Positions 1 to 64,000 of a stretch of DNA of 64,000 nucleotides are shown here, piece by piece (position 1 is the stretch's first letter; each line of letters starts with the position of its first letter). A program made the translations under genes and the position numbers. This DNA is from a virus. Location of the stretch: positions 1 to 64,000 of the IMG/VR virus record IMGVR_UViG_3300007513_001761; one strand, given 5' to 3'. The notes under the pieces were generated by a model, which was given only the letters and a program-made list of their open reading frames with translations, did not search any database and was not told where the DNA came from.

Positions 1-119
1 TTCTTCTGCCTTTGAGCCGCTTGGTCTGCCAATTGTTCTTCGTGATCACGCTGCTTCCTGCTGATCTCGTTAAGCTCTTCTTTAATAATCTGTTTAAGTT
101 GTTGTTTTGTGATTTTCAT
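1..119 (-). CDS. hypothetical protein (5' part only; continues past left edge), MKITKQQLKQIIKEEL-type N-terminus
   Basis: Not in ORF track. Manual translation from ATG at 119: MKITKQQLKQIIKEELNEISRKQRDHEEQLADQAAQRQK..., open to window edge; AGGAGA RBS just upstream. Confidence 0.8.
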   Translation of the reverse strand, partial: MKITKQQLKQIIKEELNEISRKQRDHEEQLADQAAQRQK

Positions 120-128
120 AGAGATCTC

Positions 129-1067
129 CTAGATGGCCGAAAGTAAATCTAACAATAAATAGTTGTCGTTATCGATAAACCTAGCTTTTTGTTTACGTTC
201 CTCAAAAACAGATTTCGGCATTGAACCCACATCCTCATAGCCGCTCACATCGATCTTATATAATTCAATATCATATCGAAGTAATGTCTTAATGATTTTC
301 CTTTCTTTGGCTGCGGCGTCTGGGTCGAGGGCAACGTAGACGGGGGTGTCGTTGTAGACGATATTTTGGATAATTCGAGAGTTCGTGTGTAAAGTGGAAC
401 CCAAGATGGGGGTAGCATTTCCGGCCACAATGGCATCAAAGACTCCTTCAACGATTGTTAGATCATCGTTCCAGTTAATAAATAGTTCGTTGAAAACAAT
501 GTTCTTAGATGCTCTCGGATTCTTATATTTATAGGAATCTCCGTTATACGATCTCGCAATAAAATAACTTACATCGCCATCAATATCAAAGGACGGAACT
601 ATAATGCGGTTGCGATACTCGCCTGAAAAGCAATAGCCAATCTTCCACCGGACAATGTCATCGTGCGAAAGCCCGCGCGACCGCAAGTATTGATATGCAA
701 ACTTAGCTGTTGCAGGTTGTTTTGAGTCTGTGAGACTCATGAATTCCGGCGGGAGTTCAAGTTTTTGAGGGCTTTCTTCTTCCCTTCCTCCCATGAAAAG
801 TTCAGCAAATCTCTCAATATCGTGCCGGCCGAATAGTTCGTCCCATTTCTGTAATTGCAGAAAAGAACCAAACCTTCTAATAAGACGGCGAGTATTGCGA
901 CCACGATAATCACACACCCAACATTTAAAAGCATTTTTGTCCAGGTTAACAGAGAGCTTATATTTGTGGTGATTGCACGACGGACATTTGAAAAGTAATT
1001 CCGATCCGGACGCTTTGTAGTTTCCAAGAGTTTCATATAGGATCTTCTTTGCTTGTTTCTTGTTCAT
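129..1067 (-). CDS. phage DNA primase (Zn finger + TOPRIM)
   Basis: CPSC..H..CWVC zinc-binding motif, RIIVP, VEGVFDA and ALDPD TOPRIM motifs, YEDVG. Confidence 0.9.
   Translation of the reverse strand: MNKKQAKKILYETLGNYKASGSELLFKCPSCNHHKYKLSVNLDKNAFKCWVCDYRGRNTRRLIRRFGSFLQLQKWDELFGRHDIERFAELFMGGREEESPQKLELPPEFMSLTDSKQPATAKFAYQYLRSRGLSHDDIVRWKIGYCFSGEYRNRIIVPSFDIDGDVSYFIARSYNGDSYKYKNPRASKNIVFNELFINWNDDLTIVEGVFDAIVAGNATPILGSTLHTNSRIIQNIVYNDTPVYVALDPDAAAKERKIIKTLLRYDIELYKIDVSGYEDVGSMPKSVFEERKQKARFIDNDNYLLLDLLSAI
155..162 (-). promoter_or_regulatory. candidate late promoter motif CTATTTAT
   Basis: Same motif as at 6199, 28476, 36328; inside the primase 3' end, ~37 nt before ATG at 119. Confidence 0.4.
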
Positions 1068-1081
1068 TTGCCCTCAAGTTT

Positions 1082-1110
1082 AATGTAACACAGATCGCAC
1101 TCCAGGTCAA
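1082..1110 (-). promoter_or_regulatory. sigma70-like promoter for primase
   Basis: TTGACC-17 bp-TACATT with TG extended -10, followed by GAGGG RBS and ATG at 1067. Confidence 0.65.
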
Positions 1111-1111
1111 G

Positions 1112-1543
1112 CTATTTTTCCAAAGTACCGGTCACAAGATCCATAATTGGTAAAACCACACCCCAGCTTTTGTTCTGGTTTTTCATGTGGTGATTCCAGT
1201 GCCAGGGAAAGTATTTCTTTGTGAACTGTGGGTGTCGATGCATGAGATTATGAAGCACAATGAAGGCCGCAGCATAAAGCGCTATAGCACAAAAAAATGC
1301 CGGCGACCAAAAGTACACCGGCAAATGGATCAAAAGAAGAAACGGCAACCCTACCGCCTCGTTATTTGAAACCTTATGATCGTGAAAGTCGTTTGCTCTC
1401 GCGATTAAGTGGTGTCCCCGAATGTGGAAAGCAAAGATACTTCCTCCTTTTTTTCCTAATCCGTGAAAGATATATCGATGCGTAACGTATTCAACAATAT
1501 TAGCATACAGTATTCCTAAACAGAAAAGATAAAGCACCGCCAA
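1112..1543 (-). CDS. fatty acid hydroxylase / sterol desaturase superfamily membrane enzyme (CrtZ-like His boxes)
   Basis: His boxes HRYIFH, HIRGHH, HNLMH, HWNHH separated by hydrophobic segments; C-terminal WGV...MDLVTGT. Confidence 0.8.
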   Translation of the reverse strand: MAVLYLFCLGILYANIVEYVTHRYIFHGLGKKGGSIFAFHIRGHHLIARANDFHDHKVSNNEAVGLPFLLLIHLPVYFWSPAFFCAIALYAAAFIVLHNLMHRHPQFTKKYFPWHWNHHMKNQNKSWGVVLPIMDLVTGTLEK

Positions 1544-1560
1544 GGGACACCCCCTTATTT

Positions 1561-1567
1561 TAACTAT
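1561..1567 (-). promoter_or_regulatory. candidate late promoter variant ATAGTTA
   Basis: TANTTA core 18 nt before TTG start at 1543, same spacing as other copies. Confidence 0.4.
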
Positions 1568-2052
1568 TACTGAATTTCAATTTTTCGCACGATAGGTTCA
1601 TTATTTGTAGGATTAACCTTTGGAATCGAGAGGGACAGAATACCATTTTCATGGATAGCTGTGATCCCTGTTTCATCCAGGTTTTCATCCAAACGGAACG
1701 AACGTGCAAATGCTGAACGTTTTACTTCGCGGCGAACATATTGAGAATCTTCAACCTCGAAGCGTTGATTGCTTTCAGCTTTAATGGTCAAGATACCATC
1801 TGTAACTTCCACATTCACATCGTCCTTTTTAAGGCCAGGAATTGCAGCTTCGATCTCCACGCGGTCATCAAAGTTAACCACATTACACTTCGGGTAAGAA
1901 CCCTGAAGAAAGAAATCATTGCCGAACTCCCGATGGATCGTTGGGAACATGTCGTTCAACATCGTGTTGAATAGTTCGTCAAATGGTGTCAGAAACTCCC
2001 GCTTTGAAAAATTGCGCGCGGGAAGCGCAGGTCTACGAATAATACTAGTCAT
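1567..2052 (-). CDS. Hsp20/alpha-crystallin small heat shock protein
   Basis: YPKCNV..IEAAIPGLKKDDVNVEV..GILTI..FARSFRL..ENGILSLSIPK. Confidence 0.95.
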   Translation of the reverse strand: MTSIIRRPALPARNFSKREFLTPFDELFNTMLNDMFPTIHREFGNDFFLQGSYPKCNVVNFDDRVEIEAAIPGLKKDDVNVEVTDGILTIKAESNQRFEVEDSQYVRREVKRSAFARSFRLDENLDETGITAIHENGILSLSIPKVNPTNNEPIVRKIEIQ

Positions 2053-2086
2053 CTTAAAATCTCCTTATCTGTGATAGTATAAGTGT

Positions 2087-2108
2087 GCAGACAGTCCGAA
2101 GATCTGCC
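2087..2108 (-). other. cUUCGg-capped hairpin at 5' end of Hsp20 leader
   Basis: Minus strand GGCAG-A-TC-TTCG-GA-CTGTC(TGC) directly downstream of promoter motifs. Confidence 0.55.
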
Positions 2109-2113
2109 TACTC

Positions 2114-2145
2114 TATAAATATAACCACCTTTTGTTATTCGTCAA
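2114..2145 (-). promoter_or_regulatory. composite promoter for Hsp20 (sigma70-like TTGACG-16-TATATT overlapping TATTTATA)
   Basis: TTGACG at 2140-2145, TATATT at 2118-2123, TATTTATA at 2114-2121; GTGGTTATA context shared with the promoter at 63450. Confidence 0.55.
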
Positions 2146-2704
2146 CCTTTTTTTGCTCTTTTTTGTATCCGGCTTTTGCCACAACAATTGCGTCTGCCCG
2201 ATCATAAGATTCGGGCTTAGGGTTTCCATGACTTGTATATTCTATCTTAAAAGCGGCTTCGGTTTCTAATAAGTGCTCTAACACTACTTTTTTTGCTTTC
2301 TGTCCTCGTGGAACTTTTATGCCGCAGAGCTTGCGCGCTTCCATGGCTGTAAGATATTGTGGTTCAAGCTCAAACAATTCATAAACCATCCACGACACAA
2401 TCCCGTTAAATTTCTGCAGCACAGCCATCGTCTTGGCCGAAGAGCCACCAGAATTAAAGAAGGTAAACGGCTGCTCAATATAAATGCTGTTAATAGGAAA
2501 ATCAGAATCTCCCCAGCCTGGGTACTCTTCATTATAACACTGGTACATTTCGAACAAATCCATCAGCTTTTCTTTGACAACCAGCGCTTTATTAAAAGTA
2601 CCTTTGTACTTTCGCAAGTCTACCGAATCATAGAAAACCAATTCGCCTTCAGCTATCACTGCAAAACCAGTGATGCTGGTCGATACATCAATTCCTAATA
2701 TCAT
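2135..2704 (-). CDS. RuvC-like Holliday junction resolvase
   Basis: N-terminal ILGIDVSTSITGFAV, IYIEQP, and YDRADAIVVA acidic catalytic motifs. Confidence 0.85.
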   Translation of the reverse strand: MILGIDVSTSITGFAVIAEGELVFYDSVDLRKYKGTFNKALVVKEKLMDLFEMYQCYNEEYPGWGDSDFPINSIYIEQPFTFFNSGGSSAKTMAVLQKFNGIVSWMVYELFELEPQYLTAMEARKLCGIKVPRGQKAKKVVLEHLLETEAAFKIEYTSHGNPKPESYDRADAIVVAKAGYKKEQKKVDE

Positions 2705-2716
2705 GTGAATATTATA

Positions 2717-3976
2717 CTATATATCGAATCTCATTTTAAAGGATAAATCTTGTTCTTCTTCTTTAAGTATAGGGTTGGACAAAGTAGCCAAGCCAATTAG
2801 GTTTTTGTTTTCATCATAGATCCCTACCCTCGAAATATAAACCTGTCTTTTAAACGATGCGCTATAATCAGAATAGCTAGAACTCACAAGATTAACTGCT
2901 TCGCGAGAAGGATTCTCTTCATACAAAGTTGAAGAAGATAGTTCTATTTGAGATTGTCCGTATTTTAAATACGTAGGGTTATTCGAATAATTAACCTCTC
3001 CTCTGCGTGCGTGAGCAAACATAGTCACAACCTGGGTATTCGTTTCTCCCTTAAAGGACATTCCGTAAGAAGCATTACCATAAGAGGAAGAAGTCGAACC
3101 ACCGGAAGTGGAAGCTTGACTAACACCGTCGCGGGCGCCGGCAGCAAAAAATATCCACGATGGGCTAGAAGTATCGGTGGTTCCCGAAGTCATAGGAATT
3201 GATTCTCCATTGAGAGCCCACGATCCCGTCAATAATACGAACCCCTCACCATATAATATCACACCCGCCACAGAGCCGCTTCCCGTACTGCCGGCCGGCC
3301 CTACTTGAATTAATTCTCCGTTACGTTTTACGTCTTGTAGTTCGCCAATTAGCGAGCCAGAAAAGTACCATCTTAACGAAACAGTTCCAGGATAAACCCT
3401 TGAACCATAAAAAATTGAAGGAATCGAAAGTAAATTAATGTTTTGAGTGCTTTTGTCACCATAAGAAGAAGACACTTTATAATGCGTACTCAGCCCACCA
3501 TAAAAGTTCAATCTATTTTTAAGGGAATAAAATCTTGGATAAACTGGGCCGGCATCCACAGGCTCTGTACCAACATCACCACATTCTAGCAAAATATCTG
3601 ATTTTAAGCTGCCAGCATCCCACATAATCTCTCGAACAAGAGAAGCTGACATGGGATATTCAGTTTCAAGGGTGTCTCCATATTCGTACTGAGTTTCATA
3701 GTTTACTGTTGAAATATTCCGAAAAGAAGCGCCGAGGCCCGCCTTAGTCAAGAAAGGATAAGAAAAATTGTTAGATCCGGAAAGTTTATCAATATTGTAC
3801 TCATACAAGCTGATATCACCAGCCTGTGTTCCCATTATATTAGTACTAAAAGCACCCGACTGTTCGGGGATATTATTATAACGTATCTCCCCGTCATAGA
3901 TGAAGAATTCACAACTCGGATGAGCCTTCATCGTGTTTAGGATAACATCATTTGGTCCAAATTTCTTAAGGGACAT
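2717..3976 (-). CDS. virion structural protein (baseplate/tail-collar-like C-terminus)
   Basis: S/T/G-rich; C-terminal NYSNNPTY...YISRVGIYDENKNLIGLATLSNPILK resembles tail-collar/fibre proteins; paralogous to next gene. Confidence 0.6.
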   Translation of the reverse strand: MSLKKFGPNDVILNTMKAHPSCEFFIYDGEIRYNNIPEQSGAFSTNIMGTQAGDISLYEYNIDKLSGSNNFSYPFLTKAGLGASFRNISTVNYETQYEYGDTLETEYPMSASLVREIMWDAGSLKSDILLECGDVGTEPVDAGPVYPRFYSLKNRLNFYGGLSTHYKVSSSYGDKSTQNINLLSIPSIFYGSRVYPGTVSLRWYFSGSLIGELQDVKRNGELIQVGPAGSTGSGSVAGVILYGEGFVLLTGSWALNGESIPMTSGTTDTSSPSWIFFAAGARDGVSQASTSGGSTSSSYGNASYGMSFKGETNTQVVTMFAHARRGEVNYSNNPTYLKYGQSQIELSSSTLYEENPSREAVNLVSSSYSDYSASFKRQVYISRVGIYDENKNLIGLATLSNPILKEEEQDLSFKMRFDI

Positions 3977-3993
3977 CTCACACCTCTTTTAAA

Positions 3994-5139
3994 TTAGTAG
4001 TCGAGGCGCACCCTCAAAGTTAGCTCATTGGACGGATCCTTGCGCAAAGGCTCCGAAAGTTTTGCGGTGGCCAATAATTGTTGTGACGAGTTATAAAGCC
4101 CAATTGTTGTAATATAAGCAATGGGGGTGTCTGTTGAAACAGACTTAACTCTGATTTGACTATCGCTAAGATAAGTTGGATTAGAGCTATGGTTATATTT
4201 ATTGTGCGGAACTCGACAGAAATAAAGTGTTGAGTTAATCTCTGTAGTGTTATTAAACGAGATATTTTGGAGTCTTCGGCGTATCTCATCGCACGATCCC
4301 GTGATTGTAGAGCCAGTTAACGTGCCGGCAATAGTTTGGTATTCATCTTCATCTCTATTATAATGGAAATGATTCGGAGCACTTAACGAATTATCCGCTA
4401 GAGAACCGGTAAAAGATCCCGTGGAAAGAAACACGATACCAGCTTGATAAAAAACAAGCCCAACAGCAGCATTTTCTATTCCTGGTCCAATCGTTGCGGC
4501 AGCATCTGTAAGCTTGTCGGAATATAAGACTCCGACATCACCGCCAAAAGCATTAAATGTGCCGCCTGAATCAGATGCGCTCACATCAGTGAGGGTTACA
4601 ACTGCGGCCGTGCCGCCCTCATCGGCAAATGGATTGTTCCACTCGTTGGTGCTGTCGTAAGAAGCGGTACCCAATTTAATGCTTACGCTGCCTTTTTTAA
4701 TTTGATCTTTCGTAATCAAACGCGAAAGATTAAGAAACCAGCCGGCCCGAGAAGCACCTTGCTGATCTTGAGATAAATCTAATTCAAACTTTCTAACTAC
4801 ATTGTTAGACCCCGTATATCCCAAAAGAACTTGAGACATTTGATTATACATATTAATCTTTTTGGCGTTTTGGGTGTTTGTGGTGCCGCTAAGCACAGAT
4901 TCTTCATCATATCCCACAGTAATGTCAAAAATATGGTTGGCTGAAGAGCTTAAGTAGGGGTAATCATAGACACTTTGAAACTGTCCGTGAGTATAATTTT
5001 TAATGTTATCTTCACTCCCTTCTGTTCCATATGTACCACTAGCAATGGCGCCAGTCATCGGAATAGATTCGTATAACAACGTCTTGGTTGTGGTTACGTC
5101 TGAGCCTGGATCAAGCTTCTCAAAATTTGTTACTGCCAT
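3994..5139 (-). CDS. virion structural protein (paralogue of 2717-3976 C-terminus)
   Basis: NHSSNPTY...YITTIGLYNSSQQLLATAKLSEPLRK..LRVRLDY. Confidence 0.6.
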   Translation of the reverse strand: MAVTNFEKLDPGSDVTTTKTLLYESIPMTGAIASGTYGTEGSEDNIKNYTHGQFQSVYDYPYLSSSANHIFDITVGYDEESVLSGTTNTQNAKKINMYNQMSQVLLGYTGSNNVVRKFELDLSQDQQGASRAGWFLNLSRLITKDQIKKGSVSIKLGTASYDSTNEWNNPFADEGGTAAVVTLTDVSASDSGGTFNAFGGDVGVLYSDKLTDAAATIGPGIENAAVGLVFYQAGIVFLSTGSFTGSLADNSLSAPNHFHYNRDEDEYQTIAGTLTGSTITGSCDEIRRRLQNISFNNTTEINSTLYFCRVPHNKYNHSSNPTYLSDSQIRVKSVSTDTPIAYITTIGLYNSSQQLLATAKLSEPLRKDPSNELTLRVRLDY

Positions 5140-5163
5140 TTAATTTCTCCAATTAGCTTATTA

Positions 5164-6180
5164 TTAGGGTAGGCGCGCGATCCTTAAAGGAATTTGAATC
5201 ATAACGCCCGTATTTGTGCCTTGTAGGTATACTGTTGTGTCAATATAATCCACTAAAGTTGCGTCTGCGAGCGCTGTGCTTGAGTTAAGCGTACCATACA
5301 GAGTGTATTCGGTTCCCAATGATGGGTTTATCTTGAACGCCAAGAAGCAAGCAGTCGCCCGTGGGCCTGCTATAACCGACACATCAGTATCCAGAGTGGT
5401 GTAGCTCGGATCGTATACAACCTTATCCGTAACTCCCGGAACAGTGGTGGTACTATAATGTTCTAGTCCAATTTGCAAAGTGGTGGATGGGAATGCAGTT
5501 GGGGTAAAAGCCACGCTGGGGGTGCCCATACTGCCGTTAGAAAACCAAGAGTCCGAATTCTTGCCGCTAAATACAGTACTAATAAATCGATTATCATAGG
5601 ATACCACGTAGGACTTCTCGGACAGACCTTCACTTTGGATATATACCATCCTATTTGCTGCGGTACCTTTAACAGACGTTGTATCCAGCCCGCATTCTAG
5701 CAAAACGAAACGAGAAGTATCTCCCCCTAAAAGAATATTATCATCAAGCCCATTAACTTTGATTTTATCAAAAATCTTATCTGAGGTGGTGTCGTTCTGT
5801 GTATCTGTTACCCAGATCACTCCTTCACTACCTTTAGCAGTCGAAGGAAATTTAATATTAGCAACGCTAGTAACTTCGCTCTGGTTGTTTATTTTAATAA
5901 CCGGCATATACAACAAATTTGTGTTTGTTAGTTCCAAGAGTCCATAATTAATGGCGGCATTTGTTTGCGTAAATGCCTCAAAAATTGGAGTTTGCAAAAT
6001 TTCTAAATCATAATAGGCCGATCCAGAAGGGTGGTTCTTGTTATAAAGCCCATAATCAATCTCATCATCGCCCAAAGCAAAATAATCTACACTAAATTCG
6101 CCGCTGGCCATCTTTTCTCGACCCAAATCAGTCAAGACCGCGTCTAAAATAATATCACCCGAATTGTCTAAAAAAGCCAT
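5164..6180 (-). CDS. virion structural protein (tail-collar/baseplate-like N-terminus)
   Basis: DAVLTDLGREKMASGEFSVDYFALGDDEIDY N-terminal motif; structural module context. Confidence 0.6.
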   Translation of the reverse strand: MAFLDNSGDIILDAVLTDLGREKMASGEFSVDYFALGDDEIDYGLYNKNHPSGSAYYDLEILQTPIFEAFTQTNAAINYGLLELTNTNLLYMPVIKINNQSEVTSVANIKFPSTAKGSEGVIWVTDTQNDTTSDKIFDKIKVNGLDDNILLGGDTSRFVLLECGLDTTSVKGTAANRMVYIQSEGLSEKSYVVSYDNRFISTVFSGKNSDSWFSNGSMGTPSVAFTPTAFPSTTLQIGLEHYSTTTVPGVTDKVVYDPSYTTLDTDVSVIAGPRATACFLAFKINPSLGTEYTLYGTLNSSTALADATLVDYIDTTVYLQGTNTGVMIQIPLRIARLP

Positions 6181-6198
6181 TTATCTACCTCTCTTCTC

Positions 6199-6206
6199 AT
6201 AAATAG
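6199..6206 (-). promoter_or_regulatory. candidate late promoter motif CTATTTAT
   Basis: TANTTA core 20 nt before ATG at 6180, followed by GAGG RBS. Confidence 0.55.
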
Positions 6207-6215
6207 TTACTATTT

Positions 6216-8825
6216 TTAATATTCGCTCATCAAATCATAAGTAATGTTTAAATCAATTTTCTTGCCTGTCTTGTTTGAGGTCAAGCGAATCTTAAAAGTT
6301 TTACCCCAAATCAAATCTTCCTTCGAACCAACAGACAAATTTTCCAATTGAGAGCCCGCATCTTGTGTATAATCTATTTCCGTGGTGTTCAATTCAATCT
6401 GGCTGTAATTTGGTCTTAATTGAACTAGTTTCTTAAAAGTTTTTGAGGGATTAATATAAATATCTTCAGACAATTCTGATTCATGTATAACATTAAAGAC
6501 GCTATATAAATAGCCGCCATCATCTACTAATTCTGCTTCGTAAATTATACTCAAATGTCCAGGAACATATTGTTCATTTAACACCCGAAAAAGATAATAA
6601 TATTTATGATTGGTCTTTATTCTATTCTCAAAAAACTCTACTGTGTAGGGATATTTTGAATCTGTCTCAATTAGATCAAGCGTGTCGATTAGATTATTAT
6701 CAAAATCGCTTATTGCTGTGGGTTTTTCGCTTAATCTATAAATTTCAATATAACGCGGTTCAGATACTGTTTGTTTTGGAAGCGAGGACCATTCCCATAA
6801 ATCGTTGGCATTCAAATAGTTTGTTTTGAAGTCTGAATCTTTTTCTGTAATGGGTGTGGGATAAGTTGCTTTTGTATCGAAAGCGCCGTCTCGTAGTTTA
6901 TACCCTATAGTTTGAGAACTGTCTAACACTTGATATGGGGATGTTGTCAACTGATTTGGGATATAATCGGTTATCTTAAAACTCTTCGAGAATAATGGGA
7001 TTTCGAGTATTTTAATCGATGGCTCATAATTTAAATAAAAATCAGCCAAATAGCCATAAGGCGACGACAAAGCGTGTGACTCGTCAGCCAATGAATTAAA
7101 AAGAGTCAGGAGGGTGCCCTCTTGATACAATTGATCTGTTCTTTCTTCATCATCAGAATACGGATCATAAAACTCAAGCCCAAACTGATCATCTGAGAGC
7201 CCTCCACATCCTAGATCTTTAGTTAAGCACAGGTCCGTCGTTCTATATTTATATCCCACCACCAACAAGTAAGAATAAATATTATAAGTGTATTGGGTGT
7301 CATATTTCACTTGAGTATCCCAGAAGTTTATCAGTTCCCTTTCTGAGTTCATAAACCAATAATTTTGAAGAGCGTCTTGGGTGCGTGCATCACCGGTAGG
7401 TGGGCCTCCAATCTTCTCCACTCGATAAGCTAATGTTTCCACATGCCCCTGGTTATTTCCATAAATATCACTTAACGACGTAATATCAAAATTGGCCGAG
7501 TTGCTCAAATAATTTATTGTATCGTGAAGAACGTTTATTGAACTGACGGTGTTGAAATATCTATAAGAACCGTTTCCCCCTTTTGCGGCCGAATTACGAG
7601 GTACATTATTCTCTCCGATAAAAATGCACTCAGGGGCTGAAGAACTGTAATTGTCTCTGCAATGCACTAAGAATGGGATATAATCTATACTTTTCACATT
7701 GGTAGTAGTTGTTGTGTTGACTTCAGACGGAGAGGATTTATCAAAATTGCCCGAAAGATAGGACCTATTGAAAGCAAACGAAGATGTAAGCGGAATCATG
7801 GTATCTACTTTTTCGCTAAACACCTCATAAAGAGTTTTGATAAATTTAGCAGAAAAATCATGCTCTATTATCGAAGTAGAAAAATCGGAAAATGGACCTA
7901 GAGGCATCTTTATCTTTGTACAATAAGGAAAATAAGATTGCATAGGGGTGATTTCTCTATTATCATAAAGAGTCTCTATTGCATGGCTGTCCATTAACAC
8001 ATTTTTAAATTTGCTTTGCATCCATCTTGAAGTAGACGAAGACAAAGGAAATTGAGAAATGGACGATGTTAGATACGAAGTATTCAAATGAATATAATCG
8101 CCAAAGGTGTCGGCGCGCCTAAGCTCGCCTATTTCAAAATCATTATCTGCCGGCAGTGCATGTGAATTAACATCAAAAAGGTCTTGTATAGTCGTATAGT
8201 TCCCTTCGCAGGTTACAGCGTTAAACAGTCTCGTATCATATAGTTCTATGGCCTCGTCAAAGCTATAAGCCGACATATCAGCTAAAATATATAAATTGGG
8301 TATTTCTAACTCAGATGAGACCATGTTAGTATAATTTTGATACTCGGAAAGATATCGATTATAATCATAGGTTATTTCCATTTGGTCTACACCGAGAGGA
8401 GATAATAAAGATGCCGAGAGCTTAGAATATGGAACCTCCAGTTGAGAATAGTGAGTTTCAAAAAGCTTTTCATTATAAATAGCGGGGTATGTGTAGTCTC
8501 CAAACGTTCCTCCTATAAATAAGGTTTTCCAAAACACATCACTTTTCACCTCATCGTTGTTTCCATAAACTCTGACCGGGAATTTCTTATTGGGAATCAT
8601 AGCTGTTGGATCCACTACTTCTACGTATGAAGAGTTATCTGCGCGCGAGGCTAACACATCAAAATAGCCCGTTGTTGGAGATGATATATCTAACTCTTCA
8701 AACACCAACGTACTCCCAAGAGAAGTACTAACACTTGTCCAACAACCACCTACAGCGCTTCGGAAGGAATCTGCGGAACCAGAGAAAGTTATAGGATCAA
8801 GAATTTGTAGTGTAACAGCCGTCAT
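6216..8825 (-). CDS. hypothetical protein, probable virion structural (869 aa)
   Basis: Long ORF in structural module; Y/D/S-rich with beta-sandwich-like repeats (YTYNIYSY, YYYLFRVLN). Confidence 0.55.
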   Translation of the reverse strand: MTAVTLQILDPITFSGSADSFRSAVGGCWTSVSTSLGSTLVFEELDISSPTTGYFDVLASRADNSSYVEVVDPTAMIPNKKFPVRVYGNNDEVKSDVFWKTLFIGGTFGDYTYPAIYNEKLFETHYSQLEVPYSKLSASLLSPLGVDQMEITYDYNRYLSEYQNYTNMVSSELEIPNLYILADMSAYSFDEAIELYDTRLFNAVTCEGNYTTIQDLFDVNSHALPADNDFEIGELRRADTFGDYIHLNTSYLTSSISQFPLSSSTSRWMQSKFKNVLMDSHAIETLYDNREITPMQSYFPYCTKIKMPLGPFSDFSTSIIEHDFSAKFIKTLYEVFSEKVDTMIPLTSSFAFNRSYLSGNFDKSSPSEVNTTTTTNVKSIDYIPFLVHCRDNYSSSAPECIFIGENNVPRNSAAKGGNGSYRYFNTVSSINVLHDTINYLSNSANFDITSLSDIYGNNQGHVETLAYRVEKIGGPPTGDARTQDALQNYWFMNSERELINFWDTQVKYDTQYTYNIYSYLLVVGYKYRTTDLCLTKDLGCGGLSDDQFGLEFYDPYSDDEERTDQLYQEGTLLTLFNSLADESHALSSPYGYLADFYLNYEPSIKILEIPLFSKSFKITDYIPNQLTTSPYQVLDSSQTIGYKLRDGAFDTKATYPTPITEKDSDFKTNYLNANDLWEWSSLPKQTVSEPRYIEIYRLSEKPTAISDFDNNLIDTLDLIETDSKYPYTVEFFENRIKTNHKYYYLFRVLNEQYVPGHLSIIYEAELVDDGGYLYSVFNVIHESELSEDIYINPSKTFKKLVQLRPNYSQIELNTTEIDYTQDAGSQLENLSVGSKEDLIWGKTFKIRLTSNKTGKKIDLNITYDLMSEY

Positions 8826-8836
8826 ATGTAAATCCT

Positions 8837-9514
8837 TTAATAGCCATCGCTAGGAGCCGTTGGGGCGCCCAAACTGCTATCAGTGGTAATTTTAGAAGAA
8901 ACAGTCAAAGATTCTTGAGAAACTTCTTCAGCAGAAAAAGCGGTAATGTTTTCTAAATCGATCACAGGGGCCAAAGATTTCTTAAAATTAAGAGTATTTG
9001 CGCGCTCGATAATTTGGTTTTCTAATTCTTCTACCATCTCTAATATTTTTTCATCGTAAATAGTTTTAAACTCGTCGATATCGGTAATGCCATGAGGATT
9101 GTATTTTTCTTTAAATCCTGTTTTTTCGTTTGTCGAATAGCCCGTGATATCGCCGCTCCAGTAAACATCATCATCTGTGGTAGGGCCCGGAGAATCATAA
9201 TAGGGGCGATTCACGTCATCCGTTTCTCGGAAGCCCAAGGTATTATACATGACCCAATACGAACCATCTGCCGAACAGTCCTCACAGTATATGTATGCCT
9301 GCGCAAACGTGATAGAGGTACTGTCGAATTGTTGGGCATATGCGTCCAGTTCAGCGTAGGAATCGTTAAGCGAATGCCAGTACAATTCTAGCCCATCGCC
9401 AGAAATAAGTCCTTGGCTGTCGAGCGACACTGTCGGACTCATATAGCCGATATTGCTTAACCAACTAGTTTCACCTTCTTCAATGCGTCCTTCCCAATTC
9501 CAAGTTGTTGTCAT
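8837..9514 (-). CDS. hypothetical acidic protein
   Basis: 225 aa ORF with GAGGAG RBS; no recognised motif. Confidence 0.6.
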   Translation of the reverse strand: MTTTWNWEGRIEEGETSWLSNIGYMSPTVSLDSQGLISGDGLELYWHSLNDSYAELDAYAQQFDSTSITFAQAYIYCEDCSADGSYWVMYNTLGFRETDDVNRPYYDSPGPTTDDDVYWSGDITGYSTNEKTGFKEKYNPHGITDIDEFKTIYDEKILEMVEELENQIIERANTLNFKKSLAPVIDLENITAFSAEEVSQESLTVSSKITTDSSLGAPTAPSDGY

Positions 9515-9531
9515 TTTATATTCTCCTCATA

Positions 9532-9539
9532 GTAAATAT
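9532..9539 (-). promoter_or_regulatory. candidate late promoter motif ATATTTAC
   Basis: TANTTA core 19 nt before ATG at 9514. Confidence 0.5.
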
Positions 9540-9540
9540 G

Positions 9541-10278
9541 TTAATATTTAAATGCTGCACCAGCTATCTGATTTTGGTGCATGTTGAGTCCAGCCAAGGC
9601 TCCCCCTAATAGTTTTTTCGCCGTAGAGGGTTCTTCTTTTCGCTGGGTGTCGTCTCTTTTGGCTTGCGTCTGTTGATCGGGTGCAGGATCCAAATTATAA
9701 AAAGCGTCCTCAGTGCAAGGAAACTTATCCGTAGCAGGGATCTTCTCTTTTTTAAGATTTTTAATGTCGCGATCTTTTAGATTGGGGTTGCTCACCACTT
9801 CCACATCTGTTTGACTTTCTCTTAAGTCGTAGTCTGCCGAAGACAAATCAGAAGAAACAGGCTCCACGGCGATATTCAAAGCGCCCATTAAATTAGTAGC
9901 TTGCATAACCACATCGGAGTAGTCTTCGTTTTGGGTTACTAATCCCTCTTGCTGAAGCTTTTCAACCCCCTTGAGTATATTATAGTCTGCCGAGCCGCGC
10001 GTCACAGTCTGCCCCTTAACGGTGGCTCGTGTGGATTGTGCTCTGTTTTCGGGAGGAGGAGCAACTTTCACGCGCCAGCGATTCAGTTGTTGTGTCCCGG
10101 TCGTGGTAGGAGTGACTGTAAGTCCTTGTTGTTCAACCACACTTTGGCTTGCTGCGGTAATGTCTGAATCCATTGGAGCAGATGCCAAATTTTGATTGGA
10201 TGAGCCGTTAGTTTGCGACTGGCCGTTTCCCTGAGTTTGTTGACTATAGTCTTCCTCCGTCGCTTTTTTATCTGCCAT
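9541..10278 (-). CDS. hypothetical Q/T/S-rich protein
   Basis: 245 aa ORF with GGGAG RBS; low-complexity, likely disordered N-terminus. Confidence 0.6.
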   Translation of the reverse strand: MADKKATEEDYSQQTQGNGQSQTNGSSNQNLASAPMDSDITAASQSVVEQQGLTVTPTTTGTQQLNRWRVKVAPPPENRAQSTRATVKGQTVTRGSADYNILKGVEKLQQEGLVTQNEDYSDVVMQATNLMGALNIAVEPVSSDLSSADYDLRESQTDVEVVSNPNLKDRDIKNLKKEKIPATDKFPCTEDAFYNLDPAPDQQTQAKRDDTQRKEEPSTAKKLLGGALAGLNMHQNQIAGAAFKY

Positions 10279-10299
10279 TTTTCATTTCTCCCATAATTT

Positions 10300-13200
10300 T
10301 TAGGTTAGCTGAGCGTAGTATGTTATCTTCCAATAAGACGCGTTTTCTACATCGAAAAAAAATGTCCCACCAGTAAAAGGGGACTGGCCTTCCGTGCCCT
10401 CGGGTGCCATTTCGGAAAAAGCGCACTCATTAAAATAGAACGCATGATTAATTGTATCATATGACCACAATCCCACATCTCCGCCGGGGTCGTCGGCGTT
10501 GTCGCCTAGGTCGCTACTGAGGAGACAATCTTCAAAGTCAGCGGTCAGAAACCCGGCGCTTATTAGTGAGCTATATGCAGGAACATCTTCAAACCCGCCG
10601 GAATCGACACACACACCATAGGAACTACATGCATAATAACTCACCTCTGGATATCCGTCCGGGACATAAGCCAAATAAAGAGGATAACATGCATAGGTCT
10701 GCTTAACGCCCCAAACAGATAGTGGTTCTGCTGTCGGCGTCGAGGACCAGTTTTCGCAATCATCTATATTGGCATAATGAACCCTATAATCGTCTAATTG
10801 ACCTTTACACCCTGAACATAGTTCATTGGATGCATCGGTTGCATCAGCTATCCAGCCGGCGGTACCAGAGGAAGCGTAAGCAAAGCCGGTCCAATCCTCA
10901 TAGGCGTTGCTTTCGCCGGCCCAGGCCACAACATCAGATAATCGAATATATTGAGTCACACGCAGCCCGTTGCGGTCTTCGTCCCATTCTACGTTAATAG
11001 ATAAATCATCCTCTGCTGCAGCTATGGCGTCGGATACATCTACGTCTGGATCGGTCATCAACGCATCCGCCACTTCAACTGTAAATTCATCAGAGACATA
11101 GGGATCCGGCATTGTCGCGGGTGCAGACTGTACTGCGTAAGCGAATTTTTCGGGTGTGCTTAGGCTACCGTCCCACATGGTTATTAAATCCATGTAATAA
11201 CCCACATTCGTTGCTGTGCCACTTGATACATAATTGGTGGTGTAAAAATCGTTCATTAGTTCATAAAAATTTTGAGTTTCTGTTAGTGTGCCATTGTAGG
11301 GGTTGATATTCTCTGCATATACCCAAGCGTCTTCGAGCCCTAGAGTCTTGTCCCCATCGTAGGAATTCAATAACAAGTCTTTGTGCATAACATACAAAAT
11401 GGGACCAGCAACCCATGGAGGGGGTGTTCCGGCGGCTGCATACATAGCAGTTACTTGCTCCGCAAAAAAAGTATTAAATTCGTTGCTAATTTCGTTAAAC
11501 GAACATATGCTATTGGCCAAATCTAAATATTCTTTCAGAAGATCCAATGTTTCTTTATAGCTGTCAATAAACACTTTCATAATTTCGGCAGTGTAATCAG
11601 CCATCCACACCTCCGCAGAATAGTCAGTCATTCGGCAGCGCTCGATTTCTGTGGTGGGGTAGTTGTCATAGCCCGCAAAGTCTTCGAAAACAAAAGTCAT
11701 AAGTCTATAATTTTCCTTTTCTTCATTCCAAGAGGTACCTTCAAAATCCAAAGACATATTTCTCACTGTCATAATTGGACCATAAGCCAATTGTCCGTAG
11801 CCTGGACCGTAGTCCATAGGGGGTGATGTATATGCTGTACTTAGCAAAGCAGACGAACCAGCTTCAGTGCCAAATTTTACAAAGTCTCCTGTGTCAGGGT
11901 TGTTGCCATAAGCATCAGCAGTGTTCCCTATCAGAGTAATGCCGCAAAAATCAGTGAGAGGGTATAAAAAATCGGCGGCTTCGAGGGAGGTCGTGAGCAC
12001 ATACCCGTTTTCTCCATAGTCCGGAATGCCATCTTCAGAACTATACGAATCTTCCCAGCGCGCGATGTGGGCGGATGAGACCACGAAAAGCGAATATGGC
12101 ACATCTATATCCAACCACAAATTTAACTTTCCTACGTCGGTAATCAAAGCCGATAGCTGAGAATTCTTGTATAAAGATTTTTCATAGTCAAAAAACCAAT
12201 AACCATAACTTGCAGCAGTTCCCATTCCCGCCACATCTTCATTGTCTTCTTGATCGACCTCTATAGAAAAATACCAATTCGGATAGATGTAATAGGAATG
12301 ATCGTTTTCACTATCGCCATACCATAAATAATTTTCAGACATTTCCCAAGAATCATAGCTTCTTGTCCTAACATCGCGCAATTTAGCGTTTCGAATAATT
12401 TCAAACTTTAATTTATCTCCCTCTTCGATTCTTTTATTAAGAGTAGAAAGCCTTTTTTTGTATCTAGCATAAAATCGTCCTGTTTTAGTAGCTGAAGATT
12501 TGCTAGGGAATACGCTTTTAAGATTGTTTAGCTCCGGGATGAGGTTTGTTCTTTCTCCATATTCTTCTAAAATATATGATATATTGTTGAGAGTTCTTTT
12601 AAGAACTCTATCGGTGGCGGCATCTTCTTCGAACTCTTCTATAAGTTCTTTAAAATAGTCTACTGCTTGCTTGTGAGTAACGTTTTTAATTTTATAATAA
12701 GGTGATTGAATCGATTGAAAGGGGACTTGCTCATAAATAGCACCCTCGCTATCGAAAAATTCTACCTGTCGAGGGGCTGGGATTGCGTCAAAAGGAAACA
12801 GATCTCCGCTTGCAATATCTCCATAAGCAGTAGAGTGCGACAAACCATCAAACACTGCTTGATAGGAGATATCACTCACTTGTGCTTTCAAAAGCGACAA
12901 ATTCTGCAATTCCATATCGAGAACATCGTTGCCAAACACAGAAGTAAGAGGGGCCGCTGGCTCCCAATCCATTAGAGAACTAAAAGCGCCCACATAAAGA
13001 CCCATCGGATCGCTATAAGAACCTTCTCTGCCCTCTTCATATGAAAAATATAGCCACAGTCCCGCAATTTCTGATTTCTCCGCAATGCTGACATCTGCGT
13101 TTTGTCCCAATTCCATCCTATAAGAATACCGGAATTCCCATACTCGATTTCCTTTCGCATCATATAAACTATCATCCGTCAAATATTTATAGACCACCTC

Positions 13201-13575
13201 ACCATCAGCATCAACAGCTTTTTGAAAAACACCATGTAGTTGGGCATAAAAGTCTCCGAACTCCAAAGGAGGTAGATCTTCATATTCTCCTTCTGGGAAA
13301 ACCCATGTGCCTAACTTCGCGTGCTCGAAAATGTTTACTTTTTTATCGACTATATTTTGAAAACGATTCGGATCTACAGTAGCATAAAAATAAAAATTTA
13401 CTTTTCCGTCTAAATCTGAGATCATTGAGTCAACATCTTGATCCTCGTCAACATTTATAAAAATCGACAAATTGATCGTAATCGAAGAATCATCAATATC
13501 TACTGTACGAATATATGGGGCCGGCAAATAAGTACCGAAATTGCTGACAAGGTCTCCCTTAAGAATTACTGACAT
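10300..13575 (-). CDS. large acidic hypothetical protein, probable virion component (1091 aa)
   Basis: Long ORF in baseplate module; D/E/Y-rich, Cys-containing C-terminal region. Confidence 0.55.
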   Translation of the reverse strand: MSVILKGDLVSNFGTYLPAPYIRTVDIDDSSITINLSIFINVDEDQDVDSMISDLDGKVNFYFYATVDPNRFQNIVDKKVNIFEHAKLGTWVFPEGEYEDLPPLEFGDFYAQLHGVFQKAVDADGEVVYKYLTDDSLYDAKGNRVWEFRYSYRMELGQNADVSIAEKSEIAGLWLYFSYEEGREGSYSDPMGLYVGAFSSLMDWEPAAPLTSVFGNDVLDMELQNLSLLKAQVSDISYQAVFDGLSHSTAYGDIASGDLFPFDAIPAPRQVEFFDSEGAIYEQVPFQSIQSPYYKIKNVTHKQAVDYFKELIEEFEEDAATDRVLKRTLNNISYILEEYGERTNLIPELNNLKSVFPSKSSATKTGRFYARYKKRLSTLNKRIEEGDKLKFEIIRNAKLRDVRTRSYDSWEMSENYLWYGDSENDHSYYIYPNWYFSIEVDQEDNEDVAGMGTAASYGYWFFDYEKSLYKNSQLSALITDVGKLNLWLDIDVPYSLFVVSSAHIARWEDSYSSEDGIPDYGENGYVLTTSLEAADFLYPLTDFCGITLIGNTADAYGNNPDTGDFVKFGTEAGSSALLSTAYTSPPMDYGPGYGQLAYGPIMTVRNMSLDFEGTSWNEEKENYRLMTFVFEDFAGYDNYPTTEIERCRMTDYSAEVWMADYTAEIMKVFIDSYKETLDLLKEYLDLANSICSFNEISNEFNTFFAEQVTAMYAAAGTPPPWVAGPILYVMHKDLLLNSYDGDKTLGLEDAWVYAENINPYNGTLTETQNFYELMNDFYTTNYVSSGTATNVGYYMDLITMWDGSLSTPEKFAYAVQSAPATMPDPYVSDEFTVEVADALMTDPDVDVSDAIAAAEDDLSINVEWDEDRNGLRVTQYIRLSDVVAWAGESNAYEDWTGFAYASSGTAGWIADATDASNELCSGCKGQLDDYRVHYANIDDCENWSSTPTAEPLSVWGVKQTYACYPLYLAYVPDGYPEVSYYACSSYGVCVDSGGFEDVPAYSSLISAGFLTADFEDCLLSSDLGDNADDPGGDVGLWSYDTINHAFYFNECAFSEMAPEGTEGQSPFTGGTFFFDVENASYWKITYYAQLT

Positions 13576-14561
13576 ATTTCTGGCTCCGTCGTTGATCCGT
13601 AAATATCATAAAAATATTCATCATCACCCTCTTCTGTGCAATCGAAATCTAAATCAATATAATAGGACTCTTTATTAAACTGGTGGGCGCCGCGACAAGC
13701 AACTTCACGATCTACCTCTGTATCTACTAAAACATCAAAATAGTATTCCACGCTTCCTGTCGTATATTCCTCTTCTGGAACATTTACCTTTCTTTCGCTT
13801 AGCATCATCCCATTCTCAATTTGGGGAATGTCTTTTTTAAAATATTTTCGAAGGAGTTGGGTTGTAACAACATCATTTAACGAACCAGTCAAAACTTCAA
13901 ATACTTCCACACTGAAGTTCTCGGTCAATAGTTCGGTATTAACTTCTTCCAAATAAAACACGGGATCTTCTGTAAGCAATTCTATAGATTTTTGATCAAA
14001 GAAAGTAGCGGTGGTGCCTCCTATAGAGCGCGCATCCTCTGGGTTGTAATTAAAAGTGGGGTCTACTATTTTTTTACGGTAGGTAGATTGTATGTTAATT
14101 TGAGGAACATTAGAGTTGTTAACTTCATCCTTTTCCTGCGAGGAAGAAATTCGGCTTTGTAAGGCGGCCAATTTCCAGGCCGGGGTGGTCTGGGTTTCGC
14201 CAGTCATTTTGGCATCCCCAAGCGCAGCGTCATAGCGGTAAAGATCTTTTTCGGGGCTTTGTTGTGACAGGTCAGGATTATCATCTAAAAAGTTAAGAGT
14301 GGTAACTACCGAAGAATTTATTTTTCTCTCAAGGTCTTCAAACAAAACTATTCCTTCGAGATATTGGGTTTCGTTTTTTATTCTATTATAGATTTCGTTT
14401 TGGTTTTCATACCTATTTGCATATTGAGCGTCATATAAAACATTATCATCAAAAAAAGCATAGTAAGTGGGCTTAAATTTTCCTGTGGCGAGCGTATAAG
14501 CTCCATAAGGAGTTAATTTAAGATCAAATACTTGTTCCTTTTTGTTAATAAATTTTGCCAT
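13566..14561 (-). CDS. virion structural protein (N-terminus paralogous to 5164-6180)
   Basis: DLKLTPYGAYTLATGKFKPTYYAFFDDNVLY matches DAVLTDLGREKMASGEFSVDYFALGDDEIDY. Confidence 0.6.
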   Translation of the reverse strand: MAKFINKKEQVFDLKLTPYGAYTLATGKFKPTYYAFFDDNVLYDAQYANRYENQNEIYNRIKNETQYLEGIVLFEDLERKINSSVVTTLNFLDDNPDLSQQSPEKDLYRYDAALGDAKMTGETQTTPAWKLAALQSRISSSQEKDEVNNSNVPQINIQSTYRKKIVDPTFNYNPEDARSIGGTTATFFDQKSIELLTEDPVFYLEEVNTELLTENFSVEVFEVLTGSLNDVVTTQLLRKYFKKDIPQIENGMMLSERKVNVPEEEYTTGSVEYYFDVLVDTEVDREVACRGAHQFNKESYYIDLDFDCTEEGDDEYFYDIYGSTTEPEICQ

Positions 14562-14577
14562 GGCAACTCCTTAGTTC

Positions 14578-17500
14578 TTATTTTTTAGGCTTCTTTCCGT
14601 TTCTACTGCGCTTGCCTCGTCGCGAAGAACCCTTCCGGGAAGACTCTTTCGATTCTTTTGGCGTCTTGTCCTCATCGCAGGGTCGGCCGCCCATGCGGCC
14701 ACCAGGATCGTGGACATAAAGATTCGTTCCAGGCACCCGAACTAGACCACCAGTTCGATTTTCTTTTTCTTTCTGAGCGTTCATCTTGTCTACCGCACTA
14801 GCATCTTCATCGTTCAACACTTGATCAATATAATCATCCATGGTGGGATCTTTTCCGTATAATACATCAGCATCAAATTTAATCAATTCTACAATGGATA
14901 AATAGTCATATGGCCAATTAAACTGAATGTTGTATCCCGCCTCTTGCTCCTCAATAGTGGGGGCTTGCGCTTCTGGTTTTCTGTCGTTTTTGGAGTTGTT
15001 GCCTCCTGTCGGCCGGCCTGTACGAGAATCAACGGCAGCGGTACCTGTTGACTTGTTGGGACTCAGAGATTTAGTAGACTTGGCTGCTTGCTCTGGAATC
15101 TGGTCTTCGTATCTTGCGAAAGATTTCTGCTTAACTTTGAAAACCATCCATCTAAGATTCTTATTGTTCATGATATCATCAGCCGCCAACAATTCATTAT
15201 CTATTAAATCGTGTGCTGTTGATTGTACATTAAATTTAATTTTTTTGTAGTCTCTCGGGGCCAAGTTTTGCCAGATATAAGATAAATCATCCCTATCTAA
15301 AGTGTATTCGAACTCAAAAAGATACATCACACACGGGCTGATATCCGCATTGCTTAAAAAGTCAAATTGAGGGGGTAGTACATATCGTTGCATTTTTTGA
15401 ACTAGTTTTCTAATAGATTCTCCCGCAGATTCATACGAATCCCCGTCTGCTGTCCCCACAGACTCTTGAAAACATGCCTCTATACGTTGGCGAGGAATAG
15501 AAAACAATACCTTTCGCTTTGAAGCTTGAGTCCCTGTAATATTTTGTCCGGTGCTAGAGGCAGTCTCCAGCACATAAGGAACAGCCACCACCGCTTCTCG
15601 TAAAGTACGTTGTTGTGCTATTTCTCCTAGCCTCACTTTGCGGTTTTCTGCGCTAAACCCTATAACGTCGTTAAATGATTTTACTTTGCGGTGCAGTTGT
15701 GCGGCTCCTGCTAATGAATTATCATTATAAGCGGATGCTGTTTGGACCACATCGTAATGGTATCGCAACCAATCTTTGGGAATGTCTTCAATCTGTAGGA
15801 AAACGCCGATATCGGGCTTTTCTGGAATTGAGCCGAATTGATGCCACATTCCACGAGGCACAGATGTAGAAGCAAAAGAAGGAAGGGTTACTGTGTTTTC
15901 GGCGGGACTAATAGGACGCACTCCCATGTTGTTGAAATTAAGCATAGGGGTTTCCCATTTCGGTTGAATAATCCACCTCATTCCCATTGTTTCGTTTGTT
16001 GTTTCTTTATAGCCAGTTGTGGCATTTGTTGTTTCTTTATATATCCTCTCAACACCCAGATAATTTATACTAGCACTGAGTTGCATCGCATTGTCGTTAA
16101 CATTTTTTCCTTCATATATCAAATCACCACACCCAACAATAGAGCCACTAAAAGTGGGGATTAATTGAGTGCCTTTGAGATCGCCGGCAGACGCGGGATG
16201 GACGGGTCCAGGGTCGGCGCGCCAGCATACGGTTTGTGTTTCTGCCAGGATTCTTTCCAAATCATAAGAGACGGAGGCGGTCGGCCTAAAGATCAAATCA
16301 ATCCATGCTTCTCCGTTGTAATAAGGAGGAGTATAAGCCCAGTTAAACCCTGCCATAGAATCCACTGGATTAGAAGCCGTCACAACAGAGGATGTAATCC
16401 CCAATGAACCAGTGGGTCTTCCCGCTACTGGTGGACCGAAAGCTGTTGGGCGGCTATACATTGTAAAAGTTTCTCGATAATTTGTATTTTGTCGAGGATC
16501 TTGTGGAAGCGGGTAAGATGTTTTATTTTGTACTCTCCCGTTTCTAATCTGTTTCCCGCCCCAAGTGGAATAAAAAGTATTGTTACCAGACGCACCCGAT
16601 TCATGTTGATATGTGCGGGCGCCCTTCATTGACCTTCCTATTTTTATACGAGACATTGCGACAAAGCCGGCAGGGAAAGTCTGATCCCCAACTACAATCT
16701 CAGATTCCATTTTACTAAACGTTCCATTTTTCAAGAAAAGATTACCCACTTCTCCAAAAAAGTTGGAAGCCATCATTGTGTAAATAGAGTCAACACCCAC
16801 CGCATTAAAAGAAGCCGTAAGTCCTGCACCAAACGGATCGTTAAGTGAAGAAGAAGGATCTGATTCGAGATCATAAAAGCTATAGCCATTTATATATTTT
16901 TCAGGCTCAATAATTGCCTCAAAGGGAATCCGCTCGAAATAAGATCCTCCCAAATATCCAGTTTCGGGCGTCATTACTGCCCCGTCGTTATTGGTCAACA
17001 TCCAGTTCGGCAGTGCATCGCCGCTAGAGGCGGTAGACCATCGGGAGGGTGTGCCGGCCCACGATCCTTCTCCAAAAGAAGCTGTTCTAATACGCGTGGA
17101 ATCTGTCACAGTGGGGAAGTCTACTGCCAAGCCCGACTTAATCGAGTTATATAAAATACCGGGCGAAAACATAGTTTGCATAAGAGAACGAATGGAACCG
17201 TCCGCATCTCGAAGGATATCAGTGTTACCAGCCACGGTTGTTGTTTGGGCTGCAATTCCTTTTCCATATGATCTGGAAAATTGAGTTACGAGATCTAAAG
17301 TTCTTTGTGCAGGATAGAAACCTTTATATGGATTAAAACGGATCGATGCGCTGCACACCAGTCTAATTTGTTTGGCTTTAAGTCCGCTCAACTCTTTTAC
17401 TTCTGCAAATGAACGCATAAAGTCCGAATTGGAATAATCTTTATAAAAGGACGCAGTCGCGCTAGTAACAGAAGTACCCCCAATTTGAAAAATATCGTCA

Positions 17501-20500
17501 ATACAGGCATTGGTGGTGCCATATATCATAAAATCTTCAACATGTTCAGATATTCTAAATTCAGGCACAATCGCATAATCTTTACACAATAACCGCAACT
17601 CATCCTTAAAGCCTTCTTTTCCGTTTTCCACCTCGTAGTCATTAAACCACGGAGCAGAAGCTGAAACTACAAACTTAGATGTTCTTGCGTCTTTTATCAG
17701 TCTTCCTGCTTGCGTTGGAGCTTCCCACACAGCTTCTCCACCAAACTTATCAATTTTATCGGCATATGAATTACGCATAGAGCCAGTTTCTTTGACGGGT
17801 ATACCCGAAGGAGATACTACTGATTGTGGCGACGGAAGACAGTGCTTGCGCGCATACAAGGCGCCGGCGGCATTGTTTTTAACAGAATTGAGTGTGCCCG
17901 CTAATTTTGCCTGTGCGCCTGCCGCAATTTGCGAATAACAATTCTGCATCTCGCCGGCAGATTGACTAAAAACCAACTGCGGAATAACCGTGAGCCCAAT
18001 GGAGGCGGCGACGATTTGAGGAGGACCCGAACGCGTTAAAAACCCTTGAGGGGCGTCAAGCGGCCAACAACTCTGTGACACGGTTATTCCGAACGAATTT
18101 GTCAGCACTATAGTGCTTCCCACGTTCACTCTTTCGGTTTCGCTATCACGCCACATCTTATTATCAAAGTTTGGTCGTGTGATGGCTGACGATGTCCATG
18201 AATTCATAAGCGAAGGAAATAGCCGCTCTCCATATACCACCCAATTAAGTTCGTAGCTGCTGTTGGAAGATCCAGCGAGGGCCATAAGTTGTTCAAATGC
18301 GCTGCCGGCTTGGTTGACGATACGACTACCATAAACAATGTTGTTTAATCCTGGCTGATTGAAAAATAAGTCTTTGTTCGTATAAGATGCTTTAAGGGTG
18401 ATGTTCTCAGAATTTGTTGGGGTGCCTGTCGTTGCTCCGGCATTCCCCCCACCAACATTCATATTAACATATACAGGTTTCGCTCTATTGGAAACTATAG
18501 GTTGGGCCCAGTTTTGAATTTGATGATCATCATAGAGAGTAATTTTATTCTGCCGATAATGTTGTTGCAGAATGGGATTGTTTGTTGCACGACGAGCGCT
18601 TTTCCAGTTCCACCCAAACGTGCCCCCTCTACGTGTCATCAACAAGTTAAAGTAATCTACATCACGAAGAATCTGAGTTCTTACGCCAAGACGGGTTGTC
18701 AAGGTATTATTCACATACCTCCTAACATCGTCCGTGAGCCCATACCCCAACGAATTAGATAGACCGGTTTCTGCATAATCTCCGACCGGATCTTCTGTAT
18801 AAATATTGAGCATAAAGGTAGGCTGATAGATTCCAGCTAGCGTAGGCTTAAGTGACGCGACACCACGATTCTGTGGGGATGCCACGTCGCTTCCGGACGC
18901 AAACTTAAAGTAAGCTTCCCAGCCATCCACAGAGCTTGAATACATTGCCTCGCCAAAACCGTAAGTTGGCGCATAGCCATAATATCTTATATCAGTTGTG
19001 TCTATAGCCAACGCAGAAGAAACCCACGAATACTGTCTGTCGTTGCGCGGAATAGCATGCTGGACCCAGTAGTTGTCATATTGAGACGATGTGGTGACCG
19101 TTCCATGAAGATTGTCTATCAAATATGGTCTTCTATTGCTGTTAATTTTGATAAAGGATGCAGATTGGTTATAAGAAGCGCCAGGATTACTGACCAACAG
19201 TGAGTCTCTCCCAAAACGCCCGCAATGACGAGAAAGAAGGGCGTTGAGTCCAAAATCTTTTCCGTGAATATCATATGCCACAATACCTGGAGTACCATTC
19301 ATAGAGGCCGTGGGCGATATAGTGCCCGATGGCGCCTGGAGTGGTTTTCTAACGGTTAAGTTGCGATAGTTAAGGGCGTTATAAACTGAATATTCTCCGG
19401 ATCTAATATCTCTATATCCGATACCCAAAGTTTCGATGCCGCCAGGTGCTGAAAATCTACTACGTACAATAGATTTATTGTTGCCGCCGGTCAAATATCC
19501 AACCGAATATGAGGGGATCAACTCTATGTGTTTGGCATAATCTCGATGAATTCCGAAAAAAGTTCTTCCCTGCGACGACGAAGGGGTTTCTGTTACCTGT
19601 GAAGGTAGTGTGGGTTGGTTGTCTATGAAACGGCGAGGATTAGAATAAGAGCCTACTGAAAACAATACTTCATAATTATGGGAGTAGTTTCCTAAAATCG
19701 TTGAGCCGGTTCGCATCAGCATGTTGCTAATGTTAACGGGCCTTTTTGCCACATAATCTCGATAATAGACCGCCTTCTGAGAAGCCGTCATGGGGTAAGG
19801 TCTTTCGCCTACGTCGTTTGCTTCCGGCCATGGGTAATCCGGACCAACCATGCCAATGGCCCCGCTAATAGCATCTACTCCGTGGCATTGACCAAGCAAA
19901 ATCTTCCACGCCTCTGGGCGCGTTTTCCATGTGTCGGTGCTAGCGGTATTGATCGGGACATGTCGCGACTGGTGTCCTCCAACAGCATAATTTGTGAACG
20001 GTCCTTGCATGGGAACTTCCATCTCGGGCCCATATACATCGTTATGAAGGTTGGTTAGTATAATACCGCCGGTAACTCGCGAGTTTACACGATCATTATA
20101 ACCGCCAGACACAGAGGCGCTTATAATGTTGAAAGGAAAAGCCAGCGAGGATTTTACATTCGAATACCCCTTTCCTTCCTGCCAGTCCCGCCCATGTTGC
20201 ACTTTAAGATATCGTTTAGTTTTTTTATTTGGATCGACAACATCTACACAGTCCTTAAGATCGACCATATCCTCCGTAAAGCCAAGCAAAACGTTTAACG
20301 GAACAAACACGTTGTTGTCGCGATTAACAGGACCTGCCGGCGCTACTGCATTATAAGTAAAAGCAATATTCTTGTTGTCATCAAAATTAACTCCCCCTTT
20401 GATTGGGAGATCTCTTTTAAATTCGGCTAATTTATATGTTTTTTCTCTCTTGCGAAGAATGTGACTCGGTCGATAATAAATTTGTTTTGATGCATCCGAG

Positions 20501-23500
20501 AGCGTACTAGCGCTTTGATAATTTTCGTTCTCAACATTCCAGCGAATGTTTTCACGCTGATAGTTAACGCATTTATTACTAGAACTAATAACAAAATTTT
20601 GTACTGGGTTGGCGCGCTCGTTCCACCATGCACAATTAGTGTTCTGTAAATCGGAGACAGGGTGGTGATTAAGGCGCCAACCATACGTTTTTGCCTCAAT
20701 TCCCAACATTGGATAGCCGCTAGGTCCAACACTGAACGGATCTGGCTCTAAGCGCTCGAATTCCAAGGTAGGAAATTTCGTTTGATATTTGTTTCTTTCT
20801 AAAACATGACTTTCTATGGTATTGATTGTATCCGGCACAAATTGTGACGATACTGGGACGAGTTGAGCAAGTACTTGTGAGACTGCATCGTCGAACCATT
20901 TGTAATAATTCACATATTTTTCGACATCCGCCACGCGGGTGACGCGTCGGAAAAACGCTTCTCTTAATTTTTCTATTCCTTTATATCGAGAACGATAGCG
21001 ATTAACAGGATCTCCAATTAAATTATTAAAATCTACGGCGCCAGCAAAGAAATCGAGCATCTCTTCAGAAATTGCGTTGTACATGCTTTTTTCTATTGTA
21101 TAGTAAAAACTTGGTACATTCTCTGTAATGCCTAAAATCTTGTCGTCTTCGCTAAGAATTTTAATCATGTCGGATGCAATTGGAGACTCTGGATCAATAA
21201 ATTGATATGCATTAACGTTTTCTCTGGTGATCACATCAGTTGAAGATGTTCCGAATCCATAACCCCAACCAGTGTGTTGGTATCCAGCGAGTTGCCCAAA
21301 CCACCCATAATTGTTTCTTATTAGGGCTGAGCCCGAACTCAAATCTTGAACATAAAAATTACCGTCACCATTTGAACTTGTAACATTATTAAAATTCCAA
21401 TCTAAAATTAACGTGTCTTTATTCAAAAGATCGTAGCGTTCATTAACTGCGCCATATGGCGAAATGTTTTGATATGAGCCAGATGTGCCAACATTGTCTA
21501 CATCAGCAGCATGCTGATCTAAATCTGCATTATTGATATATTTGTCCCAGTACCTCATTCCAGCTACGCGAACATCAGTAATGTTTAACATCGCCCCCGT
21601 AACGTTGGTCCTTCTGGCGCCCACATAAATACGTTTATTGCTCTGAAGCATGCTTTGTCCAAGAGCTTTAGACACCGAGGCCGTCAAAAGAAAACTATCT
21701 TGGACATTTCCTAGTAGCGTGTTTACGCCTCGAAATTCTAAATCATAAGTATAATTATCCGAACCAGAAACCGTATCCGTGAGCGGGTAATTACTCGGCT
21801 TTAATCGAACCGAAAGGTTCCAGCGATCATTGTCATATACATTATAAAAAATACTACTGGTTAATTCTGGGAAAGTGTTGGGGGCATTGGATGAGGTAAG
21901 CTTGAACCGTACATTTTTTGATCCAAATTCATCACGGACAGCATATACATCGAAGTTAGCGTAATCCAAATCTCCAAAAGCGTTGGGCCATGTAGTGCCG
22001 ACATCCGCATCCATTGACGCTGAACACATACCAAACAAGGAGGCGGTGAGAAAATTCCGGTTTATACCATCCAAACTCTTATTAAAAGAAGGAAAAGTGA
22101 TGTCAGTTTCTACTGTAAACCCTAGTTTGTTCTCGTACCCTGTGGCATCGCCAGAAGCCGCCGACGCCGATATGTAATTAGCAGTATCGCCTTCCGAGCC
22201 ACTTTGGGCAAGATAAACGAGGGCGCCTGTATTATATGCATTATTAAAATTTAAATACGTTTTGTTGATTAAGGTTTGACGTAAATTGTTGGCCAATTCA
22301 TAAGTTTGATTATTAGAATAAACATTTAAACGAATAAGTTTATCGTCAACGTTAAAACAGCGCAAAACATTTTTAATGGCACGTTCGGTTCCTTTAGATT
22401 TATAAATGCTCGTAAGATTGTTGTAGAGATTAAGATAAATTAAGTTTTTAGTTTCAGTAAGATCTCCCTCAAATAGAGAATTGTTTTCACGATTAGTGAA
22501 CTTTTCCATGACATCTGCATCCACATACAATTCGGGAGAATATAGACCCAAAGACTGTGGTAGGTGTTGGGCAAAGGGATAAGGAACTGCTGACGCACTT
22601 GTGTATGTGGGACTCTTAAACCTGGAGATGGCAGAAATTTGTAAGTAAAGTTTATCAAAATAAGTGCCAACAATATGAGATAATAATTTAGTTTGGGTTG
22701 TGGCAGATTCGTCTTCTTCTGCATGCACCCACGACGGAATTAAAGTAGAAAAGGCTGTATTATTATTAAGATCATAATCATTTCCTTGTTCTAATAAATC
22801 TGTGGTTAAACCCATCACTTCTGGGTGACGTGAGTATATGATCGGGTCTAAGTATTCGCTCGCTGATGCACTGGCTTCTACAATGGCAGAGCCCGTATTT
22901 CTAGAAGTCGCGGTATAGCCATGCCACGAGGCATTTGTCAGGCGCCCTGAATAATCTAATACTACGCTATCGACACTAGCAGTTTGCGTAATTCCTTCGT
23001 TAAATTTATAATAAACACCCAAAGTCGCATTGCTGATGTCGGTATTTGTGCCTCCATACACCGGAACAAACCAATTTCTGCCAATTTCTTCTGATGTTCT
23101 TTTTGTTTTCCAAAATCTAAATTCATCTAAAGAGCCGCTAAGTTTTCCAGATCCTGTCGCAGCATTGCTATAAGCCGGCGCCGTTGTCAATGCTCCCAGG
23201 CGCGCCACTAAGTTTTTAGAATTTAGTTCGCTAATGGAAGCATTTGCAAACTTTTTCATCTGGTTTAATTTTCCATTCACATAGAAATTGCACCTAAAGT
23301 CGCTACCAGAGTTATACATCGTAAACGCATAGTGATGCCATTCACCCATCGACTCGCCAATCGAACTGCTAAGAAGTCCCGTACCAATTTGTTGAAGATG
23401 AATTCCCTTACCAGATGTGTTTGTGGTTGACGCTTCTGGTTTGGGGGCGGCCGAACCAGGGACAGCGCCAGACATAACTGTCAAATAAAATGGCGAATCA

Positions 23501-24276
23501 GTCCAGGATCCTCCGCCGGCCACAGAACTTGTCATCATAATCGTAATGCGTCCATAATCCGCACTCGCAGATGAAGCATTATTCCACGCATCAAAAACGA
23601 TTTGCTTTCGAGTCGTAGTGGCGCCAGGATCGAGAGAACCTGTTTTAAGCCAGAATTCTACCGTTACACCGGTATCAAAATTGGATCGAAGGTTAGACTG
23701 GCGGGTACCAGTTCCATAATCAGTAGGGAGCCCCTCAGACGTATAAATATCTGTATCAAAAACGTTTCCTTGTTGGAACTTGCCGCTTTTGGAAGTAGGA
23801 AAGGCGTCCTTAAGAGAAGTTACAGCCGACGATGTAGTTGGCCCTCCGAAAAACGTGATGTATTCCAAGTCATCACTTGTATATCCATAGCCGTTAGTTG
23901 TGCTGGTTGCGGTGCCGTATCCTTCTGCGGATATAATCACATATCCATTCGTTCGCGGATAGCGCTTATTGAAAATATATTTTTCAATTCCTAATGATTT
24001 GTTATAAAAGGCTGTTATCTCAGCGTCTGATCCATCATAAGGATAATAGTTATATATCCTTTCTATTCCAGATTTATAATATAAATAAGCCGATCCGTAT
24101 CGCGCAAAAGATGCCGGATTGCTATAGTCAATTTGAGGAACAAAAGTGCTTTGTTTCTTTGCTTTTGCTTGCACATTAGCAGAAGACTCAACAGAAGAAA
24201 ACGCTTCTTTCTCTGTTGTTTCGGAAAGATAGTTGGTATTTTTATCAGTTGATTGAAAAAGTTTCTTAATACTCAT
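14578..24276 (-). CDS. giant baseplate wedge-like protein with LamG/ConA-like domains (3232 aa)
   Basis: LamG signatures (TVEFWLK, EWHHYAFT, GSLDEFRFW, GVYYKFNE); IYKSKGTERAIKNVL resembles the KGT motif of P2 gpI / T4 gp7-type wedge proteins. Confidence 0.65.
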   Translation of the reverse strand: MSIKKLFQSTDKNTNYLSETTEKEAFSSVESSANVQAKAKKQSTFVPQIDYSNPASFARYGSAYLYYKSGIERIYNYYPYDGSDAEITAFYNKSLGIEKYIFNKRYPRTNGYVIISAEGYGTATSTTNGYGYTSDDLEYITFFGGPTTSSAVTSLKDAFPTSKSGKFQQGNVFDTDIYTSEGLPTDYGTGTRQSNLRSNFDTGVTVEFWLKTGSLDPGATTTRKQIVFDAWNNASSASADYGRITIMMTSSVAGGGSWTDSPFYLTVMSGAVPGSAAPKPEASTTNTSGKGIHLQQIGTGLLSSSIGESMGEWHHYAFTMYNSGSDFRCNFYVNGKLNQMKKFANASISELNSKNLVARLGALTTAPAYSNAATGSGKLSGSLDEFRFWKTKRTSEEIGRNWFVPVYGGTNTDISNATLGVYYKFNEGITQTASVDSVVLDYSGRLTNASWHGYTATSRNTGSAIVEASASASEYLDPIIYSRHPEVMGLTTDLLEQGNDYDLNNNTAFSTLIPSWVHAEEDESATTQTKLLSHIVGTYFDKLYLQISAISRFKSPTYTSASAVPYPFAQHLPQSLGLYSPELYVDADVMEKFTNRENNSLFEGDLTETKNLIYLNLYNNLTSIYKSKGTERAIKNVLRCFNVDDKLIRLNVYSNNQTYELANNLRQTLINKTYLNFNNAYNTGALVYLAQSGSEGDTANYISASAASGDATGYENKLGFTVETDITFPSFNKSLDGINRNFLTASLFGMCSASMDADVGTTWPNAFGDLDYANFDVYAVRDEFGSKNVRFKLTSSNAPNTFPELTSSIFYNVYDNDRWNLSVRLKPSNYPLTDTVSGSDNYTYDLEFRGVNTLLGNVQDSFLLTASVSKALGQSMLQSNKRIYVGARRTNVTGAMLNITDVRVAGMRYWDKYINNADLDQHAADVDNVGTSGSYQNISPYGAVNERYDLLNKDTLILDWNFNNVTSSNGDGNFYVQDLSSGSALIRNNYGWFGQLAGYQHTGWGYGFGTSSTDVITRENVNAYQFIDPESPIASDMIKILSEDDKILGITENVPSFYYTIEKSMYNAISEEMLDFFAGAVDFNNLIGDPVNRYRSRYKGIEKLREAFFRRVTRVADVEKYVNYYKWFDDAVSQVLAQLVPVSSQFVPDTINTIESHVLERNKYQTKFPTLEFERLEPDPFSVGPSGYPMLGIEAKTYGWRLNHHPVSDLQNTNCAWWNERANPVQNFVISSSNKCVNYQRENIRWNVENENYQSASTLSDASKQIYYRPSHILRKREKTYKLAEFKRDLPIKGGVNFDDNKNIAFTYNAVAPAGPVNRDNNVFVPLNVLLGFTEDMVDLKDCVDVVDPNKKTKRYLKVQHGRDWQEGKGYSNVKSSLAFPFNIISASVSGGYNDRVNSRVTGGIILTNLHNDVYGPEMEVPMQGPFTNYAVGGHQSRHVPINTASTDTWKTRPEAWKILLGQCHGVDAISGAIGMVGPDYPWPEANDVGERPYPMTASQKAVYYRDYVAKRPVNISNMLMRTGSTILGNYSHNYEVLFSVGSYSNPRRFIDNQPTLPSQVTETPSSSQGRTFFGIHRDYAKHIELIPSYSVGYLTGGNNKSIVRSRFSAPGGIETLGIGYRDIRSGEYSVYNALNYRNLTVRKPLQAPSGTISPTASMNGTPGIVAYDIHGKDFGLNALLSRHCGRFGRDSLLVSNPGASYNQSASFIKINSNRRPYLIDNLHGTVTTSSQYDNYWVQHAIPRNDRQYSWVSSALAIDTTDIRYYGYAPTYGFGEAMYSSSVDGWEAYFKFASGSDVASPQNRGVASLKPTLAGIYQPTFMLNIYTEDPVGDYAETGLSNSLGYGLTDDVRRYVNNTLTTRLGVRTQILRDVDYFNLLMTRRGGTFGWNWKSARRATNNPILQQHYRQNKITLYDDHQIQNWAQPIVSNRAKPVYVNMNVGGGNAGATTGTPTNSENITLKASYTNKDLFFNQPGLNNIVYGSRIVNQAGSAFEQLMALAGSSNSSYELNWVVYGERLFPSLMNSWTSSAITRPNFDNKMWRDSETERVNVGSTIVLTNSFGITVSQSCWPLDAPQGFLTRSGPPQIVAASIGLTVIPQLVFSQSAGEMQNCYSQIAAGAQAKLAGTLNSVKNNAAGALYARKHCLPSPQSVVSPSGIPVKETGSMRNSYADKIDKFGGEAVWEAPTQAGRLIKDARTSKFVVSASAPWFNDYEVENGKEGFKDELRLLCKDYAIVPEFRISEHVEDFMIYGTTNACIDDIFQIGGTSVTSATASFYKDYSNSDFMRSFAEVKELSGLKAKQIRLVCSASIRFNPYKGFYPAQRTLDLVTQFSRSYGKGIAAQTTTVAGNTDILRDADGSIRSLMQTMFSPGILYNSIKSGLAVDFPTVTDSTRIRTASFGEGSWAGTPSRWSTASSGDALPNWMLTNNDGAVMTPETGYLGGSYFERIPFEAIIEPEKYINGYSFYDLESDPSSSLNDPFGAGLTASFNAVGVDSIYTMMASNFFGEVGNLFLKNGTFSKMESEIVVGDQTFPAGFVAMSRIKIGRSMKGARTYQHESGASGNNTFYSTWGGKQIRNGRVQNKTSYPLPQDPRQNTNYRETFTMYSRPTAFGPPVAGRPTGSLGITSSVVTASNPVDSMAGFNWAYTPPYYNGEAWIDLIFRPTASVSYDLERILAETQTVCWRADPGPVHPASAGDLKGTQLIPTFSGSIVGCGDLIYEGKNVNDNAMQLSASINYLGVERIYKETTNATTGYKETTNETMGMRWIIQPKWETPMLNFNNMGVRPISPAENTVTLPSFASTSVPRGMWHQFGSIPEKPDIGVFLQIEDIPKDWLRYHYDVVQTASAYNDNSLAGAAQLHRKVKSFNDVIGFSAENRKVRLGEIAQQRTLREAVVAVPYVLETASSTGQNITGTQASKRKVLFSIPRQRIEACFQESVGTADGDSYESAGESIRKLVQKMQRYVLPPQFDFLSNADISPCVMYLFEFEYTLDRDDLSYIWQNLAPRDYKKIKFNVQSTAHDLIDNELLAADDIMNNKNLRWMVFKVKQKSFARYEDQIPEQAAKSTKSLSPNKSTGTAAVDSRTGRPTGGNNSKNDRKPEAQAPTIEEQEAGYNIQFNWPYDYLSIVELIKFDADVLYGKDPTMDDYIDQVLNDEDASAVDKMNAQKEKENRTGGLVRVPGTNLYVHDPGGRMGGRPCDEDKTPKESKESSRKGSSRRGKRSRNGKKPKK

Positions 24277-26275
24277 ATTCTTCTACTCGGAACTTAAACG
24301 TTTCCCGTTGTTCGGTCCACGCTTGCAACGATGGATCATAAAAGGAAAACCGAAGTCCATACGCATACCCTGGCTCTAACAGATTCATATCCACGTCAAA
24401 GTAATTTCCGGAAATATCATAGGAGAGTCCAGTAGCAATATCCGACCCGGTGCCGTAAGGAATAGCCTCATAGCCATCTACCAATCTAAAAACACGATAG
24501 GAAGCGCTTTGAATTGTTGAGCTTTCTACGGTGGTATTGGCTGTTGTGTAAATCGTAGGTTTCCAATATTTATTTCTAATAAACAAATTAAAGCGCGCAT
24601 TTTCATCGTTTCGATATCGATCTTTTAGATTTGTAATATTCAGATAATACACGGGCTTTTGAATCACTTGGGATGCACTGAAATGTGTAGGGTTAAACGA
24701 AGAAGTGAAAAACTCCACACCGGCCCAAGGGTTGTTTTTTCCACTTCCATCGTGCCATACATCGAAAATTGTCGTAAGCGGAGAAGAAGCTCCAGTAATC
24801 GCAAACGAGGCACTGTAAATTCCAGTGGATACGTGCGCACCCGTCACAACATAGGGGTTGGTGCTATTTGGCACCCAGAGGCGCGGAAGTGTTGTTGGCA
24901 GCGAAATTGCTGCGCGCGTTGCAGCGCTTGAAGACGCGGCTTGTCCGCTTGGTTTGGTGTTATCGTCAGAGCCTGAATAAAAACTCACATAAATGGGGCC
25001 GGTTCCAATCGAAGGAATGTCTCTTAGGGCGCCTCTCACATAGTTGTAAAGGTAGAGGCTATTAATATTATCATTAACGGGGGCCAAAGAACTGCTGTAG
25101 TATGTATCTCCTCTATCATCTTTTACGGTGGAGTCCCACCGCGCTTCAATGGAGGGGCGCATAAAATAATATTGAGTTCCTCGTGCAAAAAACCTCTTCG
25201 TATAGTAAGAAATGGTAGAACCGGTAGGATCCTCTAGCCATCCATTATAAGTCCCATCAGCGCTGTTCGCGTAATATCCCTCATAAGTTCCTGTCAAGTG
25301 TACACCAACGCCATAATTTGCAATGGTTCCTGCAGACCATAACTCTACAAGACCGGTAATATCTATCTCTAGGTCTTCTAATCCAGTAGCAAAAGATTGA
25401 GTATACCATCTCCAAGGATATGCAGCATTCGCTTCAGTAATGTAGTCTCCTCCCACTTTTTCCCATGGAGTTCCGGCACTACCTGCCTGTTGTATTCCCA
25501 ACGAAATGCCGTCCAGTGTTCCCTCTACCGAAGTGCTTGTAACGCCGCCGGCTGTACTAGAGGTAACATATATAACGGCCGAGTCAGTGGGATCTATATT
25601 GGCTGAAAAGGCGCTTAAGCCGTCTACAACGCTATTAAATGCGGCCGCAATGCTGGCTTTGGCTGCAGTGGTTGAGCTTATATCAACCTCTGTCTCAGTG
25701 CCAGTCGCAGATGGTGCCGAATCTCCTGAGCCGTCATTGAACCATAAGTTATACCTATTGGTGCCATCATAAGTAATAATATAGTTTTCTCCAGATCCGG
25801 CGCCGTAATCAGCCAAAGTGTCCGAAGAGAAGGTAACTTTAGTTATTTCGGCTACATTCGTGCTGTTTCTTACCATCCAATTGGAGCCGGCGTTTCCGTG
25901 AGTCAAATCTTTATACGTTTCAAGATCTAAGCCTGTTCCTTCTTGCCAGTCGGCTGATATCGGCTCTACCACCAAGCTATAATCTTCTGGAACTGTTTTA
26001 GAATGAGGAGCGTTATAAAGCTTTAAATAGAAATTAACGCTGCCGCTATCAGGTATCACTCCGTTGGTTCTGTCTGTAGTGATGGAATCGATTGGAAATT
26101 TAATCAAAATTCGGGATAATTCTACAGAGCTTGATGCTTGGCGTCCATATATTGAAAATGTTTCAATAATGTCCGCATAACCCGCATTGGCTCCTGTTGC
26201 TCTCGTGGTGAGATTCGATTTAAAGGCATTAACAATTGTGTTGTCTGCATTAGCTATATATTTTTTAATTGCCAT
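24266..26275 (-). CDS. virion structural protein, DNRLRE-like N-terminal domain
   Basis: ADNTI..ANAG..SRILIKF..FYLKLY..WQEGTG pattern; lies between gp6-like and giant wedge genes. Confidence 0.55.
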   Translation of the reverse strand: MAIKKYIANADNTIVNAFKSNLTTRATGANAGYADIIETFSIYGRQASSSVELSRILIKFPIDSITTDRTNGVIPDSGSVNFYLKLYNAPHSKTVPEDYSLVVEPISADWQEGTGLDLETYKDLTHGNAGSNWMVRNSTNVAEITKVTFSSDTLADYGAGSGENYIITYDGTNRYNLWFNDGSGDSAPSATGTETEVDISSTTAAKASIAAAFNSVVDGLSAFSANIDPTDSAVIYVTSSTAGGVTSTSVEGTLDGISLGIQQAGSAGTPWEKVGGDYITEANAAYPWRWYTQSFATGLEDLEIDITGLVELWSAGTIANYGVGVHLTGTYEGYYANSADGTYNGWLEDPTGSTISYYTKRFFARGTQYYFMRPSIEARWDSTVKDDRGDTYYSSSLAPVNDNINSLYLYNYVRGALRDIPSIGTGPIYVSFYSGSDDNTKPSGQAASSSAATRAAISLPTTLPRLWVPNSTNPYVVTGAHVSTGIYSASFAITGASSPLTTIFDVWHDGSGKNNPWAGVEFFTSSFNPTHFSASQVIQKPVYYLNITNLKDRYRNDENARFNLFIRNKYWKPTIYTTANTTVESSTIQSASYRVFRLVDGYEAIPYGTGSDIATGLSYDISGNYFDVDMNLLEPGYAYGLRFSFYDPSLQAWTEQRETFKFRVEEYEY

Positions 26276-28071
26276 TATCTAACTTTTCCTTTAATATCGG
26301 TTTGGGGGAATTTTATTTCTATAATGGCATTTTGAGGAACAACCAAATAACTTCCATCGGGAGATAGATTGTCATTAATATTAAGCGTAGCATTAGAATA
26401 ATTGGTCCCCGTTTTATTATTTAATGTAACAGACGACACATCCAGAACTCCTGTCACTTTCTTGAGTTCGCTATAAATGTCACTAATATAGATGTGCTCT
26501 CCAATATAAAAGCTTGTTTTATATTTCTCTCTTAGTGCATTCACGCAGTCATCCAGAAGAGTAAACTTGTTAGTGTTGGTTGCAGGACTCACCACAAAAT
26601 CAATACCCAAATTAAGAATGTAAGGGTCCAAAATATCAATAGTATCGTTAATCATTCTATAGTGATTAAGCCAAGTTTTTAAATTATTTTTAATAGTGGT
26701 GTTGGTTGTCGTTAATTTACCAGTCTCATTTTCAGATACCACATACATGTTAAGATTTCTCCTTAGAGAATTAGGATCTTTTTGAACCGAAACCCGTTTA
26801 ATTGAACCGTATTGTGCTGGCATTCGGTAGGCCACATTTTCATAATCCGCCTGGGTAACTGCTCTATTTTGGGTGGGGAAGGTATCAAAAATTCGAAGCT
26901 TAAGCTCTGTCGAACTTGGCTCGGAGACATCTCCCACAATCGGCTCCTCGTTGTTAACCTCGATGGAAGACTGAACTTCGGTTATGGTGGCCGATGAAAG
27001 AACTTCTCTATCCGCAAATTCCAACAATGCACTCACTACTGTGTTTAAACCGTTGGTGGCAATATTGGAATTACCAGCATTCGTCATGCGATATGTAATT
27101 GTCAATGTAGTGTTTGATGGCACAATGCCAAAATTTTCATTTTTAGAAAGTCGTGTCGGATCAAAAGTTGTATCCGTTACATAATCTTTTCCAAAAAGTT
27201 CTAAAGCCACCGCTTGTGGGTTTGCAGCCACATTGGATTCTCCCGATTTTCCAGTTCCAAATTGAAGATAGGTGTTGTTGCGATCTCGGTCAACTACAAA
27301 TTTTCTTGATACCAGATAGGGTTTAAGAATAGAAGGAACATTATCATTTAAAAAGTTACTATTGGCTAGCTCTTTAAACACCATATCTTGAGACAAATAC
27401 CCTACCTCAAAATACTCATTTCCTTCTGTGTCTACAACACTAATAATTTCACTGATGGTTGCAGACGACATCTTAAGGCGCCGAAAGCGCTGATAGGCCC
27501 CTACTTTTAGTTTCTCTTGCCCAAAGCGACCAGATACTACATTTCCATAAGCTTTAATAGCAAAATGTGTAGGAGCGCCAGTAGAAGTATTTACTCTAGC
27601 TACAATAACTGGATTTTTTGGATCTGCAAAATCTACGTTTTCTGTCAATGCAAAACTCAAACCGGTTTCGGAAGTAAATCGGCTTCCTCGTTTTAAAACA
27701 GGTATATATCGCGTATCGGGACCAATACCGGTGGTGGATGCGGGTATTAATACGAAAAGCGACACTTTTCCATAAGTGGAGGCGCGTCCTGTATACTTAT
27801 ATCCTAAGATCCTCCCGTGGCGTAACACATTATTATATTGATAAGCGGTGTCTAGAAAAGTTTCATTAACGTTATAATCTAAGTAAAAAGACATTTGATC
27901 GCCCACATAGGCCACTGCATCCAACATTAACGCCCCGAAGGAAGCTTCACTAAAGTCCTGAAAAGTGTCAGGGTAAAATCTCTCTGCTACCTGGCGCAAT
28001 TCTTTGCGTATTCCTTCGTAATCAGTAGCCGTATAATCGATAGGAACTATCTTTTTTTGTTCATCAGACAT
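26275..28071 (-). CDS. baseplate wedge subunit (T4 gp6 / baseplate J-like)
   Basis: IDYTATDY..FQDFSEASFGALMLDAVAYVGD..SFYLD, LQFGTG, QNRAVTQADY. Confidence 0.9.
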   Translation of the reverse strand: MSDEQKKIVPIDYTATDYEGIRKELRQVAERFYPDTFQDFSEASFGALMLDAVAYVGDQMSFYLDYNVNETFLDTAYQYNNVLRHGRILGYKYTGRASTYGKVSLFVLIPASTTGIGPDTRYIPVLKRGSRFTSETGLSFALTENVDFADPKNPVIVARVNTSTGAPTHFAIKAYGNVVSGRFGQEKLKVGAYQRFRRLKMSSATISEIISVVDTEGNEYFEVGYLSQDMVFKELANSNFLNDNVPSILKPYLVSRKFVVDRDRNNTYLQFGTGKSGESNVAANPQAVALELFGKDYVTDTTFDPTRLSKNENFGIVPSNTTLTITYRMTNAGNSNIATNGLNTVVSALLEFADREVLSSATITEVQSSIEVNNEEPIVGDVSEPSSTELKLRIFDTFPTQNRAVTQADYENVAYRMPAQYGSIKRVSVQKDPNSLRRNLNMYVVSENETGKLTTTNTTIKNNLKTWLNHYRMINDTIDILDPYILNLGIDFVVSPATNTNKFTLLDDCVNALREKYKTSFYIGEHIYISDIYSELKKVTGVLDVSSVTLNNKTGTNYSNATLNINDNLSPDGSYLVVPQNAIIEIKFPQTDIKGKVR

Positions 28072-28088
28072 TAAAAAACTCCCTCTTT

Positions 28089-28457
28089 TTAAGTAGTAAT
28101 AACAATAGAATCACTCGCCCCCAAGGATGGAATAGAATAATATATAACCACCCCCAAGATGTTACCATCCCTATCACCACTATCAAATAAAATCTGGTCA
28201 ATCTTTACAACAGGTAAATATCTCCCCACCTGTCCTATAATATTAGTTCTTATGGCTGAGTTGGTTTGTTCCCCAAAACGCCTAAACAAATATTGCATCA
28301 TACCCACACCAAATTCTGGTACCATCACTCGTTCGCCGGGATTAGTTAGAAGAAGCATTCTTAAATTTTGTCTTATTTCACCCAAAATATCGCTTTCCAT
28401 GGTAAAGCCGGTACCCGAATCGTATTCCATGGGTATGCTAGGTCCCCAAAAAGACAT
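28089..28457 (-). CDS. baseplate wedge/sheath initiator (gp25/GPW family)
   Basis: IRQNLRMLLLTNPGERVMVPEFGVG...YLP signature. Confidence 0.9.
   Translation of the reverse strand: MSFWGPSIPMEYDSGTGFTMESDILGEIRQNLRMLLLTNPGERVMVPEFGVGMMQYLFRRFGEQTNSAIRTNIIGQVGRYLPVVKIDQILFDSGDRDGNILGVVIYYSIPSLGASDSIVITT
28090..28097 (-). promoter_or_regulatory. candidate late promoter variant ACTACTTA
   Basis: TANTTA core 19 nt before ATG at 28071, overlapping gp25 stop. Confidence 0.4.
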
Positions 28458-28475
28458 ATTGTTTTACCTCGTTAC

Positions 28476-28483
28476 TATAAATA
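28476..28483 (-). promoter_or_regulatory. candidate late promoter motif TATTTATA
   Basis: TANTTA core 21 nt before ATG at 28457, followed by GAGG RBS. Confidence 0.55.
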
Positions 28484-28486
28484 TCA

Positions 28487-31400
28487 TCAATCTTGATTTT
28501 CGCACAAAGCGCCTGACGCACTAAACGGATTTGATATCAAACGACGCTTTTGTTTCCATGTTAAGATCCGTTCGCCGCTGGGTAATTTAATCGCTTCGCG
28601 CAAATTCCGAAGATAAACTTGTCCCGGCCCATTGTTCTTACCAGTAATTTCGGCAACATCGAAATCTCTATCATTATAATACGTTTTAAAGAGCCTCTTT
28701 AATCTTGTCTTGGAGCTTCTTAATACGATTTGATCCCATTCGTCCCACTGCATGAAGAAGGGAGACCACACATCTCTATCGGTCGAACTAACCCAGTTCC
28801 CTTCCGAATCCCCAGAAACCTCAATTCCTGTGATTACGCCATCTTCGTCTGACGTTACCTCGGCAGTCATTCCGGGTTTTGTAGTCGGATCAAAGGAGCT
28901 TTTGCCGGCGCGGGCCCAGGATTCATCGTCTGCTACTGTTTTTTCGCCTATGGACATTAAAAACGCTTTATCAACATACATTGCCAACATAGAAGCCATT
29001 TTGCGCACCGGAATAATATATCGAGTCGTAAGCTTAAACTTGTCGTCATTTTTCAAAAGATTGACTAGACATAACAAGCGCTTACTATTTTCATTGATAC
29101 CAACAAAGTCATTGAGCGGGAGATCAAGAGCATCCATCTCTACAGATGTAATTTCATATTTTGTGCCATCCAATATAATAGAGAACCTTAATCCGTAACG
29201 CACCCCCAATTCTCCAGTAATCCCGATAGCTGTTCCATTATCGTCATATACTACTTCCATTGGATTGTCTACACCGGGATATACTTCGGAAAGGAGCGCG
29301 TTTAGATCTGAATTGTCCATAATCTCAGATATAGCGGTGTCATCAGCTAATTTCTCGCCGTTAATACTAATATACTTTTCAATATAAAAGGGTCTGGCGG
29401 GGTCAGCTTCTACTTCACTTTCTCCTAAATCTAGAGTGCTTACGTCTCCAATCTCTACATATATCTTGTCTGTCAGGGGATACAAAGTATCGTGTGCTGT
29501 TGTGTCTGAGTGAGCTTCTCCTACCATATAAACCGGCTCATTATCGTCATTAAGGTGAATGTGATAATATCCAATATATTCTTGTCCCTCGTTTCCATCG
29601 CCGTCGTTATCTTCTCCAATTACAAATTCGCCACCATAGGTATAATATGCCAAATCGCCCACATCATTATAATCGGTAGCAACGGCCGGATCAATAGGCT
29701 CAGTGGGGATATCTATATATGATTCGTTAACGGTACCATCGGGATTCATATTGGCGTTAAGAGTTAAAGAAGAGCCTTGTGTCATGTTGTCTAGCAAATA
29801 ATAATCAAGGTCATAAATATCTGGCGTCCATCCGATGATATCGAGATTTTCAATAATCTTTTCGCTCATAAAGTTTAATTGTTCCATCACCAATTCGGTG
29901 AGTACTATTTTAGCATCTTCTTCAGTTTCTTGAACCGCCTCTAAGTTTTCGTCGGAGCGATAATTTTTAAGGCTTTTGAAAAAAGTAACTTCGTCATCAC
30001 GCTTTGCTTGACGTAAGATATCACGAGTAGGATAAAGATATTCTTCCTGCATATTGTTTAAACGTGTTAAAGCGGCAGTTACATGAAAAGGCGGCTCTAT
30101 CTCTTCTCTTTCAATTCTTTCTCCGTACATCTGTACAGCTTGCTCTAAAAACGCATACCAAAATTCGTTATCTTTAAAGGCTGTGAACAATTCTCTATCA
30201 GCTTCCTGGGGTGCTTTAAAACTACGCTCCATAACTTCAACGATATAAGAGCCATAAATTGCACTAAATACTTCAGGAAAACGCGGCGAAAACTTCGTAA
30301 AAACAGGCATCGCTTTTATAAGCCCCACGCTACAATAAATACGGATAGCTGCTGATATAAGACCTTGCAATAATGCCTTTGAAGAACGATTAAGAATACG
30401 ATCATAAGGCACCTCAAGGACACACTCGGGATCCTGTGACAGCCTAGTGTCTTCTGGCATTGTCGGATAAATTTCATCGATCATTTCTTGTATATCGCCA
30501 AAATCGATTAGGTCTGTATATTTGGGCTTGCAAGGGCTCAGGTCGGGAAATAACACATCCACAAACCCCAGCCAACCTTTATTTTGGAGAGGGGCAACAT
30601 AAACGGCCGGGTTCATATAGTTTCCGCCATAAATTGACGGATCTAGGTAGAATACACGATTTGTGGCACCTTCAATGGTGTAAGTCCCGTCTTCTATTTC
30701 TTGCTGCATTTTGCTGATACCCAATATCATGTCTGAGTTTCTAATATCTCTGGGTTCGAGGTCGTCACCTAATACTTGCGCGTCACCATATAAATCGCCT
30801 CGTTCGGATCCGGCATCCGTATCATCTGCTATCACATATTTTGCATCACTAAAAGACAAGCTATCGAATTGGGCCCCATAATACCACGCGCCCTCGGTGT
30901 TGTCCACATCTGCTATAAGAGTTGCCATGGCAGAAGAAATTTCCCCATATATCTCTTCGCATGCGCTCATAATGGTCGAAGTGTATATCGTTTCGCCATT
31001 ACCCTCTAAAAGCTCTTTCAATAATACATATTGAGGCGCTGTGGCGTTAACGTTGGTTTTATAGTGCCCCTCAAACATAGACATAAAGTCAGCGTACTGT
31101 TCTAAAGTTTCATCACTAATGCCATCAAACGTAGTGTCAATAGCCAAAAATTCATATTCGAGAGCCCTAATGATGCTCTCATCTCCCGGTTCTGCCGTAG
31201 CTAAGGTTCCGTCATCAATATCCTTCTTTCTTTTGGGGTCAAGCATATTGAGAAAACCCGCACCCGGATCAAAGTTCTCATTAGACCTTTCCGAAATCTT
31301 AACTCTAGTGGCGTCTGCGGGACGCGTCGAAACAGTGCCATCCTCATCTTCTACAACGACGCCCACCGACGCATACAATCCGCTACTTTCATCCGGATCA

Positions 31401-34400
31401 TCACCATCCCCTTCTAATTCGTACAAATCCGCAAAAAACACTTCTAAATCAAAACCATACGCATAAGTATCCGAATAATCATCTAGATTGCGAGCATTAT
31501 CATTAAACTCTAAGGTAACGTCGGGTGTCGCTTTGCGCGCCTTGGCCCAGACCTCAAGGGTGTTGTTGTCTTCTCCTTCAAAGTCAGGACGGAACTCAAT
31601 GTTGTAGCCAAATTCTGGCATTTTCAAAAGGTTGATTTTGTTTCGATTAAATGGCCCATATCCGGGCAAATCTTTAAAGTCTTTGGTCACCAGGCGCTCT
31701 TCCGGCTCTATCTCGTTGTTCATATCATAACTAAACGCCAGTAAGCTAAGAGTATCTTGTAAATAGCTTGCAACTTTAAGGGGATATGCGCCTCGTTGCC
31801 GATTGATATCTGGAGGTGACGAAAGAAACGCAGACAAACCTTCAGCGGATTCGAGGGGGGCGGCCTCCAGATCGCTGGCGTCCCAATCACTATAGAAGTC
31901 TACCCTTTTGTTTATATTGCTCGTGGCGCGGTGATGGCGCGTGAGAGGTTGTCCCATTGTATCTGAGAGGATCATGTTCACAAGTCCCCACTTCTTTTTA
32001 GTAGGACCATTGCCAATCATATCTTGAGAGTATGCGATTTTCAAAGTTTCAAGAGAGCCGCCCAGCGTGGCTGACACTGTGTCTGCTACTTCGTCCGGTT
32101 CGTAGGGTAAAATACCGTTGTCACAGCCAGGATCCGAGAGCATCGGTGGAGTATTGTTTTCCAAAAATGGTCCCAACCCTCCCTGAAAAATGTCTCCAAT
32201 GTCTCCTAAATCTTCCAAAGCTTGATCGGTATAGCTTTGACACATCTTTTCGCTCTGTGCTGGTGAAAGCCTTCCTTCTAGAAGTTGCATGCGCATGTTA
32301 CACATTTCTTCCTGTTGTTCCTCGGTTAAACAGAGAGAGGGACTTATTGCCTCTTCGGGAACTTGGTCAAGAGCTTTTTTCATCTCTTCTTTAAAGTCGG
32401 CGGGCATTACATTTCCCATGTTCCTAAAAGTAGCCGCAATCGTGCTAGGACCCTTTAGGCTCGGGCGAAATTGAGGGAACTCGTATTTTACAATATCATC
32501 TACAGCTTTTAAGAACTCTGGTGATGGGTTTCCAAGATAAGCTTCTTGAACTTCTCTAGCTGTCGAATTATTGGAGACCTCTTGTGTAAATCGTTGTACT
32601 TCTTCCGAGTCGGTAAAAGCAGCACCCCCGTTTCCAAAAGATTGAAATAATTCAGTGATTGTAGCATCAAGAGTTTCGTCATCAACATCATCGCCGCAAA
32701 TTGACTCTCTAATTGCATCAGCTACAGTGTTTTGATTGCTAAACGCTGCTGCAGTCATATCACCGACCAATTCTAATGCATTACAAATCGCTTCACTTAA
32801 AATTTCACACAATTTAATCATGAGTAATTCCCAAATTTTAGCGATTAGTTCTGCAATTGCTGCTTTGGCGGCCAACTTTATCCAATACCACAAACTTACA
32901 AACTTATCAAAGGGCGGAATAACAAACTGTGGCCACGCAATTTCATCCATATTCCGACAAATCGGTAAAGACAAACTTTTTATAAAATCAGCAGCGTTGG
33001 GATTAAAAAACGCGGTATTAGGACATGTAAGGGCAGCAAAAATATAACCAATAATTGGGGCGCCCGGAAAGTTGCCTAACATGTCCATTAATGATAATTC
33101 ATCTCCCAAATAAACTTCTAGCAACGCCTGAATATAAGCTTCCATAATGATATCGTTGCTTAGTTGTCCACTAACACTTCCAATGTCCACACTGGGTCCT
33201 AGGGTTCTGCGGTTTTCTTCTACATGAGAAGCCCAACCAGAATACGAAACAGAACCATATGGTCCTTCGGCGCGCGTTGCAAAGTCGCCTTTTTGAACAT
33301 CTGCAGTAGCGGCGGCCCATGGTCCTACTGGCTCTTCATCGCCATAATCGTAGTTTCCTACCACGGCATCGCTAGCCTGCTCGTTTGCTGAAGCAGATGA
33401 GAAAATATCCCCTTCTGAAAGCTTTTCATTCATCTTGTCCGACAACTCTTGTTGTTTATCAGCGGGAAGTCCAACAAACAAATCTCCAAAGTTTTCAATA
33501 GACATTGCTCGCAGTGCGCTTTCAAGCATTTTTCCTAACGCTTGCTCTAAGGTAAGACCTCCAAACAAACATTCGAGCGCTTTAACCATAAGGTCTAAAA
33601 GTCCACACAGTTTTAGGCGATTGAATTTTTCGCGACCACTCTTCCGCTCGTCGCGGTTGCCTTTTCTCTGTTCATTCCAACTTATTGCGGCGTACTTAAC
33701 ACTATTTTCCCCCCCTCTCTCGTAATTGAAAACCCAATTGCAAAAGTCAGCAAACATGTCAGCATCTTGTTGAATCTCTTCTAAGGCTTGTTCTTTGGCC
33801 AAAGTTTTAATTTTAGCTTTGTCTACTTTCCAGATAGATTCACCTGTGGCAACAGTTTTGGGCTCATTCCAGGTTGTAGAATCCTCAGCCGCTGCTGCTA
33901 GAAGCTCGTCAGAAGTCATTTCTCTTTGAACCTGGCTTTCGCTAAGGAGTATTTCCAGTTCTTCTTTTAGTTTTTCCATGTCTTCTGTTGTGTAATTGCA
34001 TGTAAAATCATGGAACATATAAGCTATAGCATCTCCGAGACTAAAAGCTTCATCTAAAATATCCTGACCTAATTCTTTTCCTTCTTCTAAAAGTGCTTCA
34101 GCTATACAACTGCGGCCCGTATGTTCACCCGACGCATCATATTCAGAGTTGGCTGTGTCGTAAATTTCAGGATATGTATATGTTTTAAGAAAATCTAACC
34201 AATCTGTGGGTTCTCGCGCTGTTAATTCCTCTACCATGTCGCGTGCCTGAACAAAATAAGCTACGGCTGTGGAATCAGACCACGCTGAAGTTGATACCAA
34301 TAATTCATCCAGGGCAGTGATTATAATTGGCTCTTCTACACATCCTTCAGCTTCAATTTCAAGTTCTTTTAAAACATACTCGCTAGTAAATGTAAAAGTA

Positions 34401-35239
34401 ATGCTACTAACGGCCCTGTTCCACGTAAAGGTATCAGAAAAAGGGCCCCCGGTGCCCACTATGTTATAGTTGCGCTTGTTAAGAAAAGCATCCAATTCCG
34501 GCAAAAGCTTTCCAACTTCAGAATTTTTACTACTCCAACCATAATCACCATATAAATCTAACGAAAACACAGAGTTATCGCTTAAAAATTTCAAATTACC
34601 TTGCCCTGTGCCACGGTAAACATTTAGATAGCGCGTATAAAGGAAGAGAGATTTGCGCACTTTCATTAACAATTCAAACATCTCTGACGACGCATACCAC
34701 ACTTCTATGTCGCCATCTTCATTTTCGGCGCCTTCTTCTTCAGAATCAGCCGCGTCTATAGCTTCTAAATTTTCATAAGGCACAGAATAAAGTAATTTTA
34801 ATCTGCTCATGGAACGCAATCCGACATAATAGTCAGTATGCTCTACCACTTCTTTCAAAATATCTATAGATGCCTGAGAGGTGTCTTTATTATAAGCCAG
34901 CAATAAGGCGGCAAGAGCGGCTTCCTCATATGTTCTCTGCAAATTTGCTACTTCCAAATCAGCTTGCGTATTTACTTCTTCTTCAGATAAGGACTCTATA
35001 TCTTCCATAAGCCCTAAGACGCTATTTTCCGCTGTTTCATAGGTAATTTGATACATACACCTTCTTTCATTTAAAAAAGGAGTATATTCGTCTAAAGTGC
35101 GCCAATTAGGAAGAATGGCAGCGCTATTGGGAATACACGGCGGGCACTCATCGGGAGCAACGGTTTCTATCGGCTCACAAACATCATTGAGTCCATCGCC
35201 GTTCGCATCTTGAAATGGTAAAAATTTGGATTCAGACAT
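28487..35239 (-). CDS. very large acidic hypothetical protein, probable baseplate/tail component (2250 aa)
   Basis: Between spike-like and gp25 genes; N-terminal DANGDGLNDVC calcium-loop-like motif; helical middle region. Confidence 0.55.
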   Translation of the reverse strand: MSESKFLPFQDANGDGLNDVCEPIETVAPDECPPCIPNSAAILPNWRTLDEYTPFLNERRCMYQITYETAENSVLGLMEDIESLSEEEVNTQADLEVANLQRTYEEAALAALLLAYNKDTSQASIDILKEVVEHTDYYVGLRSMSRLKLLYSVPYENLEAIDAADSEEEGAENEDGDIEVWYASSEMFELLMKVRKSLFLYTRYLNVYRGTGQGNLKFLSDNSVFSLDLYGDYGWSSKNSEVGKLLPELDAFLNKRNYNIVGTGGPFSDTFTWNRAVSSITFTFTSEYVLKELEIEAEGCVEEPIIITALDELLVSTSAWSDSTAVAYFVQARDMVEELTAREPTDWLDFLKTYTYPEIYDTANSEYDASGEHTGRSCIAEALLEEGKELGQDILDEAFSLGDAIAYMFHDFTCNYTTEDMEKLKEELEILLSESQVQREMTSDELLAAAAEDSTTWNEPKTVATGESIWKVDKAKIKTLAKEQALEEIQQDADMFADFCNWVFNYERGGENSVKYAAISWNEQRKGNRDERKSGREKFNRLKLCGLLDLMVKALECLFGGLTLEQALGKMLESALRAMSIENFGDLFVGLPADKQQELSDKMNEKLSEGDIFSSASANEQASDAVVGNYDYGDEEPVGPWAAATADVQKGDFATRAEGPYGSVSYSGWASHVEENRRTLGPSVDIGSVSGQLSNDIIMEAYIQALLEVYLGDELSLMDMLGNFPGAPIIGYIFAALTCPNTAFFNPNAADFIKSLSLPICRNMDEIAWPQFVIPPFDKFVSLWYWIKLAAKAAIAELIAKIWELLMIKLCEILSEAICNALELVGDMTAAAFSNQNTVADAIRESICGDDVDDETLDATITELFQSFGNGGAAFTDSEEVQRFTQEVSNNSTAREVQEAYLGNPSPEFLKAVDDIVKYEFPQFRPSLKGPSTIAATFRNMGNVMPADFKEEMKKALDQVPEEAISPSLCLTEEQQEEMCNMRMQLLEGRLSPAQSEKMCQSYTDQALEDLGDIGDIFQGGLGPFLENNTPPMLSDPGCDNGILPYEPDEVADTVSATLGGSLETLKIAYSQDMIGNGPTKKKWGLVNMILSDTMGQPLTRHHRATSNINKRVDFYSDWDASDLEAAPLESAEGLSAFLSSPPDINRQRGAYPLKVASYLQDTLSLLAFSYDMNNEIEPEERLVTKDFKDLPGYGPFNRNKINLLKMPEFGYNIEFRPDFEGEDNNTLEVWAKARKATPDVTLEFNDNARNLDDYSDTYAYGFDLEVFFADLYELEGDGDDPDESSGLYASVGVVVEDEDGTVSTRPADATRVKISERSNENFDPGAGFLNMLDPKRKKDIDDGTLATAEPGDESIIRALEYEFLAIDTTFDGISDETLEQYADFMSMFEGHYKTNVNATAPQYVLLKELLEGNGETIYTSTIMSACEEIYGEISSAMATLIADVDNTEGAWYYGAQFDSLSFSDAKYVIADDTDAGSERGDLYGDAQVLGDDLEPRDIRNSDMILGISKMQQEIEDGTYTIEGATNRVFYLDPSIYGGNYMNPAVYVAPLQNKGWLGFVDVLFPDLSPCKPKYTDLIDFGDIQEMIDEIYPTMPEDTRLSQDPECVLEVPYDRILNRSSKALLQGLISAAIRIYCSVGLIKAMPVFTKFSPRFPEVFSAIYGSYIVEVMERSFKAPQEADRELFTAFKDNEFWYAFLEQAVQMYGERIEREEIEPPFHVTAALTRLNNMQEEYLYPTRDILRQAKRDDEVTFFKSLKNYRSDENLEAVQETEEDAKIVLTELVMEQLNFMSEKIIENLDIIGWTPDIYDLDYYLLDNMTQGSSLTLNANMNPDGTVNESYIDIPTEPIDPAVATDYNDVGDLAYYTYGGEFVIGEDNDGDGNEGQEYIGYYHIHLNDDNEPVYMVGEAHSDTTAHDTLYPLTDKIYVEIGDVSTLDLGESEVEADPARPFYIEKYISINGEKLADDTAISEIMDNSDLNALLSEVYPGVDNPMEVVYDDNGTAIGITGELGVRYGLRFSIILDGTKYEITSVEMDALDLPLNDFVGINENSKRLLCLVNLLKNDDKFKLTTRYIIPVRKMASMLAMYVDKAFLMSIGEKTVADDESWARAGKSSFDPTTKPGMTAEVTSDEDGVITGIEVSGDSEGNWVSSTDRDVWSPFFMQWDEWDQIVLRSSKTRLKRLFKTYYNDRDFDVAEITGKNNGPGQVYLRNLREAIKLPSGERILTWKQKRRLISNPFSASGALCENQD

Positions 35240-35270
35240 CTTTTTTCCTTTTTGCGCTCTACTTGGGTGT

Positions 35271-36311
35271 TTATGTTATGTTAACATTTCGACTGCATAT
35301 ATAGCGACTCGCGTTAGGATCAGTGTAATGTTGTCGCCAAGCCAATATCTGCCCTTGTTGAGACCATGCTGGGCCCGAGCCCTGGATGTTACATGCTGCG
35401 AGCGCGCTGGCTAAAGCGGCGGTTTGTCCGCCGGCGACCATGACCGGGTTTGTTCCCACAACCCCAATTATTGCCTGTTGAACAAGATTCATTGTAAGAG
35501 CCACTCCAGCTATAGAATCGACAATCGCTGCCAACTCTTTCAACGCCTGAAGAAGGTTTTCTCCCATAACTGCTGGCTGTAAGTAATTTAAGTGAGGATC
35601 ATGATCTGGAAAGAAAATCTTTCCAATCTCCAATATGGCTTTTGGAATTAAAAGTTCGCGACCAGCGGCATTGTTGCCGGCGATCAAATCAATAGTGGCT
35701 GCCTGTTCTATGCTGCCTCCTTTAGAGTTTGTTTCGCCCAAAAGACCCAGACCTTTGGCACCTTGTGTGCGTCCAGTTACAATTTTTACGCCTTCGTTTC
35801 CGAAGATGCGCACCTTATCAGCTTTCATGCCCACGGCCGATGAGGGTTCTTCCGGATCTCCCGTTTTACGTGCAATTCCAAAATTCGTGTCTATTGTGGT
35901 AAGAGTACTAATATAAATGCGAGCCGCGTCGGCTACAAAATTACGATTAACAATCATTCCATCACAGGGTCCCTTAGAACCACGAGATTTGGCCGCCAGA
36001 CCGACGACTAAATCGATAGTATCGCCAACGCCAAGGGCGCCGAGTCCCGAAGCTTCGGTAGAAGGGCGATCTAATCCGAAGATTAAATGCGCATTATTAT
36101 GAGACATCACCTTTTCGCCCTGGGCCGCATTGAATGTGATGAAGGGTTGAATAGGTGGGGTATTCATCAACCCACCTGTTGCTGTGTTAACAGGTGTACC
36201 TTGATCCATCAAGTCTTGAGGTGTTGCTGGTACCTCAGACTCCCCAGTCCCTTCCGGACATCTCTCAAATGTGTCTTTGTTGAAAAGTTTTCGCTTGCCT
36301 TTTGATGCCAT
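35271..36311 (-). CDS. baseplate central spike-like protein (gp5 C-terminal type, no OB domain)
   Basis: Short beta-strand runs (IDLVVG, AARIYIS, AVGMKADKVRIFGNEGVKIVTG, IDLIAG), QPAVMGENL and SRNVNIT ending; position before gp25. Confidence 0.55.
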   Translation of the reverse strand: MASKGKRKLFNKDTFERCPEGTGESEVPATPQDLMDQGTPVNTATGGLMNTPPIQPFITFNAAQGEKVMSHNNAHLIFGLDRPSTEASGLGALGVGDTIDLVVGLAAKSRGSKGPCDGMIVNRNFVADAARIYISTLTTIDTNFGIARKTGDPEEPSSAVGMKADKVRIFGNEGVKIVTGRTQGAKGLGLLGETNSKGGSIEQAATIDLIAGNNAAGRELLIPKAILEIGKIFFPDHDPHLNYLQPAVMGENLLQALKELAAIVDSIAGVALTMNLVQQAIIGVVGTNPVMVAGGQTAALASALAACNIQGSGPAWSQQGQILAWRQHYTDPNASRYICSRNVNIT

Positions 36312-36327
36312 TTTTTTACTCTCTCCC

Positions 36328-36335
36328 TATAAATA
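36328..36335 (-). promoter_or_regulatory. candidate late promoter motif TATTTATA
   Basis: TANTTA core 19 nt before ATG at 36311, followed by GGGAG RBS. Confidence 0.55.
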
Positions 36336-36362
36336 CTCTCTTATTGTAAATCTGTGTATCTA

Positions 36363-37682
36363 TTATTCATAGTTTTTACACACATTAGTGGACGGATCTG
36401 ACCATTTTTTACACACAGCGCATGCAGCGTGAGATTTACAAAAATCCTCAACTGACCAAAATGAATCTAAATACCTTCCAAAGCTTATTTGCCCTTGAGA
36501 ACACAAATAGCCGGGGCCTTTTACCCATGAATTAAGGGCAGTCGTATAGTTCCAAACGTCTTCTTTAGAAGTACTAGATAGCCCTTCTATTTCGCTAGAA
36601 TAAGTTCCGCCTTTTCCATGAAGTATCCAGCCCGCTACCGCTAATCCTGTTCTGTCGGCGCCGTGTTTACAGTGTACTAAAACGTTCCCTTTTGCAAATT
36701 CTTTATTAAACGCACTAACCGACTCCTGGAAGCCTTGCCCCTTGATACATCCTTGATGGGCTGACATTTTCTTATATTCAATTTTTTTGCCGGCTGTTTT
36801 TTTATCTAAATATTCGATGTAAGCCTCTTCTATTTCCATCGTGATGCAGGTTGCCATCTGCGGATCCCATCCATATTCGCTATCCAAATCGTCGCGATTA
36901 AGACGAATAAATGTTGTAATATTATCTGTTTCAACCATGTATTTTATTTCACCCAATGTGGGCTGCTTATATCTATAGTTGTTGTTTCCTATCGCTAGAT
37001 AATTACCACTTGGTTTTTTTGCAGTGACAGAATCAAAATTCAAAACACCAGGCGGCACTGTAGCTGGACATTTGCCACCATCGGGGCGCTGTCCTGGGGC
37101 GGCCGTGTCTTGTACGGGATCATAACTCTTCAAGCGGGCAATCGTATTGATCAAGAATTTACCGCTCAGCGGCTCACACTGGGGCTCTTTTGGATCTCTT
37201 AAGTTGGCGCGCTCAATGAGCCGAGTTACAATGCCATGTTGAGAGTTTACTGTGTTTGTTTCTCCGTTCATATTTAAGGTTATTTCTACTATGTCGTTTT
37301 GTCGTATAGGAGAATCAGTAGAGGTTTGGTAGTCGGCAGACGTTACACACAAAGTATGCAATTTAATCAATTTAACGGCTTCCGCAATATTGCTAGTGGA
37401 ATCAAGATTACAGGGGTTTGGCAAATAATGATGCGGGCTTTTCTCGTAAAGATCATCCTTTATTCTCACTCTTATAACATAGCGTCCTATTTGAGCATCT
37501 CCAGTATTTCGGCCAGTTCCTGTATATCTATCTAAGTCGCGTTGAGAGAGAGGGAGGGCATCCGTAAGCGCTACACCTTTGAACACCTTAATTTCTCCTC
37601 GTTTTGCATTAAGCTGATTTTGAGATGCCCACATCAACAATTCTAAACGCATACGAGGCGTTGTAAATGTAGTTTTATCCAT
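36363..37682 (-). CDS. shared gp5-OB-like N-domain fused to dual-specificity/tyrosine phosphatase
   Basis: VLVHCKHGADRTG CX5R P-loop (~36645-36674), NYRYKQP and ITTFIRL motifs; N-terminus paralogous to next two genes; start likely at TAATG overlap 37682 (track gives 37688). Confidence 0.8.
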   Translation of the reverse strand: MDKTTFTTPRMRLELLMWASQNQLNAKRGEIKVFKGVALTDALPLSQRDLDRYTGTGRNTGDAQIGRYVIRVRIKDDLYEKSPHHYLPNPCNLDSTSNIAEAVKLIKLHTLCVTSADYQTSTDSPIRQNDIVEITLNMNGETNTVNSQHGIVTRLIERANLRDPKEPQCEPLSGKFLINTIARLKSYDPVQDTAAPGQRPDGGKCPATVPPGVLNFDSVTAKKPSGNYLAIGNNNYRYKQPTLGEIKYMVETDNITTFIRLNRDDLDSEYGWDPQMATCITMEIEEAYIEYLDKKTAGKKIEYKKMSAHQGCIKGQGFQESVSAFNKEFAKGNVLVHCKHGADRTGLAVAGWILHGKGGTYSSEIEGLSSTSKEDVWNYTTALNSWVKGPGYLCSQGQISFGRYLDSFWSVEDFCKSHAACAVCKKWSDPSTNVCKNYE

Positions 37683-38917
37683 TAACATGGCGGATCCAAT
37701 TTGCTATGTCCAAGCGACATGCTTATATAATCAGCGCGGGTGTCAATCGAGAAATCACCACCTGAGTTTTGATCGATGAATGTTTGTCTATCGCGCCCGG
37801 ACTTGAGCGATGCCCAATCATCAGCCAAAGAAAAACTGTCTGGCTTACCAATTGCCCGTGGCCAAAATACATACATATATGCATCCCCTTGATTGGCAAT
37901 GGCGCGGCCTTTCGGTTTATCAAAGTATTGCTCTACAAGCTCTAGTTGTTGATCCCAATTCATCGCATATACCTTAGTCTGTGCAGCTAATCTGTCAGCA
38001 TCCGAAAAGGGTCGAGAATATCCTTGCAGTCCTGCTGATGTGTCTGGCATAAACTGTATTAAACCAACAGCACATTTAGTCAAACGTGTAGAATGATCAG
38101 AATAGCGGCCTTCACAGCCGATATTTATCTCTTGAGGATCAAAGCCACTCTCGCCATTGATAATGTTAGCCAGCCAACCTGGATCAAAGTTAGCACTAAT
38201 ATTATTGGCAACTTTTACAATTCCGTCTGCCTGGTGTTGGCTCAGCCCATATGCTTTCATCAAATCTGCGGCTGTACGGTGGGAGGCTTTTCCGGAAAGA
38301 GAGCATTTAGTAGTTACAGGTCCGGACGAGTGATCGGCTAGCAACGTTAGTTCTGAAGTGTCGAACTTGCCTTGCAAGCTCTCACAGAGGTTTTGTAAAA
38401 AAGGATCGTACTTTGCTTTGGAAACAATTTGAATTATTTCTCCATGATCTGTATGAATATTACCTCGTGAATCGACGGTCATAGTGACTCTTACTTTGTC
38501 ACCTCTGCGCACTATAGAATCACTACTTATGCTAAAGTCTTCAGACGTTACATATGTTGTAAACATTTTTATCATCTTAATAGTCGCGACTAGATCTGGA
38601 GTTTCTCCAATCCCACAAGGATCTATTAAAAAGCGATGAGGGTTTTCTATAGGCTTCAACATATCTCCATTAGCGTTCCCAACGATCATGGCTTTAATGA
38701 TATAACGTCCAATGGTAGCTGCGTCTATTGCGCCTATTGGTCCATTTTTGGTATAATTGCGCTGCTGCTCTCGGCTTAATGGAACAGCGTCTGTTAGTGC
38801 TATAGCAGTAAATTCACGAATTTCGCCACGTCCACGTCGATTAAATCGTATTTCAAATTTATCCGCAATCGATAGGCGCAGTGCTTCTTCGGGAGTGGTG
38901 GGGTAGTCAACAGACAT
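37682..38917 (-). CDS. shared gp5-OB-like N-domain fused to lytic transglycosylase/lysozyme-like domain
   Basis: IINGESGFDP (catalytic Glu-Ser), AVGLIQFMP, QQLELVEQYF, YMYVFWP motifs. Confidence 0.85.
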   Translation of the reverse strand: MSVDYPTTPEEALRLSIADKFEIRFNRRGRGEIREFTAIALTDAVPLSREQQRNYTKNGPIGAIDAATIGRYIIKAMIVGNANGDMLKPIENPHRFLIDPCGIGETPDLVATIKMIKMFTTYVTSEDFSISSDSIVRRGDKVRVTMTVDSRGNIHTDHGEIIQIVSKAKYDPFLQNLCESLQGKFDTSELTLLADHSSGPVTTKCSLSGKASHRTAADLMKAYGLSQHQADGIVKVANNISANFDPGWLANIINGESGFDPQEINIGCEGRYSDHSTRLTKCAVGLIQFMPDTSAGLQGYSRPFSDADRLAAQTKVYAMNWDQQLELVEQYFDKPKGRAIANQGDAYMYVFWPRAIGKPDSFSLADDWASLKSGRDRQTFIDQNSGGDFSIDTRADYISMSLGHSKLDPPC

Positions 38918-40069
38918 TTAGCCTTCCACCATGGGGCCTTCGGCTGCATCAGTCCCTGCTGGGCTCGTGGGATCTGTAGAAGCAACAGCGGGTGCAGTCG
39001 GATCATCACATTTTTGAATTGCCTTAATAAAGGGAGTTGCGTCCATGGGACTAGAACCTTTCCAAAGCTCCATATGTAAATGAGGGCCGGTACCCACGCC
39101 GGTATTTCCAACCTTTCCAATAAGATCTCCGCGACTCACGAGGTCTCCCGCCTTAATATGTGTGGGCTTCTGTGCCATGTGAAAATATTTCGTTTTATAG
39201 CCACTCCCGAGTCCTGTGTGTTTAATGTTAACGGAATTGCCTTGGCGCGTCTTGCCATCCCATGCATAAACTTTATCAATTACTCCATCAGCGGCTGCAT
39301 ATATTGGCGTGCCCGTCGAAGCTCCCCAGTCGGTGCCCTGGTGTTCTTCGCCGCCTCTAGGTCCATAGGGGCTCGTAATGGGATATGAATCATTCATTAA
39401 TGGATGCATCAAATAGAACTCAGAGTATTCTTCTGCACACACTTCTGCGTCTATCGTTATAGACGGAATAGATGTCTCTAACAACTCAATCGTATTAACA
39501 GTGAATTGTCCCTGTAAGCTTTCACATGAATCAAATTGCGGACGTGCAGGATCTGCGGCTTCTACCACTCCTAGAATTTCTCCTTGCTCCATGATCAAAG
39601 CTCCATCGCCACCTACCTGTAAAGTCACTTTAATGATATCATTCCTGTTTATGTTCATCCCGGAACTTATATCGTAGTCTGTGCTGGTGATGAATGTCGG
39701 AAACATTTTAGCTAATGCGATTGAAGTGGCTATATCTGGCGTTTTTCCCAGGCTACAAGGATCGACCAAATAACTGTGTGGGTTTTCAATAAACGGCAAT
39801 CGGTTACCAATCGCATCTCCAACGATAATGGCCTTTACCGCAGAGCGGGCTATTTTGGAATCATCCGGAGAGCTTGTCGTCGAAACAGAGGCTAGCCCAT
39901 ATCGTTCCAACATTTTCTTGCGCGAAAGTGGCACACCGTCGGTAATTGCACGGGCAGTGAACTCTCGAATTTCGCCTGGGAACCCAACGGTTGCTTTGTT
40001 TTGTTTTTGCGCGGCGTAGAGTCCTATCTTGGCCCTAGCCATTGTAAAATCACTATAATCAAGTGGCAT
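38918..40069 (-). CDS. shared gp5-OB-like N-domain fused to M23 peptidase
   Basis: ITSPYGPR, HQGTD (HxxxD), GTPIYAAADG, YFHM, TGPHLHME (HxH); RBS spacing favours ATG at 40069 (track gives 40075). Confidence 0.9.
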   Translation of the reverse strand: MPLDYSDFTMARAKIGLYAAQKQNKATVGFPGEIREFTARAITDGVPLSRKKMLERYGLASVSTTSSPDDSKIARSAVKAIIVGDAIGNRLPFIENPHSYLVDPCSLGKTPDIATSIALAKMFPTFITSTDYDISSGMNINRNDIIKVTLQVGGDGALIMEQGEILGVVEAADPARPQFDSCESLQGQFTVNTIELLETSIPSITIDAEVCAEEYSEFYLMHPLMNDSYPITSPYGPRGGEEHQGTDWGASTGTPIYAAADGVIDKVYAWDGKTRQGNSVNIKHTGLGSGYKTKYFHMAQKPTHIKAGDLVSRGDLIGKVGNTGVGTGPHLHMELWKGSSPMDATPFIKAIQKCDDPTAPAVASTDPTSPAGTDAAEGPMVEG

Positions 40070-40364
40070 CCACATTATCTCCTTGAATTAAATCAAAGAG
40101 AGAGTTTTTGTCATCTTCGGTAAGCTCTACCTCTCGCCCAGAAGCTTTGTGTTTAAGACCGATAAGCTTTACTAGCTGTTCATTGGAACGTTGCATTGTT
40201 TCAATGTGTTTGGCGGCTACAGGGCTCAGATATTTGTTTTGTTCTGCATCTTTGGCAATGGCGTTAGCAATCTCATTTAAAAACTCTCGGGCCACTTTGC
40301 GGTCATTACGAATGTTGCCAAGCGCCTCTTCCATAAGTTTTTTTAAATCTTCTTGTTTGCTCAT
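40059..40364 (-). CDS. hypothetical helical protein (weakly terminase-small-subunit-like)
   Basis: 101 aa, coupled to sigma gene; amphipathic helices only. Confidence 0.6.
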   Translation of the reverse strand: MSKQEDLKKLMEEALGNIRNDRKVAREFLNEIANAIAKDAEQNKYLSPVAAKHIETMQRSNEQLVKLIGLKHKASGREVELTEDDKNSLFDLIQGDNVDAT

Positions 40365-41062
40365 AATACGCCACTCTCCCAGTCTTGCTTGAACAGGTAA
40401 TACTTTTTTCTAAATTTCTTTAGAGAATTAACAATCTGTTTGGTGTTAAGTCCAGTAATCTCTCTCAAGTATAGGTAAATAGCTTTTTTGTTAAAAATTT
40501 CTATATCCTCTTTCGACTCAAATAAGATAATAATGGCTTTATAAACTTTAAGATCATTTTCCTTCATTTGGGAAGTGTCCCAAGAACTAAGTTCTGTGTG
40601 GAATGAGAGCCAGAATTCTTCGTCTTCTCTCTCGGTCACATAAGATTCATTCGTCGATAGATACTCTTCTTCGTAAGCTTTTGAGACATTTTCATAATCA
40701 ACCTCGCGCATGCTGCGTTTTTGCTGCTGCTTGACTTTATGAATGAACCAATTCTTAGTAATAACAGAAAAATAGGAAAAGGCTTTGGAGCCTTTAGTGG
40801 GGTCGTATTTATCTAAAATGGTCATAAGCCATATCTTACATTCGTCGCGCAAATAGTCGCAATTAGGAAGATTCGTAAATTTATAAGTAAAAACTATTTT
40901 ATCCACCATTTCGTTAAAAGCAGGCTGGATGAGGTTTACATATAACTCAGTTCTTTCTTTTATGCAGTCTGTGTTGCTATATCGGATAATGGCATTTTCA
41001 TGGACAACGGTAAAATAGTGATTACTCTTTTTGGCCGCTCTCTTCTTCTTCGTTTTCTTCAT
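40361..41062 (-). CDS. phage sigma factor (T4 gp55-like late sigma)
   Basis: NHYFT, LRDECKIWLMTILDKYDPTKGSKAFSYFSVITKNWFI region-2-like motif; C-terminal HTH-like IYLYLREITGLNTKQI. Confidence 0.75.
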   Translation of the reverse strand: MKKTKKKRAAKKSNHYFTVVHENAIIRYSNTDCIKERTELYVNLIQPAFNEMVDKIVFTYKFTNLPNCDYLRDECKIWLMTILDKYDPTKGSKAFSYFSVITKNWFIHKVKQQQKRSMREVDYENVSKAYEEEYLSTNESYVTEREDEEFWLSFHTELSSWDTSQMKENDLKVYKAIIILFESKEDIEIFNKKAIYLYLREITGLNTKQIVNSLKKFRKKYYLFKQDWESGVL

Positions 41063-41393
41063 CAATGAGTTCAGGTTCCTTGCTATCGTCTGTAATTTCG
41101 GGCGCTTCTGGTTCTGTCAACGAGTAAATATACTCGAAAGTTTCTAGTTGTTCGTTAAAAGACACAGCATGGTGTAGAAGATGTTCTAAGGTTTGATCTC
41201 CATAGAATGCATCCAAATCATATACAGACTTAACATGTTTTGCGAATGCATCTATCATATGTTGTAAATCTCCTAGTTCTTCTGACACCGAGAGAAGTTG
41301 CACGATGGCCGAGCGAGCATAAATAAAAATACCCACATTAAGAAACAGCGATAACGTTAGCACTGCAGATAGTATTATTTCAAGTCGGCTCAT
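41022..41393 (-). CDS. hypothetical protein with N-terminal TM helix
   Basis: Hydrophobic residues 5-26, acidic tail. Confidence 0.6.
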   Translation of the reverse strand: MSRLEIILSAVLTLSLFLNVGIFIYARSAIVQLLSVSEELGDLQHMIDAFAKHVKSVYDLDAFYGDQTLEHLLHHAVSFNEQLETFEYIYSLTEPEAPEITDDSKEPELIDEENEEEESGQKE

Positions 41394-41655
41394 ATGTTTC
41401 CTCTTTTGCTTTGCTTTTCTCTTGTTTTAACAACTCTTTATTGGCTTCAATAAATTCCTTTGTAATCTCTCCAACTTTGATGTCTGATGACTCTCCATCG
41501 GGTGATTTTATGATTTGTGGTGTTGTTAAACTTTTTACTAGAGAACCAGTTAGCTCACAAAATTTACATTGTAAGCTGTCGGCAGTTTCAGTTATCCGGT
41601 GAAATGCCATTTGTTCGCTGCGGCAATCCGCACAAACGTACCGGTATCGGGGCAT
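41380..41655 (-). CDS. FmdB-family zinc ribbon protein
   Basis: MPRYRYVCADC...CKFC. Confidence 0.8.
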   Translation of the reverse strand: MPRYRYVCADCRSEQMAFHRITETADSLQCKFCELTGSLVKSLTTPQIIKSPDGESSDIKVGEITKEFIEANKELLKQEKSKAKEETYEPT

Positions 41656-41880
41656 TTACTTTTTCACCAAGTTTTCTAAATCTTCGTTAGAAACTTCCGC
41701 ATTGTTAGTTACCCTAACTGTGGGTGGGTTTCTAACAACAAGCCCATCTTGGGTCTCAACCAAGTCAAATCCTTGTAAAATTGGCACAATGTCCAATTCA
41801 TTTAACAAAGATTCCTGGAGGGCCATCATAATAGCCCCCATTGCTTGGTTAGACAATTTCAATTCTTTAGCTGTTGTCAT
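41656..41880 (-). CDS. hypothetical protein
   Basis: Start moved to MTTAKELK (41880) behind an AAGGAG RBS. Confidence 0.65.
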   Translation of the reverse strand: MTTAKELKLSNQAMGAIMMALQESLLNELDIVPILQGFDLVETQDGLVVRNPPTVRVTNNAEVSNEDLENLVKK

Positions 41881-41881
41881 T

Positions 41882-42259
41882 TTAATCTCCTTTTTCGATT
41901 CTGTAGCTGTCGCTATCAAAGTGTTGTGTTGAGAACTCAAAAAGTTCTGTGTCTTGCAGAGCAATCATTCTGTGGCGTAATCCGCGATATACATGAAAGT
42001 TGTCGCCGGCCTCTAAAACAATCTCCTCTGCGTCTTCTAATTTATCTCCATCTGAGTATTTTACCAGAAGTCTTCCAGATTGAACATAAAAAACCTCGTC
42101 CTTCAATTTGTGAAAGTGCCATGAGCACTGCTTGTCCTTCTCAAAGAACAACAGCTTTCCGCAATATTCCTCACAATTTACTATCCATCTTTCCCAGCCC
42201 CAGCCTTTATCAACGTGGGTCATCGGCAAAGAAGTCGTCTGCTTTAATTCCTTTGTCAT
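41882..42259 (-). CDS. cupin-domain sugar isomerase-like protein
   Basis: KGWGWE, CSWHFHKLKDEVFYV, HRM cupin motifs; true start may be 42223. Confidence 0.8.
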   Translation of the reverse strand: MTKELKQTTSLPMTHVDKGWGWERWIVNCEEYCGKLLFFEKDKQCSWHFHKLKDEVFYVQSGRLLVKYSDGDKLEDAEEIVLEAGDNFHVYRGLRHRMIALQDTELFEFSTQHFDSDSYRIEKGD

Positions 42260-42539
42260 CTATGTAAAAATCTCCTGAAGGTTTTCCTAATATCAATTTG
42301 TGGTACTTTGCTTCCCACTTTTTTAATTGTCTTTCTGTTAAATCGTGAAAATCATTGTGGGCTCTGAATCGGTTTCCGTGGTGTCTTCCCATTCCTCGCG
42401 CAGTAAAGTATACTATATTATGCCCTTCTTTATACAAAGTGTTAATTTTTTTAATTCGTTCCTCGAAAGGTTTTGCTTTTCTATAGTCTCCGTCTGTTAA
42501 TGTACAGATGGTGCCGTCGATATCAAACACATATGTCAT
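42210..42539 (-). CDS. small HAD-superfamily phosphatase (capsule-biosynthesis type)
   Basis: FDIDGTIC, YFTARG, GKP, YIDDK. Confidence 0.85.
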   Translation of the reverse strand: MTYVFDIDGTICTLTDGDYRKAKPFEERIKKINTLYKEGHNIVYFTARGMGRHHGNRFRAHNDFHDLTERQLKKWEAKYHKLILGKPSGDFYIDDKGIKADDFFADDPR

Positions 42540-42928
42540 TTCATGTTTCCTAAAATTCGAGTTGTGGAGTAATCCCCAATTCTCTTAAAAAATTTTAATT
42601 CGAGTACATATTCTTGGCCAACCACATCTTTTCCTTCCCAATCAGATCCGATGACCATAACATCTGGCGCCAGGGATCTTATCTCTTCTTCTAATTCTCG
42701 CCTGGTATTGAATACTACCACTTCGTCAATGTATTTTATACACTCTAAAGCAAATTTCCTGTCACTCACGTTATTAAAAGGTCGTTCTTCTCCCTTGTCT
42801 TTTCTAACTTTTTCGTCAGAATCAATACCGACTACTAGTTCATCTCCCAATGATTTCGCATACTTAAACATTTCAAAGTGACCACGATGCAAGATGTCAA
42901 AACATCCATTTACCCACACAAGCTTCAT
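42536..42928 (-). CDS. cytidylyltransferase-like nucleotidyltransferase (RfaE2/HldE domain II or TagD-like)
   Basis: NGCFDILHRGH, VGIDSD, KG..RP, GSDW, YSTT; start at ATGA overlap 42928. Confidence 0.85.
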   Translation of the reverse strand: MKLVWVNGCFDILHRGHFEMFKYAKSLGDELVVGIDSDEKVRKDKGEERPFNNVSDRKFALECIKYIDEVVVFNTRRELEEEIRSLAPDVMVIGSDWEGKDVVGQEYVLELKFFKRIGDYSTTRILGNMK

Positions 42929-43665
42929 ACGACACTCACGCCTTTCTTTTGTACAACTTGAGTAGCGCAAGTATTCGCAAACTCAATGGCGCTGGCAATG
43001 TCTTTACTTTCTGCATAGCGCGCAACAAGAGCACTAATAAAAGTGTCGCCGGCGCCGGACGTATCTTTTATTTCTACTTTCGGTACTGGGTAATATTCGT
43101 TCAAATAACGAGCGCCTTTAGGCCCGAGAGTGATGATCATCTTTTTAATTAGTTCGTCATCTAACATGTGCTTAGTTCTATTATATTCGAACTCGTTAAT
43201 CTTGATAAATTTAATCTCACGACACCAATCCCCTAGGATCTTTTTGGTGTCTAAAAAAGTATACGGGTTCTGTTGGGCAATATAAGCTATGTCCGTTTCC
43301 GAGAGAAAACCTTTATTATAATCGGAGATAACAATCACATCATAAGGCGAAAAATCAATTTGTTCAAGCTCACAGCGCACGATGTTATCATCATTCTCAT
43401 CGCAACGCAAAATGATGTAGTTGGTTCTATCATCTACAAATCTAACTTTTCGCACAGATTCCCAATTAGCATTTGTGGCAATATCCACGCTTGCTTCGAC
43501 CAATGATTGAATATTACGATAAACATTCATCGCCATACCAGGATTGGTGTTGACGCTGTCTCTGTCTAACTTAATCACCGGCACAGGAGCTTCCGGGCAT
43601 AAACGACTACATTCACCATATTGGTAAACGTCTACACAACTTTCGCCAATCACCAGAATACGCAT
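42925..43665 (-). CDS. PfkB-family sugar kinase (RfaE1/HldE domain I, heptose-7-P kinase-like)
   Basis: ILVIGESCVD, RLCPEAPVPV, ISDYNKG, DTSGAGDTF. Confidence 0.85.
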   Translation of the reverse strand: MRILVIGESCVDVYQYGECSRLCPEAPVPVIKLDRDSVNTNPGMAMNVYRNIQSLVEASVDIATNANWESVRKVRFVDDRTNYIILRCDENDDNIVRCELEQIDFSPYDVIVISDYNKGFLSETDIAYIAQQNPYTFLDTKKILGDWCREIKFIKINEFEYNRTKHMLDDELIKKMIITLGPKGARYLNEYYPVPKVEIKDTSGAGDTFISALVARYAESKDIASAIEFANTCATQVVQKKGVSVV

Positions 43666-44861
43666 TAAGATCCTTTAACAACATCACAAATAAAGTCAAT
43701 TTCTTCGAGGGTTAATTCGGGGTAATTCGGCAAAAAGAAGCCTCGTGCGTGAATCTTATCACTCACTTCATCTCGGAATTCTGCATACAAATCAGTCCAA
43801 AATGGGTGGCGTCCAAGATTGCCAGCGCTAAATAGACGCGTCTCAATGCCATTTTCAACCAGGCGTGTCACAATCTCTTTGCGATGTTCCGTGCTATCGG
43901 CTAAGGCGCCGAAAGAAATAGATACGGGAGTATTATCACCCCACTTTTGAAACTCCACCACACCGTCCAGCTTTTCCGCGTAGAGCGTATGATTTATGTA
44001 CCGACGGTTGGCGGCCCATTCTGCTTTTTGCACCTGTCTGATGCCCAGGAACGCCTGTAAATCGGTAGATCTAAGGTTGTATCCTGGTATAAAAAACGTG
44101 AAGGGGCTGTGGAAGTCATCAATTCCATGTTTATCCATTAAGGCTTTCGAAGATTCAGCGCTCAAGTCTTTAGCCCAGCCGTGACTGCGGAGCATCAAAA
44201 GCATTTCATACAATTCTTTATCATCAGTATTAACCATGCCGCCTTCAATTGTAGAAAGCTGATGTCCGAAGTAAAATGAAAACGAGGACATGTCTCCAAC
44301 AGTACCAACCATCGTGCCATCCGAATAGGCTGCGCCTAGGGCTGCGCAGGCATCTTCTAACAAGGTGAATCCATACTTCTCTTTAAGCGCTAGAATGCGC
44401 TCTTTGTGATGAGGAACGCCGAGAACTTGCACAAAGATTACAGCATCGGGACTTTCTTCTTCGCAGATTTTCTCAAGCTGGTCAAGGTCCATTCCAAACG
44501 TATCGGCATCTGCACCGCACATAATCGGCGTTAAACCAAGCTGAATTGCGGGGGCAATTGTTGTCACCCAACCCACAGACGGCACCACGATCTTCTTGTT
44601 TGGAATGCGTCCTGCTTGCACTGCTGCAGCAACCATCAAAAGATTCGCGGAAGAGCCTGAGTTATTAAAGACCGCATACTTGGTGTCAATGTAGAGGGCC
44701 CAATCGTCTTCAACGTCCCAGGTCAGTTGACCCTTGGTGAGACGTGGGTAACCCTTGAGCCAATCGCACAATGCGTTGATATCTTCGTCATTAATCGTTT
44801 CTTTTGCGAGGGGAAATTTAATTGTCTCTTGTCTGGATATCTTATAGTTTTGATGTTTCAT
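43665..44861 (-). CDS. colD: PLP-dependent GDP-4-keto-6-deoxymannose 3-dehydratase (ColD-like)
   Basis: DegT/DnrJ fold (NSGSSANL, EDAC) with His in place of the Schiff-base Lys (SFYFGHQLSTIEGG), LRSHGW, GYNLR; lacks the E1 Fe-S Cys motif. Confidence 0.75.
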   Translation of the reverse strand: MKHQNYKISRQETIKFPLAKETINDEDINALCDWLKGYPRLTKGQLTWDVEDDWALYIDTKYAVFNNSGSSANLLMVAAAVQAGRIPNKKIVVPSVGWVTTIAPAIQLGLTPIMCGADADTFGMDLDQLEKICEEESPDAVIFVQVLGVPHHKERILALKEKYGFTLLEDACAALGAAYSDGTMVGTVGDMSSFSFYFGHQLSTIEGGMVNTDDKELYEMLLMLRSHGWAKDLSAESSKALMDKHGIDDFHSPFTFFIPGYNLRSTDLQAFLGIRQVQKAEWAANRRYINHTLYAEKLDGVVEFQKWGDNTPVSISFGALADSTEHRKEIVTRLVENGIETRLFSAGNLGRHPFWTDLYAEFRDEVSDKIHARGFFLPNYPELTLEEIDFICDVVKGS

Positions 44862-45388
44862 CTACAACTCCTTTTGAATGATGTTCCATTCTGGTCTCTT
44901 TCAGATAAAATGGGGTCCTGCATTAACCACTCGAAAGCCAAATCCGGATCGTTCCACAATATAGTTGCTTGGTCTTGGGGGCCCTCATAAGGTCGTGTCC
45001 ATTTATAATGAAAGATACACCTATCGCTTAGACACAAATGTCCATTTATGCATCCAGGTGGTATATAAATGGATGTAGGCTTTTCATCGCTTAGGGTGAC
45101 CATATAAGTATTTGTGTAGGTAGGCGATTTGCGCCTCATATCTGCGATAGCTAATTGAAAGGTGCCCCCAATACAAGTAACAAGTTTCCCGGTGAGTGCG
45201 TCTCCGTGGAGACCTCTTAAAACATTTTTATAAGAAATAGTTATTTTATCTTCTACAAATTGCGGAAGAAAGTTGTTTTCACCATATAGTGTCCAAATCT
45301 TTCCCCTTATATCGTCAAAGGTGTCAAGAGCAATTATCAGCGCTCCTTCAATCTCTGAACTGTGCTTTATATTATCAACGTAATACAT
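44858..45388 (-). CDS. rmlC: dTDP-4-dehydrorhamnose 3,5-epimerase family
   Basis: DIRG, NVLRGLH, DMRRKSPTY, YIPPGCINGH, WNDPDL, ILSERD; start at TAATG overlap. Confidence 0.85.
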   Translation of the reverse strand: MYYVDNIKHSSEIEGALIIALDTFDDIRGKIWTLYGENNFLPQFVEDKITISYKNVLRGLHGDALTGKLVTCIGGTFQLAIADMRRKSPTYTNTYMVTLSDEKPTSIYIPPGCINGHLCLSDRCIFHYKWTRPYEGPQDQATILWNDPDLAFEWLMQDPILSERDQNGTSFKRSCR

Positions 45389-46323
45389 TATTTTATACCA
45401 CGAATGTTGGGATAATTTTGAGTAAACCATTCAATTGTTTCTTTTAAAGAAACATCTAAGTTGGTAAATTCAAAATCCGGGAGGAGTGTTTTAAGTCTAG
45501 ATATATTTGACTTTTTTCTCAATTGGCCGTCAGGTTTGCTTTTATCAAACACCACCTCCCCTTCAAATTCAGAAAGGTTGGCTATTTTTTCTACCAATTC
45601 TTTAATAGAAAGCTCATCATCGCTCCCCACTAATAATCTATTTGGTAATGGCTGTTGCAACTCTAATATGCGTATTAAAATCTCAGCTATATCTAGAGAA
45701 TATACTAACTCTCTTTTTGCATTACCACTTCCCCATATTTTAAATGGAACATCGTCTTTTTTTGCCAATTGGCACTTATAAATTAACGAAGGGGTTACAT
45801 GACCTTCCTCTAAATTAAAATTATCATGTTTTCCAAATATATTTCCTGGTATTACGGAGCAAAAATCAACACCATATTGTCTTTTGGCTGCCTTAACATG
45901 AATGTCCACCATTCTTTTAGCGTAGGCATAAGCAAAGTGAATATGAAAAGGTTCTCCTTTCTGTATATCATCTTCTACAAACGTCTCTTGTTCTTTTGAA
46001 AAAACACACGTAGATGAAAATGCTATCAATTTCTTTACATTTGAAAGACAAGCATAACGAATAACGTTAGAGTTCATTAAGATATTATTATAAAAATAAT
46101 CTTCTTGGTAAGCTATATTGCCGCCGATACCCCCCACCTGGCCAGCGGCATGTATAACCCAATCTGGATTGACCTGCTCATACAGTCTTGCAACTTCATC
46201 TGGCTTTATTAAGTCGGTGTCTTCTCTAGTACTAAAGAAAAATTCGTGTTGAGAGTATTTTAGCGCTATTTCACGAATAGCATAACCAATTAATCCGTTT
46301 GCTCCAGTAACTAAAATTTTCAT
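45388..46323 (-). CDS. fcl: GDP-L-fucose/colitose synthase (Fcl/ColC family)
   Basis: TGANGLIG, AGQVGGI, SSTCVF, YAYAKR, PGNIFG..DNF..GHV, WGSG..RE, KPDG. Confidence 0.85.
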   Translation of the reverse strand: MKILVTGANGLIGYAIREIALKYSQHEFFFSTREDTDLIKPDEVARLYEQVNPDWVIHAAGQVGGIGGNIAYQEDYFYNNILMNSNVIRYACLSNVKKLIAFSSTCVFSKEQETFVEDDIQKGEPFHIHFAYAYAKRMVDIHVKAAKRQYGVDFCSVIPGNIFGKHDNFNLEEGHVTPSLIYKCQLAKKDDVPFKIWGSGNAKRELVYSLDIAEILIRILELQQPLPNRLLVGSDDELSIKELVEKIANLSEFEGEVVFDKSKPDGQLRKKSNISRLKTLLPDFEFTNLDVSLKETIEWFTQNYPNIRGIK

Positions 46324-47162
46324 TTTTTCGCCTTATCCTTGTTAAGTAAATATTGCCCCTGCTCTATGGTGCCAAAACGCCTAGGCCAAACCGAATGATT
46401 GCCTCTCCAATTATCATAATCGATACAAATCGACCTTATGTTGACTATATCTGAGCTACAATAATCATATTGAAACAGGGGCTTGTCATTATATACAAAA
46501 GCTCCAATAATAGGGCTATTTTGCGCATTTCTGTCGGGATCCCACACGCATCTCATTATAATTTTTGGAGAATAATAAACAACGGAACCATTTCGTTGTG
46601 CGCGAAAGCCAAGATCGTGTACGTTCATATTCATGTGTTCATATCTACAATCAAGTCCACCAAGTTGTCTATAATAATTTGTATTAATCATCATAACACA
46701 GGGAATCTTCCAGTGTGGTTGAACCCCTGGAAGGTTTGTGTCTGTGTGATACGAAACATTATAATATTCTAAAGGAAATTCCTTTTGGCGGCCTTCTTCG
46801 GTATCGCTCTCCGTATATCTCATAGTAATAATATCAATCGGTTGTTTTTCTTTTATTAACTCAATTGCTAAATCAATTGAATTTTCTTCAATTTCGCCAT
46901 CATCAGTTAGCCACGTTAGATAAGTGCCTTCGGCAAGATAACCTGCCAATTGAAAACATCTAGATGGAGTGCCGAAATCTCTGATAAACTTTACATTTAT
47001 TACATTATCGAAATAAGGAGGAAGTCCTTTTGGTCCGCAGAAAATAATTTCAAATGTATATTTTTTAACTGCTAATTTAGTTCTCTCATAGAGAGATTCC
47101 CAATTTTCCGGTTGAATTCCTGGAACAATGATTGATAAGTCATATGTACCTTGATTGATCAT
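46320..47162 (-). CDS. GT2-like glycosyltransferase (paralogue family A)
   Basis: LSIIVP, WLTDD, LGGLD, HDLGFR, DNW...W.RRF. Confidence 0.7.
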   Translation of the reverse strand: MINQGTYDLSIIVPGIQPENWESLYERTKLAVKKYTFEIIFCGPKGLPPYFDNVINVKFIRDFGTPSRCFQLAGYLAEGTYLTWLTDDGEIEENSIDLAIELIKEKQPIDIITMRYTESDTEEGRQKEFPLEYYNVSYHTDTNLPGVQPHWKIPCVMMINTNYYRQLGGLDCRYEHMNMNVHDLGFRAQRNGSVVYYSPKIIMRCVWDPDRNAQNSPIIGAFVYNDKPLFQYDYCSSDIVNIRSICIDYDNWRGNHSVWPRRFGTIEQGQYLLNKDKAKK

Positions 47163-47761
47163 CTCTTGATCGCCTCCACGTTTAAGCTCATCAACATCCC
47201 ATTGACCTTATCCATGTGCGGCAAATGAGCCTGACTGCCATCGTCAATAAAGAAATGTTCCGTTTCCTTAAAAGAATAAATTCGAATGTCTTCTTCTGCA
47301 AATCCTACTTCTATGAGAAATTTCTTTAACAACTTAAAATCAAAAGTAATGTAATGAATGTCATACTCGTTTCTTTGACCCCCGTGCAAAAGTCCATGCA
47401 ATTTTTCTAAATCGGCGGTGAGTAAATAATATTTTATTACTTTTTCAAAGTCAGGCACAGATAATCGTAAAACACCATTTGGCCGAAGAAGTTCTTTCCA
47501 TCGCAATAAAACACTTTTGATTTCTTTTCTTTTAACATGTTCAAGCAAATGAGAAGCATAAATCAAGTCTACAGATGAATCTTCGATACTTTCCAGAGTA
47601 AAAACATTATCTATAATATCCGGAGAAACTTCTTGTCGAGCATCAATATTAATCCATCCGTGAAATTTGCGGCTAGAGCAACCTAAATTAAGTTTGATTC
47701 CTTGTGTCTGTTTTATAGGATCGGCCATATTAGTACCAACTCCTGTTTTCCTGTCGTTCAT
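47159..47761 (-). CDS. SAM-dependent methyltransferase (type 11-like)
   Basis: KLNLGC, WINID, IYASHLLEH, LRPNGVLRLSVPD, SLNVEA. Confidence 0.85.
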   Translation of the reverse strand: MNDRKTGVGTNMADPIKQTQGIKLNLGCSSRKFHGWINIDARQEVSPDIIDNVFTLESIEDSSVDLIYASHLLEHVKRKEIKSVLLRWKELLRPNGVLRLSVPDFEKVIKYYLLTADLEKLHGLLHGGQRNEYDIHYITFDFKLLKKFLIEVGFAEEDIRIYSFKETEHFFIDDGSQAHLPHMDKVNGMLMSLNVEAIKR

Positions 47762-48546
47762 TGAAATCTCCTTTTCCAGACAGCCGGCGCTTTCTTCCAG
47801 TTGTCTAATCTTATCTTTGGTTGAACGTGCATTATCCAGTGAGGATCACGGAAGCGTTTCTGCAATAACGGTTCATCATGCTGATGTTGACATTCAAAAA
47901 TTGGCATGTGGTCGCCGGTACCTCCGGGCATATGATCACAAGCGAAAAGGGGAATTTGAGCCATTTCTACTTTTGCTCCAACGTATTGAGCCCGGATGGC
48001 CATATCGGCATGCGATGCCCAGGTTCCCTCGTAGCTACAATCCCAACCACCCAAAGAATTAAAAAAATCTGCATACATAAACGCAATATTAAATAACCAC
48101 CACTCTTCGGGGACATGTGGCGAGCCTGCTGGTGTGTTACATATTTTAAAGTATGCGTCTGGTTGAAGGGTTTGTCTTTCATTGCTTCCTTTTTGACCCT
48201 CATAATATTTTGCCACTAAAACGTTATTTTGTGCAGTCCCCATATCATAAAATTCGTCCATGCACTGATCCAGCGAGTTCTCAAAGAATAAACAATCATC
48301 CGCGAGCCATGTATAAACTTTACCCTCACACAAAGACGCAGCGATATTCGATGCTCTCACGGGAGAGCCGTAATCTTTCACATATTTGACATGTTTCAAA
48401 TCCTTCAGGGCATCCGGCAGCGGATTAGGACCGCAAATTATCAATTCAAAACTACGCTTTGTAGAAGTAAGAATTGATTCATAAAGCTTTTCAAGTCTTT
48501 CTGTCCGAATACTGGGGAGAATAAGAGAAATCTCTGGCTGGCTCAT
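47758..48546 (-). CDS. GT2-like glycosyltransferase (paralogue family A)
   Basis: ISLILP, WLADD, LGGWD, HADMAIR, DNW...WKRRF. Confidence 0.7.
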   Translation of the reverse strand: MSQPEISLILPSIRTERLEKLYESILTSTKRSFELIICGPNPLPDALKDLKHVKYVKDYGSPVRASNIAASLCEGKVYTWLADDCLFFENSLDQCMDEFYDMGTAQNNVLVAKYYEGQKGSNERQTLQPDAYFKICNTPAGSPHVPEEWWLFNIAFMYADFFNSLGGWDCSYEGTWASHADMAIRAQYVGAKVEMAQIPLFACDHMPGGTGDHMPIFECQHQHDEPLLQKRFRDPHWIMHVQPKIRLDNWKKAPAVWKRRFQ

Positions 48547-49556
48547 TCTTTACCTCGCATGTATTCAATCACTTCTCGCACAGATTCTTCCAAAGACACT
48601 TCAGCTTCAAAGCCCAAAAGCTCTTTGGCTTTTGTTGTGTTAGGGATGCGCTTTTGAACGTCATATTGGCATGCTTCATCCGAAACCGTCGAGAATTCCA
48701 AATCTGGGTTTAGGATACTCCACACAAGTTGCGATAGCTCAAGCACAGAGGTGGCCAGAGGGGTGGAAATATTGAAATCGTTGTTGTGTGCGTCTTCACT
48801 TTCTAGAGCCATTCTGATGCCTCTGGCGATGTCTTTACCGTTTGTGTAACATCGGACTTGTTCTCCCGAACCTAAAATATGCAGAGGGTTCTGTCCTTTC
48901 ATAATCTTGTTGATGATATCTGGAAGAACGTGACTCATCATTAGCTTGATATTGCCAGATTTAACCTCGTGTTCTCCGATGGCGTCTTCTTCGCCAACAC
49001 CCACGCAGTTAAAGGGGCGGATGATCGTGTAGGGAAGGTCGTACTGTTCCAAGGCTCCCTTGCAGAAGTATTCAACAGCCAACTTCTGGAACCCGTAAGT
49101 GCTCAGTGGCGGCGCACAAGTTTTAATTTCGCTTTCTGGCGTTGGGTAAACGGCAGTATTCTCGAAAACCATGCTGCTAGACAGCACAATAATGCGCTCT
49201 AAAGCCTGAGTTTGGTGAAGTTTAATAGCCAAGTCAAAAGTTGACGCCAGAATGCGCTCGTTTGTGGCCAACAAATCGTAAGCATATTTATGGAAATATG
49301 TGATACCACCGATCATAGCTGCGCCGGCAACAATGTATTGAATATCTTGAAGTACTTCTGGAACATTATTCGGATCAAAGTCAATCACATCCATCTCAAT
49401 CAGATGAAAGTTTGGATGAGTATCGTGAGGGCGTGTGATTGGCCCATACTTTGAGAAGTTGTCAACCCCAACAACCGTGTATCCTTTATCCAAAAACTCG
49501 GCACACAGGTATGAGCCGATAAAGCCTTGACTTCCTGTGATTAGTATTTTACTCAT
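48543..49556 (-). CDS. NAD-dependent nucleotide-sugar epimerase/dehydratase
   Basis: TGSQGFIG, SSSMV, YGFQK, RPFN..G, GSGEQVR. Confidence 0.9.
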   Translation of the reverse strand: MSKILITGSQGFIGSYLCAEFLDKGYTVVGVDNFSKYGPITRPHDTHPNFHLIEMDVIDFDPNNVPEVLQDIQYIVAGAAMIGGITYFHKYAYDLLATNERILASTFDLAIKLHQTQALERIIVLSSSMVFENTAVYPTPESEIKTCAPPLSTYGFQKLAVEYFCKGALEQYDLPYTIIRPFNCVGVGEEDAIGEHEVKSGNIKLMMSHVLPDIINKIMKGQNPLHILGSGEQVRCYTNGKDIARGIRMALESEDAHNNDFNISTPLATSVLELSQLVWSILNPDLEFSTVSDEACQYDVQKRIPNTTKAKELLGFEAEVSLEESVREVIEYMRGKE

Positions 49557-50377
49557 TAGTTTGGACTCATTGGTTGGCGTGGGATCATATTAATATAAGT
49601 TTTATCACTTCCTTTTCTCTTTGCCCAAATTGGAATCCCTATCGTTTGACAGGGTATTACCACGACTTCTTCACCAAAAGAATCATATACAGCCTGTATT
49701 ACGCCAGGATGGCACCCAGTTTTTTCGTCTAATTGTAAATAATGAGAGTTAATCTGTTCATCAGTAAAAGTGTTGGCCAAGTTTATATCTAAGCAATCAT
49801 GCCCACAAATAATGCCACCTTCTTTTACCTTCGGCAAATATGCTTCAATATCTCTCTTAACACCTTTATAGGTGTGATCCGCATCAATAAAACATAAATC
49901 TAACGAATTATCGCGTATGTGTTTGCTCATTGCAACCGAATCCCCTTTCAATATTTCCACTGTGTCTTCTATGTTGGCCGCTTTCAAATTATGCTGCAGT
50001 CTTTGTTCTGTTAACATCATCTGGTTTTCATCATTATCGTAAGCGTGGCGATCTCCTCCCTTTAAAGTACGCGGCGAATCGTGCCCTTCGTTTCCTTTAA
50101 ACCAATCGATAGCATATATTTTTCCGTTTAAATTTTTTATCGTAGGTGCGTAGTGTAATAATGTTTCTCCACACCAAACACCAACTTCAGCCATCGTAAA
50201 GGTGGGTTTTATTACACTGTGGATCAGCCAAAGCAACGCATCAATAGGTTCATCTTGTATAGCTAATGGCATTACGTGTATACCCCCTTCTTGTACCTCC
50301 AACCAATACGGGATGCCGTTAAGCAAATAAGGTCCATTATTAAGCTTTCGATAATAGCTGAGTTTGTGTTTTTTCAT
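49556..50377 (-). CDS. class I SAM methyltransferase (Methyltransf_24-like)
   Basis: AEVGVWCG, AIDWF, LDLCFIDADHTY..V..DI, GGIICGHD. Confidence 0.85.
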   Translation of the reverse strand: MKKHKLSYYRKLNNGPYLLNGIPYWLEVQEGGIHVMPLAIQDEPIDALLWLIHSVIKPTFTMAEVGVWCGETLLHYAPTIKNLNGKIYAIDWFKGNEGHDSPRTLKGGDRHAYDNDENQMMLTEQRLQHNLKAANIEDTVEILKGDSVAMSKHIRDNSLDLCFIDADHTYKGVKRDIEAYLPKVKEGGIICGHDCLDINLANTFTDEQINSHYLQLDEKTGCHPGVIQAVYDSFGEEVVVIPCQTIGIPIWAKRKGSDKTYINMIPRQPMSPN

Positions 50378-51393
50378 TTTAGCTTTCCTTTGGTATATGG
50401 CAACATTTCAAAATCAGCGGCACGAAAAGTATGAATAATGTCCATTATTTCATCCGTATACCAATCTAATATGTTTTCAGGCATATATTCTTTCCATTTC
50501 GCCCCCAAGTTTAAAATATGCGGCATTTTCATAGATTTGCGCGGTATCTTTTGGTTTACACATAACCGATTATAATCTTCTTCGATGTGTTCTAATCGAA
50601 TAAGATATAATGGTCGCAGGGGATCGCCAACGAACTGATCACCTGGCGAAAGGTAAAAGGCTTGATCCGGCAGACCCCCAAATCGCATGCTCTGCGGATC
50701 GACAGAAGGACGTGGTCCTGGGGTTGGGAGTGTTGGGCAATCCCAAGCATCAGTCACATGTGGATGTGGGGCTCTTCCTGCATGCGCACTGTTTATCATC
50801 CACTGTTCCCATGCTTTTTGTACAAACTCTCGCTTCTTTAAGGCGTCGGCGCGGGCAAAATTGAGATCTTTCAGCTTGTTTTGGAGAGTATGAGAATTTT
50901 GATAAAAAAACCATGAAACTTCTCTGGTGTACGGGTTCCTGCAGCTTCCGTAAAATGTATACTCATCCATCTCCAAAAAGCTTTTATATAGAGAGAAGCG
51001 CGGATCGCCCATAAGCTGCAACCACCAAAACAGAGGTAAATGTTTTATATTTCCCTGTCCAACATCCGGGATCCCGGATGTGACACTAAAAACAGCATCT
51101 GCCCCCCACAGCATGTGTGGGAGACGATAGTCTATTGGGATATCGTTCGCTATAGCCCACTCAACCCCTCCATCATGTTTCGCTGCGGTGCTGTATACCC
51201 AGGGCGACCACCAGGGGAAATCTTCACCGGGCGGGTAAATAGCTGCAATAGCGCCTTTTCCCAGGCGCGCGTCTTCTTCTTCATATACCACAGAACACTC
51301 TTGACCTGTGTCCGCATGAAGGGCTGTATTAATAGAAGTTCCGCCGGCTTTAGATGTATGAATGTATATAAATCTATATTTATTAGAAATCAT
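50374..51393 (-). CDS. sulfotransferase family protein
   Basis: FIYIHTSKAGGTSI (5'-PSB), RNPYTREVSWF (3'-PB), IRLEHIEED, DFEMLPY. Confidence 0.75.
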   Translation of the reverse strand: MISNKYRFIYIHTSKAGGTSINTALHADTGQECSVVYEEEDARLGKGAIAAIYPPGEDFPWWSPWVYSTAAKHDGGVEWAIANDIPIDYRLPHMLWGADAVFSVTSGIPDVGQGNIKHLPLFWWLQLMGDPRFSLYKSFLEMDEYTFYGSCRNPYTREVSWFFYQNSHTLQNKLKDLNFARADALKKREFVQKAWEQWMINSAHAGRAPHPHVTDAWDCPTLPTPGPRPSVDPQSMRFGGLPDQAFYLSPGDQFVGDPLRPLYLIRLEHIEEDYNRLCVNQKIPRKSMKMPHILNLGAKWKEYMPENILDWYTDEIMDIIHTFRAADFEMLPYTKGKLK

Positions 51394-52175
51394 TTTCGCA
51401 TCCCCTTGAAAACTGTAACTCTATATTTACTGTTTTCATCCAAAAGATCTTCGAAAAAGTCTACTCCAGTATCCGCCATCAACTTGGCCATGGCAGAAAC
51501 ATCTTTGGGCAAACACATTCCCCCAAACCCTCTGAAGTTATCATTACATTCTAGATAATTGCTGTGGATGTGCTTTCGTTTAACGACAGCATTCTTTACA
51601 TTGGTATAGTCAACACCTTGTATTTTGCATGCTTCGTAAAAGCTGTTAGCAAAAATAATCAGCATTGCGTTGTATACGTTGTTGAAATACTTACAGAATT
51701 CTGCCTCGGAGGGCGTCAGGCGCACAAATTCGTCCGGAAAGGAGCCGTGACAATCTTTGAGGATCTTGTAGGTCTTGTCGTCTTCGCAACCTAAAATACA
51801 AACATCGTGATTTTCGGTGAAGTCTGTGATGGCGCACCGCTCACGCAAAAACTCGGGAACGAAGCAAACGTTCAAACCTGTTTCTTCGCGAAGGCGATCT
51901 GTTGTTCCAGGAACGACTGTAGACTTAATGGCTACAATGCCTTCATAACCTTTTGTTTTAAGTTCACCAATGACTTCTTCAACGATTGAAACATCGCAAG
52001 ACCCGTCATTATCGCGTGGTGTTGGTACACAAATGAAAACAGCTTCAGTGTCTAAAACCGCATCGATGGTGGTACCCAAAACAATATCGTGTGCGGACAC
52101 ATTATGGCCCAACAACTCAAATCCAAACTGACAGGCACCACCTACCACGCCGATTCCTACAACTCCAATATTCAT
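51390..52175 (-). CDS. UDP-glucose/GDP-mannose dehydrogenase family (short form)
   Basis: GIGVVG, CVPTP, KSTVVPG, PEFLRE, GFGGMCLPKD; only 261 aa. Confidence 0.85.
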   Translation of the reverse strand: MNIGVVGIGVVGGACQFGFELLGHNVSAHDIVLGTTIDAVLDTEAVFICVPTPRDNDGSCDVSIVEEVIGELKTKGYEGIVAIKSTVVPGTTDRLREETGLNVCFVPEFLRERCAITDFTENHDVCILGCEDDKTYKILKDCHGSFPDEFVRLTPSEAEFCKYFNNVYNAMLIIFANSFYEACKIQGVDYTNVKNAVVKRKHIHSNYLECNDNFRGFGGMCLPKDVSAMAKLMADTGVDFFEDLLDENSKYRVTVFKGMRK

Positions 52176-53002
52176 TCGTATCCAAGCTCCTTGTAACTCT
52201 GCGGCAATTTGCCGTCTTTAAATTCAAACCTTCGTTTCCAAATCGGAGATGATTGTTGCCAGTTGTCTAAATCTATTTGAATGCGCTGGTTGGCAGCGGC
52301 AGGCTGCATATAAATCTCATCAAACTTGGGCTTGTCAGAGAATGTTTGCGCATCGAAGATTGGTGCATGATCCTTTGTCTTGTTAACATAATGATTACAT
52401 GTAGTTGCGTCCGTTTGAGAGTCGAACAAGCGCCCCCCATCAGCCTGAACTCTGAACATCAGATCGTGAAGGGGATGGTTGATGTATTCAAATTGACAGT
52501 CCCAGCCGCCAAGCTCCTTAAAGTAATCCATCATCATAAAGTGATGAAGAGAGATCTTATATTCCTGGGGGATCCCTGGTAATCTCAGTTCGTTGTGGAA
52601 GTGTGCAGTCCAGAATCCCATGGGGAGCGTTTGTCCGCCGTACATCGCGCCTTCTCGATAGCGCATGTTGATTACATCTTTAGTTGTGCAAATATCGCGA
52701 TGAAATCTAACAGCATTGTCGATAGCATCCGGCAAGAAGATCGCATCATCTACGCAGTGATACATATACTCGCCTGTACATTGCAAGGCGCCAATTTGTG
52801 CGGCCCTAGTCGGGGCGCCATAATCCTTAATCAATTTGACATTATCAAAGTGAGTCATTTCTGAAGGTAAATCAAAAGGACTTACCAACACCAATTCCCA
52901 AGTATGCTCTTTGCATGCGTTAAATAAACTGCCATACATCATCAGCCATTGGTGCGTTCGAATTGCCGGCATTAAAACCGATACATCATACTCAAAGCTC
53001 AT
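52172..53002 (-). CDS. GT2-like glycosyltransferase (paralogue family A)
   Basis: VSVLMP, HCVDD, LGGWD, HDLMFR, DNW...WKRRF. Confidence 0.7.
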   Translation of the reverse strand: MSFEYDVSVLMPAIRTHQWLMMYGSLFNACKEHTWELVLVSPFDLPSEMTHFDNVKLIKDYGAPTRAAQIGALQCTGEYMYHCVDDAIFLPDAIDNAVRFHRDICTTKDVINMRYREGAMYGGQTLPMGFWTAHFHNELRLPGIPQEYKISLHHFMMMDYFKELGGWDCQFEYINHPLHDLMFRVQADGGRLFDSQTDATTCNHYVNKTKDHAPIFDAQTFSDKPKFDEIYMQPAAANQRIQIDLDNWQQSSPIWKRRFEFKDGKLPQSYKELGYE

Positions 53003-53963
53003 AGCCTACTCCTCCCATAACTTCATTCCAAAAGGTTGTGGCGTTGAATTTCTTCTTGTAAATTTTGTAACCTTTCTCTACAATATAATTCCTTTCTTTC
53101 TCGTTGTCAAGATAATACTGCATCTTTTCTACCAAATCTTCTTCGTTTTCAAACTCTACATAATGCACGCTTGGTTTCAGGTAGTTTTCGATGGGGCTGT
53201 TTTTCCGCTCTAATAACAACGACTTACTTGCCAGGATCTCCCAGACGCGACCTTTACATTGGTCATAGCCATCGGGACCCTCTGGGAAGTTGAGGCTAAT
53301 CTTGCTTTGTCTCATTAATTGAGCATAGCGCTCGGGGCTTAAGCCTTCTTCGCGTTGACCTCCTCCCACATGAACCTGAACCCCGTTGGTGATAAGGTGA
53401 GTCAAATAACGTTGTCGCTCTGGATATCGAGGAGATCCTAAAAAGCTCACATTAATCGTTTGATGTTCTTTGCTCTCAATTGGATGATACAAGTTTTCGT
53501 CTTGAGGAGCCCAGAGCCACACTAAGTTATCAATCTTGGTGTTAGTGTTGCGCTCGGATCCCCAGCACACATGCAAGTCCGCAAATCCTTTCTCGTTCAG
53601 TTCTTGGATTTCGGGCAATCCCCACCCATCAAAAACATCGGGCCACATAAACACGGTTTTGCATCCCTTTTCGCGGATGTATTCATAGCTTGCTGCTGTA
53701 GGGTTTAAATGGGATTTCCCCAAGAGAGAAAAAATCACCACGGTTGGCTCAACCCGATCAATAAGGGTTGGCATAAATGCGTCAATGTGCTTCTTTTTAA
53801 TGAGAGAATACTCATCCATATGCACAATGTTGAATTCTACATCGGGGTATGTTGTTTTAAACGTTCGAAACAAGTTGTGATAGTTGTTTGTGAGTCCTCG
53901 GGCCGGATTCGCGTCACACCATTTCTCTGTTACAAACAACACTTTTGCGCTATTTTTCTCCAT
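52992..53963 (-). CDS. GT-B glycosyltransferase (CgeB/DUF3880-like C-terminus)
   Basis: VSFLGS, SKISLN, KGRVWEILASKSLLL, YYLDNEKER; start chosen after GGAGA RBS. Confidence 0.75.
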   Translation of the reverse strand: MEKNSAKVLFVTEKWCDANPARGLTNNYHNLFRTFKTTYPDVEFNIVHMDEYSLIKKKHIDAFMPTLIDRVEPTVVIFSLLGKSHLNPTAASYEYIREKGCKTVFMWPDVFDGWGLPEIQELNEKGFADLHVCWGSERNTNTKIDNLVWLWAPQDENLYHPIESKEHQTINVSFLGSPRYPERQRYLTHLITNGVQVHVGGGQREEGLSPERYAQLMRQSKISLNFPEGPDGYDQCKGRVWEILASKSLLLERKNSPIENYLKPSVHYVEFENEEDLVEKMQYYLDNEKERNYIVEKGYKIYKKKFNATTFWNEVMGGVGYEL

Positions 53964-54489
53964 AATAATCTCCATATTCAACCACTAAAGTGCTTTTTCC
54001 GTCAGTTCTATTATATGCCTTATAATATGCTGGGAATATATCCGATGGTTCTTCCAACCGAATCACTTCAATGTTATTTACCATCAATCGCAAACCATCG
54101 GTAAAATCGCCAACATGTTGCGCTTGCGGATGTAGTGGCCTTTCGGATCCAATTCCAGTGCGGATGATAACCTTTGGGATGTATTCCCCATGCGAGAATT
54201 CAGGCATCCTGTCTAAGTGATTGATTAGCTGATTCATTGTGAGCAACAAAAAGTTCCATCTAGGATAAATGCTAATTGGCACCGTACCGGCCACTGCAAG
54301 TCCGTTGGTGATGCCCATCTGCATTTCTTCATCTACGGGCATTTCTAAAAGCTTTTCTCTCGCGACATCCTGGAGCGTGTTAGTCATTGCTGTACCTTTA
54401 TAGGCAACCGCTTGTCCTAAAAACAAGGTATCTGGCTGTTCTCCCAGATAGGTCATGGCTCTCTGCAATTCGTCAAAATACTGTCCCAT
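53950..54489 (-). CDS. TPP-dependent E1 beta / transketolase pyrimidine-binding domain (short)
   Basis: LFLGQAV, EMPVDEEMQMG..GLA..G, NQLINH, PQAQH; no transketolase C-terminal domain. Confidence 0.8.
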   Translation of the reverse strand: MGQYFDELQRAMTYLGEQPDTLFLGQAVAYKGTAMTNTLQDVAREKLLEMPVDEEMQMGITNGLAVAGTVPISIYPRWNFLLLTMNQLINHLDRMPEFSHGEYIPKVIIRTGIGSERPLHPQAQHVGDFTDGLRLMVNNIEVIRLEEPSDIFPAYYKAYNRTDGKSTLVVEYGDYYGEK

Positions 54490-55103
54490 TAAAATTGTAC
54501 CCTCTTTCCTGCACCAGCGTGCGGATATTTATCTAGTTTATAGCTGTAATATGTCACATAGTCGTCATTAACACCTTCATAGGTGAGCTTTTCTTGGTTC
54601 CAGGTTGCGCGGGTGTCAGTACAGACTGATTTACCGTTATCTTCGACAATAAAGTGAATAGGCAATTCATGATTACGAGAGTACTTGATACACTCGTGTG
54701 CAATACCTGTTTCGGATGTCATGTCTCCCATGAAGCAGTATACCTTGTTCGTACCCCCATTGCGCTTGATATCGAGAGCAAGCCCAACTGAAATCGGTAG
54801 CACTCCGGTCACAATGCCCGATGATAACACTCTGTATTCTTTGAAACACAGTGAAATGCTTCGGCCTTGTAGAATTGCAGCCTTAAGCTCCTCTGGCGGG
54901 ACTCCCTTTAATAGGCATTGATAATGACTTCTCCAAGAGCAAAGAACCCAATCTTCGGGTCCTATGTTATGTTTTTGGAATATCTCGATTACCTGTTCTT
55001 CGTTGCCGTTATATAAGTGTACCGGAGCACGGATTTGAGCGTCGTCAAAACATCGCGCAATCTCAGTTTCAAATTCAACCAATTCTTCTTTTGAAAGCAC
55101 CAT
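54489..55103 (-). CDS. TPP-dependent E1 alpha-like subunit (short)
   Basis: PVHLYNGNEE, WRSHY, GDMTSETG...FIVEDN TPP-binding motif. Confidence 0.85.
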   Translation of the reverse strand: MVLSKEELVEFETEIARCFDDAQIRAPVHLYNGNEEQVIEIFQKHNIGPEDWVLCSWRSHYQCLLKGVPPEELKAAILQGRSISLCFKEYRVLSSGIVTGVLPISVGLALDIKRNGGTNKVYCFMGDMTSETGIAHECIKYSRNHELPIHFIVEDNGKSVCTDTRATWNQEKLTYEGVNDDYVTYYSYKLDKYPHAGAGKRVQF

Positions 55104-56611
55104 TAATCTCCTAAAAGTTTTCGTTTGAGCTTAATCTTCGTCATCTTTTCAAGATCGGCTCTTGTGTTCAGCCCGAACTTATCTTCTATCATATTAAGAT
55201 ATCGTTCATTTGTATAGTATTTTAAGAACGCTTCATCCCGAAACTTGAGAACGTCAGCGGCCGAGATGTGTTTCGTTGGAAGTGGTTGTGTTTCATACGA
55301 ATGCTGAGAATATCCCACATATTCTTCTGGCAGTTCCCATCCCTCTTTTAAGGCGTCCAAATAGAGCTTTGAGCCGGGGTATGCCATAGCCGAATAATAG
55401 TTGGCAAATTCACAATTAAGCTCCATAGACAAGTCTAACGTGTCTTGCATGGTATCAACAGTATCTTCTGGAAGTCCAAAAATATAGTTACCGATTACGT
55501 TAATGCCGTGACCTTGAATCTTTTCGACCAAATCTCGGATGTTTACTTCCGTAAATTTTCCCTTAACCACATCCTTGCGAACTACTGTGTTTCCCGACTC
55601 GATGCCCAGGGCCAACCAGTTGATACCAGCGTTCTTGAGGGTTTCAAGGTACTCTTCTTTGACTGTGTCAATACGAGCATATGCCCAAATGTTAAAGTCA
55701 TAATTCCTTTCAATCAACAGATCACACAGCTTCATAAAGTGATCCTTGTACAAGACAAACATCTCGTCAGCTATCTTAACGTTCTTAATACCCATCTGAT
55801 GGAGTAGTTCGAACTCCGAGACGATGAATTCCGGATCCCAAAAACGGAATTTATTGCGACCGTAGTCCCAATTTTCCAGATTATTGTTACCAAAGGGCGC
55901 ATTAATGCAGCAAAAACTGCACTTAAACGGGCATCCTAGGCTGGTGTATAAAGATGCGAATGGGGTCTTGTCATTGTCATTAGACATCGCATGCCAATTG
56001 GAGGTTCTATATCGATCCATTGGCAACAAGTCCCAAGCCATTCCTGGCAATTCACTTGGCAACTCTTCTTGTGTAATTAAAGGCGCGGGTCTTGTGCACA
56101 AAACATGCCCGTCGTCCCGATACCAAAGTCCCGGCACCTTTTTTAGTTGTGTAGGATCATCCATATCCACATTGAGCAATCCGGCGATTGTGAGTGGACC
56201 TTCACCCTGACACACAAAGTCGGTTTCTTCCTCTTCCATCGTTTGGCGAGAAACGGCGGACGGATGAAGTCCTATCATGAGCGTTTTTAAATCGGGGTAC
56301 CTCTGCTTAAGCTCTTGCACCAACAGGCGCGCCCCAATCATATTCTGCGTGGAAGCAGAGGGCTGCTGTCCATAGATCACAATCGCCACCAACTTGGGGC
56401 GATAGTAACCGATCATAGACGCAGATTCGGCAGCATCGATACGTGCAGCCTCACAATCCAAGATTTTGGCAGAATAGCCGTTTTTGCGTGCATTGTTAGC
56501 TAACAACGCAGCCCAAATCGGAGGTTCAATCGCAGAATACTCTTTACTGAGTTTCTGATAAATGATTGGTGCACCGTTGGGATGCACGAATAATACGTCT
56601 AATTGTTTCAT
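55103..56611 (-). CDS. cobalamin-dependent radical SAM enzyme
   Basis: N-terminal B12-binding domain (PPIWAALLA, IGLHPS, GEG), SLGCPFKCSFC CxxxCxxC, LGIESG, YIFGLPEDT, YPGS. Confidence 0.9.
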   Translation of the reverse strand: MKQLDVLFVHPNGAPIIYQKLSKEYSAIEPPIWAALLANNARKNGYSAKILDCEAARIDAAESASMIGYYRPKLVAIVIYGQQPSASTQNMIGARLLVQELKQRYPDLKTLMIGLHPSAVSRQTMEEEETDFVCQGEGPLTIAGLLNVDMDDPTQLKKVPGLWYRDDGHVLCTRPAPLITQEELPSELPGMAWDLLPMDRYRTSNWHAMSNDNDKTPFASLYTSLGCPFKCSFCCINAPFGNNNLENWDYGRNKFRFWDPEFIVSEFELLHQMGIKNVKIADEMFVLYKDHFMKLCDLLIERNYDFNIWAYARIDTVKEEYLETLKNAGINWLALGIESGNTVVRKDVVKGKFTEVNIRDLVEKIQGHGINVIGNYIFGLPEDTVDTMQDTLDLSMELNCEFANYYSAMAYPGSKLYLDALKEGWELPEEYVGYSQHSYETQPLPTKHISAADVLKFRDEAFLKYYTNERYLNMIEDKFGLNTRADLEKMTKIKLKRKLLGD

Positions 56612-56623
56612 TTCTTGCCTAGG

Positions 56624-57556
56624 TTAATAATTTGCATACCAAGGAGATTCAATAATACTGTATGCCTTAATAAGCTGCTGAATGCCATCATCTAAATCAT
56701 ATTGACATTCAAATCCTTTGTCGTAAAACTTCTGACTACTCACAATATAATCACGAGTGTCGGGATCGGAAGTAAATTCTGCCCTCATAATTTCGAGAGG
56801 CAAGTGTTCTTGAATCTTTTCGGCCAACTGAAGCTTGTTCATGTTCAAGCTGTCGTTGCCAACGTTATAGGTTTCGTTCTTACAAGATTCCCAATTGTCG
56901 ATGACGTGCTTAAATGCCAGACATACATCCTGCAAGTGTACGTAATTTCTCATAAATTCGCACTCATATAAAACCAAAATGCGCTCACGCAATGTCTTCA
57001 GAACAAAGCTATTAACCAACAAATCGGTGCGCATGCGAGTACCAGGGCCAAAAACAGTGGCCAGTCTAAATGTAACGTGGTTTTCCACATTCTGGTATTC
57101 TTTTTCAGCTTCTACTTTTGTAATTCCATAGAGTGAAACTGGATTTAATGGAGACTCTTCTGTACAAACAGAACCATCGACGCTAACGCCGTACCCTGAA
57201 TTAGTGCAAGGATAAATTACCAATTGCTCATCAGTTTTGTTCTGAGCAATCCAGGCGTTTACTCCGTGATTGATTTCGACGGCGCTGCGCTTGTCTTTCT
57301 CACATAGCGGAAATCCTACCAGCGCTGCCAGCGGAATAATGATATCCGCTTTCTCTACGTTTTCTTTTAGTGTGGGAATATCTCTCACATCTGCTTTAAT
57401 GAATTCGAAATTAGGATGAATTGTATACCTCAACAATGAAGTAGGATCATACATCAAGTTATCGTATGCCACGACTTTGTGTCCATCATCCAACAAATGC
57501 TGCGTCAGTTCGCTACCAATGTAGCCTGCGCCGCCTGTAATTAAAATATTAGCCAT
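56624..57556 (-). CDS. NAD-dependent nucleotide-sugar epimerase/dehydratase
   Basis: TGGAGYIG, LAALVG, YGITK, RLATVFG..RMRTDL. Confidence 0.9.
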   Translation of the reverse strand: MANILITGGAGYIGSELTQHLLDDGHKVVAYDNLMYDPTSLLRYTIHPNFEFIKADVRDIPTLKENVEKADIIIPLAALVGFPLCEKDKRSAVEINHGVNAWIAQNKTDEQLVIYPCTNSGYGVSVDGSVCTEESPLNPVSLYGITKVEAEKEYQNVENHVTFRLATVFGPGTRMRTDLLVNSFVLKTLRERILVLYECEFMRNYVHLQDVCLAFKHVIDNWESCKNETYNVGNDSLNMNKLQLAEKIQEHLPLEIMRAEFTSDPDTRDYIVSSQKFYDKGFECQYDLDDGIQQLIKAYSIIESPWYANY

Positions 57557-57847
57557 TTACCACTCCAATTTTCCTGTTAAAATGTCTTTGAGCATTACCC
57601 AATCGCAGGCTTTGGCCCAGATGGGACGAGAGAATGCTGCGGGTTTGTTCTTTTCGATAAAAAAGTGACCACTCCACGCAAAAGGATACACAATAAATGG
57701 TGCAGCCACAAGCAGCAGCCATACCTTCATATATATTACCGCAGCTACAAAGCCAATTGTAGCCATTTGTCCCATAACATGCAGCCGACGCGTCCATTTG
57801 TTTTGATGAAGCGTCAGATAGTATTCATAATATTCTTTAAACGTCAT
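57557..57847 (-). CDS. DUF962/Mpo1-like membrane protein
   Basis: YLTLHQNKWTRRLH..G, FAWSGHFFIEKNKPA.F..P. Confidence 0.8.
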   Translation of the reverse strand: MTFKEYYEYYLTLHQNKWTRRLHVMGQMATIGFVAAVIYMKVWLLLVAAPFIVYPFAWSGHFFIEKNKPAAFSRPIWAKACDWVMLKDILTGKLEW

Positions 57848-58059
57848 TCTTTTGTTTTTACCTTCCCATATGATATTTGATTACAAACTCTTTCATAAAA
57901 ATAATAAATAATAAACCCAGTTATGTTCATAAATAAAGCATTTAATAAAGCATCATCAGTTGTAGTACTCACTAAAATAACAAAACTATTGAGAATCGCA
58001 ATTATTCTCCATATGACAGTCTTTAAGATGCTTCTTTGTCGGGTCTCCCTAATTTCCAA
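57844..58059 (-). CDS. DUF2061-like small membrane protein
   Basis: ETRQRSILKTVIWRI...YYFYERVCN.I.YG; TTG start after GGGAG. Confidence 0.7.
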   Translation of the reverse strand: MEIRETRQRSILKTVIWRIIAILNSFVILVSTTTDDALLNALFMNITGFIIYYFYERVCNQISYGKVKTKE

Positions 58060-58457
58060 CTAATCTCCCAATCTTTAAACTCGGCTGCTAGGCAGTCAAT
58101 TTTATAATCTTTTCTACCACCTACAATCTCTTGAATTTTGTTTTTAGCCGTATTTCTAATACCATTCAGACCATGAGTTAGCTCAAGATTATTTCCATCT
58201 TTAATTCCCTTGCGATAATTTGACTCATTGTGCCAAATGTGTAAATTCATCTGTGAAAGCACAACAATAGATCTAATCAAATCTGCGTCAATCCCTTCGC
58301 TTTCAGGCAACAAAATATCAATATCATGACAAATGTCAGCAATTTCCTGAGCATATTCTGCTTTGTGTTCTGTGATAAATACTTCTTTTAACTGTGCAAT
58401 GGAAAGCCTATCTACGAGTTCAGAGAGGGTTGGTAAATATCGCCGTTCGTCAGCCAT
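58023..58457 (-). CDS. hypothetical protein
   Basis: 144 aa coupled ORF (ELVDRLSI..LK, N..IWH.E). Confidence 0.65.
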   Translation of the reverse strand: MADERRYLPTLSELVDRLSIAQLKEVFITEHKAEYAQEIADICHDIDILLPESEGIDADLIRSIVVLSQMNLHIWHNESNYRKGIKDGNNLELTHGLNGIRNTAKNKIQEIVGGRKDYKIDCLAAEFKDWEISWKLGRPDKEAS

Positions 58458-60105
58458 TTAATTCTCCTGTGTATTGTTGAAAATATCCTTTGTATTGATC
58501 AAAGTTTCTTTGTCCAAATATTTCTTTGTATTTAAAAAACACTGTCGATTCTTCTTGCAATCGTTTTTCTGAGTGTTCGGTCGAAGTGGACAACCCTTCA
58601 TTATTATAATAATATAATCCAAGGGGAATGTTAACCTTTTTAAATTTGAATCCAGACTCGACCATACGCAAGAACATCTCCCAATCGCCAGCGTGTGCTA
58701 GCTCGTCATTAAAATAACCAGCTTTCTCGTGAATACTTTTTCTCCACATCGGCATTGGCCCTGGCAAACACTTAATCATATTCTCTTTAGAAAACGAATT
58801 GCGTGAGTGTTCATAGAAAGCGCCTTGCGCAGAATTGTTCTCAAAAGTTTCGTTTGCGACAGTCGTTTGATAGCAATCAGCGTAAACCAAGTCAATTCCT
58901 GTGGAGTAGTGCAAATGTTTTGCGAGAGTTTCTAAGTAGTGTGGTGAGTGTCGATCATCCACACATGCTTGCGCAAAAAACTCGCCAGTGGCCATTTTGA
59001 GGGCCATGTTCTCAGTTTCCATGACTGTTGCTCTATAATCAAGCTTTTTGTAAACCACGTTTTTATTGGTTTTCATGAACTCTCTAATATACTTTTCTTC
59101 ATTCTCCGGTGAGTTGGCGTCAATAATGATCAATTCACACTGGTCAAAAATGGTCTGATTTTTGATGCTTTGTAAAAAATTTTCAATGTATTTTTCCCCA
59201 GCATACAGGGGACAGAAAACGGTAACTTTGGGTAATTCGGGTGCTGGGAAGTAATTTGCTTTGTTGTTATCAATCAGATCGAACCACTTATTAAGAAGCG
59301 TGGTGTTGTTCTCTCGAATGAAGTCCAACATCTCCTTCCCGTTCAATTTAAAATAATCTTCACTAGCTGCGCCAATCAAAGTGTTGGTGATTATCTTACA
59401 TCCCACGATTTTGGCTTCAATCGAAAGGCGATTATATGTTTCCAGCCATTGAGGGAAAAACACTAGATGCTTTACTTGGGCCAAATTGGCAACAAAGCTT
59501 TCAAATGGCTGATGACGTAACAGTTCATATTCCAAGCCATGGTGAGCACAAAAGCTGATAGCTGCTGGCATGCCTTTGTTTTTATTCTGAGAATCCAGCA
59601 GCGCATATTCAATCGTCTTTTCGGTTCCGATATTTTCTTCTAGAACGTTTAATTGCTCTTCTGTCCAAATGTTGCCGCTTAAACTTACAATATTATTGAG
59701 CAACAAGTTCTTCTGAATTACGCTAGCATGCTTTTTGCTCTGACACATAACTGCAGCAGCGTTGGCATAAAAATCTTTGTTGATTAATTGATTTTCTGGC
59801 GCAAGAAAGTCTTTGTAAAGAGATGGATTGTTGGAAGCCACATATTTGTGGTCATGCTCCAGAATTGCGTATGTCATGCCAGCAAACGCATGTTTAAATG
59901 CTTCTGCCAACATAAAAAAATTAGCTATAATGAAAAAACTATCTCTATTGTTTTCCAACAGTGGTCCTGTTACATTGATAGATTTTACTGTTTCTACTGT
60001 ATATTTCTCGCGCAATAATCGAATGAGGGCGTCATTGCAAAGTTCTGCGCCGCCCCTTATTTCATCCGCAAAAAAGTCAGAAATAAAAACAATTTTTTTA
60101 ATCAT
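58450..60105 (-). CDS. glycosyltransferase fusion (GT-B-like N-domain + GT2 C-domain)
   Basis: N: GGAE, ETYNRLSIEAK..GC; C: VTVFCP, ELIIIDANS, DD, GDWEMFLR. Confidence 0.8.
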   Translation of the reverse strand: MIKKIVFISDFFADEIRGGAELCNDALIRLLREKYTVETVKSINVTGPLLENNRDSFFIIANFFMLAEAFKHAFAGMTYAILEHDHKYVASNNPSLYKDFLAPENQLINKDFYANAAAVMCQSKKHASVIQKNLLLNNIVSLSGNIWTEEQLNVLEENIGTEKTIEYALLDSQNKNKGMPAAISFCAHHGLEYELLRHQPFESFVANLAQVKHLVFFPQWLETYNRLSIEAKIVGCKIITNTLIGAASEDYFKLNGKEMLDFIRENNTTLLNKWFDLIDNNKANYFPAPELPKVTVFCPLYAGEKYIENFLQSIKNQTIFDQCELIIIDANSPENEEKYIREFMKTNKNVVYKKLDYRATVMETENMALKMATGEFFAQACVDDRHSPHYLETLAKHLHYSTGIDLVYADCYQTTVANETFENNSAQGAFYEHSRNSFSKENMIKCLPGPMPMWRKSIHEKAGYFNDELAHAGDWEMFLRMVESGFKFKKVNIPLGLYYYNNEGLSTSTEHSEKRLQEESTVFFKYKEIFGQRNFDQYKGYFQQYTGELNG

Positions 60106-61363
60106 ATGTTACAACTTGATCCAACACATCACGCCATTCTTTTTCTTCGGCAGTTTCAACAAAATGAGATAAACTTTCTACAAAAAGCGCATTCTGTTTG
60201 GTTTCTGAGAATCTTTCGTGAACTTCCATGGAATACTCACACGAATTGAGAGCAATACTATCTTCCTTTTTCTCTACAATATCATTGTAGCACAAGCGTA
60301 ATTGCTCCTTAGTTGACGATTCACGAGGATAAGCCCACATCGACTCCTTAATCAGCACGCCATCCCAGACGACCTCGTCGGGTACGGGCGCCATATCATA
60401 GGCCACGTTGTAAAACTGATCCTTTCCTTTTTCATCCACTAAAAAGTCTAATTGTCCGGACCACCCTGTACAAACTACAGGGAGACCTGAATAGCATGCT
60501 TCATAAATAGGAAGACCAAAACCTTCACCGTGAGCCAAAGAAATCAATGCAGCAATTTGTGGGTGTACATAGAGGGAATGAATTTCGTCGTCCTCCATGT
60601 CGCCATGAAGGAGATATACCTTACAAGCATGCTCACCAAGGGGTCTCAAAAAGGCTCTAAGATCGTTTTCTACCTTCTCGCGATCCATTAAACAATTCTT
60701 AGCAAAATTGGTTTTAAGCACGAGTCCGACTTCTTCGTCTCTAAACTCCTCCACAAACCACTTTACCGTGTTCGGAATGTTCTTTCGTGGCCCAAATTGC
60801 GCAACGGTCAAAAAGTTAACATCGAAATCAAGCTCAATACCCAAATCTGGCAAATTATCGAAAGTCTTAGTCGGATAATCGACTGCATCAATTTCTGTCG
60901 TTAAGGCGAATTCTTGCTCAGAGCCGGGGACATTTTGTTGTGCAACAATATATTTCGTATCTTCGTAAACTTTTTTAGAGTGATTCGAAACAACAATGAT
61001 TCTATCCATTTGATTGCCTTTTTCAATCCACTGGTGTGCTACTTTTGTCGTTTCAATACCGGCGGTATACCCAATATTTACGGGTGCCATTCTTTCCCAC
61101 TCGTTGGGAATCGTTACCTGAAGAGAAATGTCAAATTGACCACCTTGTTGAACATATGCGATTGTCTTTTCGATAGTTTGGTCGATCCAGGCGCGCTCTG
61201 TGTCTACCATCGCCATCCAAGATGTCTGTCCCCACTGCAATGGCTGAATATAAATATCAAACAGGTCTTCTCGCGAGCGTAGGGCTCTCAGAGCAAACCT
61301 TGATTGCTCTCCATACCCAGAGCGTGTCAAGAGAGGAGCCTTTAAAATAATCTTCTTTTTCAT
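60098..61363 (-). CDS. GT4 glycosyltransferase
   Basis: RSGYG, RKN, HGEGFGLPIYEA..SGLPV; start at TAATG overlap. Confidence 0.9.
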   Translation of the reverse strand: MKKKIILKAPLLTRSGYGEQSRFALRALRSREDLFDIYIQPLQWGQTSWMAMVDTERAWIDQTIEKTIAYVQQGGQFDISLQVTIPNEWERMAPVNIGYTAGIETTKVAHQWIEKGNQMDRIIVVSNHSKKVYEDTKYIVAQQNVPGSEQEFALTTEIDAVDYPTKTFDNLPDLGIELDFDVNFLTVAQFGPRKNIPNTVKWFVEEFRDEEVGLVLKTNFAKNCLMDREKVENDLRAFLRPLGEHACKVYLLHGDMEDDEIHSLYVHPQIAALISLAHGEGFGLPIYEACYSGLPVVCTGWSGQLDFLVDEKGKDQFYNVAYDMAPVPDEVVWDGVLIKESMWAYPRESSTKEQLRLCYNDIVEKKEDSIALNSCEYSMEVHERFSETKQNALFVESLSHFVETAEEKEWRDVLDQVVTYD

Positions 61364-62649
61364 TAGGCCACCTCCATCAAGTGCCATCTATCATAACCCT
61401 TTCGAGTTTCCCAGGATCCGTGAGTTTCAACTGCATTGTCCATAACTTCAATCCATTGCTTTTCAAAATTTTCAAAATTGTAATTGGTCTTAACATGCTT
61501 GATACCCTTTTCCGACATTTTCTTATATACGGCCGGGCGCATGTCAATTGCTGATTGAAGAGCTTTATTAAAGTCTTCCTGAGCAATGCGATCCTCATAA
61601 ATATAAGGCACCTCAAGGGAGCCAATTATCGCTTTCGACGAAGGTTGAAGTCCAAAGCCAAACCAGTCCTTTCCATCAGTTACCTGCTCTTGTAGTCCGC
61701 CGGTCATGTTCACAATAATAGGTGTTCCGCAAGACATCGATTCTAATGTTGCTAGTCCAAAACCTTCGGCGTCGGAAATGTTGATTGTGAAGTCTGCTGC
61801 ATTATACATCCCGGCCAATTCCAATGAGTCCACTTTTTGTGTCGAAAGTAAAACTTGTCCGTCACCGACATTTAGATGCTCAATAAGATGTGGTAAATCT
61901 TGTCCGTGGGGATCTCGTGCATCTGTATGCATCAATAAAGTGGCCTTGTCGTGGCCCACTTCGTCCAAGAATTCTTTAAACCACCAAATTAGAGTGCCCG
62001 ACTGTTTGCGCCGTGCGTTGCGATTGTTCCAAAAGAAAATTTTCTTATCTTTATTTTTATGGTGAAAACTAGATTCTACGCAAATACGCTCACGCAGAAT
62101 TTCAACCTTTGCCTTATCTTCAGCAGATTTATATTTATAAAAAATACTTGAATTAACAGCATGAGGGAGGTAATGACTCCGCACTCCTGGTGAAACTGTT
62201 TTAACAATATCGTGCGTTACCTTTGAGATACACACAATTTCGTCAGTAGAGCGATAGAATCTTCCATTAAAGTGCGGATGAGGAAAATTATCCCAGACAT
62301 GATAATACATCATGGGAACATTCGCTCGTATTTCGTTTTCAATTTCCCACAGCCAGCCAAAAAAGCGAGGATCGGTCATAAACCAAAGCATATCCGGCTT
62401 TTCCTTCTGAAGAATAGAACGAATAATCTCGTGGTTACCATATCCATCTACTGGATAAATAATCCAATCGTCTTTCCACGGTTCAACTCGTTGCGGTTGG
62501 TAGTCGGCGTGCTTCATGGCACCCCCCAAACACACAAACTCATAGCGCCCTGTCTTTAAGAGCGCCTCAATAAAATACTTCGTCTGGGTACCCACTCCAG
62601 AGGGTGATAACGGGTGATCTGACAGAGTCAGAATTTTTGTCTTTTTCAT
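61363..62649 (-). CDS. GT4 glycosyltransferase
   Basis: SGVGTQ, NRNARRK, AEGFGLATLESMSCGTPII. Confidence 0.9.
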   Translation of the reverse strand: MKKTKILTLSDHPLSPSGVGTQTKYFIEALLKTGRYEFVCLGGAMKHADYQPQRVEPWKDDWIIYPVDGYGNHEIIRSILQKEKPDMLWFMTDPRFFGWLWEIENEIRANVPMMYYHVWDNFPHPHFNGRFYRSTDEIVCISKVTHDIVKTVSPGVRSHYLPHAVNSSIFYKYKSAEDKAKVEILRERICVESSFHHKNKDKKIFFWNNRNARRKQSGTLIWWFKEFLDEVGHDKATLLMHTDARDPHGQDLPHLIEHLNVGDGQVLLSTQKVDSLELAGMYNAADFTINISDAEGFGLATLESMSCGTPIIVNMTGGLQEQVTDGKDWFGFGLQPSSKAIIGSLEVPYIYEDRIAQEDFNKALQSAIDMRPAVYKKMSEKGIKHVKTNYNFENFEKQWIEVMDNAVETHGSWETRKGYDRWHLMEVA

Positions 62650-62656
62650 TAATACC

Positions 62657-63418
62657 TCAAGGACAATGTTCGGTATGTCTAAAGTTGCAGTTCCTGCAAG
62701 ACAACCTATTCTTAATATAACGTTTATTTTTAATATTGTATAGTGCCGTGTTCAACATTTTTATTGCATTCGCTGTTTTACGCGGTCCACTAGTGACTCT
62801 AAATAGTTCCACTCGGTTTTTCTTAGCAGTTCTTTTTAGCAGTGCAAAGTGCGTTTCCACATCTTTTGGATCTATATTCATCTTTTGACAGAAAAAATGT
62901 TTATACAAAGTTAACTGGTATGTGACCATCTTATCGCTGCGTTTGCGCGCATCCCAACCCCACGAACAAGTCTTCCAATCGAAGACGTGAACTTTTCCAT
63001 CGGGAGTGGCCACAATCGCATCGATGTAGCCCTTAAACATATAATTATCTTCGCCCTCTAAAGGTTCATAGAGCGGCATTTCTACTGCCATGACTTCGAA
63101 CTCGTCAAAATATTCCTTTAACGCATCTTCAATTTCAGGCAAGATTTGCTTTCCTTGTCCGATCATATCATAGACAAGTTTTTTGTCTACCTCAATGTCG
63201 TCATCCAGACTAGCGATGTTCTTTTTAAATTCTTCAACAAAAAAAGCATCATTTATCTCTTCTTGAAGCAGCTTCTTTTCGCAAACCGAATGAATAGCAC
63301 TTCCAAAAGCAGTATAGGCGTTACCTCTAAAGCCGTCAATTTTGTCTAGGCGCGTCAACTTGTGGTAAAAGGCGCAAAAAACCCAATCTTTGAGTTCAGA
63401 GTATGAAATATGTGGCAA
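62657..63418 (-). CDS. PD-(D/E)XK RecB/Cas4-like exonuclease
   Basis: ISYSE..C, G.AIH, GYIDA, DWKT, QLTLY, C-terminal CRNC....C; TTG start. Confidence 0.85.
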   Translation of the reverse strand: MPHISYSELKDWVFCAFYHKLTRLDKIDGFRGNAYTAFGSAIHSVCEKKLLQEEINDAFFVEEFKKNIASLDDDIEVDKKLVYDMIGQGKQILPEIEDALKEYFDEFEVMAVEMPLYEPLEGEDNYMFKGYIDAIVATPDGKVHVFDWKTCSWGWDARKRSDKMVTYQLTLYKHFFCQKMNIDPKDVETHFALLKRTAKKNRVELFRVTSGPRKTANAIKMLNTALYNIKNKRYIKNRLSCRNCNFRHTEHCP

Positions 63419-63449
63419 AGTTTTCTCGTATTTTTAAATGTTATACTAC

Positions 63450-63478
63450 AGTATAACCACATTTTTAATGATTGTCAA
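63450..63478 (-). promoter_or_regulatory. sigma70-like promoter for nuclease/glycan operon
   Basis: TTGACA (63473-63478)-17 bp-TATACT (63450-63455). Confidence 0.75.
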
Positions 63479-64000
63479 GATCTTTTTGACGTTGAAGCAT
63501 TAATATTTTTTTATATAATGCTGGACTAATCTTTTGCAGAAAAGTGTGATTTGGGTCCAGGTAAAACTCGGTGAACCCTGTGGCGTAATATTCTTTAAGG
63601 GATGTGGGAGCATACGCTGATAGGAATACCCCGGCCACCAATGAAGATAGCTTGTCATATCCCACCGTCTTAAGGAGGAAAGCATCAAACTCTTCATTAT
63701 ATTCTGAATCCATGAAAAACGCCAAGGGTGCTTTAAATCCATGCTTCCACAAAATATCATGCAAATACTTCCTCTTTCTTAAAAATTCTTTCTCAAGTTC
63801 TTTGTCACCGTAAATGTCATATCCGTAAACGGCTTCCAGCGAGTGTGCAATTTCGTGTACAATATCATCGAACATATCTTCTTCATCATCTTGCACATTG
63901 GAAATGTACAGGGCCCCATCTTTATAAAATGCATTCACAGAGCGCTTTTCGAATTCATCAAACCAGCCCACAACAATCATTTCTACTTCTTCGAGAAGAT
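63465..64000 (-). CDS. HEXXH zincin-like protein (5' truncated by window edge)
   Basis: IVHEIAHS and EYYATGF; frame is open upstream of 63980 (..LLEEVEMIVV) to the edge. Confidence 0.65.
   Translation of the reverse strand, partial: LLEEVEMIVVGWFDEFEKRSVNAFYKDGALYISNVQDDEEDMFDDIVHEIAHSLEAVYGYDIYGDKELEKEFLRKRKYLHDILWKHGFKAPLAFFMDSEYNEEFDAFLLKTVGYDKLSSLVAGVFLSAYAPTSLKEYYATGFTEFYLDPNHTFLQKISPALYKKILMLQRQKDLDNH

Follow-up and report, generated by a model that had tools for sequence, protein, structure and literature searches.

Three adjacent genes on the minus strand, here named P-A, P-B and P-C, were found in the 64,000-nt window analyzed, which opens a 113-kb, 61%-complete record of an uncultured marine contractile-tail phage. 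All three open reading frames lay where the first-pass annotation had placed them, except that the P-A frame (38918..40075, 385 aa) opens two codons earlier, at 40075. The probable start of P-A is the third codon, an ATG at 40069, which is also the start of P0002, its closest database relative. P-A comprises an N-terminal helix and OB module (aa 1 to approximately 195) followed by a predicted M23 metallopeptidase domain (aa 244-345). P-B (37682..38917, 411 aa) carries an N-module (aa 1 to approximately 190) and a predicted lysozyme-like lytic transglycosylase domain, and P-C (36363..37688, 441 aa) carries an N-module (aa 1 to approximately 185), a cysteine-phosphatase-like domain and a Cys-rich tail. 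The genes are coupled, as had been reported: the TAA of P-A abuts the ATG of P-B, and the stop codon of P-B overlaps the start codon of P-C (ATGTTAATG).

P-A, P-B and P-C are paralogues sharing an N-terminal domain of about 190 aa. Every sequence block previously quoted for this domain was present and aligned in the three proteins. With P-A as the reference, N-domain identity was 41% for P-B and 34% for P-C; in a six-frame HMMER search of the genome, copies recognized one another far beyond chance (E = 4e-39 and 1e-27), and exactly three copies were found in the 113-kb record. The similarity ended just after the motif CExLxGxF (184-191 in P-A, 178-185 in P-B, 171-178 in P-C), again in agreement with the earlier reading, with the alignment signal gone beyond it in all three proteins. 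The recombination joint was sharply defined.

The C-terminal domains, hereafter heads, had been read as an M23 peptidase, a lytic transglycosylase and a CX5R phosphatase; the first identification proved solid and the second good, whereas the third held at the level of the motif only. The P-A head is firmly predicted to be an M23 peptidase: it matched PF01551 (Peptidase M23) at 89.2 bits (cut-off, 28.7) and contains the zinc/catalytic motifs HQGTD (245-249; 39329-39343) and HLH (332-334), the latter within HLHME (332-336; 39068-39082). The P-B head is well supported as a predicted lytic transglycosylase or lysozyme-like enzyme. Its score with Pfam SLT was 20.0 bits, under the cut-off of 21.3, and it matched the solved lytic transglycosidase 9udh_A at 2e-9 and phrog_196 ("baseplate hub") at 3.8e-14; its motifs are the Glu-Ser in GESGF (255-259; 38141-38155), GLIQF (285-289) and AYMYVF (346-351). 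The P-C head contains a P-loop of the HCX5R(S/T) type (HCKHGADRTG, 339-348; 36645-36674), which was invariant across eight relatives of 27-85% identity. All Pfam scores of this head were under the cut-off (DSPc, 22.7 vs. 33.5 bits; Y_phosphatase3, 21.6 vs. 22.2 bits), and a PDB profile search returned the baculovirus RNA 5′-phosphatase 1yn9 (7e-5) and capping enzymes (0.01) over approximately 37 residues only. By motif, it is a putative cysteine phosphatase of the PTP/DSP superfamily, assigned from approximately 40 residues around the P-loop.

Position of the trio in the baseplate module

Gene order was identical in every related locus inspected. In more than 100 marine viral loci, the module consisted of a gp55-like sigma factor, a protein of approximately 100 aa, the OB-enzyme gene or genes, a member of the 346-aa family, a giant protein of approximately 2000-2500 aa, gp25 and gp6. 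In the window, where all of these genes are on the minus strand, the module is headed by a gp55-like late sigma factor (40361..41065), recognized from a weak match to phrog_234 (4.8e-4) together with synteny, and a conserved helical protein of approximately 100 aa (40059..40364) lies between it and the OB-enzyme genes. After the trio come the 346-aa protein (35271..36311), whose large, unnamed family is invariably found next after the OB-enzyme gene or genes; a 2250-aa giant without a family match (28487..35239), syntenic in all relatives (1985-2523 aa); and baseplate wedge proteins of the gp25/gpW type (28089..28457) and the gp6/gpJ type (26275..28071). The 346-aa family gene was found on more than 560 IMG/VR contigs. 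An OB gene lay directly upstream of it, mostly with a gap of <100 nt, in 71 of the 71 IMG/VR loci in which an OB gene was found (nine further loci, with upstream sequence too short or lacking an upstream match, are left out of the 71), and the same order was seen in metagenome loci. In T4, gene 5 immediately precedes genes 6-8. The location of the trio in a baseplate module, at the position of T4 gene 5, was supported. Neither a hub (gp27/gpD) nor a tape-measure gene was recognized beside the trio, and Pfam hub and sheath profiles gave no match in the 61%-complete record; a sheath gene is present in the complete relatives (187-203 kb), in which no further spike or hub OB was recognizable.

This location bears on a reading of the three proteins as soluble modular endolysins, in which the N-terminal OB domain would bind the cell wall, the C-terminal domain would be catalytic, and the proteins would act in late lysis and not in the virion. 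Most heads are classical peptidoglycan hydrolases, the PHROG labels of the M23 part are mostly "endolysin," and domain shuffling is a typical endolysin trait. However, every locus has the genes in one place, with the late sigma factor gene on one side and the gp25/gp6 baseplate genes on the other, and no holin-like or spanin-like neighbor was found at the locus. The heads also include phosphatase-like, GDSL-like and many unassigned domains, enzyme-less copies are retained, and the P-B head matches the "baseplate hub" PHROG and "Phage tail lysozyme" relatives. We consider the endolysin reading very improbable.

Fold of the N-module and similarity to central spikes

The part of the P-B N-module that was modeled (38339..38917, minus strand; AF2, pLDDT 75) formed a helix (9-20) and a five-strand OB barrel (strands 32-40, 72-81, 120-124, 141-148 and 158-166) with inserted helices. 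The nearly invariant residues of the module are F36, A38, I78, P93, H94, C101 and C178 (P-B numbering). All Foldseek matches of the model were OB proteins, as were those in the VIA comparison, and the model shows the N-domain to be an N-terminal helix followed by the OB fold that had been proposed.

A more specific kinship with gp5, VgrG and gpV had also been proposed, and it found weak support. In VIA, the model superposed on the OB of T4 gp5 (1k28_A; Z 5.5 and rmsd 4.1 over 95 residues, within gp5 6-121), on a P1 baseplate protein (9vzk_q; Z 5.6), on A-1(L) 8kea_D with the N-terminal helix included (Z 5.2, rmsd 6.2, 105 residues), and on the VgrG1, phiKZ, Mu, KP1, AFP, PVC and R2 pyocin spikes (Z 4.2-4.7; 4.7 for the VgrG1 OB region). 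However, the generic OB fold of IF1 reached a Z of up to 7.0, equal to or above the spike OBs; thus, the fold by itself does not fix a location on the tail axis, and the comparison establishes an OB fold rather than demonstrating spike kinship.

Profile matches to spike families were absent. Gp5_OB (PF06714) and Phage_base_V (PF04717) gave no match at E ≤ 0.1 in the three proteins and none at E ≤ 1 in the 113-kb record, and neither appeared in the listed 25 of the 54 families matched by 120 relatives (E ≤ 1); a single isolated Phage_base_V match (E = 0.02) fell inside the L067 family member. In hhalign, the N-domain profile was compared with T4 gp5 at a probability of 0.1%, and neither this profile nor that of the 346-aa protein matched T4 gp53, 5, 5.1, 5.3, 5.4, 6, 7 or 8. 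The GRVRVRV-like strand that had been taken as a gp5 likeness showed no significant alignment with gp5 (27-43, P = 0.42). The N-domain profile gave chance-level matches only in a PDB sequence search, the N-domain had no usable match in the ESM Atlas, and BFVD returned unnamed family members only (e.g., "Peptidase M23B, uncultured marine virus"). No trimeric β-helix or prism follows the OB, and the chain reaches the enzyme domain within 10-50 residues. Specific kinship of the N-module with gp5, VgrG and gpV is weakly suggested by the model.

The module could also be an adaptor that fixes enzymes off the spike seat, for example on the 346-aa protein, on the protein of approximately 2250 aa, or inside the tail lumen as cargo to be ejected, in which case its spike likeness would reflect the common OB fold only. 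The scores of generic OB folds and the missing β-helix fit such an adaptor, as does the OB gene's place immediately ahead of the gene for the 346-aa family in the 71 IMG/VR loci and in metagenome loci. Both the 346-aa protein and the giant are, in addition, without a known fold or family. A model of the 346-aa protein (pLDDT 74) contained a β-rich region (57-248), a hydrophobic helical hairpin (250-329) and a conserved C-terminal strand; Foldseek returned nothing, and VIA matched only the hairpin, to generic coiled coils. The first-pass annotation had treated this protein as the spike onto which the N-domain docks; its β region and long helical hairpin gave no informative fold match, and the docking found no support. 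Against an adaptor, the helix-plus-OB order and the N-terminal position agree with solved central spikes, the complete relatives show no alternative recognizable spike candidate, and a ceiling of three copies per locus (see below) fits a three-fold seat. An adaptor off the spike seat seems to us unlikely.

Known spikes resemble the trio in part. In evolved VgrGs (e.g., VgrG1 and VgrG3 of Vibrio cholerae), a conserved spike module carries variable C-terminal effector domains, and a genome may have several VgrG paralogues, which can assemble into mixed trimers. In VgrG, however, a gp27-like hub part and a β-helix precede the effector, whereas the trio has the helix and OB only and belongs to a phage baseplate. 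T4 gp5 (hub subunit and tail lysozyme, PDB 1K28) likewise has an N-terminal OB followed by a peptidoglycan-cutting enzyme, its gene lies just before the gp6-type wedge genes, and its OB superposes as described above. Unlike the trio, gp5 ends in a β-helix needle, and its homotrimer is built from one gene product whose enzyme is fixed. The trio has no β-helix and no detectable sequence similarity to gp5, and its family offers many different enzymes and as many as three paralogues. The central spike gp112 of Staphylococcus phage 812 starts with an OB and ends in a putative phosphodiesterase ("petal"), and its hub gp110 carries a second hydrolase, CHAP (PMC13433997); thus, phosphate-ester and peptidoglycan enzymes occur together at the center of the 812 baseplate. 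Phage 812 differs in having one spike gene, in the prism, coiled-coil and knob domains that separate OB from enzyme, and in placing its enzymes on different structural proteins rather than on paralogous carriers. In the Anabaena myophage A-1(L), the spike gp25 consists of an N-terminal helix, an OB and a β domain (PDB 8KEA), and the dual-hydrolase hub gp15 places two hydrolytic activities at the baseplate center (PMC10966104). The helix and OB of this spike are like those of the trio, but A-1(L) has both of its enzymes in the hub protein, as domains, and none in the spike.

Exchange of heads and copy number

A profile search with the N-domain yielded 250 representatives of 50%-identity clusters, common in marine viromes, and in nearly all of the 150 listed (of 250) the domain was at the protein N-terminus. 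At least 34 C-terminal classes were distinguished. Known heads included M23, VanY/M15, Amidase_2, Phage_lysozyme2, Muramidase, DUF2272, SLT, PTP-like and GDSL-like domains, and about half of the heads were without a known family. The N-domain tree required 92 changes of head type (minimum, 16; shuffled mean, 106), and its starred branches by themselves force at least 15 placements of M23. Positional orthologues of P-B carried M15_4 or Amidase_2 heads and those of P-C carried no head; the L028 copies, 0.12 substitutions per site apart, had unlike heads. Judged from these sequences, the heads are almost uncoupled from the N-domain tree and appear to be exchanged often. The system is polymorphic, as anticipated in the first-pass annotation, because the same N-domain carries many different C-termini in relatives: a conserved carrier bears unrelated heads that are independent of its phylogeny. 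Searches of GenBank phages with the trio, the N-domain and the 346-aa protein returned no match at either the DNA or the protein level, and no cultured relative was found. The carrier family is large and undescribed, absent from Pfam and PHROGs, and without a cultured member.

Copy number was counted in 58 non-identical loci, 13 of them multi-copy. One copy was present in 45 loci, two in eight and three in five, and never more than three; in three complete genomes, the gene was single-copy genome-wide. Copies sharing a locus always differed in head class. Enzyme-less or short copies (206-267 aa) were found only beside other copies, whereas all 45 single-copy genes encoded 360-570 aa; enzyme-less relatives ended at 183-213 aa. 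Arrays of three originated separately in three clades, and positional orthologues were kept afterwards.

P-A, P-B and P-C might co-assemble 1:1:1 at the three-fold axis, so that every virion would combine peptidase, glycan-cutting and phosphatase activities. The three-copy ceiling, the unlike heads within a locus and the restriction of bare copies to arrays, as if a bare OB subunit filled a slot of a mixed trimer, are the pattern that co-assembly predicts; the retention of positional orthologues in three clades and a translational coupling suited to equimolar synthesis point the same way. However, homotrimers must work, since the gene is single in 45 of the 58 loci and in the three complete genomes, so a heterotrimer is not general to the family. 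In addition, the eight two-copy loci cannot give a 1:1:1 complex, and the absence of four-copy loci is statistically weak with only 13 multi-copy loci. We regard 1:1:1 co-assembly as a tentative possibility. In its fuller form, the baseplate center would be a heterotrimer of three OB-carrier paralogues, each with a different enzyme or none, that evolved at least three times independently from a homotrimeric ancestor, and the putative cysteine phosphatase would act on an envelope phosphate linkage or, after ejection, on a host target. This version, too, is doubtful, although conceivable.

Proposed role of the trio

The trio probably encodes gp5-like, virion-borne penetration enzymes of the baseplate center, built on an OB carrier with polymorphic heads. 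We infer the oligomeric state, as well as the presence of the proteins in the virion, their seat on the three-fold axis and their action in entry. The N-terminal helix and OB module would seat the protein in the hub, as in T4 gp5, A-1(L) gp25, Mu gp45 and VgrG, and a short linker and enzyme would take the position of the β-helix of those spikes. After tail contraction, the heads would attack the host envelope locally: P-A would cut the peptide bridges of peptidoglycan and P-B its glycan strands, whereas the target of P-C would be a phosphate ester or anhydride, removed from or cleaved in some envelope or host substrate. The module would be the conserved carrier, with the head exchanged by recombination just after CxxLxxxF. 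The ancestral state was probably one gene per genome, and this lineage probably descends from an ancient triplication whose copies each retained a head of their own. The 1:1:1 heterotrimer is a sharper form of this preferred reading, not its opposite, and would parallel the mixed VgrG trimers.

T4 gp5, phage 812, A-1(L) and the evolved VgrGs already provide examples of enzymes mounted at contractile-tail tips. The present family would be a natural catalogue of the enzymes that phages mount at the point of entry, phosphatase-like and lipase-like ones included. The copy ceiling, the unlike heads and the bare carriers confined to arrays make the long-standing question of mixed-trimer spikes testable and, if true, a heterotrimer of three paralogues would give phages their first counterpart to mixed VgrG spikes.

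The contiguous trio and its enzyme heads

The source IMG/VR virus record (113 kb, estimated to be 61% complete) carries all genes of its first 64 kb, the window, on the minus strand. Three neighbouring paralogous genes, P-A (38918-40075, minus strand, 385 aa, likely start at 40069), P-B (37682-38917, minus strand, 411 aa) and P-C (36363-37688, minus strand, 441 aa), are contiguous: the P-B ATG directly follows the P-A TAA, and the P-B stop overlaps the P-C start. Approximately 190 N-terminal residues were alignable end to end in the three products (relative to P-A, 41% identity for P-B and 34% for P-C). When all six frames of the 113-kb record were searched with the P-B N-domain, exactly three copies emerged, the other two at E 4e-39 and 1e-27. 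The first-pass annotation, which had described three adjacent genes with a common N-terminal domain, was borne out: every block that it quoted was found, and similarity stopped after CExLxGxF, beyond which nothing was alignable.

The P-A head is a complete M23 domain: it scored 89 bits where the cut-off is 28.7, and both zinc motifs, HQGTD and HLH, are present. The P-B head, which contains Glu-Ser and GLIQF motifs, scored slightly below the Pfam SLT cut-off; its matches included 9udh_A, a lytic transglycosidase of solved structure (2e-9), and PHROG 196 "baseplate hub" (3.8e-14). The P-loop of P-C, HCKHGADRTG, did not vary in eight relatives (27-85% identity), yet all PTP/DSP matches were sub-threshold, and the best matches of the head family profile (baculovirus RNA 5'-phosphatase, 7e-5; capping-enzyme triphosphatases, 0.01) covered only approximately 37 residues; we therefore call this head a predicted cysteine-phosphatase-like domain.

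Fold of the shared N-terminal module

The AlphaFold2 model of the N-module, built on an alignment of 149 relatives (pLDDT 75), has a helix at residues 9-20 followed by a five-strand barrel with inserted helices. Foldseek gave weak matches only, and those that could be recognised were OB proteins. In VIA-align comparisons, the module matched IF1/eIF1A (Z 6-7), P1 baseplate chain q (Z 5.6), T4 gp5 (1k28_A; Z 5.5, rmsd 4.1, 95 residues onto gp5 6-121), A-1(L) 8kea_D (Z 5.2, 105 residues, N-terminal helix included) and the VgrG1, phiKZ, Mu, KP1, AFP, PVC and R2 pyocin spikes (Z 4.2-4.7). The A-1(L) spike consists of an N-terminal helix, an OB domain and a beta domain, with the helix gripping the tape measure (PMC10966104). 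Given these matches and this layout, the modelled fold is an OB barrel arranged as in spike N-termini; the alignment scores support a common fold and nothing closer. No sequence method tied the module to Gp5_OB or Phage_base_V, with the sole exception of a lone hit (E 0.02) within a family member. That the module is an off-axis adaptor or a cargo-loading device we consider unlikely. Three residues, P-B H94, C101 and C178 (window approximately 38384-38638), were near-invariant in 150 family members; they lie in the PH..L.DPC loop and the CxxLxxxF joint, and a metal site or a disulfide bond at the head-swap hinge is one possible role for them.

Baseplate neighbourhood

The nearest genes on the 5' side of the trio encode a gp55-like late sigma factor and a conserved helical protein of approximately 100 aa (40059-40364, minus strand); in all related loci the latter is encoded immediately after the sigma factor. 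This protein has a C-terminal acidic tail containing SLFDLIQG and is reminiscent, as a candidate likeness only, of T4 gp33, the co-activator of late transcription, whose tail binds the clamp. Directly 5' of the late module, sugar-nucleotide modification genes form a long run (approximately 41880-57560, minus strand; products resembling aminotransferases, epimerases and kinases). On the 3' side follow a 346-aa protein (35271-36311, minus strand), a 2250-aa protein (28487-35239, minus strand), two wedge proteins, one gp25-like and one gp6-like, and, beyond these, more very large proteins. In T4, gene 5 is immediately 5' of genes 6-8. Gene order was unchanged in all related loci inspected; no deposited phages with similar genes were found. 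Complete relatives (187-203 kb) had a tail sheath gene and a single OB copy in the whole genome; a further spike or hub profile was not recognisable in them.

The 2250-aa ORF and another giant ORF of the baseplate/fibre region (14578-24276, minus strand, 3232 aa) had no PHROG or Pfam match; the former has a syntenic counterpart of 1985-2523 aa in all relatives. The octamer TATAAATA/TATTTATA occurred 15 times in the window (4.5 expected). Two of these copies, at 36328-36335 and 28476-28483, read TATTTATA in the gene direction and precede the 346-aa gene and the gp25-like gene by approximately 20 nt, a position that makes the octamer a candidate late-promoter-like element.

The 346-aa protein has more than 200 marine homologues (alignment A5), its family gene was found on more than 560 IMG/VR contigs, and TIDLVVGR, DAARIYIS, KADxVRIIGRxGVKIVTG, IDLIAGNN and a C-terminal ICSRNVxxT are strongly conserved. 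Its model combines a beta region with a hydrophobic helical hairpin. No known family or fold match was found for it, and the model resembles no spike; the earlier proposal that the N-module docks on this protein as a spike gained no support. Its gene always adjoins the OB gene(s) (IMG/VR and metagenome loci), as the next gene after them, so the protein may belong to the needle or act on membranes.

Head exchange, copy number and proposed role

An exhaustive profile search put the N-module family at 250 cluster representatives (clustered at 50% identity), and in nearly all of the 150 members listed the module was N-terminal. The C-termini fell into at least 34 unrelated classes, approximately half of them without a name and the others including M23, VanY/M15, Amidase_2, Phage_lysozyme2, Muramidase, DUF2272, SLT, PTP-like and GDSL-like heads. 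On a tree of 206 N-domains, 92 head-type changes were needed, vs. 16 that would be enough and 106 with shuffled labels, and well-supported branches alone forced 15 separate placements of M23; heads have thus been swapped almost freely relative to the carrier. P-A, P-B and P-C each have their own orthologues bearing other heads (M15_4, Amidase_2 or unnamed for P-B), and the P-C positional orthologue in two related loci (L010 and L092) is headless. Such enzyme-less copies, together with non-lytic heads and fixed baseplate synteny, make it very improbable that the proteins are soluble endolysins.

With the 346-aa family gene as anchor, and with a metagenome scan, 58 non-identical loci had enough upstream sequence for a census. 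One OB gene was present in 45 loci, two in 8, three in 5 and more in none. The two copies were mutual nearest relatives in at least eight lineages; duplication therefore recurred. One locus (L028:7162-8382 and 8407-9867) holds a very recent duplicate pair: 0.12 substitutions per site separate the two carriers, of which one bears a head of an unnamed class and the other M23. Three-copy arrays arose in three separate clades, each keeping positional orthologues afterwards. The same head class never occurred twice in one locus. All 45 single-copy genes encoded 360-570 aa, and bare or short copies (206-267 aa) were confined to arrays, as in L100:119-2577 (two bare carriers of 211 and 213 aa and one VanY-like copy). 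A heterotrimer of the three paralogues, put forward in the first-pass annotation, is the simplest account of why copies never exceed three, why the heads complement one another and why bare copies are found only beside others; the family does not require it, because the single-copy state predominates, and we hold it as a tentative possibility.

Enzymes on spike and hub are already known from phage 812, whose OB spike bears a phosphodiesterase "petal" and which has a CHAP hub (PMC13433997), likewise from T4 gp5 and from the dual-hydrolase hub of A-1(L); VgrGs already provide swappable heads on spike modules. New here are an abundant, previously undescribed carrier family without a beta-helix, near-free head exchange at one joint, repeated expansion to at most three unlike paralogues and the predicted cysteine-phosphatase-like head. 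The reading that fold, synteny and domain content support best is a putative gp5-like penetration enzyme set: a spike-type helix and OB carrier, whose head is polymorphic, would set a locally acting envelope-degrading enzyme at the baseplate centre.
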